Part shown: positions 1 through 64,000 of the stretch, piece by piece
Position numbering within the stretch: the first letter of the stretch is position 1
Layout: each line of letters starts with the position of its first letter
DNA from: Dehalococcoidia bacterium
GTDB lineage: Bacteria > Chloroflexota > Dehalococcoidia > SZUA-161 > JAUWZY01
Direction: 5' to 3'
DNA length: 64,000 bases
Assembly: GCA_034414595.1 (NCBI GenBank)
Contig: DAOULY010000004.1
Coordinates: 21,156-85,155 of the forward strand
Notes under the pieces: generated by a model
Told to the model about the DNA's origin: nothing
What the model saw: the letters and a program-made list of their open reading frames with translations, nothing else
Database searches by the model: none
Translations under genes and position numbers: made by a program

Positions 1-139
1 GGTTGTCGTAGACTTGGCACTGTCAACCGAGCTGGGGTCGTCCATTGATGATGTGGTCGATCTGATGGATTGGGCGAGGGCAAGCAAGAATTAACCGGTA
101 TGCATGTTGGTAAGGTGCTGAGCCAATTCGGTGAACTTG

Positions 140-1282
140 CTACTGGTTGCGCTGACGTAGCCTATCTATCTCGTACCGTACAGACTCCGATGGGTAACCT
201 TGGTTCAAAATGCCGAGCGCACGCTCCAAATCGGCAATCGCCAGGTCGTTTCTCCCCATCTCCTCCCAAATCTCCGCTCGCTGAGAGCAACTTTGGACAT
301 CGCTGCTATCTGCCAAGATTGCTCTATTTAGAATGAAAAGCGCTTTGCTCAGACTCTCGTTTGCCTCCTTCTCCCTGCCCAGCTGGCGCAACACATGTGA
401 GAGCTCTACATGGGATGCGGAGTCCGTGGGATCCAGCCAGAGGGCTACAAGGTATCCTCGCTCGGCCTGCTCATAAAGCCAGATGATTTCGTCGCCGAAT
501 TCGAGGTAAGGAATTGTCTCTCTGCCGCATACTCCAAATTTCAAATCACCGTATTGCACCCGCTCGTCACTCATCTCGCTTGGTGAGTGCTGTGGATATT
601 CTATATTAGTAGGCCAGATACCATATGCGTATGTGAGTATTAGGTCTGCTGCAAATTGATAGGCATTAGCCTTTCCTGAATAGCCGCGGGGATAGTCGGG
701 TTCCAACGAGAGTGCTTGGTCGAACCTTCTCAAGGCGCCGCTAAATGCTTCATCCAGCCCGAGGTAAGCTTGAGTAAACTCTGGCGCAGTGTCTCCGAGA
801 GGCAATTGTCTGACCTTGTGCACCTGGGACAGAATTTCACGAGCCTTTGTTTGAGCCCTAGAGAATGACCTCAAAGAGCCCGCTATGCTTTCTATTTTTG
901 AAGGGTCATCCGGCCCCATGACTCGCTGCTTTCCCGCATGCTCGTAGAATGACACGAGAGTACGCTTAAATAGCTGATTTACTGGGTCTAGGGCCAAAGC
1001 CTTTTCAAGGTCTGGAATCGCTGCCTCAGGGCCAAATATGGCAAGGCCACAAGGCCCACAGGCGGATTGGTAGTGCTTCCATGCTTCCCTGTTTCGGAAC
1101 AGATTCCCCAGTAAATCCTTCAGCTGCCCAACAACAGGCTTCTTTGCAGTCGACTCTGCTCCTGATTGTCGAGCACCGCAGTTAGAGCAGAAAGCCTTAT
1201 AATCAGCTATTAGTTTCCTGCAAATTTGGCATCTTTCCATTGAGCTATTGTACCTTTTGGCTGTCATTATACCTTCAGCCAC
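140..1282 (-). CDS. TPR-like repeat protein with N-terminal zinc-ribbon
   Basis: 380-aa ORF. N-terminal CQIC...CSNCG zinc-ribbon motif. The rest is helical repeats with TPR-like A/L/Y/P spacing (e.g. ALALDP, ALSLEPDYPRGY, ALWLDP). Confidence 0.6.
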   Translation of the reverse strand: MAEGIMTAKRYNSSMERCQICRKLIADYKAFCSNCGARQSGAESTAKKPVVGQLKDLLGNLFRNREAWKHYQSACGPCGLAIFGPEAAIPDLEKALALDPVNQLFKRTLVSFYEHAGKQRVMGPDDPSKIESIAGSLRSFSRAQTKAREILSQVHKVRQLPLGDTAPEFTQAYLGLDEAFSGALRRFDQALSLEPDYPRGYSGKANAYQFAADLILTYAYGIWPTNIEYPQHSPSEMSDERVQYGDLKFGVCGRETIPYLEFGDEIIWLYEQAERGYLVALWLDPTDSASHVELSHVLRQLGREKEANESLSKALFILNRAILADSSDVQSCSQRAEIWEEMGRNDLAIADLERALGILNQGYPSESVRYEIDRLRQRNQ

Positions 1283-1573
1283 CGCTTTTCGCCAACATCA
1301 AGAGCAAAAGAAAAGAGAGGTATCACCGATGGTTGAAGAGCTCAGTAAGCTGGACGTGCAGGGCACAGAGCCGATCGGGACCATAGGGTATCAAGTCTTA
1401 CTATCCCCCTTGGTCGCCAAAAAGAGTGACAGCGGGGGACTGGTTACCTTTCAGCCTAAAATCCGTCCTTTGAAGGATTGCATTCTGGCTCTATTGGTTC
1501 ACAATGGTATTAGGCGAGCAACACCTGAGGTTGGTGCTCGCTAACACTACCACAGCTGTAGGAGAACTGCCCC

Positions 1574-1990
1574 ATGAAAAATGTGCCGGGCCGACGTAAT
1601 AAGAAAAGCCCCTTGCCGCTGGTCAAAATCAGTGACGAGGGAGATAATGACTCCTTATCGCAACAGATAGAGCAGCTGCTTAAGCAGGAGATAGAAAACG
1701 GGCCTGATGTTGCAGCAATTGAATCTCAGGGCAAACCAGACAAGCCTGCGACGCAACCGCGCGTAGGTAAGGTTCTCATTATTAATGATGCGCCCCACGC
1801 CATCAAGCACGTAGCGCGTTGGCTGGCATTGACGAGCTATAACTACACCGTCGTCCAAAACGACGATGAGGCACAGCCCCTGTTGGAACAGGAGTCCTTT
1901 GACATCATTATGCGCAGCAGCGAGTTCTCCTTTACCCGGCATAGCTGGGCTTTCACGTTGCTGAAGCTTTGCAGATTGCGCAGAATTTGA
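1574..1990 (+). CDS. hypothetical protein with partial receiver-like segment
   Basis: 138-aa ORF. KVLIINDAP...FDIIM resembles the first half of a CheY-like receiver, but the remainder is missing. No clear RBS. Confidence 0.3.
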   Translation: MKNVPGRRNKKSPLPLVKISDEGDNDSLSQQIEQLLKQEIENGPDVAAIESQGKPDKPATQPRVGKVLIINDAPHAIKHVARWLALTSYNYTVVQNDDEAQPLLEQESFDIIMRSSEFSFTRHSWAFTLLKLCRLRRI

Positions 1991-2263
1991 TGTCATCAGC
2001 TTCATATCGTCGAGTGGGCTAAACCTCTAATGTGACCCGCTGCATCGCCTAACTGGGTGGTCCTCATCTTCGACTGTAATAAGGGGAATAAGTAAGGGAC
2101 ATGAGACTATCCTCAAACTTCATTCTTACGATAGCGGTGCCTTGTAGAAATTCATCCCTTGATTTACATTCAAGTTAAGTTTATGGCAATATCTTGACAA
2201 CCACGTTGCATGGCTATATCATTGGCACCAAGAGCAGTGAGGCATGAGGATTGCTGCATTTCG

Positions 2264-2303
2264 AGTTGATATGGGAAATCCCGGTTAAATAAATCATAAT
2301 TTA
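2264..2303 (+). repeat. conserved leader element Y, copy 1
   Basis: gttgatatgggaaatcccggttaaataaatcataattta directly upstream of the 2309 ATG. Near-identical to 6808-6848 upstream of an unrelated gene. Confidence 0.6.
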
Positions 2304-2308
2304 AAAAT

Positions 2309-2491
2309 ATGGGAGAGCAAGAAATTAAAGAAAAAAAGGATAAAAAAGGAATAGCTGGTGTTTTTATCCCAGCCGGTTTGTTTATTGGCATGGGAATCGG
2401 CTTCTTAACAGATAATCTTGTTCCTGGTATGTTTATCGGTCTTGGCGCAGGATTTGCACTATTTGCCATCTTCCTTTTCATTATAAGATAG
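2309..2491 (+). CDS. small membrane protein (two Gly-rich hydrophobic helices)
   Basis: 60-aa ORF. K/E-rich N-terminus followed by [17 protein letters not shown] and [19 protein letters not shown]. Weak RBS. Confidence 0.4.
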
Positions 2492-2601
2492 AAAAAGAAG
2501 TACGAAATATTTCATCGCCGTCACGGCACTTTTTCTCTCTACTACTGTACTTTTCTCTGAGCCAGTTACTAAAACAACAAAGTAATCTTGGGGGAATAAT
2601 T

Positions 2602-3552
2602 ATGAAAGCAATTGTATGCACAAAATACGGACCACCGGAAGTTCTTCAGCTCCAAGAGGTAGACAAACCTTCTCCCAAGGACAATGAAGTACTGATAAGA
2701 ATATATGCAACAACCTGTCACGTAGGGGATGTGAGAATTCGAAGTTTCAAAGTCCCTTTCTGGCAAATACTCCCTTTTCGAATATATTTAGGTCTTCTAA
2801 AACCAAAAAGACCTATACTAGGAATGGAGTTAGCCGGGGAGATTGAAGCAGTAGGCAAAAATGTAACACTATTTAAGGAAGGTGACCAGGTTTTTGCATT
2901 AGCCGGTTTTGGTTTCGGCGCTTATGCTGAGTACATATGTCTGCCTGAAAAACCTGAAGAAAGGGAGATTGGGAAAAAAGGGTTGGTGGCAATAAAACCG
3001 GTCAATACGTCATATGAGGAAGCCGCCGCCGTTCCTGGTGGGGGACTAACAGCATTGAGTATTCTTAGAAAGGCAAATATCCAGAGCGGACAAAAAGTCC
3101 TTATCTATGGAGCTTCTGGAAGTGTAGGTACTTATTCGGTACAGCTTGCCAAGTACTTTGGGGCTGAAGTTACCGGGGTATGCAGTACAACGAATCTAGA
3201 AATGGTTAAATCTCTGGGAGCCGATAAGGTAATTGATTACACTAAAGAGGATTTTACCCAAAGCGGTCAGACCTATGATTTTATCTTGGACGCTGTAGGC
3301 AAGATTTCGTCTTCACGAGGTAAAAAGTCTCTAAAGAAAAAAGGAATCTATTATAACGTTAATTATGTATCAGGCGACTTAAAGACTGGAGATTTAGTTT
3401 TCCTTAAAGAGCTTATTGAGGCGGGAAAGCTAAAAGCGGTCATAGATAGACGCTATCCATTGGAACAGATTGTCGAGGCTCACAGGTATGTTGAAACAGG
3501 ACACAAAAAGGGAAATGTAGTCATCACTGTGGCCCATGAGAGCAAAGGCTAA
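2602..3552 (+). CDS. NAD(P)-dependent medium-chain dehydrogenase/quinone oxidoreductase, paralog 1
   Basis: 316 aa. [16 protein letters not shown]-terminus, GASGSVG Rossmann motif, C-terminal [17 protein letters not shown] typical of the MDR/zeta-crystallin family. RBS gggggaataatt before the ATG. Confidence 0.9.
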
Positions 3553-4555
3553 CAAATTGGGAGGAATAATTATTAAAGCGATTATATGCACAAAATTCGG
3601 AACACCGGATGTTCTTCAGCTAAAAGAGGTAGAAAAACCTGTTCCTAAAGATAATGAGGTACTGGTAAGAATACATGCGACAACAGTAAACGCAGGGGAC
3701 TGTAGAATGCGAAGTTTCACAGTCCCTCCCTTGTTCTGGCTCGTCGGGCACATGGCTTTAGGTTTCACAAAGCCAAAGAAAGCCATACTTGGGATGGAGT
3801 TGGCCGGCGAAATTGAATCAGTGGGTAAAAATGTTAAGCGATTCAAAGAAGGTGAGCAGGTTTTTGGATCTACCTACTGGGAGAATTTAGGTGCTCATGC
3901 CGAGTACAAGTGCATGTCTGAAGACGGGATGGTGGCAATAAAACCGGCCAATACGACCTATGCGGAAGCCACCGCTGTTCCTATTGGAGGACTTACAGCA
4001 TTACACTTTCTTAGAGATAAGGCGAATGTTCAGAGCGGACAAAAAGTCCTTATCTATGGCGCATCCGGAAATAATGGGACTTTTGCGGTACAGCTTGCCA
4101 AGTACTTTGGAGCGGAAGTTACTGGAGTATGCAGTACCACGAATTTAGAATTAGTGAAATCTCTGGGAGCCGATAAGGCAATTGATTACACTAAAGAGGA
4201 TTTTACCAAAACCGGTGAGACCTATGACATTATTTTTGACACGATAGGCAAGATTTCGTTTTCACAATGTAGAAGCTCGCTAAAGGACAAGGGATTCTTT
4301 CTTGAAGCTGTCATGGTTGCTGTTCAAGCGCGATGGCTTTCAATGACAAGCGGCAAGAAAGTAATAGGTGGAGAAGGACCCGAAAAGATCGAAAATCTGA
4401 TTTTCCTCAAAGAACTTGTTGAGGCAGGAAAGATAAAACCGGTTATAGATAGAGCATATCCGTTGGAGCAGATTGCTGAGGCTCACAGGTATGTCGAAAC
4501 AGGACACAAAAAGGGAAATGTAGTCATAACTGTGGCCCATGAGAGCAAAGGCTAA
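3536..4555 (+). CDS. NAD(P)-dependent medium-chain dehydrogenase, paralog 2 (start uncertain)
   Basis: Highly similar to paralog 1, with the same C-terminal 20 aa and the same downstream caaattgggagga. The codon aligned with the paralog ATG is ATT (3572-3574). The only in-frame ATG is 3536, inside the end of paralog 1. Confidence 0.85.
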
Positions 4556-4573
4556 CAAATTGGGAGGAAACTC

Positions 4574-5560
4574 ATGAAAGCGATTGTATGCACAAAATAC
4601 GGACCGCCCGATGCTCTTAAATTTGAAGAGATCCCCAAGCCGACCCCAAGCGACGATGAAGTCCTGGTGGAAGTTCATGCAGCATCCGTAGTTTTTTCTG
4701 ACACGACTGTCGTGAGAGGTAAACCGTTCGTGGCCCGCCTAATGGGCCAGGGGCTGCTAAGACCAAAATACAAGATACCCGGAGTTGACATAGCGGGGCG
4801 GGTTGAAGCAGTTGGCAGAAATGTGAAGCAGTTTCAGCCAGGTAATGAGGTATTCGGGGACCTATCCCAGTGTGGTCGGGGCGGTTTTGCCGAGTATGTA
4901 TGTGCTAGCGAAAATGCATTGGCGTTGAAACCAGCTGGTATGACATTCGAGGAAGCAGCTGCTGTACCTCAAGCGGCAGTCGTCGCTCTGCAGGGTCTTC
5001 GCGATAAGGGGCAGATTCAGCCGGGACAAAAGGTCTTGATTAACGGTGCGTCTGGTGGTAACGGTACGTTTGCAGTGCAGATTGCCAAATCGTTCGGGGC
5101 TGAAGTCACCGGCGTGTGCAGCACGAGGAATTTGGACATGGTGCGCTCGATTGGTGCAGACCGGGTCATCGATTACACTCAAGAAGATTTCACCAAAAGC
5201 GCGCAGCGTTATGACCTGATTCTTGCTTGTGCGGGATATCGTTCGATTTTCGATTACAAACGTGCCCTGAGCCCCGGGGGGATTTATGTAATAGTCGGAG
5301 GCTCCACAGCTCGAATTTTACAAATTGTTTGTCTGGGACCATTGATTTCTATGACCACTAGTAAGAAAATGGGCATCCTGCTGCATAAACAAAATAAGGA
5401 CCTGGCTTTTATGATAGAGCTTTTGGAGAGAGGCAAAGTGAAACCTGTTATAGATAAAGTTTACCCGTTAAGGGAGGTTTCCGAAGCCTTCAGGTATTTT
5501 GGAGAAGGACAAGCCAAAGGAAAAGTAGTCATAACTGTGGAGCATAATAACAAAACCTGA
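4574..5560 (+). CDS. NAD(P)-dependent medium-chain dehydrogenase, paralog 3
   Basis: 328 aa. [23 protein letters not shown]-terminal GQAKGKVVITV. More diverged and more GC-rich than paralogs 1 and 2. Confidence 0.9.
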   Translation: MKAIVCTKYGPPDALKFEEIPKPTPSDDEVLVEVHAASVVFSDTTVVRGKPFVARLMGQGLLRPKYKIPGVDIAGRVEAVGRNVKQFQPGNEVFGDLSQCGRGGFAEYVCASENALALKPAGMTFEEAAAVPQAAVVALQGLRDKGQIQPGQKVLINGASGGNGTFAVQIAKSFGAEVTGVCSTRNLDMVRSIGADRVIDYTQEDFTKSAQRYDLILACAGYRSIFDYKRALSPGGIYVIVGGSTARILQIVCLGPLISMTTSKKMGILLHKQNKDLAFMIELLERGKVKPVIDKVYPLREVSEAFRYFGEGQAKGKVVITVEHNNKT

Positions 5561-5562
5561 TA

Positions 5563-5639
5563 ACCTTGCAGGACAGCAGGAAGCCATCAATCGCCTGCTT
5601 GATAGTTGTTACCGTGGTATCTTTCGTGTGAGTAGACAT
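5563..5639 (-). pseudogene. tyrosine recombinase N-terminal remnant (about 25 codons)
   Basis: Minus strand reads MSTHTKDTTVTTIKQAIDGFLLSCKV, matching MSKKVTTIKQAIDGFLLSCKV of the intact gene at 54724. It is truncated where it abuts the stop of the 4574-5560 gene. Confidence 0.8.
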
Positions 5640-5648
5640 TGAACCTCT

Positions 5649-5705
5649 CCTTCTTCTCTTCTGATTTGCGAGAGACGATATACGAGAATTTGGAGAAGGT
5701 CAATA
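5649..5705. repeat. junction repeat R (integrase 5'-flank sequence), copy
   Basis: ccttcttctcttctgatttgcgagagacgatatacgagaatttggagaaggtcaata matches 54734-54799, 8363-8428 and 9910-9973. Confidence 0.85.
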
Positions 5706-5993
5706 GCAAATCAATCGTGTTATTGCAAATATTTAAGGGCGGAAATAAACCTTACTTGGTGCGTGGCAAGGATCCCTACATAGGAGTTGGATCAAATGAT
5801 TATATTCCTCTAAGACATGAACCGAATGAATTAATAATAAGAGGTAGTTGATTGCCTACGATCGATCATCAATGGTAACCTTCATAATTCAATCCTCTAC
5901 TGATTTCCATTTCGCCTCATTTTACCCCGCAACATTCGTTCCAACTTCTGGAAACCAGCTTTATCTGCTTGGCGCGGGATCACCTCACATTGA

Positions 5994-6593
5994 TCATTCA
6001 GCACTCATCAAGTGGTCAGACAATTCTTTATCGGCACTTGTTTCTCTCAACGCTTCCTCGCGAGCCTTAGTATCTTCCGCAATACCATCTTTCACCATCT
6101 GCCATACGGCTAACACATATGAGAGCCAGCCGAGATCATATGCCGATTCGGCTTGTTGATTATGATTTGTGTTATCGTCCAGTGCGTATTGTCGGCAAAA
6201 CCACTCTTTGTTCTCGTTTTGCCGATCCGCGAAAGTCTTAACACCGGGTAGATGAAGAGCTATACGGCTGCTCGGAGCCTGCTCTTGACGTTGGAGAACC
6301 TCGAGACGATGGAAAAGGTCTTCAAAGTCTTGTAGAGAGGCCAACTGAACCCACAGCTTCGCGTCTTCATGACCCAGTGCCTCCCAGTCGATTTCTTGTT
6401 CGCGGTATTCTTGCCTAAGCCGTTCCACCGCTACTTGCATTCCCTCTTCATCATTTGCTAGAGCACTTGCGCGCTCATATGCTTTAATGCGTGCTTGTAG
6501 AGCACCTCGACAGACTTGAGAGATGTTGATTGCGTTTCTAAAGGGTTTTAGACTGGCTATAAGATCATCGGGCACATTGATACCGATTCTCAC
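5994..6593 (-). CDS. hypothetical protein with ribbon-helix-helix-like N-terminus
   Basis: 199-aa ORF with GTG start and a GGAGG RBS 5 nt upstream. The N-terminal MRIGINVPDDLIASLK...ISQVCRGALQARI looks like a CopG/RHH strand-helix-helix. The remainder is unassigned. Confidence 0.5.
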   Translation of the reverse strand: MRIGINVPDDLIASLKPFRNAINISQVCRGALQARIKAYERASALANDEEGMQVAVERLRQEYREQEIDWEALGHEDAKLWVQLASLQDFEDLFHRLEVLQRQEQAPSSRIALHLPGVKTFADRQNENKEWFCRQYALDDNTNHNQQAESAYDLGWLSYVLAVWQMVKDGIAEDTKAREEALRETSADKELSDHLMSAE

Positions 6594-6764
6594 AAGATAC
6601 CTCCGTATGTACTTACCTTAGATATTATACCATATTTGTCAAGCATACACACTATCATATACATACGCTTTTCACATCACTTTACTTCCCCCAGAAATCG
6701 GTCAAGAGTAAATGTTATTGTGTGTGCTGAAGGAAAGGGGGCTTACTTATATGCAGGAACTCCA

Positions 6765-6800
6765 ACTTAACAAGTGGTATCATTATTGGGGGCCGGTCAA
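6765..6800. repeat. junction repeat X, copy 1
   Basis: acttaacaagtggtatcattattgggggccggtcaa. Related copies at 8435-8469 and 10133-10158. Confidence 0.7.
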
Positions 6801-6807
6801 CCACAGT

Positions 6808-6848
6808 AGTTGATATGGGGAATCCCGGGGTTAAATATAATTTAAGGA
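6808..6848 (+). repeat. conserved leader element Y, copy 2
   Basis: gttgatatggggaatcccggggttaaatataatttaaggagg, running into the RBS of the 6858 gene. Matches 2264-2303. Confidence 0.6.
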
Positions 6849-6857
6849 GGAGAGAAG

Positions 6858-8315
6858 ATGGCGGTGCGAACTCGTGAAGAATATATTGAAAGCCTCAGGA
6901 GGCAAAGGCCTAAGGTTTATATGGCAGGAGAGAAAGTGGATAACATTGTCGATCATCCTGCCTTCCAAGCGGGGATAAACAATGCCGCGGTGACTTTCGA
7001 GCTAGGGCATGATCCCAAATACCAGGAGCTGGCGACGGTGATGTCTCCCCTTATCGGTGAGAGGATTAGCAGGTATACCCAAGTATATCAAGATGAAGGG
7101 GATGCCATCGCCACAGTAAAGCTAGCGAGAGGGCTTGCAGATTACTTATGCCCATGCTCCTACAGATGTCTCACTTCTAATCAGGTAAATGCTGCATGGG
7201 CACTCAGCTATGACATTGATCAGAAACATAACACTGAGTATCATCAGAGGGTTGTCAACATTGTAGAGGAGATTCAGAGAAACGATTGGATATTAGGGGG
7301 CTCATCAATAGATCCTAAGGGAGACAGAAGCTTAAGCCCTGGCCAGCAACTAGATCCGGATATGTATGTACGCGTAGTGGAGAGGAGGAAAGATGGCATA
7401 GTGTTAAGGGGAGCAAAGGCCAATAGCACGGCTGCCCCGTACACAAATATGGTAGGTATTATCCCAACGGGGCGGATTTCAGAAGCTGAGAAGGATTATT
7501 GTGTCGCCTGCTTTACCCCGGTGGATGCCGAAGGAATGACCTTCATATGTAGACCCCCAAACAGACCCCCTGAGCCAAAAGAGCTGGAGAATCCATTCAG
7601 CTCGAAACACGGTGGCCATGTGGAATGTATGCTAGTTCTCGACGATGTATTTGTACCTTGGGAGAGGGTCTTCATGTGCGGCGAGTATGAGTTCGCTCCC
7701 GCATTCGCGAGAATGAGGAACCCCGCACATGCCATGCATAAGTGTATGTGCCGATGGGTGGGTATAGACCTTGCCATCGGCGCTACTGCATTGATAGCTG
7801 ATTACAACGGCCTTGATCTAGAGAAAGCTCCTCACATATGGGATTATATCGTTGAGATGATCATGAGCGCCGAAATCATGTACTCGTGCGCACTTTCATC
7901 TGCAATGCAAGGCTCGAGACATGGTTCAGGAGTATATTTCCCAAAGGCAGCGCCAGCATCCGCTGGCAAGGTTTACGGAAGTAAGAAGATAGGCGAAGAG
8001 CATTTCTGGATGCAAGATGCCGCCGGTGGTTTAGTGGCGACGATGGCACCAGAGGAGGACTTCCAAAATCCAGAAACGGCAAAGATTCTGGAAAAATATT
8101 ATCAGGGGAGACAGGGCGTGCCAACAGAGCATAGAATACGCGCCATTAAGCTCATCGAGGACTTAATCGCATCTGATTTTGCCGCGTGGTATCAGGCCCT
8201 GTGTATTAGTGGAGGGGGGCCGCCGCTAAAGCACAAAAACGCCGTTATGGAGGAATATGACTTGGAGGAGAGTAAGAGGAAGGCAATGATCGCCGCTGGA
8301 ATAGTAAAGAAGTAG
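6858..8315 (+). CDS. 4-hydroxybutyryl-CoA dehydratase/vinylacetyl-CoA isomerase family protein (HpaB/AbfD superfamily)
   Basis: 485 aa. N-terminal REEYIESLRRQRPKVYMAGEKVDNIVDHP, PKGDRSL, KDGIVLRGAKA. Cys/His pattern CPCSYRC ... HAMHKCMC sits at the positions of the AbfD [4Fe-4S] ligands. Strong aaggagg RBS. Confidence 0.85.
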   Translation: MAVRTREEYIESLRRQRPKVYMAGEKVDNIVDHPAFQAGINNAAVTFELGHDPKYQELATVMSPLIGERISRYTQVYQDEGDAIATVKLARGLADYLCPCSYRCLTSNQVNAAWALSYDIDQKHNTEYHQRVVNIVEEIQRNDWILGGSSIDPKGDRSLSPGQQLDPDMYVRVVERRKDGIVLRGAKANSTAAPYTNMVGIIPTGRISEAEKDYCVACFTPVDAEGMTFICRPPNRPPEPKELENPFSSKHGGHVECMLVLDDVFVPWERVFMCGEYEFAPAFARMRNPAHAMHKCMCRWVGIDLAIGATALIADYNGLDLEKAPHIWDYIVEMIMSAEIMYSCALSSAMQGSRHGSGVYFPKAAPASAGKVYGSKKIGEEHFWMQDAAGGLVATMAPEEDFQNPETAKILEKYYQGRQGVPTEHRIRAIKLIEDLIASDFAAWYQALCISGGGPPLKHKNAVMEEYDLEESKRKAMIAAGIVKK

Positions 8316-8428
8316 TGACCTGCCCCCCCGAAAACGAGTCCAGGTCAAATGCTCTAGGTGTCTTTCTTCTCTTCTGATTTGCGCGAGACGATATACGAGA
8401 ATTTGGAGAAGGTCAATAGGGATGTGGG
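8316..8428. repeat. junction repeat L+R, copy
   Basis: L is 8316-8362, tgacctgcccccccgaaaacgagtccaggtcaaatgctctaggtgtc, with the inverted repeat TGACCTG/CAGGTCA. R is 8363-8428 and is identical in sequence to the integrase 5' flank. The repeat begins 1 nt after the stop codon of 6858-8315. Confidence 0.85.
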
Positions 8429-8434
8429 ATTACG

Positions 8435-8469
8435 ACTTAACAAGTGGTGTCATTATTAGGGCCGGTCAA
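8435..8469. repeat. junction repeat X, copy 2
   Basis: acttaacaagtggtgtcattattagggccggtcaa. Confidence 0.7.
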
Positions 8470-8565
8470 TGATTTGGCTTTTTTACAACTCATGTCTTTG
8501 CCATATATGAGTTTAGCCTCAAGTGGATTAATCGAGTTTTATTTCAACTTTGGTCGTCTTGCATA

Positions 8566-9795
8566 TTACAGATTGCCCATTAACTCCACAAGTAAATTCG
8601 TACAAACTTCACCGAAGTGTAAGTCATTTATATGCGCATCTAACTCTATAACCCTTACATCAGTATTGGTCAGATTCTTCTTTAGCGATTCTATGAACCC
8701 TTCATCAGCTATAGGATCATAGAAAAAACCCCCTTCTACATCGAACGGCGAGAGTCCGCGTTTCGGAAAGACAACCGCTGTTGGCGCTTTGGCTTCATTA
8801 AGCTTTTCAGCTACAAATTTCCCAGCTCTTTCTAACTCTTCTCTACTTGCTCTAAAATCAGTGAACAATGGACTCCACTGGTAGAAACTTCGGGTTTTAT
8901 ACATTGGAGGTATATTCCGAGGAGAGAAACTTAAAACGTCCATGAAGCCAGGTACAAATATATGAGGTGTGCCAGCCTTCACTATTGTCTCTAATCTTGA
9001 GATACCATAATTGGGTGCTGGGGATAGCTCTCCAACTATTAATTCTTGAATTATATCGTGCGTAATCATATTTAGAACAGCCATAATTGCACCTTCATTG
9101 ATGATGTCTTCCATGAATTTAGAGCCGATTCCCGCTGGTACAAAGATAACCATTTCATATCCTTTTTTCTCAAGTATTTCTTTAGCATAAAAAACAGCTA
9201 TTGTAGCACCCCCATACATAGTGGCACCTATTGCGTTTTTACCAGGCTCTACTTTCCTCCCTGCATTTTTAACCATGCCCGCTATGGCAGCAGCCGCATT
9301 ATCGAATGCGTTTTTTGTAAAGAAATTTAGAGGTTGCACATCACTAGGTAAGGCCAACACCATAACATCCCTTGTATGAACTATGTTTTCCATACCTGAA
9401 AGGCTCGCGACGGTGGTTATTATTAGCTTGGGAATGCCGAGAGGTAAGTGTTTCATTCCTGTTCCTGCCAAACATGCACCGTCATGACCTCCAACCGAGA
9501 TCACGCCATTAAATCTCCCTTCTAAATAAAACTTAGAAAGAATATTGGATATTCCTTCAGCCACTTTTTCCATTTGAACAATCTTAATTTCCTTTTCTAA
9601 GGCATCAACAGTATAGCCTATCGCTTTAGCAACTTCTTCCCTAGATATATCAGGGATTAAATGCCTAGGCCTGCCGCGCAAACTTGAATCCATAAGAAAT
9701 GTTTTCATACCCATTTCTTCTATCCTATTTTTAAGGTACTCTACTTCCTGCTCTTTAGTATCAAGTGTAGCAATAATGGCAACAACTTTATCCAT
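8566..9795 (-). CDS. UPF0261 / Tm-1-like ATP-binding domain protein
   Basis: 409 aa. The N-terminal MDKVVAIIATLDTKEQEVEYLKNRIEEMG is the characteristic start of the UPF0261 family. Two Rossmann-like halves. Confidence 0.8.
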   Translation of the reverse strand: MDKVVAIIATLDTKEQEVEYLKNRIEEMGMKTFLMDSSLRGRPRHLIPDISREEVAKAIGYTVDALEKEIKIVQMEKVAEGISNILSKFYLEGRFNGVISVGGHDGACLAGTGMKHLPLGIPKLIITTVASLSGMENIVHTRDVMVLALPSDVQPLNFFTKNAFDNAAAAIAGMVKNAGRKVEPGKNAIGATMYGGATIAVFYAKEILEKKGYEMVIFVPAGIGSKFMEDIINEGAIMAVLNMITHDIIQELIVGELSPAPNYGISRLETIVKAGTPHIFVPGFMDVLSFSPRNIPPMYKTRSFYQWSPLFTDFRASREELERAGKFVAEKLNEAKAPTAVVFPKRGLSPFDVEGGFFYDPIADEGFIESLKKNLTNTDVRVIELDAHINDLHFGEVCTNLLVELMGNL

Positions 9796-9863
9796 GAGCT
9801 TCCTTTCTCGACTTCTCCATTAAGGATAGAATAAGCCCTGGTCATAATTCTCGCAAGCTAGAT

Positions 9864-9973
9864 TGACCTGCCCCCCGAAAACGAGTCCAGGTCAAATGCT
9901 CTAGGTGTCCTTCTTCTCTTCTGATTTGCGCGAGACGATATACGAGAATTTGGAGAAGGTCAATCGGGATGTG
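9864..9973. repeat. junction repeat L+R, copy
   Basis: Same L element (9864-9909, one C shorter in the C-run) followed by R (9910-9973). Confidence 0.85.
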
Positions 9974-10132
9974 GTATAGAGTTTAGCTGTATTAGCTGTA
10001 AAAGATCAATTAGACGAAAAACAAACATGGTGCTATAATTTTGGCTACTAACAAAATGGAGAGTAGTTGTGGTAAAAACTCAAGAGGGTAAAAAGAAAGT
10101 ATACGTTCATGAACATACAAAACGAAAGCTAG

Positions 10133-10158
10133 GTGGTATCATTATTGGAGGCTGGTCA
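10133..10158. repeat. junction repeat X, partial copy 3
   Basis: gtggtatcattattggaggctggtca, just upstream of the 10181 start. Confidence 0.55.
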
Positions 10159-10180
10159 TGGCAAAAGGGGGGGTGTTCTG

Positions 10181-13100
10181 ATGAATAAAGTCATAGTACA
10201 CTTATCAGATCTTCATTATCGCCGTGGATGGATTGAGGAGCAAGGTGTTGTATTAAATGGGTTTTTTAAAGATTTGGGCAACCAATTGGCTAAGATACAT
10301 AACGCCGACTATTATTTGGTTTTTTCGGGGGATATTGTCCAATCTGGCGACGATTCCAACAGCTATGACGAATTTATCAGTAATTTTGATAATAAATTAA
10401 CCGAACTTGGAATTCCGATTAGTAACAGAATCTGTGTTCCGGGAAATCACGATGTCTCAACAGAGATAGTAGAGTTAGACAAAGTTACTCATGAAGGCGT
10501 GATATCTCAGAGGTTGGATGAGACATGTTTTAACGATTATATTTCTAATCCATCAAATATACTGACGGGTAAATTCCAGAAGTATAGTAAATTCGAACAA
10601 GCATTTGCAGAGTATGGCTTATCTTGTCCTACTACAATAACGGGAACGGGATGGACAATCGATGATAGCATTGGTATCTATTGTTTAAACACTGCCTTGT
10701 GTAGTATCGGCGGTTCGGCAAAAGGCGGCGAAGTTCACCCTGATAGGGGACGTTTGGCAATAGATACGCGCAAATTACATGCTTGGAACCAAGAGTGTCA
10801 ACATACTGTGAAAATACTTGTAATGCATCATCCACTCGATTGGTTAATTCCTTGGGCAAAGCAAGAACTTGAGACCATATTACGCAAAGATTTCGCTTTA
10901 TGTCTTTCTGGCCACGCACACGGTCAACATGTATTTCATTCAATTAACAAATATGGCTCTCTTGTCCAATGTTCTGCACCACCATTGTTTACAAAGAAAG
11001 CTGGCGAATTAGGATACTCGTTTATTAATATTAGCCCAGCAATAGGAGTGGTTGATATCACGTATAGACAGTGGACTAAACATCAAAGTTTTGTTGTAGG
11101 AGGGAGTTTCTCTGATTCCGACGATGGAAGAGTAATTATAGAAAAACGCGAAGAATCGCCCATTGATCGACTCCTTACAAAAAGATTGGAAGACGCGTTG
11201 GTGTCTTTTGCTTATCAACCCAAAATATGGATTGAACCGGTTCTAGCTAAGCGTCCAGAATATGCTCACACTGAAGGTAATAGAGATGATCCCAAGATTG
11301 AGGTATCTGATTTGGTTTCAAAGCCAAGATCAACGATAGTAAAAGCACCTCCTCAATTTGGATTAACTTGTTTAGCTCATTACCTTATCAAAAAAGCATG
11401 GCAAGACCAAGAATCAAAATGGCTATATCTTGATTCAAAGTATATGAAGTCTAATTACCCTGATGTTAGAAAATATATAGAGAGCGAACTCAGAAGCTTT
11501 GATTGTGAAATGCAAGATATTAAATGTTTAGTTCTTGATTCGTGGACTGATCGTATAAAAACATCCTTAACACTCCTGCAAAACGTTATTAAGCTATCTG
11601 GAGATGTTCCAGTCATCATTATGCAGGCTACTGATGACATTACCTTTGCTGACGAATCAAGTCAAACGCTTCATGGTAGAGAGTTCGACATTCTTTATTT
11701 ATGGGCACTAACTCGCGGGAATGTACGTAAGGTTGTCACTGATTATAATGAGAAAAAGCACATAGGGGATGATGATGCGGTCGTATCAAGGGTTGTATCA
11801 GACCTGGAAATGCTTAACCTTCATCGAACCCCGTTGAATTGCCTGACTTTGCTAAAGGTGTCTGAAATTGATTTTGACGAAAGCCCTGTAAATCGTACCG
11901 AAATGATAAAAAGAGTCCTATTTCTTATTTTTAATACCGAAATTCCTACGTATAAAAGCCGCCCAGACTTGAAGGATTGTGAGTATGTATTGGGGTATTT
12001 TTGTGAGATCATGCTCAGGCAGAGCCAATATTTTTTTACAAGGGATGACTTTTTAAATACTTTGGGGCAATTCTGTAAGGATAGGGTTATTGACCTTGAT
12101 GTCGACGTTCTATTCGATATGTTATATGATCATAACATTTTAGTTGATCACGGAAGTATCTTTAATTTTCGGTTTGCTTACTGGATTTATTACTTCGCAG
12201 CACACAGAATGTATCATGACAAGGATTTTGCTGATTTCATTTTCAAGGATATGCGATATGCAAACTATCCAGAAATGATTGAGTTTTATACAGGGATCGA
12301 TCGTCGCCGTGAAGACGCCTTAACTGTTTTAATAAAAGATATTCAAATAAATCGCAAAAAAGTGCAGAAAAAGAGTGGCCTTCCCAATGAATTAAATCCG
12401 TATCGACTTGCACGATGGAAGCCATCTGTCAAAACACTTGAACGGATGCATAGTGAAATCAGCAATGGCGTGAAGGATTCAAATTTACCTAGCTCAGTCA
12501 AAGATCAATATGCAGATCGTCAGTATGAACCAGCACGACCTTATTATCAGGGTGTTAGAGATATTTTTTACGAGTACTCTTTACTGATACTGATGCAAAC
12601 AGTGAGAGCGGCATCAAGGGCACTTCGAAATAGCGATTATGTGTCTCCGAATATTAAGCGTCAGTTACTTGATGAAATCGGAGGTGCGTGGAAACAAATA
12701 TTGCAGGTACTAGTGGCTTTGACACCATTACTTGCCACGAAAAAAAAAGCTACATTCGATGGGGCAAACTTCCTCTTGTTAGGAAATTTCGGTGACACGC
12801 CTGAAGAGAGATTCAACATGATATTGAGTGAGCTTCCTAATAATGTCGTTACATGGTTTAAAGACGATCTGCTTTCACATAAAATGGGGCCTTTGCTGAT
12901 CGAGCGATCGAATGAAGAGAGCGATGATCTTAAAAAGCATAATTTTGTATTGTTATTGATTAAGCAAAGGCCTCGCAATTGGGTAATGCAGGTTCGAGAA
13001 TATATCAAGTCCATTTCGAAGAATTCATTTTACCTTATGGACGTATATGTACAGCTCTATATTGAATATGAATATAGTTTTACATCTCCTGATACTTTAC

Positions 13101-13216
13101 GTGAAATAAAGTACCTTATTAAAACGGCTGCAGCTAAACAATTTTTTGGAGCTATTGGGGAAAAGTCCAGAGGCAAGGTTCCAGACGCAGCACTGCCAGA
13201 GAGGTTGGTTGAGTGA
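10181..13216 (+). CDS. calcineurin-like metallophosphoesterase fused to a STAND/AAA-like NTPase module with degenerate P-loop
   Basis: All five MPE motifs are present: LSDLHY, FSGDIV, PGNHD, VMHHPL, SGHAHG. The central IVKAPPQFGLTCL sits where a Walker A would be (Gly to Ala, Lys to Leu). A CLVLDSW Walker-B-like strand follows, then a long helical C-terminal region. The ATG at 10181 follows aaaggggggg. The longer ORF from 10133 starts inside repeat X. Confidence 0.8.
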   Translation: MNKVIVHLSDLHYRRGWIEEQGVVLNGFFKDLGNQLAKIHNADYYLVFSGDIVQSGDDSNSYDEFISNFDNKLTELGIPISNRICVPGNHDVSTEIVELDKVTHEGVISQRLDETCFNDYISNPSNILTGKFQKYSKFEQAFAEYGLSCPTTITGTGWTIDDSIGIYCLNTALCSIGGSAKGGEVHPDRGRLAIDTRKLHAWNQECQHTVKILVMHHPLDWLIPWAKQELETILRKDFALCLSGHAHGQHVFHSINKYGSLVQCSAPPLFTKKAGELGYSFINISPAIGVVDITYRQWTKHQSFVVGGSFSDSDDGRVIIEKREESPIDRLLTKRLEDALVSFAYQPKIWIEPVLAKRPEYAHTEGNRDDPKIEVSDLVSKPRSTIVKAPPQFGLTCLAHYLIKKAWQDQESKWLYLDSKYMKSNYPDVRKYIESELRSFDCEMQDIKCLVLDSWTDRIKTSLTLLQNVIKLSGDVPVIIMQATDDITFADESSQTLHGREFDILYLWALTRGNVRKVVTDYNEKKHIGDDDAVVSRVVSDLEMLNLHRTPLNCLTLLKVSEIDFDESPVNRTEMIKRVLFLIFNTEIPTYKSRPDLKDCEYVLGYFCEIMLRQSQYFFTRDDFLNTLGQFCKDRVIDLDVDVLFDMLYDHNILVDHGSIFNFRFAYWIYYFAAHRMYHDKDFADFIFKDMRYANYPEMIEFYTGIDRRREDALTVLIKDIQINRKKVQKKSGLPNELNPYRLARWKPSVKTLERMHSEISNGVKDSNLPSSVKDQYADRQYEPARPYYQGVRDIFYEYSLLILMQTVRAASRALRNSDYVSPNIKRQLLDEIGGAWKQILQVLVALTPLLATKKKATFDGANFLLLGNFGDTPEERFNMILSELPNNVVTWFKDDLLSHKMGPLLIERSNEESDDLKKHNFVLLLIKQRPRNWVMQVREYIKSISKNSFYLMDVYVQLYIEYEYSFTSPDTLREIKYLIKTAAAKQFFGAIGEKSRGKVPDAALPERLVE

Positions 13217-13221
13217 GACGA

Positions 13222-13317
13222 TTAGCCTCCCAGTCTATCCACCGGACTATATTTCTTGTGTGCCTCCACTGCATCATAGCATCTCACTGCCTGGCAATAC
13301 TGATTATTAGTCATCAT
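13222..13317 (-). pseudogene. tyrosine recombinase C-terminal remnant (32 codons incl. stop)
   Basis: Minus strand reads MMTNNQYCQAVRCYDAVEAHKKYSPVDRLGG*, matching MMTNRYCQAVGCYDAIESHKKYSPVDNLSFK* of the intact gene, including the catalytic-Tyr region. Confidence 0.8.
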
Positions 13318-13319
13318 GC

Positions 13320-13344
13320 CCTGCCCCCCCGAAAACGAGTCCAG
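13320..13344. repeat. junction repeat L, left part only
   Basis: cctgcccccccgaaaacgagtccag, joined directly to the integrase C-terminal remnant. Confidence 0.7.
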
Positions 13345-13420
13345 TTAAAATTTTAGACTATGGACTAAAGGAAATGGGGACGCAATGGGAGGAGTCAAGC
13401 AAAAACCTGTTATTACTAAA

Positions 13421-13462
13421 TGGCAGCGGAGGGATTCGACCCCCCGACCAAAGGCTTATGAG
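13421..13462 (-). other. tRNA(CAU) 3'-half-like copy (anticodon loop to acceptor end); candidate att site
   Basis: Minus strand ctcataagcctttggtcggggggtcgaatccctccgctgcca, versus ctcataagcctttggtcgcaggttcgaatcctgccgctgcca in the tRNA at 56007-56078. The sequence 5' of the anticodon loop does not fold as a tRNA. Confidence 0.65.
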
Positions 13463-13752
13463 ATTAGCCCTCGAAAGGCTGGCAACCGCTTGCCTCCTTT
13501 CGAGGTACATTATCACAGGATTTCCCGGATCAGTCAACATCTGATCCTAGATACTTCTTCGTGCATAAATATGAGACTACGATATCTAATACATAGAACT
13601 CCAGACACGATTTTCAAGGCGGTGTTTCCCTTCGCCTAGATTGGCCTCGGTTGACCTTACACAGTTAGCAGATCGTGTGATGTACTGTGGAGCAGATAAG
13701 AGATGACCAGCTCATCTCCCTTTATCCGCCTGCAGCTTTTCACTCCGGTCTA

Positions 13753-14252
13753 CACCATCTCCAGGTTCGAGGATATATTAGGGGATATAGGAAGGACAGC
13801 TATGTCCGTCAAAGGTCGGTGACTCCCAAACTGTGGAGGAGGAGGGAGTATATCTCCAATGCTTCTCCACGACACTCAGTTGAAGTATTCAGTGGTAGTT
13901 ACATTTCCACCGTCGTCCTCGTCATTTCCCTTTGCTACTAATGCGAGCTTTTAGCTCGTCCTTACGGATATCATTTTCGGCATCACTGTCCGCCATTCGG
14001 GTCCTGCATCACCTCCGGGTTTGAGGATGTATCAGAGGATAAAAGGAGGATAGCTATGTCCGTCAAAGGTCGGCGATCCCTAAAGTCTGGTCAGGAAGAG
14101 GGTCAGGGTGAGGAGGGTCAGGAGGAGGGTCAGGGTGGAGGAGGAGCTTTCACCACCACCACCTCCCCCTCCACCTGTCACTTCGTTGTCAATGCGAGCT
14201 TGTGCTTCTCCCTGCGTATACGACCTTTCGCGTCGTTGTCCGCATCTCCGTG
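13753..14252. repeat. two tandem ~250-bp units with a G/A-rich low-complexity tract
   Basis: Unit 1 is about 13753-14006 and unit 2 about 14007-14252. Both contain ...gaggat.t.t.a.ggat...agctatgtccgtcaaaggtcgg... and ...aatgcgagctt... The units differ by indels that break every reading frame. Confidence 0.6.
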
Positions 14253-15020
14253 CGATAGCGCGTTCAAGATACGAACTGATCCCCTAGACTTGAGTGCTAT
14301 AGTGATACCTTGCGCAAGTCTCCGGATCCCCGATGCATGGCAACTCAGCTACGATGGAGCTAGTACCACAAGTATACCATCAAGCAGAGGTTGTAGCAGC
14401 AGCATGCTGGATAGATGTCGGATTCATGACGCATGGCCCTGGGAAAGCGTCCTATCGCTCTTCACGAGGTGAGCAATGACTTCATGAACGTAGGAGCAAC
14501 CTGGTTGCCTTCCGCAAGACCGTAACTTGCCTGGCTGATGCCGGTAGGTCGCTGTCGCCCCATTGAATAACGGTGTTCGGGCTCACTTTGGGAACGAATT
14601 CTACCATGGGGTAGGTTCGCTTTCTACATATCCCCACATTCAGGATGCCTTGGTGTTCTGTACATGCCCATATTCGTAATGCTACCCCAGTATTTCCAAT
14701 ATTACAGCCAATGCTACCCAAACCCAGATTGGGAGCGTGTCCTACGGTAGATGAGATTACCACTCCTATCTATGGTAATCTAGAAACAGGAACAAGCTAG
14801 TTCTACCCAGGAATCAGGTCGTTTCAGTGACCATGCTCTCACTCCAGCACAGGAATATGGTGCTGAACATTACCGGCTGTACTTTTCGATGTTTTGTATT
14901 CTAGCCAACATCAGGACCACGAAAGAAGTCATGGCTATGTGGTCTTTTGGCAGTCAACAGCAGTTTTTTCTCATGGCATTTTTAAGGCTTCTAAAAAGTG
15001 GTAAGGCTTTTTGGAATGGT

Positions 15021-16439
15021 TTAGGGGATGAGACCCTTCTTAGAAAGGAGCGGCTTGAGATCTACCATGTGGCCATCTAAAGCCGCATCCTTCTCGCTTA
15101 GACCCAGGGCTAGTGCCATGAGCTGAGTGAAGTAGAAGATCGGCATCCTATACTCGTGGCCTTCCCTCCAACTCAGTGCTGGTTGCCGCCAGTCGAGGTT
15201 AGCGTTGCACATCGGGCAGGCGATCACTATGGCATCCGCACCCACTGCTTGGGCGTTGTCCAATATCCGCTGAACGAGATTGAGGCACTTGTCGGTATCG
15301 ATAATGCTCAGACTGCCGCCACAGCAGTCGGTCTTGAAGGACCAATCAAGCGCATCAGCACCGCACGTCTCCATCAAGTGGTCCAAATTCATTGGGTATT
15401 CCGGGTGCTCAGCTCCGGTCACCTCCGGTGGCCGTGTGAGCAGGCAGCCGTAGTAGCACACTACCTTCAATCCAGAGAGGGGCTTCTTCACCTGCTTGGC
15501 TAACACCGACAGCCCCACGCGTTTGACGAAGGTATCGATCGCATTCTCAATCTCCACCCCACCCTCATACTCATAGCCTAACTGCTTAGTGACATTATCT
15601 TTCACCGAGGGGTCAGCATTGATGTTGTAGGCAGCGTGCTTGAGCCTTGAGAAGCACATGGCGCAAGGAACAGTCACTGCTTTGTGGCCCTTGCTTTCGA
15701 TCAGGGCCAAGTTCTTCAGAGACAGGGCAGTAGCCAGTTCCTGAGAGTTCCAGTGGGCTGGGGTGCTCCCACAGCAGAGCCAGCCTTTGGGTTCCTCAAG
15801 CTCCAACCCCAGGGTATTGGCCACGGCACGGAAGGATCTATCGTACTCGGAAGCACTGGCGTGAAGAGAGCAGCCGGGATAATAGGCAACAGCATTGGCA
15901 AGAGGCTGTGAGCCCTCTTTGCGGCGAAGTTTTCGGGGGTAGCCAGCTCTTTTAGGGGTGAGTTTGAGACGCCCGGCGCTGAACATCTTCATGCCGAGGA
16001 AGGCATCTTTAAAGGGCTTCCTCCTTCTCAGATTCATCTCCAGCATAAGACCCAGCTCGTACATTCTCCCCCACCAATTGATGGAGCGCAGGCCGGCATT
16101 GATAAAAGCTGTTGAGGAGGGCATTATGGGATCGATCTTCTGCTCTTGGGCTATGATCTTCAGGGTATCAATGACCTGAGCGATATCAATGCCATTGGGA
16201 CAGCGAGTAGTGCAGGTTTGACAACTAGCGCAGAGCCAGATGGCCTCGGAACGCAGCACCTCCTCCAAACGCCCCAGTTGCAGCAGCCGCATCATCTGGT
16301 TCGGCTTCAGATCCATCTCCGAGGAAAGGGGACAACCCATGGTGCAGTTTTTGCACTGATAGCAAAGTAGAATGTTTGCGGCACATCTTTCCCTCATCAA
16401 GTCCGCTGCGCTCTTGGCTCCTGATGCTGCTGTAGTCAT
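15021..16439 (-). CDS. hdrCB: heterodisulfide reductase HdrC-HdrB fusion protein
   Basis: N-terminal 2x[4Fe-4S] motifs (CYQCKNCTMGCP, CASCQTCTTRCP) followed by two CCG domains (YYPGCSL...WLCCGS; CYYGCLL...DCCGGS). Start set at the ATG at 16439, 6 nt after GGAGG. The track ORF extends to 16505, into metF. Confidence 0.9.
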   Translation of the reverse strand: MTTAASGAKSAADLMRERCAANILLCYQCKNCTMGCPLSSEMDLKPNQMMRLLQLGRLEEVLRSEAIWLCASCQTCTTRCPNGIDIAQVIDTLKIIAQEQKIDPIMPSSTAFINAGLRSINWWGRMYELGLMLEMNLRRRKPFKDAFLGMKMFSAGRLKLTPKRAGYPRKLRRKEGSQPLANAVAYYPGCSLHASASEYDRSFRAVANTLGLELEEPKGWLCCGSTPAHWNSQELATALSLKNLALIESKGHKAVTVPCAMCFSRLKHAAYNINADPSVKDNVTKQLGYEYEGGVEIENAIDTFVKRVGLSVLAKQVKKPLSGLKVVCYYGCLLTRPPEVTGAEHPEYPMNLDHLMETCGADALDWSFKTDCCGGSLSIIDTDKCLNLVQRILDNAQAVGADAIVIACPMCNANLDWRQPALSWREGHEYRMPIFYFTQLMALALGLSEKDAALDGHMVDLKPLLSKKGLIP

Positions 16440-16452
16440 CGCTATCCTCCAT

Positions 16453-17376
16453 TTACAAAACGGGGCGAGGTAATAGCCCAGCCTTTTCGACAATGGTGGG
16501 AACAATAGATTCCCAGCCCACTGCCATTATATGGATGCCGTGTATACCTTCTATTTCCTTGAGTTGCTCAATTATCTCTAGGCAGATCTTAACCCCTTCC
16601 TCCTTGGCATCCTTGGCGTCCTCCAACCTGGTGATAATTTCATCTGGGACCGTAACGCCGGATACGTAGTCCCGCATATAGCGAGCGGAGCCGGCTGATC
16701 TGGGAGGGATGATCCCCGCCAGAATATGAGCCCGCTCGTGGAGGCCGCGATCCCTCACCATCTCCATCCAGCGGGCAAAACGGCCAACATCGAATACTGC
16801 CTGGGTCTGGATGAAATCGGCACCGGACTGTACCTTCTGGGCCAAACGGATGACCCGGTACTCAAAGGGGTCAGCAAAGGGATTGGCAGCAGCCCCGATG
16901 AAAAGAGGAACATCACCACTGACCTCTTCACCACAGAGGAACTTTTTCTCGTCGCGTAGCATCTTTAGGGTCTGAATAAGTTGCATAGAGTCGATATCAA
17001 AGACATTCCTGGCCCCAGGGTGGTTTCCGAAATTCTGGTGGTCTCCGGAAAGACAAAGGATATTGCCGATACCCAAGGCTATTGCTCCGAGCACATCGCT
17101 CTGGAGGGCAATACGGTTGCGATCCCGGCAGACCATCTGCATTACCGGGTCGACGCCAAGCTGCTTAAGGATAGCGCAGCCCGCTAGGCTAGACATGCGA
17201 ACGATAGCAGTTTGGTTATCGGTTACATTGAGCGCCTCGCAGCACGCTTTGAGCGCCTCACCCTTTCGAGCTACTACCTGTGGCGAACTGCCCTTCGGCG
17301 GGCCGATCTCCGCCGTTACCGCGAATTGCCCGCTTTCGAGCACCTTCTCTAGATTAGTACCAGCTTTCATAGGCAA
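16453..17376 (-). CDS. metF: 5,10-methylenetetrahydrofolate reductase (acetogen type)
   Basis: 307 aa. FAVTAEIGPPKG, ALNVTDN, CLSGD, TQAVFD motifs of the MetF TIM-barrel. Sits between metV and hdrCB, as in MetFV-Hdr clusters. Confidence 0.9.
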   Translation of the reverse strand: MPMKAGTNLEKVLESGQFAVTAEIGPPKGSSPQVVARKGEALKACCEALNVTDNQTAIVRMSSLAGCAILKQLGVDPVMQMVCRDRNRIALQSDVLGAIALGIGNILCLSGDHQNFGNHPGARNVFDIDSMQLIQTLKMLRDEKKFLCGEEVSGDVPLFIGAAANPFADPFEYRVIRLAQKVQSGADFIQTQAVFDVGRFARWMEMVRDRGLHERAHILAGIIPPRSAGSARYMRDYVSGVTVPDEIITRLEDAKDAKEEGVKICLEIIEQLKEIEGIHGIHIMAVGWESIVPTIVEKAGLLPRPVL

Positions 17377-17409
17377 CCTCTCATTTAAGAATGGAGTTTT
17401 ATAGGGTAG

Positions 17410-18102
17410 CTAATCGCTCACTTCTGCTCTTCCACTTATGTTGAGGTCCTCCCTGACAACCTTTCGAGGTCCTTTGGCATAGCTGGAACTCCAATCCCTG
17501 GGAGGCTTGAGTTCCTCCATGCTAGCCAGCAGCCCCAGTTCTTTGAGGCGGTCGTAGATAAGCTGCCAGGCACAGGGGGTATCGGCTGATACCTCACATT
17601 TGCTATCCACTGACCCCCCGCATGGGCCATGCATTAGGCTCTTGGCGCAACGAGCGACGGGGCAGACACCCGCTGTGCTTTCCAGCTGGCAGTTGCCGCA
17701 GCCAAGGCAGCGCTCGGCCCAGACTCCCTGCTCCAGAGGCAGCCCGTAGAACAAGGTGTTGACTCCAGGGAGGACTCGCACCTTGGAAAAGCGTTCAGCT
17801 ATGGCTTGAACGCCTACGCCACAACCCAGAGACAGCACCGCGTCACATCCCTTGATCTCATCGGCGACGGCGTCCAAGTATTCCCACTCGCACTGGCGGA
17901 TGATAGTTCTTTCTCGCACGTCTTTCTCGTGCCCATCCACCCCATCAGCCAGGCGAAGTGTCGATGCCAAAATACCCACTTCCTTTTCTCCGCCAGCGGC
18001 ACAGACAGTGACGCACGTGCCACAGCCTAAAACAAGCACCTGATGGTATTCTCTGAGCATCTGCCTTATTTCTTCCAGAGGTTTCTGTTCCGCTATAATC
18101 AT
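17410..18102 (-). CDS. metV: methylene-THF reductase-associated Fe-S/zinc subunit MetV
   Basis: 230 aa. LVLGCGTCVTVCAAGGEKE at the N-terminus and a Cys-rich C-terminal half (CLGCGNCQL, CPVARC, GPCGG), typical of MetV. Confidence 0.85.
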   Translation of the reverse strand: MIIAEQKPLEEIRQMLREYHQVLVLGCGTCVTVCAAGGEKEVGILASTLRLADGVDGHEKDVRERTIIRQCEWEYLDAVADEIKGCDAVLSLGCGVGVQAIAERFSKVRVLPGVNTLFYGLPLEQGVWAERCLGCGNCQLESTAGVCPVARCAKSLMHGPCGGSVDSKCEVSADTPCAWQLIYDRLKELGLLASMEELKPPRDWSSSYAKGPRKVVREDLNISGRAEVSD

Positions 18103-18106
18103 ATTA

Positions 18107-18541
18107 CTAGCGCTCCTTGGCTTTGTGTTTCACTGGGCTGGGGCCCAACCCTTTGATGCGCTCACTCATCTCGGTAGCTATTTCGGCAAAGCGGGGGCCT
18201 TGTGCCGACGAGAGGTTGAACATGTCCAGCCGACCTGCACCTAGGCCAACCTTCTCCAGTATTTGCTTGGCCCGGCTCACTCTTCGCTTGGCATCATAGT
18301 TACCTGCCATGAAGTGGCAGCTTCCTTCCTCACAGCCAGCAACAAACACCCCGTCTGCGCCTTCCTCGAAGGCCTTGAGTATGAGTATTATATCTGCCCG
18401 CCCACTGCACGGTAGCTTCACGATCTTGACATTGGGCGGATATTGCAGTCGCATGGAACCCGCGAGGTCAGCAGCAGCGTAGGCGCAGTAGGTACAGCAA
18501 AAAGCCACTATCTCCGGTTCAAAGCCGTTTTCAGATGCCAT
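18107..18541 (-). CDS. mvhD: MvhD-like hydrogenase iron-sulfur subunit D
   Basis: 144 aa. EPEIVAFCCTYCAYAAADLAG...KLPCSGR...VAGCEEGSCH is the MvhD/FlpD signature. Confidence 0.9.
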   Translation of the reverse strand: MASENGFEPEIVAFCCTYCAYAAADLAGSMRLQYPPNVKIVKLPCSGRADIILILKAFEEGADGVFVAGCEEGSCHFMAGNYDAKRRVSRAKQILEKVGLGAGRLDMFNLSSAQGPRFAEIATEMSERIKGLGPSPVKHKAKER

Positions 18542-18644
18542 GACATTCTCCTGACTTTATACCCTTTATCAGTGCTTCTCGTTCCTAACCATCGCGATGG
18601 GAAGTTGGGAGCACCGTACTTGCCTAAAGCGTGGCTAGGGCCAG

Positions 18645-21600
18645 CTAATGTTTCATAAGCGCTTCAGCCTTGGCCTCTATCTGGACGTCGCGGTAGTGGA
18701 GCAGTCCGATAGCCTTGGCTGGACACTCCGCAGCGCATATTCCGCAACCCTGACAGTTCGCCATCTCGACCTCAGCTACTCCCTGGGCATTGATCTTGGG
18801 AACCTGATAGGGACAGATACGGCAGCAAGTAAGGCAGCCAACGCACTTATCTGGATCTATCTTCGATACTGCACCACCGACTTCCAGATGCTCCTTGGAC
18901 AGGATCGCCGTCGCCCGGGCGGCAGCCGCCATGGCCTGGGCTATGGTCTCATCGATAAACTTGGGATAGTGGGCCGTGCCACAGAGGAAAATGCCCTCGG
19001 AAGCAAAGTCCTCCGGCCGTAACTTGACGTGAGCCTCGAGGAAGAATCCTTCCTGGGTCAGAGGCACTTTGAAAGTCGGGCTCAACTCCTTGGCCGAGGG
19101 ATCGGGCAAAACAGCAGTTGCCAAGGCCAGGATGTCGGGCGATAGTTTCAGTTCCTCATTCAGGTTCGGCTCCAGCACTGTGATCTGGAGTCGGCCATCA
19201 ACCGTTTCCACGCGGGGCAACTTCTCATCCGTATAGCGAATAAAGATGACCCCTTTTTCCCGGGCCTCCGTATATAGCCTTTCCTTGAAGCCGTAGCTCC
19301 GCAGGTCCTTGTGTAGCACATAGACTTTGGCTGAAGGGCTAAGCTCTTTTGTCTTGATCGCGTTCTTAATGGACACCGTGCAGCATATGCGGCTGCAATA
19401 CTTGCTCTTTTCTTCCCAGGGGCCAACGCAGAGAATCATGGCCACTTCGCCTGCCTTGGCTACCTCATCCGGGCTTTTCTGGATCCGTTCCTCAAGGTCA
19501 CCCATAGTCATCACCCGTTCGTCTTGGCCTAGGAGATACTCATTGCCCCGATATTCCTGGCCACCAGTGGCCATGATGGTGACCCCGTGCTCGATGAGGC
19601 GCTGGGTTGGATCATCCAACGATGCTATGGTTGTTTTGAAGTTTCCCACGAAGCCGCCTGTCTTCAACACCCGCGCTCTGGTAATGACTTCTATATTGTG
19701 GTTCGCCTCTACTCTTTCGATGAGGGAATTCACATAGGCTCGAGGATCGCCGCCCTCTACGGTATTCCACATATGGAGCAGGCGGCCTCCCAACTCCTGC
19801 CCTTGTTCAAGGAGATATACCTGGAACCCCTGCTCTGCCAGTACCAGGGCTGCTGTCATCCCGGCCACACCTCCTCCCACCACCAGTGCCGCGTGACTCA
19901 GACCCAGATGTTCTTTGTGCAAGGGCTCAAGCAGGGCTGCCCTGCCAACGGCCATGGCCACCAGAGACTTTGCCTTCTTGGTCGCTCTCTCTGGATCATG
20001 GCTGTGAACCCAGCTGCACTGGTCTCGAATATTGGCCATCTCGAACAGGTAGGGATTCAGCCCGGCCTCACGAATGGTATCCTGGAATAGGGTCTCGTGA
20101 GTCCGAGGGGTGCAGCTCGATACCACAACCCGGTTGAGCCCAAACTCGGCAATCCTCTCCGTGATAGTCTTCAGCGCGTCGGCCGAGCATGTATACAACA
20201 GATGATCGGCACTTACAACATGGGGAAGCGTCTTGGCAAACTCGGCGACACTGTCTACATCCACCACCCCGGCGATGTTGGAGCCGCAGTGGCAGACAAA
20301 CACGCCTATGCGAGGTTCAGCGCCCTCCACATCGGTCTCCGGTGGATAGACCTTCTCCGAGAGCATCGTTCCGCGGGACTTGCCCACTAGGCTCAGCGCG
20401 CCCGCCGCAGCCCCGCTGCCCTCGGTAACGCTATCCGGGATATCCATCGGCTCATGGAAGGTACCAGCGACAAACACACCGGGGCGGCTGGTCTCAACCG
20501 GGGAAAAGGGGGTGGTGTAGCAGAAACCGCTTTCATTGATCTTGATGCCCAGGGACTGAGCTATCATGTCTGCACCCATTGGTGCCTCCATCCCCACGCT
20601 GAGCACCACCAAGTCAAATTCCTCTTCGAGCAGTTCCCCGTTCTCCTTCTGATACCGGAGCAGCAAATTGCGGTTCAGCGGCACTTCCCGCAACGAAGAG
20701 GGATGGCAGGGGATATACTTCACTCCTTGATTGATGGCCCGCTGGTAGAATGCGTCAAAGCCTTTGCCAAATGCCCGAATATCCATATAGAAAATGTTGC
20801 ACTCAACTCCAGGGGCATGATCTTGGGCTAACATAGCTTCTTTAGTAGCATACATGCAGCACACGGAGCTACAGTACTGGTGCTTCTGGTCTCTTGACCC
20901 TATGCACTGGAGAAAGGCAATGCGCTTCGGCTCCTCGTGGTCAGAGGGACGCTCCAAGTGTCCCCTAGTTGGGCCCGAGGCGCTGAGCATCCGCTCAAAC
21001 TGCATGCTGGTTACTACGTTGGCATAACGGCCAAACCCAAACTCCTCAGAAAGCCGGGTGTCGTAGAGCGAATAGCCAGGGCAAGCCAGCACAGCGCCAA
21101 CATTGAGCTCAATGAACTCATCTTTCATCAGGTGATTGGGCGCGTTGGCCTGGCATGCTGCTACGCATTGCAAACACTCGGAGCAGACAGCGCAGTTCAG
21201 GCACCGTTTGGCCTCCTCGATAGCAGACTGCTCGTCCAGGGTCAGTACTACTTCATCAAAACTCCTCTTTCTCTTCTCTGCATCCAGCACCTGCGGCCAA
21301 TTTCGAGGCTGTTTCACTACGGCATCCTTGGGCACGTCTTGGACCTTTTCCAGCTTGGCTGGCCGGTCACCTTTAAGATCGATCCGGCGTAGCCAGTGAT
21401 CGATGGAAATGGCAGCCTCCTTGCCGGCGGCAACGGCCTCGATAACGCTTGCCGGTCCGCTCACAGTATCACCGCCAGCAAAGACACCGAGGTAGCCAGT
21501 GTGCAGTGTTTCGGGATCCACCACGATAGTGCCTCGGCGGGAGAGATTCATCCCTTGGGCAGCGGACAAAAAGTCCAGGTTAGGCCGCTGTCCCACAGCA

Positions 21601-23075
21601 TAGATGACCGTGTCTGCCTCCAGAACGTGCTCCGAGCCCTCGATGGCATCCACATGCAGGCGCCCCTCATCATCGAAGAACATGCTCCGCAAGTTGAGGC
21701 ACTCCACGCCAGCCACGTGTCCGTCATCCTGCCCAATGATCCTAGTGAAGGTGCGTGAGGGATGAATAACTATGCCCTCGCCTTCCCCTTCCTCAATTTC
21801 GGAGGGGTCGGCAGGCATCTCTTCTCGAGATTCAACGCAAGCCATATGTACCTCAGATGCACCCAAGCGAAGGGCACTGCGGGCACAATCAAAGGCTACA
21901 TTGCCACCACCGAGGACAAGTACCCTTTGCCCGACCTCGACCTTCTTCCCCAAGTTGATATCCCGCAGGAAAGAAAGGCCAACCAAGGTTCCCTTGAGAT
22001 CGTTGTCCGGAATGTTCAACCTGCTGCCGTGTTGGGCACCGACAGCAATGAAGGCCGCCGCATAGCCCTGCCTGGAGAGATCATTCAGTGTCAGTCCATC
22101 GCCCACGGGGGTATTGGTCTTAATCTCTACCCCCAAGCCCTCAATGTAGTCGATTTCTCTCTTGAGGACCTCTTTGGGTAGGCGGTATTCAGGAATTCCC
22201 ACAGCCAGCATACCTCCGGCTACGGGCAGCGCCTCAAAAACGGTAACTCCGTAGCCCTGCTGCACCAAATCATAGGCACAGGCAAGACCAGCCGGCCCGG
22301 AACCGATGATGGCGACTTTCTCTTCCTTGGTCCTCTCGATAGGAGAGACCTCTTCCCGGCCTGCCCTAAGCTCGTAGTCAGCGGCGAAGCGCTTGAGTGC
22401 CATGATAGCCAGTGGCTCGTCTACCTTTCCACGTTCGCATTCTCGTTCGCAGGGGTGAACACATACCCGTCCGCACACAGAGGGGAAGGGCATAGTATTT
22501 CTGACCACTTCTAGCGCCTCTTTGAACTTACCCTGCGAGATGAGGGCAATGTAACCCTGGGCTTTCACACCCGCTGGGCAGGCATGGCGGCAGGGGGACC
22601 AGCCCCTCTTTTGGATGGCGAAGACTTTTGGTATAGCCTGTTGGAAGGGGATATAGATGGCCTTGCGCATGCCTAGGCCTTCGTCAAACTCGCTGGGGAC
22701 TCCCACCGGGCAAACCTGGGCGCATTCGCCACAGCCGGTACACTTCTCCGTATCTATGTAGTTGGCATGGCGCAGTATGGTGGCGGTGAAGTGTCCCGGC
22801 TCACCGGTGAGCTCGACTATCTCACTATTGGAGAGTATCTCAATATCCTTGTGGCGACCGCATTCTACTAGCTTGGGGGAGATTATGCACATGGCGCAGT
22901 CATTAGTGGGGAAGGTCTTGTCAAGTTGTGCCATCTTGCCGCCAATGGACGGGCTCCTCTCTACCAGGTAGACCTTGATGCCCGATTCTGCCAGGTCGAG
23001 GGATGCCTGCATCCCCGCAATGCCACCCCCCAGCACCATTACTGCCCCAATTGGGTTTGTTCCATCGTCGCGCAT
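18645..23075 (-). CDS. hdrA: giant HdrA-family fusion: HdrA-like module + GltD/NfnB-like NAD(P)H module + second complete HdrA module
   Basis: 1476 aa. GGGIAGMQA FAD site and KCTGCGECAQVCP. Then SPCRHACPAGV...CGRVCVHPCERECERGK with GSGPAGLACA and GGGNVAFD (GltD-like). Then AKRCLNCAVCSECLQC. The second module starts RIGVFVCHCGSNIAG with GGGVAGMTAA and ends in two CxxCxxCxxxCP motifs. Confidence 0.9.
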   Translation of the reverse strand: MRDDGTNPIGAVMVLGGGIAGMQASLDLAESGIKVYLVERSPSIGGKMAQLDKTFPTNDCAMCIISPKLVECGRHKDIEILSNSEIVELTGEPGHFTATILRHANYIDTEKCTGCGECAQVCPVGVPSEFDEGLGMRKAIYIPFQQAIPKVFAIQKRGWSPCRHACPAGVKAQGYIALISQGKFKEALEVVRNTMPFPSVCGRVCVHPCERECERGKVDEPLAIMALKRFAADYELRAGREEVSPIERTKEEKVAIIGSGPAGLACAYDLVQQGYGVTVFEALPVAGGMLAVGIPEYRLPKEVLKREIDYIEGLGVEIKTNTPVGDGLTLNDLSRQGYAAAFIAVGAQHGSRLNIPDNDLKGTLVGLSFLRDINLGKKVEVGQRVLVLGGGNVAFDCARSALRLGASEVHMACVESREEMPADPSEIEEGEGEGIVIHPSRTFTRIIGQDDGHVAGVECLNLRSMFFDDEGRLHVDAIEGSEHVLEADTVIYAVGQRPNLDFLSAAQGMNLSRRGTIVVDPETLHTGYLGVFAGGDTVSGPASVIEAVAAGKEAAISIDHWLRRIDLKGDRPAKLEKVQDVPKDAVVKQPRNWPQVLDAEKRKRSFDEVVLTLDEQSAIEEAKRCLNCAVCSECLQCVAACQANAPNHLMKDEFIELNVGAVLACPGYSLYDTRLSEEFGFGRYANVVTSMQFERMLSASGPTRGHLERPSDHEEPKRIAFLQCIGSRDQKHQYCSSVCCMYATKEAMLAQDHAPGVECNIFYMDIRAFGKGFDAFYQRAINQGVKYIPCHPSSLREVPLNRNLLLRYQKENGELLEEEFDLVVLSVGMEAPMGADMIAQSLGIKINESGFCYTTPFSPVETSRPGVFVAGTFHEPMDIPDSVTEGSGAAAGALSLVGKSRGTMLSEKVYPPETDVEGAEPRIGVFVCHCGSNIAGVVDVDSVAEFAKTLPHVVSADHLLYTCSADALKTITERIAEFGLNRVVVSSCTPRTHETLFQDTIREAGLNPYLFEMANIRDQCSWVHSHDPERATKKAKSLVAMAVGRAALLEPLHKEHLGLSHAALVVGGGVAGMTAALVLAEQGFQVYLLEQGQELGGRLLHMWNTVEGGDPRAYVNSLIERVEANHNIEVITRARVLKTGGFVGNFKTTIASLDDPTQRLIEHGVTIMATGGQEYRGNEYLLGQDERVMTMGDLEERIQKSPDEVAKAGEVAMILCVGPWEEKSKYCSRICCTVSIKNAIKTKELSPSAKVYVLHKDLRSYGFKERLYTEAREKGVIFIRYTDEKLPRVETVDGRLQITVLEPNLNEELKLSPDILALATAVLPDPSAKELSPTFKVPLTQEGFFLEAHVKLRPEDFASEGIFLCGTAHYPKFIDETIAQAMAAAARATAILSKEHLEVGGAVSKIDPDKCVGCLTCCRICPYQVPKINAQGVAEVEMANCQGCGICAAECPAKAIGLLHYRDVQIEAKAEALMKH

Positions 23076-24358
23076 AGAGCGCCCCTTTCAATCTACATTA
23101 CTGGCAAGCGCAGAGAGGGTTTCCATAGATGTTTGGTAGACGCCGTCCCAGTATAGTACAACTCGTCATTTTTGTCTAGTTTCTGTACAGTTTTAGTGGG
23201 ATGCCCCTGTTTTTAATACTACCTATAATTGGAGAGTTCTTGCCTTTTCCTCTGCTCGGTTGGCCTTCTCTACTTGGTTCTTCTCTTAGTATTGCTTGGC
23301 ATACTTAGTGTGAGGCCGCCAACTACTGTAATCTTGCCTCCAGGCTCGCCGAGGAACGCGACGACCCTATCATGTGAATCTTCAGCAAATCAAAGAGGGG
23401 GAGCTGGGGTATCAATAGGTAGAACTTTTGAGGTGGCCTTTGCTCTCACCATTTGACCCGTCAGCTACCATATGTCAATTCTAACATCAAAAACTAGGCT
23501 CTGCAAAGGGTAAGGAGCAGTTTCTCTGGCAACATTGCGATGTTGTGTTCAAGCCAACATTTTGGGACCACTAGGGAAGACGATTTATCCAATATCTCTT
23601 GGATAAATCGCCATGAAGGGGAAATCTCTCTGATTAGAAGCCAGTTGCTTACTCATATAGAGTTGGCCGAACGAGTCGAGTATGGGGAAAACAGTCTGAT
23701 TATGAAAATGAGCACAGTGGGTGGCGAAGGAAGCATAGTGGCACTTTGTGGTGGCTATTCACTCAGCTGCTTTCATATTCCCAACCTCCAGTTGAACATC
23801 AAGCCCTTCAGGAATATGGGTGGCTTGGTTGGGAAGCGCTTAACTGATCCGTGTTCAATAGGTGGAACCAGGATATAGAGCCCCTTCAATCCAGGGATCA
23901 ATGCTGGATGGTGGGGCAACATTCCACTCAATCGATTCCTTCGGCAGTGTTACATCAGGCAGTACCAGCCGCTCGCCAGAAGATATACCTGGTGGGTTTT
24001 CAAATTTCACATTCACATGTCCTGGAGCGAATACATACAAATCACCAAAGCTCGAACCAGTATCATCCTGTAAAAGCCAGACCTGACCACTGCTCACCTG
24101 AGCATAGTCAATATACTTCTTAGTCACCCCAGAGAATATGTGTCCCATATCACACATGCCTGAAGTAGAGGATTTTCTGCTGGAGAAGCCCTACGCTCAA
24201 TGGACGCAGGAGAAGTGCAATTTATGCTGTTCGGGGTCAGTGAAGAATCTGAGTTTTCGGTCGCTCCGCTACAATTTCTTTCGTCGTCGGAATTTCGTTG
24301 AACTAAAGGGGAACCTCAGCGACCACTGTTGTTCCCTTGCCTAGCGCAGACTGCACAG

Positions 24359-24568
24359 TCAGGGTGTCGTTGACCAACCTGCCCCGCTCGTGCATTCAGC
24401 AGTCCTCTTCTGTTTCACGCTATTGTTGTGCTGCCTCACCGCAACTATGTGTGTTTCTAGTTCGCACAGGTGGCCGCACTGAAGACATTGCTCGTACCAG
24501 CCATTCTGGTCTTTGTCGACCACCACATCACCTTTGCATCTTGGGCAGCTTTTGAATCTTATTATCAT
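24359..24568 (-). CDS. small zinc-ribbon protein
   Basis: 69-aa ORF with CPRC...CLQC, immediately downstream of otsA. Confidence 0.4.
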   Translation of the reverse strand: MIIRFKSCPRCKGDVVVDKDQNGWYEQCLQCGHLCELETHIVAVRQHNNSVKQKRTAECTSGAGWSTTP

Positions 24569-24610
24569 CTCGGTCGCACTCCTCTGCCAATCTGTTTTAT
24601 CCTCTGGCCT

Positions 24611-26152
24611 CTATCTGATTGCTATCGGCAACCGCTCAGCCACAGTATGCAAGTCTTTCAACTGTCTCCAAAACCAGTGGGTGATGTCTTCCTCTTTGAT
24701 CTTCTTTCTAAGCTTCTCGGCTCTGCTTCTTTTTTCTTCCATTGGCATGTCTAAAGCCTGACACAGTGCCTCAACCGTTCCTTCAACGTTAGTAGGGTCG
24801 ATGGAAATCGCGCCATCTCTAAGCTGTTCGGCTGCTCCTGCTTCTTCTGACAGGACGAGTACCCCATTCTTAGTATTCACGATTGGCCCTTCTTTGGCCA
24901 CCAAGTTCATGCCGTCGGCCACTGGATTTACTAGCAGGACATCGTACAAACGCATTCCCGCTATGGCCTGAGGATAGTTGTGCTCATAGAACAAGTTTAT
25001 CGGGTTCCAGCCATCCCTCCCATACTTGGTATTTATCTCGTTGACCAGCGCAAACACTTCATGAGTATATTCTTGATATTGCTTTAAGTTAGTGCGTGAA
25101 GGAACCATAAAAGCCAGCAAACTCACTTGGCCCAAAAGATGAGGATTGCGTGCCAGAAGCATGTCGTAGGCTTCGAAGCCCAGGAGAATGTTCTTGGTGG
25201 GTTCAACTCGATCTACACGTACTATGGTTTTTCTCCCGAGGAAGGGTCGAATCTTTTGCTCGTAGCCTATTACCTCCTCTGAGTTAGCGAGCCTCTGTAG
25301 TTCGGCGACATCTACGGATATGGGGTAGGCATTGACCTTAGTCTGATGTCCATTGAAGTGAATGGTACGCTCTTGATGATCTACCCGCGCTTCCTCCAGA
25401 GCGAACTCACATGTATACAGGAAATTGTCTACGTCTCGCGTGGTCTGTAGACCCACAATGTCGCAGGAACACAGGCTTTGGCATATGCTCCTAGACACGG
25501 ATATAGGAAGGATCATCCACTGTTGGCATGCTGGCCAGGGGATATGGATGAAGTGATGGATGAGTGCATGTGGTAGCCGAGCCCTGATAAGTCCTGGTGT
25601 TAGATAAAGATGGTAGTCGTGGACCATGACATAGGGTGAATCCTCACCGTCGGCCTCAGCTACCACAGCCTCAGCAAAGGCTTGATTGGCTGGAACGTAC
25701 CCATTCTCCCAGGCATCCCATACCTGCTGGTCTATGCTGGTGTTACATGAGTGATTCAACATTTTGTGCTGGAAGAACCAGAGGAATGTGTTGGAGAAGA
25801 CGCTATAGTACTTATCATACGTGCCCTTGGGAACAAGAACGAAGCGGAGGTAGGACCTGTGGCCATCAAGGGAGGTAATCAGCGTTCCATTGCGGGAAAC
25901 CTCGGCGGCATACCGATCTCCTTCGCCCATGGCACAAGCAACCCATGTGAAATCCATATATCTGCTCAGGGCACTTAGAGCTATGGCAACACCACCGCCA
26001 GCTTTCGTCGCCTGCAGTCTCCCATCTTCAGATACATGGTATTCGATGGGACCTCGATTGCTAGCAACGATAAGGCGTCTGGAGTTACCTATCTCGTCAA
26101 ATAGTCCTGCCAGGCAAGCACCGTTGCTGCCATTCAATGCGAAAAAAGACAT
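24611..26152 (-). CDS. otsA: alpha,alpha-trehalose-phosphate synthase (GT20)
   Basis: 513 aa. LIVASNRGP, FLWFFQH, VHDYHL, LVNPVADGMNLVAKE are GT20/OtsA signatures. A related glucosylglycerol-phosphate synthase cannot be excluded. Confidence 0.85.
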   Translation of the reverse strand: MSFFALNGSNGACLAGLFDEIGNSRRLIVASNRGPIEYHVSEDGRLQATKAGGGVAIALSALSRYMDFTWVACAMGEGDRYAAEVSRNGTLITSLDGHRSYLRFVLVPKGTYDKYYSVFSNTFLWFFQHKMLNHSCNTSIDQQVWDAWENGYVPANQAFAEAVVAEADGEDSPYVMVHDYHLYLTPGLIRARLPHALIHHFIHIPWPACQQWMILPISVSRSICQSLCSCDIVGLQTTRDVDNFLYTCEFALEEARVDHQERTIHFNGHQTKVNAYPISVDVAELQRLANSEEVIGYEQKIRPFLGRKTIVRVDRVEPTKNILLGFEAYDMLLARNPHLLGQVSLLAFMVPSRTNLKQYQEYTHEVFALVNEINTKYGRDGWNPINLFYEHNYPQAIAGMRLYDVLLVNPVADGMNLVAKEGPIVNTKNGVLVLSEEAGAAEQLRDGAISIDPTNVEGTVEALCQALDMPMEEKRSRAEKLRKKIKEEDITHWFWRQLKDLHTVAERLPIAIR

Positions 26153-26311
26153 TTCTATCCTCCCAGCCAGATATTCAATTCATCCACCACAGCAACAACC
26201 AAAACCGAGACCAGTCCGGGGGAAACCGTTCTCTTTCTTGGCCTGGATAGCTTTGCTCGCCGGACGTGATTCTTCATCTCATCTCCAGTACTTTATGTTG
26301 CTTCTTGTTCC

Positions 26312-26551
26312 TCATTGCCCGGCTTGTATGGCAAAGCAGGTGGTGACCTGCTTGATACCTTCGATAGCGCGAATGTCTATCAGGTCTGTTTGGGCGATCG
26401 ACTTAGCATCGGGCCTCTCCAGGATGGCGACCAAGCTATAAGGGCCAGTTACCGCCTCCACAGCCACAACTCCGGGTGTATTATGCAAGGAGGCCACAAC
26501 CTGCTGCTTGTGAAGATCGTCCGTTTCAATCAAAAAGTACGCCCTTCTCAT
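26312..26551 (-). CDS. stand-alone Lrp/AsnC-type ligand-binding (RAM) domain protein
   Basis: 79 aa. RAYFLIETD...VVASLHNTPGVVAVEAVTGPYSLVAILE has the beta-alpha-beta-beta-alpha-beta pattern of AsnC_trans_reg domains. No HTH. Confidence 0.6.
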   Translation of the reverse strand: MRRAYFLIETDDLHKQQVVASLHNTPGVVAVEAVTGPYSLVAILERPDAKSIAQTDLIDIRAIEGIKQVTTCFAIQAGQ

Positions 26552-26633
26552 CCTGTCCTTACCTCGTTGGATGCCTTGGTCTTGGCACTCTTGTTAAGTA
26601 CCACAGCAGCAAGGGCAAGACCGCTGGCCACTC

Positions 26634-26864
26634 TTACATGTGCTTGAGCATCAGATCGAGCGTTCGCTGCCAGTTCTGCCGCTGGCGGATGCGCTCGAGC
26701 ATCAGATCAATTATCTGCTCCACGGCTCTCTTATCCCGGAACTTATTGCGGCACGCCGTGGAGCAAAAATAGGCGATCTGAGACGAGGAGGAAAAGTCTA
26801 TCAGTACTGTGTCCGCTGGCTTTAACTCTCTCTCGCAAATATGGCACAAACTAACGTCACTCAC
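26634..26864 (-). CDS. small TRASH-like zinc-finger protein
   Basis: 76 aa. CHIC-x23-CSTAC is close to the TRASH C-x2-C-x19-22-C-x3-C pattern. Overlaps the stop of the CBS gene by 4 nt. Confidence 0.45.
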   Translation of the reverse strand: MSDVSLCHICERELKPADTVLIDFSSSSQIAYFCSTACRNKFRDKRAVEQIIDLMLERIRQRQNWQRTLDLMLKHM

Positions 26865-27289
26865 AATGCCCTTACCTCCTTCAGCTTGGCCGTCTTTGTG
26901 AGAACCATGGCGGCCAAGGTAAGATTCTCACAGATCAAGTTCTCCAGGGTGAGAAGACCGAGGAGCCTTCGGCTCTGAACCACGGGCAATACTCTGATGC
27001 CGTGATCCGCCATCACCTTGGCTGCTTGTATTATGTCCTTGCCTGGCGAGATCGCGGGGCAGTAGCTGTTCATCACCGATCTGGCTGGTTCTGAAACCGG
27101 ATCAATGGCCGCAGCCACAATGCCGGTGACGATCTCTCTTTCAGTGATTAGCCCGCAAAACTTCCCGTTGTCACAGACTGGGATGAACCCGGTTCCGGAG
27201 ATCTTCATTTGGTGGGCCACTTCGATGACTGGTGTAGAAGGAGGGACAGAAACGAACTCGGCAGTCATGCAATCTCTGACTTTCAACAT
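26861..27289 (-). CDS. CBS-pair domain protein
   Basis: MLKVRDCMTAEFVSV...GIRVLPVV... gives two CBS motifs. Start set at the ATG at 27289, which has an upstream GGAG. The track ORF extends to 27346 without an RBS. Confidence 0.8.
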   Translation of the reverse strand: MLKVRDCMTAEFVSVPPSTPVIEVAHQMKISGTGFIPVCDNGKFCGLITEREIVTGIVAAAIDPVSEPARSVMNSYCPAISPGKDIIQAAKVMADHGIRVLPVVQSRRLLGLLTLENLICENLTLAAMVLTKTAKLKEVRAL

Positions 27290-27711
27290 ACGTTTTTTCT
27301 CCACTATTTGGGAAAAGGCCGTGCCCAAATTACAACCATATCTCACTTATATCTCACTTATGATTCAGCGTTGAGATGGCTGTTGCTCTAATCTCAGCGC
27401 TTAGTGATAGAACGCAATGGATAGAAATGTACCCAGGCTCTTGAGTAAACTCCCGCTCAGCACACTTAAGTGCTTCACTGTTCGCCATCTACTCCTCATC
27501 TTCCTGGGCACGCACTCATCCTAACCCTCAGGGGCTGGAATTCCATCCGCCATAGCACATATTTTTATCCCGAATAAAATACCTAAATTTGGCTGTGCCA
27601 TTTCGGTCAGAGCACTAAGCAATCCTCGTACGCAGGTTTGTCGCCGATCGGTAAGCATACCCTTTGACAATCCTTTTAGGTTATGGTTAAACTCATTTTT
27701 GGCAGGACACC

Positions 27712-28371
27712 GTGGAAAAGATCAGGGTTCTGGTTGCTGATGACCACCCGGCATTTCGTGAGGGCTTATGCCGCCTCTTGGAGGATGAGGAGGACTTCGA
27801 GATAGTGGCTATGTCAGCGGATGGTGAGGAAGCCATCCGGATGGCAAAGGAGTTCGTGCCGGACGTGGCCATAATCGATGTTGCCATGCCAGTGGTCAAC
27901 GGCATTGAGGCCACTAGGCAGATCAGGGCAGCGTGCCCGGCCACTTCAATCCTCATGGTCAGTGCCTATGGCTATGAGTCATATATGCTTGCCGCTCTGC
28001 GGGAGGGTGCAGCTGGATATGTGTTGAAAGATGCTCCTCTCCGCGAGCTGGTCAATGCTGTTCGCTCGGTGCATGTCGGAGAGGCTGCGTTTGACCTAAA
28101 GACCCTCAGAAAAATCCTGCGGCGCTTGGCAGATGAGAAAGGCGAGGAGAGGACAGGTCTTGAGGTATTGCATAGCCGTGAGCTTGAGGTGCTCAAGCTC
28201 GCAGCCAGGGCTATGAGCAACAAAGAAATTGCAGCGGAACTCGTTATCAGCGAACGCACCGTTCAGACACATATGTTCAATATCTTCAGAAAGCTGGGTG
28301 TGGGTTCCCGTATGGAGGCCGTGCTCCGAGCCATAAAGGAAGGCTGGCTCGGCCACGATGATCTGCCTTGA
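27712..28371 (+). CDS. NarL/LuxR-family response regulator
   Basis: Receiver (RVLVADDH...IIDVAMP...SAY) plus a C-terminal LuxR HTH (LHSRELEVLKLAARAMSNKEIAAELVISERTVQTH). Confidence 0.9.
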   Translation: MEKIRVLVADDHPAFREGLCRLLEDEEDFEIVAMSADGEEAIRMAKEFVPDVAIIDVAMPVVNGIEATRQIRAACPATSILMVSAYGYESYMLAALREGAAGYVLKDAPLRELVNAVRSVHVGEAAFDLKTLRKILRRLADEKGEERTGLEVLHSRELEVLKLAARAMSNKEIAAELVISERTVQTHMFNIFRKLGVGSRMEAVLRAIKEGWLGHDDLP

Positions 28372-28398
28372 TAGCTGCATTTCCAGTGCAGGCGAGTT

Positions 28399-29883
28399 AT
28401 GGAAGATACTGAGCGTCGACCCGACAAGTCAGACACCATTGTGCGCAGCCCTCATCTCTGGGTAATCGCTGCTCTGATAGTCATTCTTGGTTTGAGTTAC
28501 TATGCTGACCAGTTCGGTTCAAGCTTGATCCTCTTCGGCGAGAAGTTCTTTACAAGCGAGTATCTTCATGACCTGCATCGTTCCCTATTCCTGATCCCTA
28601 TGCTCTATGCTGCTGCTGCGTTTCACCTCAGAGGGGCACTGGTGGTTTCCTTTGTCGCCCTGTGCGTAGTCCTGCCCCGGGCTATTTTTATCTCTCCCAA
28701 TCCCGACCCAATATTCAGGGCAGTGATCTTTATCGTGCTTGCTGGCCTCGCCGCTGCCCTGCTTGGCTTGGAGCAAGATCGAAGACAGAGGGAGAGAGCC
28801 GCCGTTCGCGAGCTGGACTCGGCTCATCAGGAGCTTCAGAGCAGCACCGAGCTGCTCAGGGCTTCTGAGGCACGCTACCGCGACTTATTTGACAGTGCCA
28901 GCGAGGCCATCTTCATTCACGACTTGGAGGGCAACATTGTTGAGGCCAATCAAGCGGCGGCAATGCTCACTGGCTACAGGGTTGAAGAGCTGGCACGGAT
29001 GAACATGTCCCAATTACTCTCCGCCGAGAGCTTGGAATCTGATATGGAAAGGCAGCAGGGCCTGCTCGAAGGTACGGCTGCCACTCAGCGCTACGAATTA
29101 GAGCTGATCACGAGGGACGGGGCCAAGCGGACTATCGAGTCGGTGGCCAGGCTGATCAGTGCAGATGGTCAGCCAGCCAGTGTCCAAGAGATTGTCAGGG
29201 ACGTAACAGAGCAAAAGCAGATTCGTGAGAATCTACAATTCTACATTTCTCAGATCACTAGGGCTCAAGAGGAGGAGCGAAAGCGTATCTCACGCGACCT
29301 GCATGACGAGACAGCTCAAGGCCTAGCTAGCCTGCTGCTAGACATCGAGGCTATATGTAGGGGCAGGGACCAATTATCAGACGAAACAATGCGATACCTG
29401 GAGCAACTTCGTGCCAAGGCCAGAAGCATAATGGATGAAGTGCGTCGCTTTAGCCACCAGCTGCGCCCTGGGATTCTTGACCAAATTGGCCTTGTCCCAG
29501 CGCTAGAAATGCTAGCCGATGAGCTAAAGGAGGGGGGAGGAATCGATGCTTGCGTCCAGGTAATTGGTGCCAAGCGGCGCCTATCACCCGAGGCGGAGTT
29601 GGTGCTGTTCCGCATTGCTCAGGAGGCGCTGAATAATGTCAGGAAGCACTCTCAGGCAACAGAGGCTGCCGTCAGGGTCGAATTTGGCTCGGAGAAGGTA
29701 AGGCTTGAAGTCAGCGATAATGGCAAGGGATTTGAAGCACCAAGAGTACTAAGCGATTTGGCCAGTGGCGGCAAACTGGGACTGATCGGTATGCATGAGC
29801 GGGCCCGATTGCTTGATGCTAGCTTCTCGGTTGAGTCACATCTAGACAAAGGGACGGCGGTGCAGATTGAGGTGGCAGGGTAG
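28399..29883 (+). CDS. membrane sensor histidine kinase (PAS, HisKA_3, HATPase_c)
   Basis: N-terminal hydrophobic helices, then a PAS-like ARYRDLFDSASEAIFIHDLEGNIVEAN, an H-box RISRDLHDETAQ, and an ATPase N/G boxes NNVRKHS...DNGKGF...GLIGMHER. Confidence 0.9.
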   Translation: MEDTERRPDKSDTIVRSPHLWVIAALIVILGLSYYADQFGSSLILFGEKFFTSEYLHDLHRSLFLIPMLYAAAAFHLRGALVVSFVALCVVLPRAIFISPNPDPIFRAVIFIVLAGLAAALLGLEQDRRQRERAAVRELDSAHQELQSSTELLRASEARYRDLFDSASEAIFIHDLEGNIVEANQAAAMLTGYRVEELARMNMSQLLSAESLESDMERQQGLLEGTAATQRYELELITRDGAKRTIESVARLISADGQPASVQEIVRDVTEQKQIRENLQFYISQITRAQEEERKRISRDLHDETAQGLASLLLDIEAICRGRDQLSDETMRYLEQLRAKARSIMDEVRRFSHQLRPGILDQIGLVPALEMLADELKEGGGIDACVQVIGAKRRLSPEAELVLFRIAQEALNNVRKHSQATEAAVRVEFGSEKVRLEVSDNGKGFEAPRVLSDLASGGKLGLIGMHERARLLDASFSVESHLDKGTAVQIEVAG

Positions 29884-29904
29884 GTCTTGTATCTCTATGT
29901 TGAA

Positions 29905-31893
29905 CTAAAGCGGAACTTCAGCGACTACTGTTGTTCCCTTGCCTGGCGCAGACTGCACAATCAGGGTGCCGTTGACCAACCTGACCCGCTCGTTCATCCC
30001 GGCCAACCCCAGCTTGCCCAGGCTAGCAAGGTCTCCCGGCCTTTGCGGTAATTCAAAGCCCTTGCCATTATCGCTGACGCTCACCCGTACCTCGTTGTCG
30101 TTGAACTCTATGGTAAGCTTGGCTGCCGAAGCTCGAGCGTGTCGCCATATATTCCTCACTGCCTCCTGGGCGATACGAAACAGCATCACCTCTACCTCGG
30201 GACGCAGACGTCTGGCCTCGCCAGTCACTTCAAAGCTGGTAGCAATCCCCTGTTTTTCCAGGTCACTGGCTAAGAGTTCCAGCGCTGGCAGCAATCCGAG
30301 GTCATCCAGCACTGAGGGTCTTAGGTCATGGCTGAAGCGACGCAGGCCCTGCAATGTAGCTTCTACTTGCTGCTTGAGGTTGGCCACGTGTTTAGGGCTT
30401 TCCTCTGAAAGCTCACCATCGCTAGAAGCAATCTTGTCTAACTGGCGTGAAATGACGATTAAGTTCTGCACTGTATCGTCGTGTAATTCCCGGGCGATGC
30501 GCTTGCGCTCCTCCTCTTGGGCCCGGGTCAGCTGCTCTAGGTAGTAGCGAAGGTTCTCCTGCATCCGCCTTTCCTCCGTTACGTCCCTGGCAGCATGCTG
30601 AAAACCAATTGGTTGCCCATCACGGGTGATCAAACTGGTCGTCATCTGCACAATCGCCTTTGCTCCACCTTTCTTGACCAATTCCACCTCACAACGATGG
30701 TCAACGGGCTCGTTCTGAAGTAATCCCTGCTCAATCTCATCAATGTATGGTTTGCTATCCTCGGCGATGAGTTGCCCGACGTTTATACCCTTTAGCTCCT
30801 CTGAGGAATACCCGGTGACATTCTCACAGGCCCTGTTGGCGGCGATGACGTTGCCTTCCAAGTCATGCAGCCAGATAGCATCGCTGGCATTCTCAAACAA
30901 GTAGCGATACCTCTCCTCCGATTGCCGCAACTGTCCCAGCGCTTGCTTAGTCTCCTGATAAAGACGGGCATTTTCTAGGCCGACGCCGATCTCATAGCCA
31001 ATGCTGCTCAGCAGCTCAACTTCATCGGTGTGAAACTGCCAGGGCGTGTGCTTGGCTACACAAAGGGTGCCCACTACCGTTCCTTTGGAGCGCAAAGGAA
31101 CGATGAGCTGAGACCTTATTCCCTCTGTGATTACTACCTCTCGGCTCAGCAGCGGGTTGATGGTAGCATCCTCCACCATAAGTGGTTCTCCCGTTTTAGC
31201 TACTGTTCCATTGAAGCCCTCTCCCACCTTCACCCTCCTCACTCCGGCCACGAATTCCTCTGAGACCCCTTTGTAGAACTCCAGCTCGAGCTCCTGCTCC
31301 TTGACGTTCAGCAAGTAGATCAAAATCACCTCTACACTCATTATTTGCATGACTCTACCAGAGACGAGATGGAGGATCTCATTGAGTTCCAGGGACTGAC
31401 TGATGAGATTGGAGATGGCGTTCAAGGTGGCCAGTCGTTGCTCATTCTTCTCGATGACGGCAACGTGCTGGCGCAGTTCCTCTTGAGCGGCTTCCAGCCA
31501 TAGCATTGCGACCCGGCGGCGCTCCTTCTCCCTCTCATACCCCTGGAACCAAGTATTCACCAGGGCGCCAATAACAAGGACAAGGGTCGTCTCTATCAGA
31601 GCATCAGCCGGGGCGGGCGAGACAAATATGGCCCGGGGGAACATAACCACGGCAGCGACCACCAAACAGGTCAGCCCTCCCCTCAGCCCATAAATGAACC
31701 CCCCGTAGGTTATGGGAAGGAGGAATAGGACTCGCTCCATTGCATGGCGAGTCAGCCCGAATTGAACTGACTCTAGGAAACTTACCTGCTCGTTGTAGTG
31801 AAGCAATGTGCCTATGGCAAACATGGCCACCAAGAGCCAGAAATGAGGGCTTTGAACGATTCTGGGCAATCTCTTCGCCAGTTTTGCTGCCAT
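29905..31893 (-). CDS. membrane sensor histidine kinase (GAF, PAS, HisKA_3, HATPase_c)
   Basis: Paralog of 28399-29883 with an extra GAF-like segment. H-box RIARELHDDTVQ. DNGKGF...GLAGMNER. Confidence 0.9.
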   Translation of the reverse strand: MAAKLAKRLPRIVQSPHFWLLVAMFAIGTLLHYNEQVSFLESVQFGLTRHAMERVLFLLPITYGGFIYGLRGGLTCLVVAAVVMFPRAIFVSPAPADALIETTLVLVIGALVNTWFQGYEREKERRRVAMLWLEAAQEELRQHVAVIEKNEQRLATLNAISNLISQSLELNEILHLVSGRVMQIMSVEVILIYLLNVKEQELELEFYKGVSEEFVAGVRRVKVGEGFNGTVAKTGEPLMVEDATINPLLSREVVITEGIRSQLIVPLRSKGTVVGTLCVAKHTPWQFHTDEVELLSSIGYEIGVGLENARLYQETKQALGQLRQSEERYRYLFENASDAIWLHDLEGNVIAANRACENVTGYSSEELKGINVGQLIAEDSKPYIDEIEQGLLQNEPVDHRCEVELVKKGGAKAIVQMTTSLITRDGQPIGFQHAARDVTEERRMQENLRYYLEQLTRAQEEERKRIARELHDDTVQNLIVISRQLDKIASSDGELSEESPKHVANLKQQVEATLQGLRRFSHDLRPSVLDDLGLLPALELLASDLEKQGIATSFEVTGEARRLRPEVEVMLFRIAQEAVRNIWRHARASAAKLTIEFNDNEVRVSVSDNGKGFELPQRPGDLASLGKLGLAGMNERVRLVNGTLIVQSAPGKGTTVVAEVPL

Positions 31894-31911
31894 GGTTGTG
31901 CCTGGGCTGTC

Positions 31912-32640
31912 TTAGGACTCGGATATATCCTCTAAGGTGAGAAGTCCTTTCTTCAGCCCGCAGATCACGGCCTCAGTGCGCGAACCCACCATGAGCTTGT
32001 TGAAGATGTTACCCAGATGGGCCTGAACGGTGCGTACGCTCAGGTCGAGCTTGTCGGCGATTTCCTTATTGCTCCGTCCCCTGGCAGCCAGCCGCAGCAC
32101 TTCCATCTCCCTGTCGGTGAGTTCCTGGCCCTTAGGCTCCTTGATGCCAGAACGGACAAAGCGGTCCAGAGCCTTGCGGGCAATAACAGGGTGTAGCACT
32201 GATTCGCCAGCGTGCACTGCCCGAACAGCTTCAATTACCTCCCGCCCCCGGACGTCTTTCAGCAAGTAACCGGCGGCCCCGGCCTCGAGAAGGGCGAAGA
32301 CGTACTGATCGTAGTCATAGGCGGTCAGTATCAACACCGCTGTGCTTGGTGAGATGACTTTTATCTGCTTGGTAGCCTCAATCCCGTTAAGCTTGGGCAT
32401 GGAGATGTCCACTATGGCCACATCAGGCTTGAGTTCCTTCACCAGCCTGACCGTCTCTTCGCCATCTCCAGCCTCGCCGATGACCTCCAGGTCGGCCTCC
32501 TTTTGCAATAGCTCGCGGGTGCCATCGCGCACCACCACATGGTCATCGGCAATAACGACGGTGATCTTATCCTTGCTCACGCTCTCATTATATCCCGCAC
32601 AGGATGCAAGTTCAACCGACATAACAACTAGAAAATCCAT
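31912..32640 (-). CDS. NarL/LuxR-family response regulator (start uncertain)
   Basis: ITVVIADDH...IVDISMP...TAY receiver plus LTDREMEVLRLAARGRSNKEIADKLDLSVRTVQAH. The true start may be the internal GTG near 32580. Confidence 0.85.
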   Translation of the reverse strand: MDFLVVMSVELASCAGYNESVSKDKITVVIADDHVVVRDGTRELLQKEADLEVIGEAGDGEETVRLVKELKPDVAIVDISMPKLNGIEATKQIKVISPSTAVLILTAYDYDQYVFALLEAGAAGYLLKDVRGREVIEAVRAVHAGESVLHPVIARKALDRFVRSGIKEPKGQELTDREMEVLRLAARGRSNKEIADKLDLSVRTVQAHLGNIFNKLMVGSRTEAVICGLKKGLLTLEDISES

Positions 32641-32810
32641 CGGTCTCTTAGGCCAAAGTGCTTATTACCCCAAGACCAACATAGGTCGGCTTGCCGATGT
32701 GGCCTGTATACATGGATGATATGCTGTTATTGGATGAGGTAAATCTTACCGATTTATGGGAGCAGTAGATGCTGGTTGCATTATTTCTGCTCTTGCCTTG
32801 TTGAGGGTGG

Positions 32811-33914
32811 TTGAACATGGGGCCGAGCGCTTTACGGATAGGCCAGGAGCAACTATTAGAGGCGCGGCAGGAACTCAGGTTAGCCCTGCGCTTGGAGCAG
32901 GTGAACCTGCTGGAGCTCAGCGAGGCGGAGTTCCAACGTCTCATCCGTGAGGTGGAGAGCAGTCCCCTATTTCAGAAGCTCCGCCGAGAAGAGAAGTTAG
33001 TTCACTACCAGAAATTCCCCCGGGCGGATATTTCTCCTCACTTCTACGAACTCAAAGAAGAAATCCTGGCTGATGAGGGCTCCCTGGATGTGGAGCGACT
33101 TCTGCACCATCGGGAGGAAGTGGTAGGCTTGATCAGGAGGCTGGGGTTAGAGAGATTCAAAAGCTATTTTCTCTACCCGGATGAAGAGATGACGGTGGAG
33201 GAGATCGCTCAGGATTGTGGACTCAAACCCGCTGAGGTGGAGAGAATCCACGATTTTCTGGATGACTTCTCCATCATGAGTGAGTTCTACCATCCCTCCA
33301 CCCTCAGCCCCAGCCGTGTGCACTATTCCAGGATCGCCTCCATAGAGAGGAACTCCGGAGGTTTCATTATCGGTTATTTTTGTCCCTCCAGCGCCCGCGG
33401 GAAGTATGTTATCGATCACGAAAGATTTGAGGAGCTGGAGAGCCACGGCTATTTCAACAAGAGCGAGACCAAGGAAATTAGGAGACTGCTCCAGAAACTG
33501 CAACTTATCAATATGCGCAAGGATGTCCTGCATCGAGCACTCGAGATGGTGGTGGAGCGACAGAGGCTTTACCTGGAATCGGCTGATGAGAAGTCCTTAT
33601 TGCCTTTCACGCAAAAGGAGGTGGCTGAGAGGCTGGGGGTGGCTCCCAGCACCATCACTCGGGCGATAAGGAACAAGAGCATTGATACTCCTTGGGGTGA
33701 GGAGAGGCCTCTCAAGGACTTCTTCCCCGGTCCGAAGAAGTTCAAGAAGGAGATGATCGGGCAGGTGCTTGGGGAAGGTGGTCCGCTCAGCGACCGAGAG
33801 TTAAAAGCCCGTTTGGAAGAGCGGGGGATTTCTATCTCACGGCGATCCGTAGCCCGGCTGCGGAAGGAACTGGAGATTCAGTCGATGCGTGTTGCAGTGG
33901 AAGAGAGTGGCTGA
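32811..33914 (+). CDS. rpoN: short sigma-54 (RpoN)-like factor
   Basis: 367 aa. Gln/Leu-rich region-I-like N-terminus (LRIGQEQLLEARQELRLALRLEQVNLLELS...SSPLF). C-terminal HTH TQKEVAERLGVAPSTITRAIRNKSIDTPWG..PLKDFF and an RpoN-box-like ISRRSVARLRKE. About 60-110 aa shorter than typical RpoN. Confidence 0.75.
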   Translation: MNMGPSALRIGQEQLLEARQELRLALRLEQVNLLELSEAEFQRLIREVESSPLFQKLRREEKLVHYQKFPRADISPHFYELKEEILADEGSLDVERLLHHREEVVGLIRRLGLERFKSYFLYPDEEMTVEEIAQDCGLKPAEVERIHDFLDDFSIMSEFYHPSTLSPSRVHYSRIASIERNSGGFIIGYFCPSSARGKYVIDHERFEELESHGYFNKSETKEIRRLLQKLQLINMRKDVLHRALEMVVERQRLYLESADEKSLLPFTQKEVAERLGVAPSTITRAIRNKSIDTPWGEERPLKDFFPGPKKFKKEMIGQVLGEGGPLSDRELKARLEERGISISRRSVARLRKELEIQSMRVAVEESG

Positions 33915-33916
33915 AG

Positions 33917-35878
33917 GTGAGCGTTATATATACGCTATCGGAGAAGTGCCGCAGGTGTTATGCCTGTGTCCGCAACTGTCCGGTAAAAGCGATCCGCATC
34001 AGGCAGGGCCAGGCCGAAGTGGTGAAGGAACGCTGCGTCAGCTGTGGGACCTGCGTACAGGTCTGCAGCCAAGGGGCCAAGCAATATGAACGGGGTACTG
34101 GAGCTGTGTGGAATATGCTGGACGGTCGCTTACCAGTGATTGCTCTTCTCGACCCCTCTTTCCCGGCAGCATTTCCTGAGGCGCAGCCTGGCCAGGTGGT
34201 CACTGCTCTTCAAAAGCTGGGCTTCAGCGAGGTGATGGAGGCCGCTTTTGGCGCTGAGCTCATCGCCATGAAATACAAACAGTTGCTGGAAAGAAAAGGT
34301 GACAAAACCCTCATAGTGTCCCAGTGTCCTGCAGTGGTAGCCTATGTGGAGAAACATCACCCTGAGTTGATTCCTAATTTGGCACCTATAGTATCCCCGA
34401 TGATCGCCATGGGGCGTTTGATCAAGCAGAAACACAATCCTGCGGCTAAAGTGGTCTTCATCGGACCCTGTATCGCCAGAAAAAATGAAGCAGCGGATGA
34501 AAAAGTGGCCGGTGCGATTGATGCTGTACTGGCCTTCGTCGAACTCCGTGAGATGCTGTCCGCCAGGGGGATCGATCCCTCTCGTGAGCCGCTCAGCGAA
34601 TTCTCCGGGCCTCAGTCACGCACTGCCCGGGCACGTCCCCTTTATGCAAGTTTCCTCAGGTTGGTACCTCACTCGGACGATTCCAGGTTGGAGAGGGTAA
34701 TTGTAGCCAGGGTGAAAGAGTATGCCATCCAGGTCTTTCGTGATCTGGCTGAGGGACATATCAGGCCCCCTATTGTGGATGCCTATTTTTGTCCTTGCAT
34801 TGATAGCCCGTTTATCGGGAATGAGCTGAGTTTCTTTCAGAGGCGGGAGCTGATCGCCAATTATGCCGGAGACCAAACAAAGCTTGAATCAGACGAGGGT
34901 GAGATTATTGAAGAGTACGCTGACATCGATCTCAGGCGCTCTTTCACCGCAGGGACACCTTCTCGGCCACATGCTACTGAGCAGGAGATCGAAGAGGTGC
35001 TGGCTCGGATCAACCGAGCAAAGCCGGAGGACAGACTTGATTGTGGGGCCTGCGGCTATAATACCTGCCGTGAGATGGCGATCGCCATTTGTCAGGGCTT
35101 GGCCGAGGACGAGATGTGCTGGCCTTACCTAATCGAGCGATCTGAGGCTACCCAGCAGGAACTTATTCAGACAGAGAAGTTGACATCACTTGGCCAGATT
35201 GCTGCCGCCATTGCCCATGAGATCAACAACCCGCTGGCAGGGGTTCTGATTTATATCAAACTACTACTGAAGAGGGTTGGCGCGAATACTCTTAAGAGTG
35301 AGGACCTCTTAAGCTATCTTCCCAAAATGGAGTCAGAGATTAGCCGCTGCTCTGGCATCATCCGCAATCTTCTGGACTTCGCCCGACAAAAGGAGCCAAT
35401 GTTCCGGGAGGTGAATATCAACCAAGTTCTGGAAAATGCATTTTCCCTGGTAGCACATCAGGCTCAGATGCAGAACATCGAGGTGAGAAAAGAACTGAGC
35501 CCGTCTCTGCCCGTTATTGTTGCTGATCCTGACCAGCTCCAGCAGGTGTGTACTAACCTCGTTCTCAACGCCATCCAGGCAATGCCTCAGAGTGGCATGC
35601 TGACTCTGCGCACTGCCACATTTGATGATCGGGTCAAGATTGACATCGGGGACACCGGCTGTGGCATCCCTAAGGAAAATCTGCCCAGACTTTTCACTCC
35701 CTTTTTTACTACCAAGGAGAGGGGAAAAGGAGTCGGACTGGGATTGGCTGTGGTTCATGGGATAATCGAGCGACACAAGGGGAAAATAGAGGTGCAGAGC
35801 GAGGTGGGGAAGGGAACCACCTTCAGCATCTATCTGGGAGTCTCCAGTGGAGAAGAAGATCAAAATCCTGGTCGTTGA
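33917..35878 (+). CDS. sensor histidine kinase with N-terminal 2x[4Fe-4S] + [FeFe]-hydrogenase large-subunit-like domain + RnfB-type Fe-S motif
   Basis: CRRCYACVRNCP/CVSCGTCVQVC. The hydrogenase-like core is LQKLGFSEVMEAAFGAELIA...VSQCPAVVAYVEKHHPELIPNLAPIVSP...FIGPCIARKNEA...FCPC. Then LDCGACGYNTCREMAIAIC. Then HisKA LGQIAAAIAHEINNPL and HATPase DTGCGI...GLGLAV. Confidence 0.85.
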   Translation: MSVIYTLSEKCRRCYACVRNCPVKAIRIRQGQAEVVKERCVSCGTCVQVCSQGAKQYERGTGAVWNMLDGRLPVIALLDPSFPAAFPEAQPGQVVTALQKLGFSEVMEAAFGAELIAMKYKQLLERKGDKTLIVSQCPAVVAYVEKHHPELIPNLAPIVSPMIAMGRLIKQKHNPAAKVVFIGPCIARKNEAADEKVAGAIDAVLAFVELREMLSARGIDPSREPLSEFSGPQSRTARARPLYASFLRLVPHSDDSRLERVIVARVKEYAIQVFRDLAEGHIRPPIVDAYFCPCIDSPFIGNELSFFQRRELIANYAGDQTKLESDEGEIIEEYADIDLRRSFTAGTPSRPHATEQEIEEVLARINRAKPEDRLDCGACGYNTCREMAIAICQGLAEDEMCWPYLIERSEATQQELIQTEKLTSLGQIAAAIAHEINNPLAGVLIYIKLLLKRVGANTLKSEDLLSYLPKMESEISRCSGIIRNLLDFARQKEPMFREVNINQVLENAFSLVAHQAQMQNIEVRKELSPSLPVIVADPDQLQQVCTNLVLNAIQAMPQSGMLTLRTATFDDRVKIDIGDTGCGIPKENLPRLFTPFFTTKERGKGVGLGLAVVHGIIERHKGKIEVQSEVGKGTTFSIYLGVSSGEEDQNPGR

Positions 35879-37208
35879 CGATGAAGCCATTGTTCGTGAA
35901 GCGCTGAGCGAGTGGCTTAGGGACGCCGGATATCAGGTGCTCACTGCCGAAAATGGCCCCAGTGCACTGGAGCTGATCGAAAGGGAGAAAGTGGAGGTCG
36001 TCCTGGCCGATCTGGTGATGCCGGGCATGGACGGCCTGGAGTTGATGAGAAAAGCCAGGGAGATCTCACCACGTATCGGAGTGGTCATTATCACTGCCTA
36101 TGGGACTATACCCACTGCTATCACGGCGATAAAGGAAGGAGCCTACGATTTCATCGAGAAGCCATTCTGTCCCGAACGAGTGGAATCGGTCATCCAGAAG
36201 CTGGCAGAGCATCACCGGCTGATAAAGGAGAACATCTCCCTCCGGCAGAGACTGGAGGATCGCTACCGCTTTGAGAACATTGTCGCCAAGAGCCACAAGA
36301 TGCAGCAGATATTCGAGGTGGTGAGGACAATAGCCCAGAGCAATACCACAGTGCTGATCACCGGCGAGAGCGGCACTGGTAAGGAACTTATCGCCCGGGC
36401 GATTCATAATTTGAGTCCACGGCGGGAACGGCCATTCGTCGCGGTTAGCTGCGCTGCTCTGCCGGAGACCCTTCTGGAGAGTGAACTATTTGGACATGAG
36501 AGGGGTGCCTTCACCGGTGCTATCGCCCAGAGGAAAGGCCGATTTGAACTGGCCCACCACGGGACTCTCTTCTTAGACGAAATCGGTGAGATAAGCGCCA
36601 ACATGCAGGTTCACTTATTGCGAGTGCTGGAAGACAAGGAATTTACTCGTGTTGGTGGTACCCAGCCGAGTAAGGTGGATGTACGCATCATCTCGGCTAC
36701 CAATAAGAATCTCGAGGAGACGGTGGCCAGGGGTGAATTTCGGGAAGACCTCTACTATCGGCTCAATGTGGTTGCCATCCGCCTGCCCCCGCTCAGAGAG
36801 AGAGCCGAGGATATCCCTCTTCTGGCCCAGCACTTCTTGGATAAGTTCGTTCAGGAGAACCAGAAAGCTGACTTGGAATTGTCTCCTGATGCTATGGATT
36901 ACATCCTGAAATACGAATGGCCCGGTAATGTCCGAGAGTTGGAGAATGCTATCGAGAGAGCGGTAGTCCTGGCTCAGGACAGCCTGATCACTGCCGCTGC
37001 GCTCTCCCCGCAGAGTCATCTCACGCCAGCCAACGCATCTCCAGGGGAAAGCCTTGAAGAACTTGAGAAGAATCACATAGTCAATGTTCTTATGGCAACT
37101 GGGGGGAACTACAGCCAGGCGGCCAGAATCTTGGGCATTACCCGAACAACACTCTATAACAAAGTGAAGAGCTATGGAGTCGATGTAAAGAAATTGGTCA
37201 GTGGTTGA
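35847..37208 (+). CDS. sigma-54-dependent NtrC-family response regulator (REC-AAA+-Fis HTH)
   Basis: KILVVDDE...LADLVMPGMDG receiver. GESGTGKE Walker A, ESELFGHERGAFTGA (GAFTGA loop), LFLDEI. C-terminal GNYSQAARILGITRTTLYNKV. GTG start overlaps the kinase stop. Confidence 0.92.
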   Translation: MEKKIKILVVDDEAIVREALSEWLRDAGYQVLTAENGPSALELIEREKVEVVLADLVMPGMDGLELMRKAREISPRIGVVIITAYGTIPTAITAIKEGAYDFIEKPFCPERVESVIQKLAEHHRLIKENISLRQRLEDRYRFENIVAKSHKMQQIFEVVRTIAQSNTTVLITGESGTGKELIARAIHNLSPRRERPFVAVSCAALPETLLESELFGHERGAFTGAIAQRKGRFELAHHGTLFLDEIGEISANMQVHLLRVLEDKEFTRVGGTQPSKVDVRIISATNKNLEETVARGEFREDLYYRLNVVAIRLPPLRERAEDIPLLAQHFLDKFVQENQKADLELSPDAMDYILKYEWPGNVRELENAIERAVVLAQDSLITAAALSPQSHLTPANASPGESLEELEKNHIVNVLMATGGNYSQAARILGITRTTLYNKVKSYGVDVKKLVSG

Positions 37209-37272
37209 CCAATTTCTTTACAGGTCTACTACCAGCTTAGATAGAATATAGCAGAACCCACTGGGGGTGTAG

Positions 37273-37302
37273 GCTGTTCCGAAGCTGCGGAACAGCTTTT
37301 TT
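37273..37302 (+). terminator. rho-independent terminator after the NtrC-like gene
   Basis: gctgttccg / cggaacagc 9-bp stem, 6-nt loop, then TTTTTT. Confidence 0.8.
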
Positions 37303-37306
37303 GTTT

Positions 37307-37323
37307 TGGCCATCAAATTGCAT
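37307..37323 (+). promoter_or_regulatory. sigma-54 (-24/-12) promoter
   Basis: TGGCCATCAAATTGCAT versus the consensus TGGCAC-N5-TTGCW. GG and GC are separated by exactly 10 nt and the full TTGCA is present. It lies about 95 nt upstream of the 37418 ATG and directly after a terminator. Confidence 0.75.
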
Positions 37324-37417
37324 GTAAAAAGGGTGGAGAGGATAGAAAGGAAGGTGAGCGGAGATGAGAGACGCAGGAATTCAAAGGGAAATCGAATTGG
37401 GAAAGGAGGTAGAAGAG

Positions 37418-38458
37418 ATGAAAGGCAGACAAGGCATATTGGTAGTAGAGGACGAGACCATCATGAGGGAGTCGCTGAAGGACTGGCTGCAGGAAGGCGG
37501 CTATCAGGTGGCCACGGCTGAGGATGGGGAGCAGGCGCTACAGATGGCCCAGGAGCAGGAGTTCGGGGTTGCTGTTCTGGACCTGAGATTGCCAGGTAAG
37601 GATGGAATCGAGGTGCTGAGGGAGGTCAAGGAACGCCAGCCTCAGCTCAAAGGGATCATCATCACCGCCTACCCTTCGGTGGAAACAGCGGTGGAGGCGA
37701 TCAAGGTTGGTGCGGTGGACTATCTGACCAAGCCCTTTGCTCCGGACGAGCTGGAGAAGCTGATCGAGCAAGTGCTGGGGCCGGTGCAGCTGGAGATAAG
37801 ACCAGAAGCACACGTAGAGATCGTAGAAGAGGCTGTCGAGGAGGCCGAGGTCGAGGAGATCATAGCCATAACTGAGGAGGAGTTCCCAGTCCATCTCCAG
37901 CTGGGTAAGGAGCACTTTGCAGCCGGTCAGTTGCAAGAGGCACTGAAAGAATTTCAGGCTGTGCTCAAGGTCGCTCCAGGCAACATCGAGACCCGAGTCT
38001 GGATTGGGAAAACGACCAAGGCCATAGCCGAGCAAGGGACCGAGGCGGGAGCTGGAGGAGAGGCTATAGCTGCCGAGGCAAAACCCAACTACTGCGTATG
38101 GATGGCGATGGGTATGGTCTCCTATCGCGTCTGCACCAACAGCTACAACTGTGTCACCTGCGAATTTGACCAGACGATGCAGGAGAAATTGGCCAGCGGT
38201 GGGGGTACAGAGCTTGACGAGGTGCTGGAGAGATTCAAGAGACTACCCGGCTATCAAAGGCTCTGCCGCTATGCTCTGAAGGGTGACGTTACCCACAGGC
38301 TTTGCACTCGCCTTTTCCAGTGCGCCACCTGTGAGTTTGGTCAGATGATGGATGACGCCCTTCAGCTACAGCTTGCGCAAAGGCAGGCTGAGATAGCCGC
38401 CCGGCAGGAGGCTATAGGCAAGAAGGGGCAGAGTTGGTGGTGGCGCTATTGGGGCTGA
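37418..38458 (+). CDS. receiver domain protein with TPR-like linker and duplicated C-x12-C-x5-C-x2-CEF[DG]Q motif
   Basis: Start at the ATG after aaggagg. REC: ILVVEDE...[11 protein letters not shown]...IIITAY...KPF. Acidic linker, then HLQLGKEHFAAGQLQEALKEFQAVLKVAPGN (TPR-like). Then CVWMAMGMVSYRVCTNSYNCVTCEFDQ and CRYALKGDVTHRLCTRLFQCATCEFGQ. Confidence 0.85.
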   Translation: MKGRQGILVVEDETIMRESLKDWLQEGGYQVATAEDGEQALQMAQEQEFGVAVLDLRLPGKDGIEVLREVKERQPQLKGIIITAYPSVETAVEAIKVGAVDYLTKPFAPDELEKLIEQVLGPVQLEIRPEAHVEIVEEAVEEAEVEEIIAITEEEFPVHLQLGKEHFAAGQLQEALKEFQAVLKVAPGNIETRVWIGKTTKAIAEQGTEAGAGGEAIAAEAKPNYCVWMAMGMVSYRVCTNSYNCVTCEFDQTMQEKLASGGGTELDEVLERFKRLPGYQRLCRYALKGDVTHRLCTRLFQCATCEFGQMMDDALQLQLAQRQAEIAARQEAIGKKGQSWWWRYWG

Positions 38459-38487
38459 CTGCGGGACAGACCGTCGGAACCGTGGAA

Positions 38488-38521
38488 ACGGACCTACCCC
38501 TGAGCTCAGGGGTAGGTCCGT
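38488..38521. terminator. bidirectional terminator hairpin between convergent genes
   Basis: acggacctacccctgagctcaggggtaggtccgt, a perfect 17-bp-arm palindrome between the 38458 (+) and 38550 (-) gene ends. Confidence 0.8.
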
Positions 38522-38549
38522 TAGTTTCCGTAAATAGGAGGACTGAGGT

Positions 38550-39179
38550 CTATTCGGAGTTAAGCGCCTGCACTATGTCATAGTAGGATGCGAGTGCGCC
38601 GGTGGGGCAGAGTGGGTGACACTCTTTGCACTTAGGGCATTCCTCACGAGCTGTTTCCGGGAAGAACACCACCTCACGCTCTGTCCCACGGCCAATAAAG
38701 CCGATGGCGTGCTTCTGCTTCACCTCTGCACAGTAACGCACGCATAGACCGCAAAGAATGCAGAAGGTTGGCTCCGTGTCAAACTTCGTTGTTTTTATGT
38801 TGTACGGTATCCCGTACTCCCTTATTGCCTGGACCTCAGTTATGCCATATCGTATTCCGTAATCTCTTATTGCTTTGACTCCGGGAGCACGGGCCCAGGC
38901 CAGCTGTAATAGCATCTTGCGGATCTTGACCACCGGGGCAGATTCCGTCTCCACTGTAAGGCCTTCTTCAACAGGATAGACACACGAGGCAACCAAACGC
39001 GACCGTCGCCCGTTAGTTATCTCCACAGTGCACAGTCGGCAGGCACCATATGGGGCCAGTTTCTCATGATGGCAAAGGGTAGGGATGTCAACTCCCACAT
39101 TTCGAGCCGCTTCAAGGAGAGTCATCCCCTCCTCGGCTGTCACCTTCTTGCCGTCGATAGTCAAGTTGACTTCACTCAT
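38550..39179 (-). CDS. HoxU/NuoG-N-terminal-like [2Fe-2S]+[4Fe-4S] ferredoxin subunit
   Basis: LTIDGKKVTAEEGMTLLEAARNVGVDIPTLCHH...GACRLCTVEI ([2Fe-2S] fold), CILCGLCVRYC and CPKCKECHPLCP. Start overlaps the nuoF-like stop (ATGA-type coupling). Confidence 0.85.
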   Translation of the reverse strand: MSEVNLTIDGKKVTAEEGMTLLEAARNVGVDIPTLCHHEKLAPYGACRLCTVEITNGRRSRLVASCVYPVEEGLTVETESAPVVKIRKMLLQLAWARAPGVKAIRDYGIRYGITEVQAIREYGIPYNIKTTKFDTEPTFCILCGLCVRYCAEVKQKHAIGFIGRGTEREVVFFPETAREECPKCKECHPLCPTGALASYYDIVQALNSE

Positions 39180-41104
39180 TTTTCCCCGCCTCCTTTGCGT
39201 ATTACAGCTGTCCCTACTGCAACGGGTTCAGGCACTTTCACACCTGAGAGTTTAGTGACGGCACCAAAACGTGTTGGGCAAACCTCGAGACAAGTTCCAC
39301 ATTTGGTGCACTTCTCTTGATCTATGACATGGATAACGTTCTTGTCCCCCTCAATGGCTCCGACGGGGCAGTTCCTTAAGCAGATCATACAAGCCTGACA
39401 TTTTTCCGGTTCTATGTAGTAGGAAATCAACGCCTTGCATACCCCAGCCGGACAGCGCTTCTCTTTAATATGTGCAATATACTCATCCCGGAAGTAGCTA
39501 ATTGTACTGAGGACCGGGTTAGGAGCTGTCTGACCCAGAGCGCAGAGGGAAACAGCCTTAACCACCTCCGATATCTCCTCCAGTAACTCGATGTCCCCTT
39601 CCCTGCCCTCTCCGTCACAAATTCTATTGAGTATCTTGAGCATCTGCCATATGCCCTCACGGCAGGGAAGACACTTGCCACAGGACTCGCTCTTGAGGAA
39701 GTCAAGGAAGTATCTTGCCGTATCTACCATGCAAGTTTCCTCATCCATGACGATCATGCCGCCCGAGCCCATCATCGAGCCGAGCTTGCCGAGCTCATCG
39801 AAGTCTACCGGCGCGTCGAGGTATTGCTCTGGAATCACTCCGCCGGAAGGGCCACCTGTTTGAACAGCTTTGAACCTCTCGCCTCCTCTAATTCCCCCGC
39901 CGATTTTGTACACGATATCCCGCACAGTAGCACCCATGGGCACTTCTACCAGGCCGGTGTTGTTCACCTTGCCTACCAGGGAGAATATCTTTGTCCCCTT
40001 GCTCCCTTCGGTGCCAATGGACCGGAACCAGTCAGCACCTTGGTTGATAATAAGCGGCACATTGGCCCAGGTCTCCACGTTATTGAGGTTTGAGGGATTG
40101 TCCCAAATTCCCTTGACCGCAGTGCGGATGTACTTCGGTCTGGGCTCGCCCACTTTCCCTTCTATCGCAGTCATCAGGGCGCTCGATTCGCCGGAGACAA
40201 AGGCCCCGGCCCCTCGATGGATGGTGACGTGAAAGTCGAATCCGGAGCTGAGGATATCTTCACCCAGGAGCCCGTACTCCTCTGCCTGTTTTATGGCGGT
40301 CTCCAGGTTTTCCACCGCCAGGGGGTATTCCTGTCGCACATAGACAAAGCCTTCAGTCGACCCGATGGCATAAGCCCCGATGATCAAGCCCTCCAGCACG
40401 CTATGAGGGTTTCCTTCCATCAGGCTCCGGTCCATGTAAGCGCCAGGGTCGCCTTCATCGCAGTTGACGATGACAAATTTTGGCTCTCCTGGGGCATCGC
40501 GGCAGGTCTTCCATTTCCTGCCGGCGGGGAATCCCCCACCACCTCTACCCCGCAGGTTTGCTTTATCCACCTCGGTCAGGACCTGCTCCGGGGTCATCTG
40601 AAACAGAGCCTTGGCCAGCGCGGAGTATCCCCCCAGAGCGATGTAGTCCTCGATGCTCTTGGGGTCGAGTTTAGTGTTGTTGGCAAGTACAATTCGCTGC
40701 TGGTGTCGATAAAAAGGTATTTCATGTTCATGGACTATCTTCTTTCCTGTGACGGGGTCATCATAGAGCAACCTCTCAACGAGCTCTCCTTTTGCTGTAC
40801 TGGCTACTATCTCCGGTACGTCCTCCCGCTGTGCGTTGCAATAGCAAATCCCCTCTGGGAAAATAACAACAAGGGGTCCCCTCTCACAGAAACCGTGGCA
40901 ACCAGTCCTCCTGAAATCTATCTTTTGCTCTAAACCATTTTTCCTGAGTTCCTCGACAAAAGCAGTGACAACTTCCTCGCTTCCGTAAGCGTGGCAGCCG
41001 GTACCGGAACAGATAGTGATACAAAGTTTTTTGGGGTCCCTCTGGGCCAGGATTTCTTTCCTGAATTCTTCCAGTTCTGTTGCTGATAACAGCCTGTTGG
41101 CCAT
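39176..41104 (-). CDS. NuoF-like NAD(H)/FMN subunit, bifurcating-type (HydB/HndC/Bfu-like) with extra N-terminal [2Fe-2S] and C-terminal 2x[4Fe-4S]
   Basis: 642 aa. CSGTGCHAYGS...CHGFCERGP N-terminal domain. GRGGGGFPAGRKW, CDEGDPGA, ESCGKCLPCREG (N3 cluster). C-terminal CQACMICLRNCP and CTKCGTCLEVCP. Confidence 0.9.
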   Translation of the reverse strand: MANRLLSATELEEFRKEILAQRDPKKLCITICSGTGCHAYGSEEVVTAFVEELRKNGLEQKIDFRRTGCHGFCERGPLVVIFPEGICYCNAQREDVPEIVASTAKGELVERLLYDDPVTGKKIVHEHEIPFYRHQQRIVLANNTKLDPKSIEDYIALGGYSALAKALFQMTPEQVLTEVDKANLRGRGGGGFPAGRKWKTCRDAPGEPKFVIVNCDEGDPGAYMDRSLMEGNPHSVLEGLIIGAYAIGSTEGFVYVRQEYPLAVENLETAIKQAEEYGLLGEDILSSGFDFHVTIHRGAGAFVSGESSALMTAIEGKVGEPRPKYIRTAVKGIWDNPSNLNNVETWANVPLIINQGADWFRSIGTEGSKGTKIFSLVGKVNNTGLVEVPMGATVRDIVYKIGGGIRGGERFKAVQTGGPSGGVIPEQYLDAPVDFDELGKLGSMMGSGGMIVMDEETCMVDTARYFLDFLKSESCGKCLPCREGIWQMLKILNRICDGEGREGDIELLEEISEVVKAVSLCALGQTAPNPVLSTISYFRDEYIAHIKEKRCPAGVCKALISYYIEPEKCQACMICLRNCPVGAIEGDKNVIHVIDQEKCTKCGTCLEVCPTRFGAVTKLSGVKVPEPVAVGTAVIRKGGGEK

Positions 41105-41112
41105 ATCCCCTC

Positions 41113-41574
41113 CTACTCATAGCTTTGGAGAATCTCTTCCACTTTGGAAAATGGCAGTTTGCCATGATACTTGCCATCTACCACCATCACTGGTCCCAGA
41201 GCACAGCAGCCGAGGCAGTTAACCGCTTCCAGGCTGAACTTCAGGTCCGGCGTTGTCTCACCGGGCGCAATGTCGAGAATTTGCTGGGCTCGCTCCAAGA
41301 TGCGCCGCGAGCCCCGAACGTGGCAGGCGGTGCCCATGCAAACAACGACCTCATGACGCCCTTTGGGAACCAGGCTGAAAGCTTTATAGAAGGTAGCTAT
41401 ATGGTATATCTGAGGTAAGGGGACACCGAGCTTCTCGCTGACCGATATCAGAGCCTCTCTGGGCAACCAGCGGTGTTCACGCTGAATATCGAGAAGAATC
41501 TGAATCAGGGCACTTTTATTATGACTTCCGTACTTGCCAACGATTTCATCTACTTCGATAGGTGCCTGAACCAT
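41113..41574 (-). CDS. NuoE/HoxE/HydC-like thioredoxin-fold [2Fe-2S] subunit
   Basis: 153 aa. ALIQILLDIQREHRWLP, VCMGTACHVRG, CLGCCALGPVMVVDG. Confidence 0.9.
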   Translation of the reverse strand: MVQAPIEVDEIVGKYGSHNKSALIQILLDIQREHRWLPREALISVSEKLGVPLPQIYHIATFYKAFSLVPKGRHEVVVCMGTACHVRGSRRILERAQQILDIAPGETTPDLKFSLEAVNCLGCCALGPVMVVDGKYHGKLPFSKVEEILQSYE

Positions 41575-41906
41575 TTGCTCATCACCTCCTCTACGGGTAG
41601 CTTATCATGCGCACCTATAGCCCACATCGGCTGACGGGCCTATATTTGGCTTGGATTAGGTAAGCACTTTGGCCTAAAGGGTTCTTTATTACAAGTGTCC
41701 CGCTATGCCTAAGTGCTTGGCTGAAGCTTTGGGAGAGTTAGCCCACTCTCCCAGGTTGTCGCCCCGCACACCCGCACAATTGCTTAGAAGTTGGCAAATC
41801 TTTCTAGGCCTTTTCTTCGCCCAAAGATAAGTCGGCCAGCCGATGCGGCCTGTGATGCGCAGCTGTTAGGCTATGGCTGGAAAGAGGAGAGGGGAGCAAA
41901 AGAGAG

Positions 41907-42122
41907 ATGGAAGGAACGGTAAATACTCTAAAGACAGTCCTCGACATCACTATTAGGTTTGGCCTTCCGGTAATAATGTTGTTCCTGGTGGGCTGTCTCC
42001 TCCAGCGGACTGAGTTGCTGGTGCGAGCTGTCTCTCGCCTGCTTGGGGAGCACGAAGATAATGGCGCGGAAGCGTTTGCCGCCAGTGAAGACTGGCGCGC
42101 GGAAGAAAAAGAGAGGGGGTGA
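41907..42122 (+). CDS. small single-pass membrane protein (uncertain)
   Basis: 71-aa ORF with one hydrophobic helix (FGLPVIMLFLVGCLL). Purine-rich tract before the ATG. Confidence 0.3.
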   Translation: MEGTVNTLKTVLDITIRFGLPVIMLFLVGCLLQRTELLVRAVSRLLGEHEDNGAEAFAASEDWRAEEKERG

Positions 42123-42128
42123 AGAGCG

Positions 42129-42365
42129 ATGGAAGCATTCTTGACGATTATGTTGGTGCTGGGCATCTACATTGTGGCACCTGCTCTGATCGGGCTTGCG
42201 ATCGTTGGTGTCGCAATTCTGTCAGCGCGCAGGGCTAGGGCTCGCACGGCAGCACGAGCTAGGGCCGAGCTTGCGGCCGAGCTCACAGCCAAGCCGGAAG
42301 CTGAGCTTGGGCAAGAGGCACCGGTGCATGTGGTGGTAGGCGGAAGGCGTGAAAGGCGTGGTTAG
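42129..42365 (+). CDS. small single-pass membrane protein, paralog of the HdrC N-terminal helix
   Basis: IMLVLGIYIVAPALIGLAIVGVAIL versus ILLVLGIFIVAPALIGFGIVGVVVL at the N-terminus of 42530-43309, followed by an Arg/Ala-rich tail. Confidence 0.45.
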   Translation: MEAFLTIMLVLGIYIVAPALIGLAIVGVAILSARRARARTAARARAELAAELTAKPEAELGQEAPVHVVVGGRRERRG

Positions 42366-42401
42366 TGTGTAACAGTCTGGCTTGTATCCGTCGGGGACGG
42401 T

Positions 42402-42439
42402 GAGAAAGTTGGCGCCGGCTGAGAAAGCTGGCGCCAGCG
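42402..42439 (+). repeat. tandem 19-bp direct repeat upstream of hdrC
   Basis: gagaaagttggcgccggct followed by gagaaagctggcgccagcg. Each contains the GGCGCC palindrome. Lies 90 nt upstream of the hdrC ATG. Confidence 0.7.
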
Positions 42440-42529
42440 GTGAACAAAACTTGAGGAGAACAATAGCGGAGATATCAGGTCAGGGGTTAGAGGGGGAGGG
42501 TTAATAAGACGAAGGCAAAGAGGTGAGTC

Positions 42530-43309
42530 ATGACAGTAATATGGGCCATACTTCTGGTGCTGGGCATCTTCATCGTCGCCCCAGCGTTGATTGGCTTTGG
42601 GATAGTCGGAGTTGTGGTCTTGCGCCGCCGGGTTCACATGGCTCGGGCTCAGGCGCAGTTTACCCGGGCAGCAGCTACCTATAGAGACGGCATTAATTTT
42701 GTGGATGAAGTCTGCGCTGTCCCTGGTGGCGAAGGCGTCCGCACTTGCATCCAGTGCGGCATCTGCTCAGGCTCCTGTCCCAATGCAAATGTGATGGACT
42801 ATACACCACGGAAGATCATTGCTCTGGTGCGCGCCGGGGCGCGGAAGGAGGTACTGTCGAGCAACTCGATGTGGTACTGTCTTTCCTGCTACCTTTGCAC
42901 GGCGCGCTGCCCGCGGGGCATTAAACCAACAGATGTCATGTATGCCCTGAAGCAAACTGCTATCCAGCACGGTTTCAAGTATGGGCCAACTGATGCCCCT
43001 ATTATGTACCGAACCTTTGTTGATGCTATCAGCGGCAACGGGCGCGTCCACGAGTTTGGGATGATGAGAAACTTCTACTTGCGGACCAACCTGTTCAAAG
43101 CGATAGGAATGCTTCCGGTAGGCTTGGGCTTGCTCCGACACGGGCGCATGCCTTTTAGAAGTGAAAAGATGAAGGGGGCAGCTCAGGTTCGGACCATAAT
43201 CGAAAAGGCTCGGATGCTGGAGACTGCCCCGCCCAAGATGGTTGAAAAAAACGAGACTGTGGAAGAAGCTCAGCCGATCTTAACGCATACCACGGAGGTG
43301 AGGAAGTGA
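42530..43309 (+). CDS. hdrC: heterodisulfide reductase subunit C with N-terminal transmembrane helix
   Basis: CIQCGICSGSCP and CLSCYLCTARCP (HdrC 2x[4Fe-4S]), preceded by a 25-residue hydrophobic helix. Stop overlaps the hdrB GTG start. Confidence 0.88.
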   Translation: MTVIWAILLVLGIFIVAPALIGFGIVGVVVLRRRVHMARAQAQFTRAAATYRDGINFVDEVCAVPGGEGVRTCIQCGICSGSCPNANVMDYTPRKIIALVRAGARKEVLSSNSMWYCLSCYLCTARCPRGIKPTDVMYALKQTAIQHGFKYGPTDAPIMYRTFVDAISGNGRVHEFGMMRNFYLRTNLFKAIGMLPVGLGLLRHGRMPFRSEKMKGAAQVRTIIEKARMLETAPPKMVEKNETVEEAQPILTHTTEVRK

Positions 43310-44184
43310 GATATTACGCCTACTTTCCCGGTTGTTCGCTTGAAGGTACGGCAATACCCTACAAGCTGTCCATTCAGGCGGTGAGCAAAGCTTTGGGGGT
43401 CGAGCTGGTTGAACTCGAGGACTGGAATTGCTGCGGAGCTTCGGCCTATAGCTCGGTGGACGAACTGGTATCCACATGCGTCTCAGCCCGCAACTTGGCC
43501 CTGGCGGAGAAAACCGGGCTTGATCTGGTAACTGCCTGCAGTGCTTGCTATACCACCTTGAATAAGGTGAATTCTGCGCTGAAGCAATACCCACAGCTAA
43601 AGGCCAGCGTGGGTGAGGTGCTATCCGCAGTTGGTCTAGAGTACAGAGGGACTGCCAGAATAAGGCATCTGGCCCGGGTTCTGCTGGAGGATATCGGTTG
43701 CGAGGCTATTGCCAGTGAGGTACGGCAGCCACTTGAGGGGCTAAGGGTAGCGCCTTACTACGGGTGCCAGCTCGTCCGGCCCCACCCTAGTCTAGACAGC
43801 GCTGAATTTCCTGACTCCTTGGATCGCCTTATGGAGTCTCTCGGTGCTGAGGTGACTGTTTTCCCGCTCAGGGCTCGCTGCTGCGGCGCATCCCTGATTA
43901 TCTCCCAGCCGGAAGTGGCTCTGGGCCTGATCCGTAAACTCCTTGATAACGCTGTGGAGAATGACGCTCAGTGCTTGGTGACCGTTTGTCCGCTGTGCCA
44001 GACGAACTTAGATGTATACCAGGGCAAGGTTGCCTCCAAATTCCAGGTAAAATATGACATTCCCGTATTCTTCTTTACGCAACTGGTGGGGCTGGCTCTG
44101 GGGCTGGGCTTCAAAGAGCTTGGCATAGATAAGCTGGTCGTGCCAGCTGAGAAGTTGCTGACTCAGCATAAGGTTAGAGTTTAG
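43306..44184 (+). CDS. hdrB: heterodisulfide reductase subunit B
   Basis: Two CCG domains: YFPGCSLEG...NCCGAS and YYGCQLVRP...RCCGASL. Confidence 0.92.
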   Translation: MRYYAYFPGCSLEGTAIPYKLSIQAVSKALGVELVELEDWNCCGASAYSSVDELVSTCVSARNLALAEKTGLDLVTACSACYTTLNKVNSALKQYPQLKASVGEVLSAVGLEYRGTARIRHLARVLLEDIGCEAIASEVRQPLEGLRVAPYYGCQLVRPHPSLDSAEFPDSLDRLMESLGAEVTVFPLRARCCGASLIISQPEVALGLIRKLLDNAVENDAQCLVTVCPLCQTNLDVYQGKVASKFQVKYDIPVFFFTQLVGLALGLGFKELGIDKLVVPAEKLLTQHKVRV

Positions 44185-44192
44185 GAGGCCAG

Positions 44193-47100
44193 ATGGAGAC
44201 GAACGGACGGAGAATAGGCGTCTATGTTTGCTACTGCGGGTCGAACATTGCGGGCATGGTTGATGTGGAAGAAGTGGCCGAATTTGCTCAAGATATCCCT
44301 GGGGTGGTGGTATCCCGAGCGTACAAATACATGTGTTCCGAACCGGGTCAGGAACTCATCAAGAAGGACATCCGAGAACTCGGAGTCGACCGGGTAGTAG
44401 AGGCCTCCTGTTCACCCCGGATGCATGAGCCCACCTTTCGGCGTGCCCTACAGGACGCGGGACTGAATCCCTATCTGCTGGAGATGGTCAATCTTCGGGA
44501 GCACTGTAGCTGGGTTCATGAGGATAGGCTGGCAGCTACGGAGAAGGCCAAAGCACTGGTCAACGCAGCGGTGAGGAGGGTCTACTACCATGAGCCCCTG
44601 GAAACTAAGGAGGCACCGGTTAATCCCAACACCTTGGTGGTGGGGGGAGGGATTGCGGGGATTCAGGCGGCTCTGGAGATCGCCAACGGGGGTTACAAGG
44701 TCTACCTGGTGGAGCGTGAGCCCTCCATCGGTGGTTACATGATCAAGCTCGATAAAACTTTCCCCACGCTCGACTGTTCGGCCTGTATCCTCACTCCCAA
44801 GATGACCGATGTGGGCCAGCACCCGAACGTGGAGCTCATGAGCTACAGCGAAGTGGCAGATGTTTCGGGCTATGTGGGGAATTTCAAGGTCAAGATAAGG
44901 AAGAAAGCAAGGTATGTAGATGAGACCAAGTGTACTGGTTGTGCTGAGTGTTCCAAGGTCTGTCCTGTTGAGGTGAAGAGCGAATTTGAAGAGGGCCTCG
45001 CCAATCGCAAGGCGATCTATATCCCCTTCCCCCAGGCCGTGCCCAATAAAGCGGTCGTAGACAAGCATGGTTACCCACCCTGCCGGGCGGCCTGTCCCGC
45101 CGGCGTCAATGCTCAGGGTTATATCGCCCTTATCTCACAGGGCAAGTTCAGAGAAGCTGTTGATGTGGTGAGGCGGACCATGCCTTTTCCTGGGATATGC
45201 GGGCGGGTTTGCACCCACCCCTGCGAAATCGATTGTGAACGGGGGAAGATCGATGAGCCTGTTTCGATCAGGAGCTTAAAGCGCTTTATAGCTGATTATG
45301 AGCTGAAGGTGGGTAGGGAGAAGGCCACTCCGGTCAAGCTGAGTAAAGAGGAAAAAGTGGCTGTCATTGGCTCTGGGCCGGCGGGCTTGGCTTGCGCTTA
45401 TGATCTGGTCGGGATGGGCTATCCGGTGACCGTGTTTGAGGCCATGCCCGAGCCTGGAGGCCTGTTGCGTTATGGAATTCCGGAATATCGTCTACCTAAG
45501 AAGGTGCTGAATAATGAGATAGACTACATCAGAGAATTGGGTGTGGAGATCAAGACCATGACCCCGGTGAGGGATTTGTCTCAGCTCTTTAAGCAGGGCT
45601 ACAAGGCCGTTTTCTTGGGAACCGGGGCAAGTGTGAGCCGGAAGATGGGCATTCCAGGCGAGGAGGTTGCGGGGGTGCTCCATGCCCTGTCGTTCCTGAA
45701 GCAATCCCACTCCGGGGCCAGGGTAGGCTTGGGGCGGCGGGTGGCAGTGGTCGGTGGTGGCAACGCCGCCGTTGATGCCGCCAGGGTGGCGTTGCGCTTG
45801 GGTGCTGAAGATGTCACCATTGTCTATCGCCGTTCTCGGGCAGAGATGCCTGCTGTTCCCAGCGAGGTCGAGCAGGCCGAACGTGAGGGAGTGAAGATTC
45901 AGTTCCTCACCGTTCCGGTTCAAATTCGGTCCAAGGATGGCATGTTGGTGGGCATGGAATGCATCCGGATGGAGCTTGGCGAGCCCGATGCCAGCGGGCG
46001 CCGCCGGCCGGTTCCGATCAAGGGCTCAGAGTTCACCATCTGGGTGGACAACGTGATCATTGCCACCGGCCAGGCTGTGGATAAAGCTCAGCTCCCATCC
46101 GAGTTGGTGTTCACCGACTGGGGCACGATCTCCGTTGACCCGGTCACGCTGGAGACGAACATCAGCGGGGTGTTTGCTGGTGGGGATGTGGTAGCTGGGC
46201 CGGCGGATGTTATTGCAGCTATTGCCGCAGGGAAGGAAGCCGCTATATCCGTTGATCGTTATCTTAGCGGAGTTGACATGAGCGAAGGGAGACCCAGGGC
46301 TATTAGCAGGGTTGCTGAAGTGGCTAAGGAAGGTGTGGAGGCAAGACCCCGGGCGACTATGCCATTGCTGGAGAGCAAAGGACGGCTTGACTCTTTTGCC
46401 GAGGTTGAACTCGGCTTTGATGAAAAGAGGGCTATCGAGGAGGCCAAGCGCTGTTTGAACTGTGGCGTCTGTTGTGAGTGTCTAGAATGTGTCAAGGCCT
46501 GTGAGGCCCAGGCTATCAATCATGAGATGAAAGGCGATATCATAGAAGTAGAAGTGGGCAACATCATCCTTGCCACCGGGTATCAGCAGTTCGATCCCTC
46601 GGTCATCCCGCAGTACGGATATGGGAGGTATGATAATGTTGTCACTGGCCTTGAATTAGAGCGGATGATCAATGCCTCTGGCCCTACTTCTGGTCAGGTC
46701 TTGCTTAAAAATGGCCGGGAACCTGAGAGCGTCGCCATAATACACTGCGTGGGCAGCCGCGATGAGAACTATCATGAATATTGCTCCAGGGTCTGCTGCA
46801 TGTACGCTCTGAAGTTCTCCCATTTGCTCAAGGAACACATCCATGGTGTCCAAGTATACCAGTTCTACATTGACATGCGTTGCTTTGGCAAGGGTTATGA
46901 GGAATTCTACAACCGCCTTCTGGCGGAAGGGGTGAATTTCGTTCGCGGCAAACCCGGCGAGATCACTGATGTGGCCGAGACGCCAGAGGAGCGAGGCAAA
47001 CTCGTCATACAGGTTGAGGATACCCTCGCCGGACAACAGCGCCGCATACCGGTTGACATGGTTGTCCTCTGCAGTGCTCTGGAGCCACGAAGTGACTCCG

Positions 47101-47546
47101 ATGAAGTCGCTCGGCTCTTCCGCATCAGCAAGACCGCTGATGGCTTCTTCCTGGAGAGGCATCCCAAGCTCGATCCAGTGGCTACCCCCAGCGACGGAAT
47201 CTATGTGGTTGGCTGTTGCCAGGGGCCCAAGGACATCCCTGACACGGTGGCCCAAGCTTCAGCGGCGGCCGCTCGAGCCCTGGCTTTGATCAGCAAGGGG
47301 ACAGTGGAAATAGAGGCGGGCATTGCGGCAGTCGATGAGCAGCTATGCTCCGGCTGTAAGACCTGCATCATGCTCTGCCCTTATAGTGCTATCTCCTTCG
47401 ATGAGGAGAAAGAGGTCTCCGTTGTCAATGAAGCAGTGTGCAAGGGATGTGGCACCTGTGCCGCGGCATGCCCTGCCGGCGCTATCACTGCTCGGCAATT
47501 CACCACTGAGGAAATAATGGCTCAGATCGAGGGGGTGCTGGTGTAA
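44193..47546 (+). CDS. hdrA: heterodisulfide reductase subunit A with inserted GltD/NfnB-like NAD(P)H oxidoreductase module (HdrL-like)
   Basis: 1117 aa. RIGVYVCYCGSNIAG, GGGIAGIQAA, KCTGCAECSKVCP. The insertion is PPCRAACPAGV...CGRVCTHPCEIDCERGK, GSGPAGLACA, GGGNAAVD. It then resumes AKRCLNCGVCCECLEC...IHCVGSRD...CSRVCC. C-terminal CSGCKTCIMLCP/CKGCGTCAAACP. Confidence 0.92.
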   Translation: METNGRRIGVYVCYCGSNIAGMVDVEEVAEFAQDIPGVVVSRAYKYMCSEPGQELIKKDIRELGVDRVVEASCSPRMHEPTFRRALQDAGLNPYLLEMVNLREHCSWVHEDRLAATEKAKALVNAAVRRVYYHEPLETKEAPVNPNTLVVGGGIAGIQAALEIANGGYKVYLVEREPSIGGYMIKLDKTFPTLDCSACILTPKMTDVGQHPNVELMSYSEVADVSGYVGNFKVKIRKKARYVDETKCTGCAECSKVCPVEVKSEFEEGLANRKAIYIPFPQAVPNKAVVDKHGYPPCRAACPAGVNAQGYIALISQGKFREAVDVVRRTMPFPGICGRVCTHPCEIDCERGKIDEPVSIRSLKRFIADYELKVGREKATPVKLSKEEKVAVIGSGPAGLACAYDLVGMGYPVTVFEAMPEPGGLLRYGIPEYRLPKKVLNNEIDYIRELGVEIKTMTPVRDLSQLFKQGYKAVFLGTGASVSRKMGIPGEEVAGVLHALSFLKQSHSGARVGLGRRVAVVGGGNAAVDAARVALRLGAEDVTIVYRRSRAEMPAVPSEVEQAEREGVKIQFLTVPVQIRSKDGMLVGMECIRMELGEPDASGRRRPVPIKGSEFTIWVDNVIIATGQAVDKAQLPSELVFTDWGTISVDPVTLETNISGVFAGGDVVAGPADVIAAIAAGKEAAISVDRYLSGVDMSEGRPRAISRVAEVAKEGVEARPRATMPLLESKGRLDSFAEVELGFDEKRAIEEAKRCLNCGVCCECLECVKACEAQAINHEMKGDIIEVEVGNIILATGYQQFDPSVIPQYGYGRYDNVVTGLELERMINASGPTSGQVLLKNGREPESVAIIHCVGSRDENYHEYCSRVCCMYALKFSHLLKEHIHGVQVYQFYIDMRCFGKGYEEFYNRLLAEGVNFVRGKPGEITDVAETPEERGKLVIQVEDTLAGQQRRIPVDMVVLCSALEPRSDSDEVARLFRISKTADGFFLERHPKLDPVATPSDGIYVVGCCQGPKDIPDTVAQASAAAARALALISKGTVEIEAGIAAVDEQLCSGCKTCIMLCPYSAISFDEEKEVSVVNEAVCKGCGTCAAACPAGAITARQFTTEEIMAQIEGVLV

Positions 47547-47592
47547 AACAATCTGCCGACCTAGACAGAGTTTTGCCTAAGGAAATAAAAAG

Positions 47593-49842
47593 ATGAAACC
47601 AATATTGGTAGTAGATGACGAATCTATTATGAGGGAGTCTCTCCGAGATTGGTTAACCACCGGTGGTTATGAGGTAGAGACCGCTAAGGAGGGAGAGGAA
47701 GCATTAAGAACTATTGCCAAGCAGGACTTTGAACTTGTTATCCTCGACCTGAGGTTGCCAGGAAAGGATGGGATTGAAGTACTAAAGGAGGCCAGGATAC
47801 AAAGACCGCAGATTAAGGGGATTATCATTACCGCTTATCCCTCAGTGCAGACAGCGGTAGATGCGATGAAGGAAGGTGCTGTCGATTATTTACCCAAACC
47901 CTTTGAACTCGATGACCTTGAGAAAATAATTCGGGAGACTCTTGGACCAGTTCAGATAGAGATAGTGCCAAAGGCTGCCACTGGGACAGCTATAGCCGAA
48001 TTACCTCCTATAGTAGTAGAGGAAGTAAAGGCGAAAGAAGAGCCGGCACAGGTTGAGGAAGTGATTGATGAGGAGACGGGGAAAATATACCTGCCTCCTT
48101 GTCAGATAGCTTGCCCTATTGGAGAGGACATTCAACGAACTAATGCAATGATTGCCCTTCTTCCTCTGGATCCTGAGGAGGCTTCCAGCCAGGTAATAAA
48201 AATAGGTGATGTGATTTACGAGAAGAATCCTCTATTCCCAGTATGCAGCTATATTTGTGGGCTTTGTGAGAGGGAGTGCAATTGCAAAGACCAGACCGGA
48301 GCAATAAGAAGAAAGTTGCTCAAACGGTTTCTAACTGATTATTACCTTCCATACTTGGAAACCAAGCCACCAATTCCCTACCCTACTAAGGAAAAGGTTG
48401 CTGTGATTGGGGGAGGACCCGGGGGATTGATGTGTGCTTACATGCTTAGTAAAAAGGGATATCAGGTGACTATTCTGGAAATGAGTTCCCAGTTAGGGGG
48501 TGCTCTAAGATACATCCCTCGATATCGTCTGCCAACAAATATTATAGATACTACTTTAAATAATCTGGCAAGGATCGCCCATATTGATGTTAAATTCGGA
48601 GTAAAGTTGGGCAAGGATGGGAAAACGCTGGATGACCTTCAAAATGCAGGTTACCAGGCCATATTCATTGCTACCGGCACCCATTCTCCTAGACCCCTTA
48701 CTATTGAGGGACAACTAGTAACAGGAGCAAATCTAGATGGCGTCGAGTTCGGGTTGCATCTTCTCTCCGATGTGAACCAAGGAAAGGTCTCTACTCGGTT
48801 CCTTCGCCGGCTCTTTTCGGGTAGGAGGGTGATAGTAGTGGGCGGTGGCAATGTGGCATTTGATGTAGCAAGGTCTGTCCGGCGGCTCGACGGAGATGTT
48901 TCTATTGTCTGTCTCGAGTGTGAGGATAAATCTTCTAAGGATGGGGTTCCGGCCGATGTAGAAGAGATAGAAGGCGCTGAAGAAGAAGGCATAGAAATAC
49001 ATTATTGCCGGGGAATAGAAGAGATAATCGGAGAGGATGGAAAATTCAGAAAAATAAAATGCCCCCGTTGTATATCAGTCTTTGATGAACGCGGATTCAA
49101 TCCTAAATTTGACCGGAGTGATGCGATATATCTTGAGGGTGATGTGTTGCTGATTACCATAGGGCAAGGTTCAGAGCGGGCATTTTTCCAGCAGGAAGGC
49201 TTGTTTAATGATAAAGGCAGGCTTGATATCGACCAGTTTACTCTCATGAGCAATCGCAAAGAAGGAGTTTTCATTGGAGGCGATGTAAGGCGGGCAGGTT
49301 TTGCTGCGGAAGCAATGAGAGATGGGGTAATGGCAGCGGAGTCTATAGATCGCTACCTGAGGGGTGAGAACCTGAAGGCAGGCAGGGAAAAGGAATATGA
49401 AAATGCTGCTATCCCCCAGCTTATGGATTACAAGCCTCAACCTCAATTGGAATGGGCACCGGTGGAAGAGAGGCTAAACTTTGAATTGTTTGAAAAAGGG
49501 TTCACCCTGGAAGAAGCAGTGAAAGAGGCCAGAAGGTGCCTGTGCTGTGGCCCATGTAAAAGTTGTAAAGCGTGTGTGGCACTGGCACTTCAGCCTCAGA
49601 TACCACAAATTGAAATCGACCAAGATGTATGTAGCGGGTGTGGAATTTGTGTTGCCGTATGCAGCTACAATGCAGCCAAAATAGTGAAATCTGATAACGG
49701 GAGCGGGCTAGTATCAATTATAGATGACCTTAGGTGCAAGCGATGTGGTGTATGTATTGCTGCCTGTCCTGCTGAAGCCATTAACACTAACCAATTTACT
49801 ACTGAGCGCATTATGACTGAGATTGAGGAGGTGCTGGTATGA
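47593..49842 (+). CDS. receiver (CheY-like) domain fused to GltD-like flavoprotein and HdrA-type C-terminal ferredoxin domain
   Basis: 749 aa. REC: ILVVDDE...[11 protein letters not shown]...IIITAY...PKPF. Then [11 protein letters not shown]...[71 protein letters not shown]. The tail [16 protein letters not shown] mirrors the HdrA tail QFTTEEIMAQIEGVLV. The stop overlaps the mvhD ATG (ATGA). Confidence 0.88.
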
Positions 49843-50291
49843 GCTTCGAACCAAAGATCGTTGGCTTCCTGTGCAACTGGTGCTCTTATGCCGGAGCCGA
49901 TCTGGCAGGTACATCGAGGATCAAGTACCCTCCCAATGTGCGGGTAGTAAGGGTGATGTGTAGTGGGCGAGTGGAACCCGCTTTTGTGCTCAAGGCCTTC
50001 GCCTGTGGAGCAGATGGTGTGCTCATCTGCGGCTGCCATCCCGGAGACTGCCACTACATGGAAGGGAACTATAAAGCGGCCCGACGCATCCCTTTGCTCA
50101 AGGAAATGCTAAAGCAGTTTGGGATCGAGGAAGAGAGGGTTCGTCTTGAGTGGGTCTCTGCTTCTGAGGGCGATCGCTTCGCCGCCATCGTCAAGGACAT
50201 GACAGCTAAGATAAGAGAATTAGGACCTCTCGACTGGAACGAAAGGAGGCGAGGTGCAGAAGCTGAAACTGGCACTATACTGGTCGGCTAG
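49839..50291 (+). CDS. mvhD: MvhD-like hydrogenase iron-sulfur subunit D
   Basis: [21 protein letters not shown]...MCSGR...[10 protein letters not shown]. Confidence 0.9.
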
Positions 50292-51219
50292 CTGTGGTGG
50301 CTGCGATGTCGCTGTCCTCGATACAAATGAAAAGATCCTCGACATAGCTGAGATAGCCGACATCGTCTTCTGGCCCATAGCTCTGGATTTCAAGTATGAC
50401 GACGTCAGGGCCATGGATGACGGGAGCATCGATGTCTGTCTTTTCAACGGTGCGGTGAGGAACTCGGAGCAGGAGGAGATCGCCCGGCTGCTTCGAGCCA
50501 AGTCAAAAGTGATGGTGGCCTTTGGTGCCTGTGCCTGCTTCGGCGGCATCCCAGCCTTGGCCAACCTCACCAACAAGGAGGGGATATTCGAGCGGGCTTA
50601 TGTAGAGGCTCCTTCAAACGATAACCACACAGTGGCCTACCCCCAGCTCAAAACGAGTGTCCCCGAGGGAGAGCTCGAAATACCTGAGTTCTATGATACT
50701 GTCCTGGCACTGCATCAGCTGGTAGATGTGGAATACTTCGTGCCTGGCTGTCCACCTCCGGTGGACCTGATCTTGGAGTTTGTGAATATGCTGAAATCGG
50801 GCCAGCTTCCCCCGCCGGTGGCTGTGCTGGCCAAGGAGAAGTCGCTCTGTGATGAGTGTCCCAGGAAGAAAGAGGAGAAGAAAATTACTCGGATTTATCG
50901 ACCCCACCAGCTCATTCCTGAACCCGAGCGCTGTCTCTTGGAGCAAGGGCTAATCTGCCTCGGCCCGGCGACCAGGGGGGGCTGTGGCGCCCGATGCATC
51001 CTGGCCAACATGCCCTGCCGGGGCTGTTTTGGGCCTACGCCAGAGGTCACAGACCAGGGGGCCAATATACTCAGTGCAGTGGCCTCGATCTATGAGGTCA
51101 GGGATGAGGAGGAGATTACAAGGATGACAGATGAGGTGGTAGACCCAGCAGGCACATTCTACCGCTTCGGCATGTCAACCTCGCTGCTTCAAAGCAGGAG
51201 GGAGAAGGAGGCCAAATGA
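50254..51219 (+). CDS. mvhG: [NiFe]-hydrogenase small subunit, Mvh/group-3 type
   Basis: [18 protein letters not shown] (proximal cluster CxxC), [26 protein letters not shown] start after aggagg. Confidence 0.88.
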
Positions 51220-52721
51220 AGTTGGTAACCATTAACCCCATCACCAGGCTGGAAGGGCATGGAAAGATAGACATTTTCCTTGATGACGAGGGAAATGTGG
51301 CCAATGCCTACCTCGAGATTCCTGAGCTCCGCGGGTTCGAGAAATTCTGTGAGGGAAGGCCGGTGGAGGAAATGCCGCGGATAACCCCCAGGATTTGCGG
51401 CGTCTGCCCCGGAGCGCACCATATGGCCTCGACCAAGGCCACTGATGCTGTCTTTCATATTGAGCCACCGCTGGCGGCGAAGAAACTGCGGGAGCTTTTT
51501 TACTGTGCCCATATGATCCACTCCCATATCGCTCACTTCTACGCTCTGGCTGCTCCTGACTTTATCCCCGGCCCTATGGCTGACCCTAAGGAGAGGAACA
51601 TCCTGGGACTGATAGCCAAGGTCGGGCTCGAGGTCGGCAGTGAGGTGATCAAACACCGTGCCTATGCCCAGGATATACAAGCAGTTATTGGGGGCAAGGC
51701 AACTCATCCCGTCTGCGGCTTGCCGGGGGGGATGAGTAAAGCTATTACCGAGGAGGAACGGCGCGACTTTGAGGAAAAGGCCAGGAGCTTGGTCGAGTTT
51801 GGCAAGTTCTCACTAAAGCTGTTCGACGACTTGGTCCTGGCTAACAAAGAGTACCTGGATTTGATCTTAGGCGACATCTACACTATGAAGAGCTACTACA
51901 TGGGCCTGGTGGATGTCAATAACAGGGTGAACTTCTACGAAGGCGATATTCGGGTTGTTGATCCCGAGGGGAACGAATTCCACAGGTTCAAGCCTGCTGA
52001 GTACTTGGATTACGTAGCGGAGCATACGGAGCCCTGGTCCTATTTGAAGTTTCCCTTCTTGAAAAAGGTTGGCTGGAAAGGGCTGGTGGATGGGAGTGAA
52101 AGCGGGGTCTATCGGGTGAATTCCTTAGCTCGACTCAACGTGGCCGACGGTATGGCAACTCCGTTGGCTCAGGAAGAATATGAGCGGATGTTCCAGACTC
52201 TTGGCGGCAAGCCGGTTCACGCCACGCTGGCCTTCCACTGGGCGAGGTTGGTAGAGCTACTATATGCTGCCGAGCGACTGCTTGAGCTCTGCCAGGACGG
52301 GGAGATCACCGATCCCAATGTCCGGATCATCCCCACAGCTACCCCGGATGAGGGGGTCGGTGTGGTGGAGGCCCCGCGGGGCACACTGTTCCATCGCTAT
52401 CAGACCGATGATAAGGGCATTATCCAGAAAGTGAACTTGATCGTGGCTACAGTGCAAAATAATCCGGCCATGAACATGTCCGTCAGGAGAGCAGCTCAGG
52501 GTTTGATTCACAAGGGTAAGGTGGTGACCGAAGGACTGTTGAATATGGTCGAGATGGCATTTCGCGCCTATGACCCGTGCATGGCCTGTGCTACCCATAC
52601 CTTGCCCGGGCAGATGCCACTCGAGGTGGTTATCTACGATAGCAAGGGGCAGGTGGTTGAGAAGTTGAGTCAGCACTTGCATTCAGAGTCGACTGGCATA
52701 AGAGTGCAGGTAGTGACATAG
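51216..52721 (+). CDS. mvhA: [NiFe]-hydrogenase large subunit, Mvh/group-3 type
   Basis: ITRLEGHGKI, RICGVCPGAHH (N-terminal Ni-Fe ligands), C-terminal DPCMACATH followed by about 40 aa of cleavable extension. Confidence 0.92.
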   Translation: MKLVTINPITRLEGHGKIDIFLDDEGNVANAYLEIPELRGFEKFCEGRPVEEMPRITPRICGVCPGAHHMASTKATDAVFHIEPPLAAKKLRELFYCAHMIHSHIAHFYALAAPDFIPGPMADPKERNILGLIAKVGLEVGSEVIKHRAYAQDIQAVIGGKATHPVCGLPGGMSKAITEEERRDFEEKARSLVEFGKFSLKLFDDLVLANKEYLDLILGDIYTMKSYYMGLVDVNNRVNFYEGDIRVVDPEGNEFHRFKPAEYLDYVAEHTEPWSYLKFPFLKKVGWKGLVDGSESGVYRVNSLARLNVADGMATPLAQEEYERMFQTLGGKPVHATLAFHWARLVELLYAAERLLELCQDGEITDPNVRIIPTATPDEGVGVVEAPRGTLFHRYQTDDKGIIQKVNLIVATVQNNPAMNMSVRRAAQGLIHKGKVVTEGLLNMVEMAFRAYDPCMACATHTLPGQMPLEVVIYDSKGQVVEKLSQHLHSESTGIRVQVVT

Positions 52722-52733
52722 AAAGACGAGGGA

Positions 52734-53258
52734 ATGAAGACACTGATCTTGGGGCTGGGCAACCCGATTCTCAGCGATGATGGGGTAGGGCTTCACGTTG
52801 CTGCGGAACTCAAAGACAGGATTGACCAGCGAGAGGTAACCGTCATGGAGACCAGCATGGCTGGCCTGAACCTGCTGGACCTGCTGGTTGGCTATGATAG
52901 GGCTATCATCATCGATGCTATTCAGACTGTAGAAGGGGGGGCGGGGCAGATTTACCAGCTTGAGACGGGGGCGTTCGATACCAGCCGGCACTCTGCCTCG
53001 CCCCACGATGTTAACTTCGCCACTGCTCTTGAGCTTGGCAACAGGCTGGGTCTGGCTTTACCTCAACAAATTGACATCTTCGCCATCGAGGCGGCGGATG
53101 TGAGCACCTTCAGCGAGGAATGCACTCCTGAAGTGAGACAGGCGATCCCTGTTTGTGTTGAAGTGATCATCGAGGAGCTAAAAGGAGGCTCGAATGCACA
53201 GCTTGGCGATGGCCCAAAGCATTATGCAGGCGGCGCTCAGCGAAGCCGAGAAGCATGA
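52734..53258 (+). CDS. hydrogenase maturation endopeptidase (HyaD/HycI family)
   Basis: MKTLILGLGNPILSDDGVGLHVA...AIIIDAI...SPHD motifs. The 3' end overlaps the hypA-like start, so the functional end may be earlier. Confidence 0.85.
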   Translation: MKTLILGLGNPILSDDGVGLHVAAELKDRIDQREVTVMETSMAGLNLLDLLVGYDRAIIIDAIQTVEGGAGQIYQLETGAFDTSRHSASPHDVNFATALELGNRLGLALPQQIDIFAIEAADVSTFSEECTPEVRQAIPVCVEVIIEELKGGSNAQLGDGPKHYAGGAQRSREA

Positions 53259-53475
53259 GGGAAAGTGCATCAAAGAGCTCAGTGTTAAAGTGGGAGAACA
53301 CACTTTCCTGGAATCTGATTCGCTGCAGTTTTGCTTGGAGGCTTTGTCGAAGGGAACCATTGCCGAGGGGGCACAGATAGGGATTGAGCTTGTAGGCGAA
53401 ACCGATTGTGGCGATGGAAACCATGAGCTACATACTGATGAGGAGCTTGTGTCAATCACGCTAAAGCTGGAGTGA
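53194..53475 (+). CDS. hypA: HypA-like protein lacking the zinc-ribbon (possibly degenerate)
   Basis: MHSLAMAQSIMQAAL...SLQFCLEALSKGTIAEGAQIGIE matches the HypA Ni-binding N-terminus (MHE/MHS). The CxxC...CxxC zinc module is absent (93 aa). Confidence 0.6.
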   Translation: MHSLAMAQSIMQAALSEAEKHEGKCIKELSVKVGEHTFLESDSLQFCLEALSKGTIAEGAQIGIELVGETDCGDGNHELHTDEELVSITLKLE

Positions 53476-53484
53476 AGGGCCAGA

Positions 53485-53565
53485 ATGTGTGTAGCGATGC
53501 CGCACAAGGTGCTTGAAGTCAGTGAGAACGGCCGAGCTCAGATTGAGGTTGATGGCATCAGGTAG
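53485..53565 (+). pseudogene. hypC: hypC truncated after 26 codons
   Basis: MCVAMPHKVLEVSENGRAQIEVDGIR* has the MCxxxP HypC N-terminus and first beta-strands, then a stop. Full-length HypC is about 75-90 aa. Confidence 0.65.
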
Positions 53566-53750
53566 GCCATGCTTCGTTCAGGTGGATCGCCCCTCAAGCT
53601 GATAGAATAGGTTGTCCGGTTAGCAACAGCAGCTGGATGGTGAGGATTCACAAATACACCAGCTTGTTGGGAGAAAACGGTTGTTAAACAATAGTCCATA
53701 ATGTGTGGCAGGAGTAACGAAAGCTCGGAATGTTACTCCCAACTAACAAA

Positions 53751-53779
53751 AAGAGGCAGGGGATTCATCGTCCCCTCTT
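53751..53779 (-). terminator. putative terminator after the recombinase gene
   Basis: Minus strand aagaGGGGAcgatgaaTCCCCtgcctcttttt, directly after the TAG stop. Confidence 0.45.
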
Positions 53780-54724
53780 CTATTTGAAGCTGAGATTATC
53801 CACCGGACTATATTTCTTATGGCTCTCGATAGCGTCATAGCATCCCACAGCTTGGCAATACCTGTTCGTCATCATCAGCGTAGTATGCCCCAGTAACCTT
53901 TGCAGCATCAGGCTATCCCCTCCATTCTTCAGCCACGTGGTTGCGAAAGTATGCCGAAGCAAATGGGGATGGACATTAATGCCTGTCCTCTTCCTGAGCT
54001 TAATGAAGAGTGTCTCAACGCTACTGTCTTTCAGGGTAACTCCCTTCTCTGTCAGCCATAAGCTCTCATTGTGGCCATTTACCTTGCTTCGAAGTTTCAA
54101 GTATCTCCTTAATGCCTTCCATGTCGTATTGCCGTAGCGGACCACCCTTTCCCCTGTCTTTCCGTCAACCCTCATTAGCTGCTGTTCCATATTGATGTCC
54201 GCCATCTTAATATTGAGCAGTTCCCCTAACCGTAACCCGCAGTCTACCAGAACCAGGATTATGGCCTTGTTCCTTATCCCATCAAAGGTATCCGGAAGGC
54301 TTGATATTAGTTGATTTATCTCGGTACTAATAAGGGATTTTACAACCTTCTTCTCTGCCCTCGGTACTTTTATCTTAACCAGAGAATTGGTTTCCAAAAT
54401 GCCTTCGTTAACCGACCAATTTAACAAGGCTGATAATGCCCGATAGTATTTCTGGACAGTGGTGGAGTTCATAGGCTTCATGGCTCGTGGACAGGTACTA
54501 TTGAAGCGGTGAGGTGTTTCCCTGAGATAAGCCAGGAACTCTCTTAGGTGGTTTGTAGTTATGGCTGAAATATCATCCGGCCAGTTGTAATTAGTGGCAT
54601 ACCATAGAAAGCCTTTGAGCTTGTCCGAGTAACATTCAATCGTTCCGTAAGATTTCCCCTCTACCTTGCAGGACAGCAGGAAGCCATCAATAGCTTGCTT
54701 TATTGTTGTAACTTTCTTAGACAT
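53780..54724 (-). CDS. tyrosine site-specific recombinase/integrase (XerC/D-like fold)
   Basis: 314 aa. N-terminal SAM-like core-binding domain. Catalytic signature DCGLRLGEL (Arg), HLLRHTF (His-x-x-Arg), LLGH, TNRYCQ (Tyr). Only intact copy in the window. Confidence 0.9.
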   Translation of the reverse strand: MSKKVTTIKQAIDGFLLSCKVEGKSYGTIECYSDKLKGFLWYATNYNWPDDISAITTNHLREFLAYLRETPHRFNSTCPRAMKPMNSTTVQKYYRALSALLNWSVNEGILETNSLVKIKVPRAEKKVVKSLISTEINQLISSLPDTFDGIRNKAIILVLVDCGLRLGELLNIKMADINMEQQLMRVDGKTGERVVRYGNTTWKALRRYLKLRSKVNGHNESLWLTEKGVTLKDSSVETLFIKLRKRTGINVHPHLLRHTFATTWLKNGGDSLMLQRLLGHTTLMMTNRYCQAVGCYDAIESHKKYSPVDNLSFK

Positions 54725-54733
54725 TGAACCTCT

Positions 54734-54799
54734 CCTTCTTCTCTTCTGATTTGCGCGAGACGATATATGAGATTCCGGAGAAGGTCAATAGTGATGTGG
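54734..54799. repeat. junction repeat R, reference copy in the integrase 5' flank
   Basis: ccttcttctcttctgatttgcgcgagacgatatatgagattccggagaaggtcaatagtgatgtgg begins about 10 nt upstream of the integrase ATG. Confidence 0.85.
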
Positions 54800-54931
54800 T
54801 TAGGAGTTTTTGGTGCAAATCAAATATAAATAGAGTTCGCTTCAGAGTTGATTTTTACGTGATATAATTTATCCTCTAAGAGCTAATATTAATCATCCAA
54901 GCTCAGTGGATTTGCGAGAAGGAGTAACAAC

Positions 54932-55132
54932 ATGGCAAAAAAAGGAAGTAAAGTTCCATTACTCAAAGAATGCCCCCGGTGTCAGACTGAAGAATGGAGG
55001 CAGGAGGAACTCTCAATGTCTGGAAAATCTGGATTTATGGGTAGAACGTGGATATTCTGGGCATTTATATGTAAAGGGTGTGGTTATACAGAATTCTACC
55101 ATAAGGAAATCGCAGGAATGTTATGGAAATAA
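54932..55132 (+). CDS. small zinc-ribbon protein
   Basis: 66 aa. CPRC...CKGC. aaggag RBS 8 nt upstream of the ATG. Confidence 0.5.
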   Translation: MAKKGSKVPLLKECPRCQTEEWRQEELSMSGKSGFMGRTWIFWAFICKGCGYTEFYHKEIAGMLWK

Positions 55133-55201
55133 ACTATGCCTTGCTTATAAATAGAGTTAAAAACACCAAGTTTAAAGCAAAGTACTGAGAGGTTCTATTA
55201 G

Positions 55202-55337
55202 TGGCAGCGGAGGAATTTGAAGAAACAAGAATAGGCAAGCGTATAACTAACACTTGCCTCCAATAGCTAATATTCGGTTTGCTGAAGAGTTTAGGTCTCT
55301 ATATGTCGTTATTGAAAATCTTGCTCTTCAGAGTTTC
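55202..55337. repeat. ~135-bp direct repeat, copy a (starts with a tRNA-3'-end-like 21-mer)
   Basis: tggcagcggaggaatttgaag (17/21 identical to the 13421 tRNA-like copy, hand aligned), then the hairpin aggcaag...cttgcct and the 3'-end remnant of a small gene (ETLKSKIFNNDI* on the minus strand). Confidence 0.65.
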
Positions 55338-55338
55338 C

Positions 55339-55557
55339 TTAGAAACCACTGCCGTCAGGAACGCCGTCACCAGCATTAGGAGCAGGTCCAGGTCCCCCAT
55401 TTAGCCAGTCGTCCATCCCGCTGCCATCAGAGATCCCATCACCCGAATAAGGAGCAGGCCCATGCGGCCCGACCTCGGCCTCTGTTGCGGCGAATGCCAT
55501 ACTGGAGTGTAGAACAATCAGGGCTAAGACGGCGGCTATAATAAGTAGTATTCTCAT
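55339..55557 (-). CDS. small secreted Gly/Pro/Asp-rich repeat protein
   Basis: 72 aa. Signal-peptide-like MRILLIIAAVLALIVLHSSMAFA, then two repeats GPAPYSGDGISDGSG and GPAPNAGDGVPDGSG. aaggagg RBS 6 nt upstream. Confidence 0.65.
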   Translation of the reverse strand: MRILLIIAAVLALIVLHSSMAFAATEAEVGPHGPAPYSGDGISDGSGMDDWLNGGPGPAPNAGDGVPDGSGF

Positions 55558-55727
55558 ATTCTGCCTCCTTTTCTCCTTTATCAGCTATCGTTTTTCAGGC
55601 GCTAAGCTGGCGTTAAGCTTTCTTTATCTTGTGTTACGGATGTTTCTGCTTTCACTATATATAACGAAAAAAAGGAGAAAGTGTCACTTATACTGGATTG
55701 ATGAAAAGCGTTAAATGGTTTTTCTGG

Positions 55728-55866
55728 TGGCAGCCACCAGCTTCCAAGAAAACAAGAATAGGCAAGCGCAACTAACCCTTGCCTCCAATGGCTACTATTC
55801 GATTTACCGAAGAGTTCAGCCCTATATCTCGTTATTTAAAATCTTACTCTTCAGAGTCTCCCACTC
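55728..55866. repeat. ~135-bp direct repeat, copy b
   Basis: tggcagccaccagcttccaagaaaacaagaataggcaagcgcaactaacccttgcct... aligns along its length with 55202-55337. Confidence 0.65.
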
Positions 55867-55977
55867 ACTCATGGTCAGGACACAGAGATTGCCCTCTTCA
55901 CCAATTTCAACATGGTCATCAGCTAATTTCACTACGGGACAGCAAGAACCCTCTGCACACAGATAAATGATTTTCAC
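55822..55977 (-). CDS. small Cys-rich protein (51 aa, below the ORF-track cutoff)
   Basis: GTG start 7 nt after aaggagg. Reads MKIIYLCAEGSCCPVVKLADDHVEIGEEGNLCVLTMSEWETLKSKILNNEI*. Its 3' end lies in repeat copy b, and copy a retains a remnant of it. Confidence 0.5.
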   Translation of the reverse strand: MKIIYLCAEGSCCPVVKLADDHVEIGEEGNLCVLTMSEWETLKSKILNNEI

Positions 55978-56006
55978 CTTCGTACCTCCTTATTCCTTAA
56001 TTTTAA

Positions 56007-56078
56007 TGGCAGCGGCAGGATTCGAACCTGCGACCAAAGGCTTATGAGTCCCTTGCTCTACCCCTGAGCTACGCTGCC
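56007..56078 (-). tRNA. tRNA with CAU anticodon (Met, or Ile2 if lysidinylated); CCA not encoded
   Basis: Minus strand GGCAGCG-TA-GCTC-AGGGGTA-GAGC-A-AGGGA-CTCATAA-GCCTT-TGGTC-GCAGG-TTCGAAT-CCTGC-CGCTGCC-A. This is a cloverleaf with a 7-bp acceptor and a GTTCGAATC T-loop. There is one A:G mismatch at 31:39. Confidence 0.85.
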
Positions 56079-56118
56079 ACATTTTGAATATAGCAATCAC
56101 AGATATTTGATGTCAACC

Positions 56119-57309
56119 TCATCCCCTGGCGGCAAGAAGCGCCACCACCCTGCCCAGTACCCTGTGGGCCACCTCAGTCTTAGACAGCAGTGGCAGATGC
56201 TCCGTACCCTGGCTATCGATGAGGATTACCCGGTTGGTATCCACGGCAAAGCCGCTATCAGGAGCGGTGACGTCGTTGGCCACAATGAGGTCGAGCCCTT
56301 TCTCCGCCAGCTTCTTCTTGGCGTTTCGCACCAGACGCTCTGTTTCGGCAGCAAAGCCAACCTTTAGCGGCCCTGAAATCTGGCTCAGGATGTCTGGATT
56401 CGGCACCAGCTCCAGAGTCAGGGGCTTAGCAGCAACTCTCTTAATTTTACTCTTAACCGGAGTCGCTGGACGGTAATCGGCTACCGCCGCAGCCATGATC
56501 ACAGCATCGGCCCCGCCCGTCCGCTGCATGATGGCGTCCTGCATCTGTAGCGCAGTCTGGACCCAAACAACCTCAACACCAACCGGAGGCTTGAGCGCGG
56601 TTGGCGCGCTGATCAGGATCACCGTAGCCCCGCGGTCTCTGGCAGCCGCGGCGAGGGCATAGCCCATCTTCCCCGAGGAGCGATTGCTGAGATAACGGAC
56701 GGGATCGAGGGCCTCCTGAGTTCCCCCAGCGCTGACCAGTATTTTTCGCCCTGCCAGGTCGCCGCCCTGGCCCAGAACCTGGTGAATCGTGCCCAGGATT
56801 TCATCCATCTCAGCCAGGCGGCCCAGGCCCACAGCCCCCGAGGCCAGTCGCCCATAGCCCGGACCTACGATGATGAAACCTCGAGAGCGGAGCTTTTCTT
56901 GGTTCTGCTGGGTTATATCATTCTGGTACATGCCGAGGTCCATGGCCGGGGCCAGGATTATCGGGGCACTGGTGGCGAGCACGGTGCAGCTCAACAAGTC
57001 ATCGGCGATTCCTGTTGCCAGTTTGGCCATGGTGTTGGCGGTTGCCGGGGCGATGACCACTGCGTCGGCCCGCTCCGCCAGCGCAACGTGCTCCAGGCTG
57101 AACTCGGTGACCGGGGCGAACATGTCAACCAGCGCCGGTCGGTGAGTAATGGCACGAAAGCTGAGCGGGGTCACAAACTCAGTGGCAGCCTTGGTCAGGA
57201 CCACATCAACGTTGATCCCCTCTTGGCTGAGCTTACTGGCCAGGTCCACCGCTTTGTAGGCGGCGATGCTGCCGGTAACTCCTAAGACGACGGTCTTACC
57301 AGAGAACAT
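56119..57309 (-). CDS. coaBC: bifunctional phosphopantothenoylcysteine decarboxylase/synthetase
   Basis: 396 aa. VVLGVTGSIAAYKAVDL flavoprotein N-terminus. C-terminal CoaB half with ISNRSSGKMG. Confidence 0.92.
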   Translation of the reverse strand: MFSGKTVVLGVTGSIAAYKAVDLASKLSQEGINVDVVLTKAATEFVTPLSFRAITHRPALVDMFAPVTEFSLEHVALAERADAVVIAPATANTMAKLATGIADDLLSCTVLATSAPIILAPAMDLGMYQNDITQQNQEKLRSRGFIIVGPGYGRLASGAVGLGRLAEMDEILGTIHQVLGQGGDLAGRKILVSAGGTQEALDPVRYLSNRSSGKMGYALAAAARDRGATVILISAPTALKPPVGVEVVWVQTALQMQDAIMQRTGGADAVIMAAAVADYRPATPVKSKIKRVAAKPLTLELVPNPDILSQISGPLKVGFAAETERLVRNAKKKLAEKGLDLIVANDVTAPDSGFAVDTNRVILIDSQGTEHLPLLSKTEVAHRVLGRVVALLAARG

Positions 57310-57317
57310 ACCCCTCC

Positions 57318-58088
57318 CTATCGCTTAGTATTCAATTCATGGATTATGCGTAATCCGTTCAGAGTCAGATCGGGGTCCACCAGCTCGATGACCTTGGTCT
57401 CCTTGGCGATGAGATCGGCGAAGCCTCCGGTGGCGACTACCCGGGCCTCCTCAGCGAGCTCATGTTTGATCTGGGCCACCAGTCCCTCCACCAACGCAAC
57501 ATAGCCAAATACGATGCCTGCTTGCATGGCGGAGACGGTATTTTTGCCGATGACCCGCTTGGGACGGACCAGTTCAACCCGGGGCAGTTTGGCTGTGCTC
57601 TGAAACAGGCCTTCGGCGGCTACACCGATGCCTGGGGCCACAGCGCCACCAAGGTAATCGCCTTCCTGTGATACCACGTCGAAAGTGGTGGCGGTGCCGA
57701 AGTCGATGACGATCAGTGGACCTCCGTAGAGACGGTGCCCGGCCACCGCATTGATAACACGATCAGTACCGACCTCGCGCGGATTGTCCATCCGGATACG
57801 AACCCCGGTTTTCATCCCTGAGCCGACGACTAATGGCGAGATTTTTAAATAACGCCGACACAGCTCATCAAAGGTGCTTACCAAGGGCGGGACTACACTG
57901 CAAATAATCGCTTCCTTGATATCGGACAGGGAGATTCCACTGTTGGGCAAGAGGTCTAACAGTATCGCCGCATATTCATCTGCCAGCTTGTGTACGTCGG
58001 TGGCAAGATGCCAGGTGGCGCTGAGCCTATCATCTCGGAAAACTCCGATAGCGATAGTGGTATTGCCAATATCAACTGCCAGCAACAT
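57318..58088 (-). CDS. coaX: type III pantothenate kinase
   Basis: MLLAVDIGNTTIAIGVF..., IVIDFGTATTFD, ASKHA-fold motifs. Confidence 0.9.
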   Translation of the reverse strand: MLLAVDIGNTTIAIGVFRDDRLSATWHLATDVHKLADEYAAILLDLLPNSGISLSDIKEAIICSVVPPLVSTFDELCRRYLKISPLVVGSGMKTGVRIRMDNPREVGTDRVINAVAGHRLYGGPLIVIDFGTATTFDVVSQEGDYLGGAVAPGIGVAAEGLFQSTAKLPRVELVRPKRVIGKNTVSAMQAGIVFGYVALVEGLVAQIKHELAEEARVVATGGFADLIAKETKVIELVDPDLTLNGLRIIHELNTKR

Positions 58089-58123
58089 TTCAATGCAATC
58101 ATTATAGCGGAGTTCGGCTGCGG

Positions 58124-59305
58124 CTACAATGTCGTTTGCGGGAACATGGCACTGGCTGCGGCGGTGACCACGCGGTAGACCTCCTGAAGGGGTAGACCAT
58201 GTTCCACGGCGAGACGGCGGCAGTCTTCATATTCCGGCACCATGGCCACTGGGGTGCCATGAAGCCGCTTGACCTTGACCAGGGCTCGACCTAAGCTGGT
58301 CATGACCTCCATCACTTCACGCTCCGCCTCGTGGCGGCGCACCGCCTGGACTCGGACCCCGAGAGTTGAGGTCTCACGGAGTATGGTCTCAACCAGTGCC
58401 CCCTCAGCCTGGGCCCGGGCCAGGACGGAGAGCGTGACCGCAGGCCGGTTCTTCTTCATCTGAATGGGCACGAACCAAACATCCGCAGCCCCTTGAGCCA
58501 GCAGCTGCTCCATAACATAGCCATAAAGCTCTGGGTTCATGTCGTCGATGTTGGTCTCGAGAAGCAGCAGGTCCGCTTCGGTGGGCTCGAGCGCTTGCCC
58601 CAGCCAGAGCCGCAACATATGGCGAGCGCCGATGCCATAGCCAATGCGCTCCAAAGCTATCACCGGTCGCTCAAAGGAAGCCAGAGCTGTAATGATAGCA
58701 GCTGCAGTGGGGGTCACCAGCTCTCCAACCTCTGAGGTGGGGCGCACCGGTGCCTGGGACATGGCCAGTAGTTCCAGAGTTGCCGGCGCTGGGGCGGGCA
58801 GGGTACCGTGGGCACTATCTATGGTGCCGCTGCCCAGAGGCAGAACTGAGGCCAATACTCGCTCCACGGCGAGGAACTCCAGTCCCAGCAGGACGCCGAT
58901 GACGTCGATGATGGCATCAACAGCGCCCACCTCGTGGAAGTGCACCTCTTCCACTGCAATGCCGTGCACCTTGGCTTCAGCCTCAGCCAGGCGGCTGAAG
59001 ATAATAGCCCCTTGCTCCTTCACCGATTGTGGCAGGTCGCTGGCGGAGATTATATTGAGGATCTGGCTGAGAGAGCGATGCTCCGTTTCCTGGCTCTGAT
59101 CGAGGGAAACGGTAACTTTGGTGCCGGCTAGCGGACCATGCCACGCCTTTTCCGCTAGAAGCTGATAGCCAGTGAGGGGCAGCTTGGATAGCTGGGAGAT
59201 TAGTGCCTCAAGGGGCAAGCCGACATCGACCAAAGCGCCGAGGAGCATATCGCCGCCGGCCCCGGCAAAGCAATCGAGATAAGCGACCCTCAAGACAGCC
59301 CCCAA
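58124..59305 (-). CDS. larC: nickel-pincer cofactor nickel insertion protein LarC (DUF111)
   Basis: YLDCFAGAGGDMLLGALVDVGL, HFHEVGAVDAIIDVIG, C-terminal ACT-like half. Confidence 0.88.
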   Translation of the reverse strand: MGAVLRVAYLDCFAGAGGDMLLGALVDVGLPLEALISQLSKLPLTGYQLLAEKAWHGPLAGTKVTVSLDQSQETEHRSLSQILNIISASDLPQSVKEQGAIIFSRLAEAEAKVHGIAVEEVHFHEVGAVDAIIDVIGVLLGLEFLAVERVLASVLPLGSGTIDSAHGTLPAPAPATLELLAMSQAPVRPTSEVGELVTPTAAAIITALASFERPVIALERIGYGIGARHMLRLWLGQALEPTEADLLLLETNIDDMNPELYGYVMEQLLAQGAADVWFVPIQMKKNRPAVTLSVLARAQAEGALVETILRETSTLGVRVQAVRRHEAEREVMEVMTSLGRALVKVKRLHGTPVAMVPEYEDCRRLAVEHGLPLQEVYRVVTAAASAMFPQTTL

Positions 59306-59806
59306 TCACTCCCGGATAATCAGCCTGATCTTGTGCTTGCGCCATAGATCGGCTTTGAGCTCCCAATCGGTCCAGTGCTTATACGTCTCCCCGCTTTCCA
59401 TGTTGAGGACGAAGGCAATGACCGCAGGGTAATATCGGGAGTAGATGAGTGCCTGTCCAATGGCGGAGCCGACCTTTGACTCCAGCTCACCTCCGCCTTT
59501 GACCAGCTTCAACACAAAGGCCACCGCAGGGAACTCGGTGACCTCTATGGCCAGGTCAGGGCAAAAATCGGTGCCGAAGATGGAGATCGGCTGCAACCCC
59601 TTGGCACGCTCCTGGATTTCGTAGGGCAGGCCCAGAGGGCCGAATTTCCCTTGGGCGAACTTCCGCACTGCCCGGATCACATCAGCCTTCAGCCTGGCCT
59701 CACTGCGATACTCGGTTTTGAGGGAGGCAGCCAGAAGCTCGTTGGAGAGCTGGTCTACGAAATCAGCAGCACCGAGATAGCGAAGTTCCTCAGCCATGAG
59801 CAGCAC
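59306..59806 (-). CDS. hypothetical protein inserted between larB and larC
   Basis: 166-aa ORF abutting the larC start and overlapping the larB stop. No motif recognised with confidence (FCPDLAIEV...VLKLVK is only vaguely PD-(D/E)xK-like). Confidence 0.55.
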   Translation of the reverse strand: MLLMAEELRYLGAADFVDQLSNELLAASLKTEYRSEARLKADVIRAVRKFAQGKFGPLGLPYEIQERAKGLQPISIFGTDFCPDLAIEVTEFPAVAFVLKLVKGGGELESKVGSAIGQALIYSRYYPAVIAFVLNMESGETYKHWTDWELKADLWRKHKIRLIIRE

Positions 59807-60533
59807 TCCGGTTGATCATAGCGGCAAGATAGCCCGCGCCAAAGCCGTTATCGATGTTTACCACTCCTACCCCAGGAGAACAGCTATTGAGCATGGCGAG
59901 CAAGGGGGCCAGTCCACCAAAGCTGGCACCATAGCCGGCGCTGGTGGGCACGGCGATCACCGGCACTGCCACCAGACCGCTGATGATGCTGGGCAATGCT
60001 CCCTCCATGCCAGCCACGACGACCACCACCCTGGCCTGGCGCAGTCGTGGCAGCTGATCGAATAAACGATGAATGCCGGAGACACCGACGTCATAGGCTC
60101 GATCAACCTCGTTGCCCATGAGTTCGGCGGTGATTGTGGCCTCCTCGGCCACCGGCAGGTCTGCAGTCCCGGCACTGACCACCGAGACCCCAGGGTCAGG
60201 AGTAGTGTCCTGAGTTCGGTCTACGGTGATGGCACGGGGAACGGGGTGATAAACAGCCTCTGGCACCCGCTCCTGGACCAGGGTGAAGCACTCCTGGTCA
60301 ACGCGGGTCACCAGCACCTTATCGGCATTGGCTGCTACACGCTCGACAATAGCGACCACTTGCTGCTTCGTCTTTCCCTGGCCGAAGACCACTTCGGGAA
60401 AGCCACGGCGCAGCGCCCTATGATGGTCGATCTTGGCGAAGCCTAAATCCTCATAGGGAAGGAGACGCAATTCTGCTATCGCCTGCTCAACAGGAATCTC
60501 ACCGGATTTCACCCTGCTCAAGAGTTGGGACAA
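59790..60533 (-). CDS. larB: nickel-pincer cofactor biosynthesis protein LarB (AIR-carboxylase-like)
   Basis: DHHRALRRGFPEVVFGQGKT, VVVVAGMEGALPS, VPTSAGYGASFGG...VNIDNGFGAG. Confidence 0.9.
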   Translation of the reverse strand: MSQLLSRVKSGEIPVEQAIAELRLLPYEDLGFAKIDHHRALRRGFPEVVFGQGKTKQQVVAIVERVAANADKVLVTRVDQECFTLVQERVPEAVYHPVPRAITVDRTQDTTPDPGVSVVSAGTADLPVAEEATITAELMGNEVDRAYDVGVSGIHRLFDQLPRLRQARVVVVVAGMEGALPSIISGLVAVPVIAVPTSAGYGASFGGLAPLLAMLNSCSPGVGVVNIDNGFGAGYLAAMINRSAAHG

Positions 60534-60563
60534 ATGCTCCTCGTCGATGCTGAGCCCACCTCT

Positions 60564-61967
60564 CTATGTGATTTCCGTGTGGCCAGCAAGATAGCATTTG
60601 GGGTCGGTGAGCATCTTCGCTGCCTTGCGTAGCCTTTTCAGGTGGGACAATGAGAATCGTCCGCTGCGCAGCCGACCTACGGCCTTCTTGATGCCACCGC
60701 CCCCGGCCATGGAACGCTCGGAGACGCTGGCATAGAGTTTGCTCAATTCGTTATAGAAATCGGGGAGGGGGAGTTTGGTGGGCAAAACGGCGTGGAGGCC
60801 ATCAAAAAGCTCATGATTTCTGGTCACGATACTTTCCTTCACCTGAGCGAAAAGGTCGGTGCCGGGAAGCGGCGTCAGCACCGTGAACTGGGTGGTCCTG
60901 ATGCGGAGCCTCTCCACATATTGGCGCAGCCTGGCGAAGCCTTCAACGGTTTCCTCAGGGTCCACTATGAAGGCGGCCACCACTCCTACCCCGTGGGAAT
61001 AGAGAATATCCAGGGCCTTCTCATTGTTCTCCACGGTGTTGTTCTTGTTGACTGCCTTGAGTGCCTCCTCATCGATCTTCTCAAAGCCGATGAACACTCC
61101 TCCAAGCCCGAGCTCGCTCCAAAGAGGGACCAGATCTGGATGCTTGACGATGGTATCGCTCCGGGCTTGGATATAATACTGCTTCTTGATCTTGTTTTCC
61201 TTGATCAGCTCTGCAAGTTTTTGCGCACGGGGGACGTTGCTGAGGAAGTTGTCATCCGAAAACAGGATGGCATCGGCATCCACGGTGAGCAGTTCTTCGA
61301 GCACCCTCTCGGCACTCTTGAACCTGACCTTGTCCTGAAAGAATTTATGCACTGAGCAGAAGTTGCAGCGGTAGGGGCATCCCCTGGCGGTCTCCACCAG
61401 GGCCACAGGATGCTCAAAGCCGAGAAAATACTGCTTTCGCAGTGGTTTGGACAGGTGGCGTGCGGGGAGCGGAAGCTGATCCATGTCCTTGACCAGGCTT
61501 CGTGTCCCGGTGAGGACCTGCTCTCCATCCTGGTTCAAGGCCAGCCCAAGAACCGACCTCAGGTCGCCATTTTGGCTTAGGCGCGACACCAGCTCGGCGA
61601 ATGTTGGCTCGCCTTCTCCGATGACAATGGCATCGATGAAGTCACTGATGAAATCTTCGGGAGTCAGTGAGGCATGATGACCACCGATAACCACGAAGGG
61701 CTCACATTGGCTCTTCTTGGCAAACTCAGCGATCCGCAATGCTGCGTTGACATCCATGGTAAAAGAGCAGGAGATGGCGCAGATATCAGGCTGGAATGAG
61801 GAGAGGGTGCCTGCCAGGGTGTCGTGATCAAACAGGTCCAGTAGCTTGAGGTCATGCCCCGGCTCCAAAGCAGCAGCAATGTACTCCAGGCCCAGCGGCT
61901 CCAGGCACATAAGCCCGGCCAGGCCCAATTCCTCCTTTTGCCTCGGCTGTATCAACAGGATCTTCAT
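60564..61967 (-). CDS. B12-binding domain radical SAM protein
   Basis: N-terminal cobalamin-binding-like Rossmann (KILLIQP...ICAISCSF...VVIGGHH), then ARGCPYRCNFCSV (CxxxCxxC). Confidence 0.88.
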   Translation of the reverse strand: MKILLIQPRQKEELGLAGLMCLEPLGLEYIAAALEPGHDLKLLDLFDHDTLAGTLSSFQPDICAISCSFTMDVNAALRIAEFAKKSQCEPFVVIGGHHASLTPEDFISDFIDAIVIGEGEPTFAELVSRLSQNGDLRSVLGLALNQDGEQVLTGTRSLVKDMDQLPLPARHLSKPLRKQYFLGFEHPVALVETARGCPYRCNFCSVHKFFQDKVRFKSAERVLEELLTVDADAILFSDDNFLSNVPRAQKLAELIKENKIKKQYYIQARSDTIVKHPDLVPLWSELGLGGVFIGFEKIDEEALKAVNKNNTVENNEKALDILYSHGVGVVAAFIVDPEETVEGFARLRQYVERLRIRTTQFTVLTPLPGTDLFAQVKESIVTRNHELFDGLHAVLPTKLPLPDFYNELSKLYASVSERSMAGGGGIKKAVGRLRSGRFSLSHLKRLRKAAKMLTDPKCYLAGHTEIT

Positions 61968-61983
61968 TTACCACCCCCCAAAT

Positions 61984-62712
61984 TTATCGTTCTATAACAA
62001 GTGCTTCTTCTTCCTCGAAGGAAGCAACTGGAAGCTGGTTGGCACCACGCAGGTGCTGCAGATAGACCAGGGCTTTCTTGGTATCACTGGCCACCCGGGC
62101 CCGTTCGGAGTTCCGCAGCCGATATTGGAACAGCCAATAGGTGAACTCCCTGAGCTCGGAGACGTTGATGCTGTCGCCGTGGTCGTAGCCTGTTTCCTCG
62201 CGGAAGCGCTGGAGCAGGCTCAACTGGTCGGTCCCGTAGATTCGGAGATAGCTATCTTGGGAATGCTCCTGGAACACATGAGCCCGGCGCTCCTTATCGA
62301 TCTCATCCTCCACGGTGAGGAGCAGGGCCCGCTCCACAACTATCCCGTAGAAGTAGTTGAGGTAGGCGCGATACTTGGCGCTGCCGATGAGCGTCTTGAA
62401 TTCCTGCTCAGTGAGCTCAAGAGGTGGCTGGCCCGAGAAGAGGAAATCCACCATCTCCTGCTCCGGAACCAGCCCATCGACCTCCTGGCACAGGCGCTCA
62501 GCGAGGAGCAGCCAGTCGAAGGCCTCGCCCGCGATGAGATAGCGATAGTGACGCCCCTGATATGTCTCCTCGGCGGATATCCAGAGCCCCATGGCCTCAA
62601 GCAGGGCCAGATACCAGTGCTTGCCCGAGATCAGCGCCTGCTTGAAGTGCTCTATAGCCTCCTTGTCCCCGGAGACATTTGGCAGCTCTTTCTCTTTCCT
62701 CTTCTTCACCAT
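61984..62712 (-). CDS. conserved hypothetical protein
   Basis: 242-aa ORF with normal K/E/Y/F-rich composition, 7-nt overlap with the polX stop, and 16 nt upstream of the radical SAM gene. Preferred over the antisense 345-aa ORF. Confidence 0.6.
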   Translation of the reverse strand: MVKKRKEKELPNVSGDKEAIEHFKQALISGKHWYLALLEAMGLWISAEETYQGRHYRYLIAGEAFDWLLLAERLCQEVDGLVPEQEMVDFLFSGQPPLELTEQEFKTLIGSAKYRAYLNYFYGIVVERALLLTVEDEIDKERRAHVFQEHSQDSYLRIYGTDQLSLLQRFREETGYDHGDSINVSELREFTYWLFQYRLRNSERARVASDTKKALVYLQHLRGANQLPVASFEEEEALVIER

Positions 62713-64000
62713 CTCGACCCTAACAGCGCCTCTACAGGCTTGGTGTTCTCAATGTCATCGGCCTGGCACCAGCCCCGCCGCGCCACCCTGATGCCGAAGC
62801 GCATCAGGGCAAGCTGGTCCACACTGTGGGCGTCGGTGCCTATGACCAGCTTCACCCCCAGCTCCCGCGCCCGAAACACATGAATATCCTTGAGGTCCAT
62901 TCGATCGGGCATGGCGTTGATCTCCAGCGCGGTGTTGGTGCGAAGTGCTGCCTTGAATACCTCTTCCATGTCGATACTCACCGGCTCCCGCTTTCCCAAG
63001 CGTCGGCAGGTTGGATGGGCCAGGACATCGACATGGGGACTCTCCAGCGCCTTGAGCACCCTGCGAGTCATCTCGGCCTCACTCTGGTCCATCGCTGAGT
63101 GTACCGCCGCAATCACGATGTCGAGCTCCGACAGAATCTCATCGGCAAAGTCCAGAGAGCCATCGGCTCTAATATCAACTTCGATTCCTGTGAGTATTCT
63201 AATCCCATTTAGGGTTTGATTCAATCCCCCAATCTCAGCAATTTGCTGCCTCAGCCGCTCCTCATTCAGCCCGTGGGCGATGCCCCGCCCGGCGGAGTGC
63301 TCGGTGATGGCGATATATTGATAGCCCCGCGCCCTGGCGGCCAGGGCCATGGCTTCGATGGAGTCATGACCGTCGCTCCACTCGCTGTGAATATGGAGGT
63401 CGCCTTTGATATCGGAGAACTCGACCAATCTGGGCAATGTGCCGCTCTCCGCTCTCTCTATCTCGTCGCGCCCTTCCCTGAGCTCGGGGGGGATTAAATC
63501 GAGGCCCAATCGGTGATAATAGCCCTCTTCGGTGGGGAACTTCTCGGTCTTCTTCGCCTTCAAGGCAGTGATGCCATATTCGCTGATCTTGAGCCCCTGT
63601 CGCACCGCCCGCTCTCTGAGGGCGATGTTGTGGTCCTTGCTCCCGGTGAAGTACTGGAGCAGGGAGCCAAAGCAGTCCTCCTCGACCATGCGCAGGTCAA
63701 CCTGGAGCCCGGCGCCGACGATGACGCTGGCCTTGGTCGTCCCCTGGACCAGCACCTCGTCAACCTGCGGCAGCTCGATGAAATTTTGCAGCACCTGCTC
63801 TGGCTCAGAGGCCGTGCCCATGATATCGAGGTCGCCGATGGTCTCCTTAAAACGGCGCAGGCTCCCCGCCGCCACCAGATTGTGTGCCCCGGTGCGCTCT
63901 CTCAGGGCCGGTATGATGCTCTCTACTACTTCCATGGCCTGCCCCAGCGGCACCCGCTGGTCCTTGCGCCGCAATGCCTGGACGCGGCGCAGGATGTTCT
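62706..64000 (-). CDS. polX: DNA polymerase X family protein with C-terminal PHP domain (5' end outside window)
   Basis: GSLRRFKETIGDLDIMG (Pol-beta nucleotidyltransferase), DLHIHSEWSDG...ITEHS...GTDAH (PHP). The reading frame stays open to the window edge. Confidence 0.88.
   Translation of the reverse strand, partial: NILRRVQALRRKDQRVPLGQAMEVVESIIPALRERTGAHNLVAAGSLRRFKETIGDLDIMGTASEPEQVLQNFIELPQVDEVLVQGTTKASVIVGAGLQVDLRMVEEDCFGSLLQYFTGSKDHNIALRERAVRQGLKISEYGITALKAKKTEKFPTEEGYYHRLGLDLIPPELREGRDEIERAESGTLPRLVEFSDIKGDLHIHSEWSDGHDSIEAMALAARARGYQYIAITEHSAGRGIAHGLNEERLRQQIAEIGGLNQTLNGIRILTGIEVDIRADGSLDFADEILSELDIVIAAVHSAMDQSEAEMTRRVLKALESPHVDVLAHPTCRRLGKREPVSIDMEEVFKAALRTNTALEINAMPDRMDLKDIHVFRARELGVKLVIGTDAHSVDQLALMRFGIRVARRGWCQADDIENTKPVEALLGSRW

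Follow-up and report, generated by a model that had tools for sequence, protein, structure and literature searches.

Hydrogenase-linked and electron-bifurcating flavoprotein complexes underpin the redox balance of strict anaerobes and, to our knowledge, their control is known mainly at the level of transcription. In response regulators with enzymatic outputs, such as the CheB methylesterase, the PleD and WspR diguanylate cyclases, RpfG and the RssB-type adaptors, phosphorylation is expected to relieve or impose inhibition or to drive dimerisation. We know of no characterised redox enzyme of the type described here that is controlled in this way by a receiver (REC) domain.

The closest described flavoproteins are NfnB, the large subunit of the NADH-dependent ferredoxin:NADP+ oxidoreductase NfnSL (4YLF from T. 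maritima, 5JCA from P. furiosus), and NfnA or StnA of the NfnABC and StnABC complexes (9N5U, 9BOV, 8OH5), whose GltD-like part carries two [4Fe-4S] clusters, FAD and a GGGNxAxD pattern. NfnB is also found fused to HdrA, as in HdrL1-3 of Desulfobacterium autotrophicum (the HdrL type; PMC2702500) and in HdrA9-11 of ANME-1 (PMC9012536). Moreover, the C-terminal ferredoxin domain of HdrA takes electrons from MvhD in Mvh-Hdr complexes, which are obligate dimers (PMC9012536). Our full-text literature search returned descriptions of HdrL and HdrA-NfnB proteins, and nothing on REC fusions.

Here, we analysed a 64,000-nucleotide stretch of Dehalococcoidia DNA (the window), which carries homologs of the hdrCBA and mvhDGA genes of methanogens, whose MvhAGD-HdrABC complex, an electron-bifurcating hydrogenase/heterodisulfide reductase, is represented by the M. 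wolfeii structure. The MvhD client domain is common to both systems, but the window differs in its bacterial host and in an extra flavoprotein client with a REC. All genes of the operon lie on the forward strand. They begin with hdrC (42530-43309) and hdrB (43306-44184), recognised by their Fer4_8 and CCG domains, and hdrA (44193-47546), which according to Pfam and NCBIfam encodes a 1117-aa HdrA with an NfnB-like insert (HdrL type); its NCBIfam HdrA2/HdrA matches are interrupted by a PRK12771 insert at residues 286-790. The gene under study (47593-49842, +) follows, and after it come mvhD (49839-50291), mvhG (50254-51219), mvhA (51216-52721) and a gene for a HycI-type maturation protease (52734-53258), as indicated by FlpD, Oxidored_q6, NiFeSe_Hases and HycI domains, with VhuA and VhuG as the best NCBIfam matches. 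Start/stop overlaps within the mvhDGA stretch were confirmed. As an earlier note on this DNA had read it, the gene is thus placed between hdrA and mvhDGA, and it is coupled to mvhD by a 4-nt ATGA stop/start overlap (49839-49842) with a GAGGAGG ribosome-binding site ahead. No convincing canonical sigma-54 promoter was seen 5' of hdrC (45 matches to TGGCAC-N5-TTGCW against 36.6 expected), no 9-mer was common to any three of the four sequences preceding hdrC that were compared (window, L083, L004 and L021), and a scan for sigma-70 promoters and terminators between 41500 and 54000 gave no more matches than chance.

The reading frame starts with ATG at 47593, ends with TGA at 49842 and has no internal stop in translation. 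Its 749-aa product, defined by ORF, translation, Pfam and more than 100 full-length homolog clusters, comprises in this order a REC, an acidic disordered linker, a GltD/NfnB-like module predicted from its sequence to hold two [4Fe-4S] clusters, FAD and a dinucleotide site, and a C-terminal 2x[4Fe-4S] domain; we therefore refer to it as REC-GltD-Fd. The AF2 model agrees with the Pfam domains, as judged from pLDDT and the strand/helix pattern rather than from PAE. The linker (residues 119-160; 47947-48072, +) spans ~45 residues between REC and core, is acidic, Pro-rich and flexible (pLDDT <50 at 119-153) and is less conserved (0.72) than the flanking domains, with dN/dS values of 0.18-0.57 as compared to 0.05-0.16 for the REC and 0.11-0.21 for the core.

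The same architecture recurs in the more than 100 clusters, which were drawn from independent JGI, ENA, NCBI and Logan assemblies and belong, where a source taxon is given, to Dehalococcoidales or Chloroflexota. Among the listed clusters, all those with a query coverage of 96% or more (64-84% identity, 717-766 aa) contain PF00072, and the REC/oxidoreductase junction is uninterrupted in 12 further translated loci. An assembly artefact, which the earlier note had raised as a concern, is ruled out by the same frame in all these clusters and loci. That the gene belongs to an already characterised common family is hardly more credible, since all NCBIfam models score below their cut-offs (the top match is PRK12771, with 336 bits against 516) and the literature search retrieved no REC fused to GltD, NfnB or HdrA; taken together, we regard artefact or known family as extremely improbable. 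The fusion of receiver and flavoprotein is genuine and under selection. The automated JGI names of the homologs include 'glutamate synthase beta subunit-like oxidoreductase/CheY-like chemotaxis protein', so annotation pipelines have already met the REC-GltD architecture.

The receiver occupies residues 4-113 (47602-47931, +) and matches Response_reg (PF00072) with 101.6 bits (E 3.5e-29; cut-off 30.2 bits). It holds the motifs VVDDE, [11 protein letters not shown] (D52), IIITAY (T80) and PKPF (K102, P103). The key residues, namely the acidic pair D8/D9, the acceptor D52, T80, Y99 and K102-P103, correspond to D12/D13, D57, T87, Y106 and K109 of CheY, and they are conserved overall in 104-105 of 105-107 homologs (at least 98%): D52 in 105/105, T80 in 105/107 and K102 in 105/107. 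The AF2 model shows the (beta-alpha)5 pattern with five strand-helix units (residues 4-117, pLDDT ~80), the best PDB match is the receiver of NtrC1 (1zy2, E 5e-22), and NCBIfam places it closest to AtoC/NtrC/ZraR. With a dN/dS of 0.05-0.16, it is no less constrained than the catalytic core. Pseudo-receivers typically lose the residues of phosphorylation chemistry; their conservation and the low dN/dS rule out this reading. By residues and fold, the receiver is complete, as the earlier note had claimed, and is predicted to be phosphorylation-competent.

Alternatively, the REC might be a non-phosphorylated structural or dimerisation domain, functionally a pseudo-receiver, that aids complex assembly only. 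REC domains can dimerise through their alpha4-beta5-alpha5 face, which would suit such a role, and in nine related loci of type A no kinase was found within 10 kb of the gene. The obligate dimers formed by Mvh-Hdr complexes (PMC9012536) would also fit. We nevertheless consider this very unlikely, given that D8/D9, D52, T80, Y99 and K102 are kept in at least 98% of homologs and that the REC is kept uniform with the receiver of a genuine two-component protein (see below).

The core (residues ~160-749) resembles NfnB and GltD, and its cofactors, Fe-S clusters and FAD, are predicted from its motifs. Its N-terminal Fe-S domain (residues 166-252; 48088-48348, +) aligns to the two-cluster domain of the NfnA, NfnB and StnA structures. 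The Pfam scan that found PF00072 and Pyr_redox_2 placed Fer4_20 (residues 168-251) at 25.6 bits, 0.2 bits under the cut-off of 25.8. C170, C174, C218, C222, C225 and C229 are invariant in homologs, C231 is additional in the window protein, and seven Cys of the Fer4_20 region are invariant across homologs. The module for FAD and dinucleotide binding (residues 266-592; 48388-49368, +) matches Pyr_redox_2 at 268-578 (106.6 bits); GGGPGG at residues 273-278 is the GxGxxG motif for FAD, and the second dinucleotide motif, GGGNVA (417-422), lies in a GGGNVAFD stretch (417-424) that is invariant in homologs. All motifs quoted in the earlier note, from VVDDE to GGGNVA, are present. The core matches 9n5u_A (1.6e-57), 4ylf_B (3e-43) and 5jca_L (2.6e-42), and Foldseek gives a TM of ~0.68 against NfnB. 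Thus the assignment to a GltD/NfnB-like module holds for fold and motifs, but not for a standard NADPH-type site: where NADPH-type proteins have VYRR, residues 439-442 read VCLE (with E442), which is invariant, and are accompanied by a 5-residue insertion. The dinucleotide site is probably not of the NADPH type; the Rossmann beta-2 acidic-residue rule, and this rule only, suggests that it may be of the NADH type. Further along, residues 649-661 (49537-49575, +), [15 protein letters not shown], form a Cys cluster in which C649, C652, C655, C658 and C661 are invariant; it can be aligned with RCLNCG in HdrA and with NfnA/StnA, and is a possible extra Fe-S site.

Several family identities were considered for this protein. 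An NfnAB/NfnSL transhydrogenase was rejected, as neither the operon nor the related loci, in which hdr, mvh, hyp and two-component genes flank it, contain a gene for an NfnA/NfnS partner (FNR-like, [2Fe-2S]). A glutamate synthase small subunit was discarded because TIGR01316, TIGR01317 and TIGR01318 score far under their cut-offs and gltB is absent nearby, and HdrA because the protein has neither the thioredoxin-reductase-like FAD domain nor the N-terminal cluster domain. As compared to the Nfn proteins, with which it shares fold and cofactor motifs, REC-GltD-Fd has the invariant CLE and the insertion in place of the NADPH-type YRR, is extended by an HdrA-type ferredoxin domain at its C-terminus and a receiver at its N-terminus, and has Mvh as its genetic partner. 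With HdrL and the HdrA-NfnB proteins it has in common a homologous core (34% identity over 528 aa with the insert of the window HdrA), the HdrA C-terminal ferredoxin domain and an mvhD gene after it; it lacks their bifurcating thioredoxin-reductase-like FAD domain and N-terminal domain, and so corresponds to a free-standing protein made of insert and C-terminal domain, with a receiver.

The C-terminal 2x[4Fe-4S] domain and its tail (residues 673-749; 49609-49839, +; Fer4/Fer4_7 at 673-729) would connect the protein to the hydrogenase. Its last 75 residues are 47% identical to residues 1047-1117 of the window HdrA, which form the C-terminal ferredoxin domain of that protein, and the domain matches residues 576-649 of the solved HdrA 9sfi_A (E 4.8e-15). 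The resemblance of the last 16 residues to the HdrA C-terminus, pointed out earlier, amounts to 12/16 matches by hand count on the alignment. REC-GltD-Fd comes after mvhA or before mvhD in the window, L003, L005, L006, L008, L012 and L081-L087, and nine loci share the order mvhGA-REC-GltD-Fd-hycI-mvhD-hyp without hdr. Orthologs without a REC occupy the same slot after mvhA, indicating that the core works without its receiver. Moreover, the closest outgroups checked are all GltD-Fd-MvhD fusions, FlpD/MvhD being part of the same protein (12/12); in such proteins, among them P0244, P0254 and P0258, the core is 36-42% identical over ~570 residues, C-terminal ferredoxin domain included. These uncharacterised fusions carry MvhD at their C-terminus and have no REC, whereas the window MvhD is separate and translationally coupled. 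An HdrA-type C-terminal 2x[4Fe-4S] domain and genetic linkage or fusion to MvhD, both features of an MvhD client, were thus found, and REC-GltD-Fd probably docks on MvhD via its C-terminal ferredoxin domain.

Our observations support the earlier view that the protein is a structural component and not a regulator of the classical kind, on the grounds of the orthologs in the mvhA slot, the fused outgroups and the HdrA-homologous domain. The association with an Hdr/Mvh complex proposed along with it stands for Mvh only. The conserved partner is Mvh, not Hdr: hdr is absent within 10 kb in 9 of ~15 full-length loci, and most relatives of the REC protein, unlike the methanogen system, have Mvh without Hdr.

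The gene most likely to provide the phosphoryl group lies upstream, in a regulatory cluster on the same strand. The cluster is headed by a gene for a short sigma-54-like protein (32811-33914, +; 367 aa), in which Pfam finds only Sigma54_DBD and NCBIfam a partial rpoN match; this position is kept in L001, L002, L015, L020, L083 and L084. The candidate cognate kinase (33917-35878, +) combines 2x[4Fe-4S], an Fe-hydrogenase-like domain (Fe_hyd_lg_C, 161.6 bits), a 4-Cys FeS motif (PF04060), HisKA and HATPase_c, has its H-box HEINNP at 434 as well as N and G boxes, and is closest to AtoS/ZraS in its transmitter. It is followed by an NtrC-type sigma-54-dependent response regulator (35847-37208, +; REC, Sigma54_activat and HTH_8) and by a REC-TPR protein with a duplicated Cys motif (37364-38458, +; Pfam).

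Canonical H-cluster motifs are TSCCP (L1), MPCxxK (L2) and ExMxCxxGCxxG (L3). In the kinase, L1 reads SQCP, the proton-relay Cys being replaced, L2 reads GPCIARK, and FCPC at 291-294 stands in the place of L3. Given the non-canonical L1 and the absent L3, H-cluster binding and H2 sensing by this kinase are uncertain. The putative sensory (group C) [FeFe]-hydrogenases, such as HydS, include a class in HydDB that is linked to histidine kinases (PMC5037454); the candidate kinase shares with them N-terminal 2x[4Fe-4S], Fe_hyd_lg_C, the C-terminal PF04060 motif and a signalling output, and differs in its L1 (SQCP) and in the replacement of L3 by FCPC.

The REC of REC-TPR is the closest paralog of the enzyme REC. 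BLASTP finds 83/125 identities (66%), in line with the 81/121 that had been counted by hand against a shorter frame (37418-38458), and the REC of the NtrC-type regulator is 47% identical. Within genomes, enzyme and REC-TPR receivers are ~65-66% identical in the window, 88% in L001 and 99% in L002, where 417/420 DNA positions agree, as compared to 75-82% for orthologous receivers of different genomes. This pattern points to exchange (homogenisation) of the REC between the enzyme and its REC-TPR partner and supports a common wiring.

The Fe-hydrogenase-like kinase, already suggested as a shared kinase, is a plausible and the best candidate for the REC of REC-GltD-Fd, and plausibly common to REC-TPR, in view of gene contiguity, class match and REC homology. 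REC-GltD-Fd is contiguous with the sigma-54-like/kinase/NtrC/REC-TPR cluster in about 4-5 other loci (L001, L002, L083, L084) and, in the window, no more than 12 kb away; an AtoS/ZraS-like transmitter matches an AtoC/NtrC/ZraR-like REC; and the other two kinases of the window are of the HisKA_3 type, each adjoining a LuxR-type regulator. These same facts speak against the possibility that a kinase elsewhere, or small phospho-donors such as acetyl phosphate, serve the REC while synteny reflects co-regulation only. The nine loci without a kinase within 10 kb would fit that possibility, as would the second, shorter kinase adjoining the Fe-hydrogenase-like one in L001, L002 and L015; on balance, we find it quite unlikely.

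In L001 and L002, REC-GltD-Fd lies among signalling genes only, embedded in the sigma-54-like/kinase/NtrC/REC-TPR cluster; neither mvh nor hdr occurs within 10 kb, and this setting is as compatible with signalling as with an enzymatic function. The flavoprotein could itself be a sensor, whose redox state, set by the NAD(H)/ferredoxin pool or by electrons from MvhD, tunes how quickly the REC gains or loses phosphate. It would then be a connector or a sink for phosphate, dependent on redox state and competing with NtrC and REC-TPR for the kinase. Since the enzyme and REC-TPR receivers are nearly interchangeable, the former must compete for the same kinase as the latter, and the flexibility of the linker gives no hint of rigid allosteric control over catalysis. 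However, most loci put the gene inside hydrogenase structural or maturation operons, the catalytic motifs are invariant, and the orthologs without REC together with the MvhD-fused outgroups show the core to be an Mvh-linked redox protein by itself. We therefore regard a sensor role as unlikely.

We consider it probable that REC-GltD-Fd acts as flavoprotein partner to an Mvh-type (group 3c-like) [NiFe] hydrogenase of Dehalococcoidia and, as such a partner, has acquired a functional receiver. In this proposal, an electron path would run from H2 through MvhA, MvhG and MvhD to the C-terminal ferredoxin domain, of the kind that accepts electrons from the [2Fe-2S] cluster of MvhD, and on to FAD, then to pyridine nucleotide and/or, via the N-terminal clusters, to ferredoxin. 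In the window, the adjacent HdrA(NfnB-insert)BC could be a second client of this MvhD. D52 would be phosphorylated by the neighbouring Fe-hydrogenase-like HisKA kinase (33917-35878), and we infer both this pairing and the contact with MvhD from sequence and gene order. The NtrC-type activator and REC-TPR would depend on this kinase too, so that a single redox or H2 signal would reach transcription and the enzyme directly.

Phosphorylation would then control the activity or assembly of REC-GltD-Fd and might, as the earlier note supposed, gate electron bifurcation. Because the linker is flexible, docking and undocking or REC-REC dimerisation, which would alter assembly or partner choice, are the most likely modes, and rigid allostery is unlikely. 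The arrangement recalls the response regulators with enzymatic outputs, with a canonical REC, a flexible linker and an effector that does not bind DNA, but has as its output an Fe-S flavoprotein, a subunit in a hydrogenase-linked electron-transfer complex. A REC within an enzyme subunit would, if this is true, provide direct, fast and signal-dependent control of electron flow. For a sensory hydrogenase-like kinase, the locus would supply a specific output, with one kinase serving three receivers (the NtrC-type activator, the REC-TPR protein and the enzyme subunit), and it suggests that a sensor kinase may switch an electron-transfer enzyme directly, not only via transcription. Since the parts are soluble and could be expressed heterologously, the proposal is testable even though these Dehalococcoidia are uncultured.

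A bolder version of this proposal takes REC phosphorylation as a post-translational switch of electron routing between two alternative MvhD clients of one Mvh hydrogenase, HdrA(NfnB-insert)BC and REC-GltD-Fd, which are encoded next to each other and both have an MvhD-receiving ferredoxin domain. The Fe-hydrogenase-like kinase, sensing redox state or H2, would decide within seconds which client engages, sending electrons from H2 into a heterodisulfide/ferredoxin branch or a pyridine-nucleotide/ferredoxin branch. We advance it tentatively, as possible though rather unlikely; if true, flavin-based electron-bifurcating complexes would be subject to a general kind of control that has so far gone unrecognised, and for which receivers at the N-terminus, at the C-terminus and in the ferredoxin-exit domain of HdrA (Desulfobacterota) would have evolved repeatedly.

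Related REC architectures bear on direct control more broadly. A search of a representative library at 50% identity, in which the family occurs mostly as fragments, revealed relatives with a C-terminal REC or a fused MvhD. In the sister protein P0241 the REC is C-terminal, and the next genes are mvhD-mvhG. In Desulfobacterota HdrA proteins the REC is located exactly where the window HdrA has its NfnB-like insert. These positions and the N-terminal one make three independent architectures for a REC on such enzymes, and, together with purifying selection equal to that on the catalytic core, they favour direct control. A single gain of the REC is disfavoured by a crude neighbour-joining tree of the core, in which orthologs without REC are nested within the N-terminal-REC clade; the history of the domain would therefore involve either secondary loss or repeated gain. 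A further relative, P0296, combines three RECs with an HdrA-like part.

The open reading frame at 47593–49842 (+), REC-GltD-Fd, is intact and encodes a protein of 749 aa, in which every motif quoted in the earlier note was found. The Pfam scan matched a receiver (REC; PF00072, residues 4–113, 101.6 bits), a DPD/GltD-type Fe-S domain (Fer4_20, residues 168–251, 25.6 bits, 0.2 bits under the cut-off), Pyr_redox_2 (residues 268–578, 106.6 bits) and a 2x[4Fe-4S] ferredoxin (Fd) domain (residues 673–729). When compared with solved structures, the receiver was nearest to NtrC1, the core (residues ~160–749, without REC and linker) best matched the GltD-like part of NfnA/StnA (NfnABC/StnABC) and NfnB (9n5u_A, 1.6e-57; 4ylf_B, 3e-43), and residues 672–747 aligned with the C-terminus of solved HdrA 9sfi_A (4.8e-15). 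Moreover, an AF2 model computed with 109 homologs as input (pLDDT 74, pTM 0.66) displays a (beta-alpha)5 receiver, disorder at residues 119–153 and an NfnB-like core, for which Foldseek gave a TM of ~0.68 to 5jca_L and 4ylf_B. The protein is a paralog of the NfnB-like insert of the window HdrA (34% over 528 aa); the C-terminal ferredoxin domains of both proteins share 47% over 75 aa, and the reported mirroring of the HdrA C-terminus amounts to 12 identities in the 16 final residues.

The receiver could in principle be an artefact, or a decaying pseudo-receiver. A search of 5.8 billion proteins (E<=1e-10) returned 2292 hits and, among the matches listed, every cluster with at least 96% query coverage has PF00072 (64–84% identity, 717–766 aa), those named being Dehalococcoidales or Chloroflexota MAGs. 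Among full-length orthologs in GTDB genomes (68–79% identity), nearly all likewise come from MAGs that bear the label Dehalococcoidales or Dehalococcoidia, and two (loci L006 and L008) come from Deltaproteobacteria-labelled MAGs. In a 109-sequence alignment, the residues of the phosphorylation chemistry are conserved (D9, 104/106; the phospho-acceptor D52, 105/105; T80, Y99 and K102, 105/107 each), and mean column conservation is 0.84 for both REC and the FAD/NAD module. Pairwise NG86 dN/dS values from eight informative pairs were 0.05–0.16 for REC, 0.11–0.21 for the core and 0.18–0.57 for the linker. Taken together, homolog clusters, conservation and dN/dS rule out an artefact, and the receiver is complete rather than decaying.

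The gene lies downstream of hdrC (42530–43309, +), which overlaps hdrB (+, ending at 44184) by 4 nt, and of hdrA (44193–47546, +), from which 46 nt separate it. It overlaps mvhD by ATGA, as previously noted, and is followed on the same strand by mvhD, mvhG, mvhA and a hycI-type protease gene ending at 53258. This spacing indicates one transcription unit from hdrC to the protease gene, and consensus scans inside it found no terminator or promoter signals above chance. HdrA reaches 1117 aa owing to an NfnB-like module inserted at ~residues 286–790, with an NADPH-type VYRR site. It belongs to the HdrL or HdrA-NfnB type described for D. autotrophicum (PMC2702500) and ANME-1 (PMC9012536), here in a Dehalococcoidia-like genome.

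Which partner does the core serve? The closest outgroups examined (36–42% identity), taken from an exhaustive search of 50%-identity representatives, are GltD-Fd proteins with an MvhD (FlpD) domain fused C-terminally in 12/12 tested. Each of P0244, P0254, P0258, P0264, P0281, P0284, P0290, P0291, P0294, P0298, P0303 and P0329 is such a fusion and represents a separate 50%-identity cluster. These single chains of ~656–729 aa form a large and uncharacterised family. According to the summary of the Mvh-Hdr structure by Chadwick et al. (PMC9012536), electrons from MvhD enter HdrA via its C-terminal ferredoxin domain and leave for ferredoxin via its inserted ferredoxin domain. Because of its homologous C-terminal domain, its translational coupling to mvhD and these Rosetta-stone fusions, REC-GltD-Fd is most likely a flavoprotein docking MvhD, and would connect the [NiFe] hydrogenase with pyridine nucleotide and/or ferredoxin. 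Its dinucleotide site includes an invariant GGGNVAFD, and beta-2 closes with VCLE, likewise invariant, and then an insertion of 5 residues, whereas VYRR stands at this place in NfnB, GltD and the HdrA insert. An acidic residue at the beta-2 end of a Rossmann fold speaks against NADPH and for NADH; by this rule, the VCLE site is probably not of NADPH type and may be of NADH type.

From tblastn and called genes, three genomic contexts were distinguished. In type A (L003, L005, L006, L008, L012, L081, L082, L085, L086), the order is mvhG, mvhA, REC-GltD-Fd, nifU-like, hycI, mvhD and hypFCDEAB, in part with Fd-MvhD-Fd and MetV-like genes between mvhD and hypFCDEAB, and with no hdr genes; the hyp genes were read out in L081, L082, L085 and L086 only. 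In these four loci the small NifU-like protein (~72 aa) is encoded just 3′ of REC-GltD-Fd, and some of them add to the mvh/hyp cluster a Zn-ribbon protein, the Fd-MvhD-Fd protein (389 aa) and the MetV-like protein (PF12225); all four proteins could serve as further subunits or in assembly. Type B, hdrCBA-[REC-GltD-Fd]-mvhDGA-hycI, is that of the window and recurs in L083 and L084, the recurrence beside hdrA/mvhD that the earlier note proposed to look for; L004 has hdrCBA only. In type C (L001, L002), the gene is found among signalling genes only. REC-less orthologs (66–75% identity) fill the slot after mvhA in L009, L010, L011 and L013.

Upstream of REC-GltD-Fd, on the same strand, four regulatory genes encode a short sigma-54-like protein (32811–33914), a kinase (33917–35878) with 2x[4Fe-4S], an Fe-hydrogenase large-subunit-like domain, a 4-Cys FeS motif, HisKA and HATPase, an NtrC-type activator (35847–37208) and a REC-TPR protein (37364–38458). 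This cluster lies directly 3′ of hycI in L083 and L084, in the same orientation, and REC-GltD-Fd is inside or beside it in L001 and L002. The receivers of REC-GltD-Fd and REC-TPR form a single intermingled clade, 44–48% identical to the NtrC receiver. Within a genome they are 65% (window), 88% (L001) and 99% (L002) identical, versus 75–82% for receivers of orthologs in different genomes, which suggests that domain copying or gene conversion has occurred repeatedly. Over REC and linker start, 417/420 nt are identical in L002 (10001–10420 and 12393–12812), where both genes are 2.4 kb apart. Gene conversion or a domain duplication, in either case very recent, would account for this, an assembly effect being the less likely cause; a kinase would not tell the two L002 receivers apart.

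In the kinase, the H, N and G boxes are intact and the transmitter is nearest to AtoS/ZraS, the enzyme receiver being nearest to AtoC/NtrC/ZraR; the other two kinases of the window are of HisKA_3 type, each adjoining a LuxR-type regulator. The proposal that the kinase at 33917–35878 is the shared one is favoured by contiguity, receiver exchange, class match and exclusion, and is weakened by the type A loci, which lack a kinase within 10 kb, and by the second, shorter kinase that some relatives have in the regulatory cluster. With SQCP and GPCIARK as L1 and L2 and FCPC replacing L3 of the H-cluster motifs, the sensor of the 33917–35878 kinase may detect redox via Fe-S clusters rather than H2 via an H-cluster. 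The sigma-54-like gene always heads the kinase/NtrC cluster (window, L001, L002, L015, L020, L083, L084) and may encode a dedicated variant of sigma-54; the search for a canonical -24/-12 promoter 5′ of hdrC gave none. The product of the gene (~367 aa) consists of the sigma-54 DNA-binding domain only, and N-terminal regions for activator interaction or core binding are not recognisable in it. REC-TPR ends, at residues ~243–325, in a duplicated Cys motif, C-x13-C-x5-C-x2-C-E-F (x2), without Pfam match, a candidate output domain for the binding of metal or Fe-S clusters.

Alongside the observed architecture, conservation, linkage and fusions, we infer a scheme in which a redox or H2 signal would trigger kinase autophosphorylation and phosphotransfer to three receivers, those of NtrC, REC-TPR and REC-GltD-Fd. 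NtrC would act on transcription, perhaps together with the dedicated sigma-54-like factor, and the enzyme would be a direct target of phosphotransfer. Since a disordered acidic linker of ~45 residues tethers REC, control would most likely operate by phosphorylation-dependent docking or undocking on the core, or by REC dimerisation altering assembly or the choice of MvhD partner. The main rival reverses this logic, the flavoprotein feeding its redox state into the phosphorelay as a phosphate sink, in agreement with type C loci. Under phospho-control of the enzyme, partner switching is an attractive hypothesis for the window, given that two predicted MvhD clients, HdrA and REC-GltD-Fd, are encoded side by side.

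Receivers also occur on related flavoproteins. P0241, whose core is 58% identical, has a complete C-terminal REC (Pfam 609–719) and precedes mvhD-mvhG; this low-GC relative (L087 601–2775) has the mirror architecture GltD-Fd-REC. In L022, a Desulfobacteraceae MAG, an HdrA-like protein carries REC between residues aligning to window HdrA 304 and 777, the site of the NfnB-like insert. Such proteins are widespread in Desulfobacterota: of the best 120 hit clusters the majority has PF00072, among them a Desulfosarcina cetonica cluster and several Syntrophobacteraceae clusters. P0296 combines three RECs with an HdrA-like part. Judged from these sequences, Mvh/Hdr-linked flavoproteins have thus acquired receivers on several occasions. 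In a crude neighbour-joining tree of the core, REC-less Dehalococcoidia forms fall within the N-REC clade, with P0241 as sister, which is consistent with gain and, probably, loss.

In the Desulfobacterota family (L022 ~1–1604, -; P0121–P0240), the complete receiver lies inside the inserted-ferredoxin domain, and annotations are merely ‘response regulator’ or ‘heterodisulfide reductase subunit A’; no published description of it was found in the full-text literature searched. The L022 gene adjoins HdrL (1141 aa), MvhD and a kinase-like gene with a REC-like stretch. REC-GltD-Fd has no curated family: the best NCBIfam match, PRK12771 ‘NAD(P)-binding protein’, scored 336 bits against a cut-off of 516, and automated names of homologs merely join COGs. 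Response regulators whose output is enzymatic are known, as are all the redox modules; what is new is their combination, its recurrence and its proposed wiring. Full-text literature searches led to accounts of HdrL and HdrA-NfnB fusions, of HydS-type sensors and of Mvh-Hdr structures, none of which describes a receiver fused to GltD, NfnB or HdrA.

Several features flank the operon. A tandem 19-bp direct repeat, GAGAAAGYTGGCGCCRGC, with the palindrome TGGCGCCA inside it, lies at 42403–42440 (+), 90–125 bp 5′ of hdrC; it is a candidate site for regulator binding, with no conservation in L083, L004 or L021. A small ORF just 5′ of hdrC in three genomes (window 42130–42366, +; L083 ~4918–5082; L021 ~18962–19140) encodes one transmembrane helix and a basic tail, similar in topology and place and poorly kept in sequence. 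Divergent from hdrC, 38550–41574 (-) encodes NuoE-like, NuoF-like and 209-aa 2Fe-2S/4Fe-4S proteins (HydC/HydB/truncated-HydA-like); in L010 (3124–6142) such genes are co-directional and immediately 5′ of mvhDGA-GltD-Fd, a hint of a Bfu-type (HydABC-like) module, which may work with the [NiFe] hydrogenase as well. After the operon, a bidirectional hairpin (53758–53776), a tyrosine integrase gene directly behind it (53780–54724, -) and, 1.3 kb beyond it, a tRNA-Met gene (56006–56079, -) may mark the edge of an integrated element (53758–56079).

Elsewhere in the window, a second Hdr-type cluster (15021–23075, -) comprises an HdrC-HdrB fusion (15021–16505), MetF (16453–17376), MetV (17410–18102; PF12225) and a giant protein of 1476 aa (18645–23075) that combines HdrA-like with NfnB-like FAD modules. 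It resembles the Moorella-type MetFV-Hdr methylene-THF reductase but has an extra NfnB-like module, and suggests a Wood-Ljungdahl lifestyle. A 1027-aa protein (10133–13216, +) joins a calcineurin-like phosphoesterase to a novel STAND NTPase domain (nSTAND4) in a defence-like architecture. Finally, nickel-insertion (LarC-like, PF01969) and AIR-carboxylase-like (LarB-like) genes at 58124–60533 (-) suggest synthesis of the nickel-pincer nucleotide cofactor.
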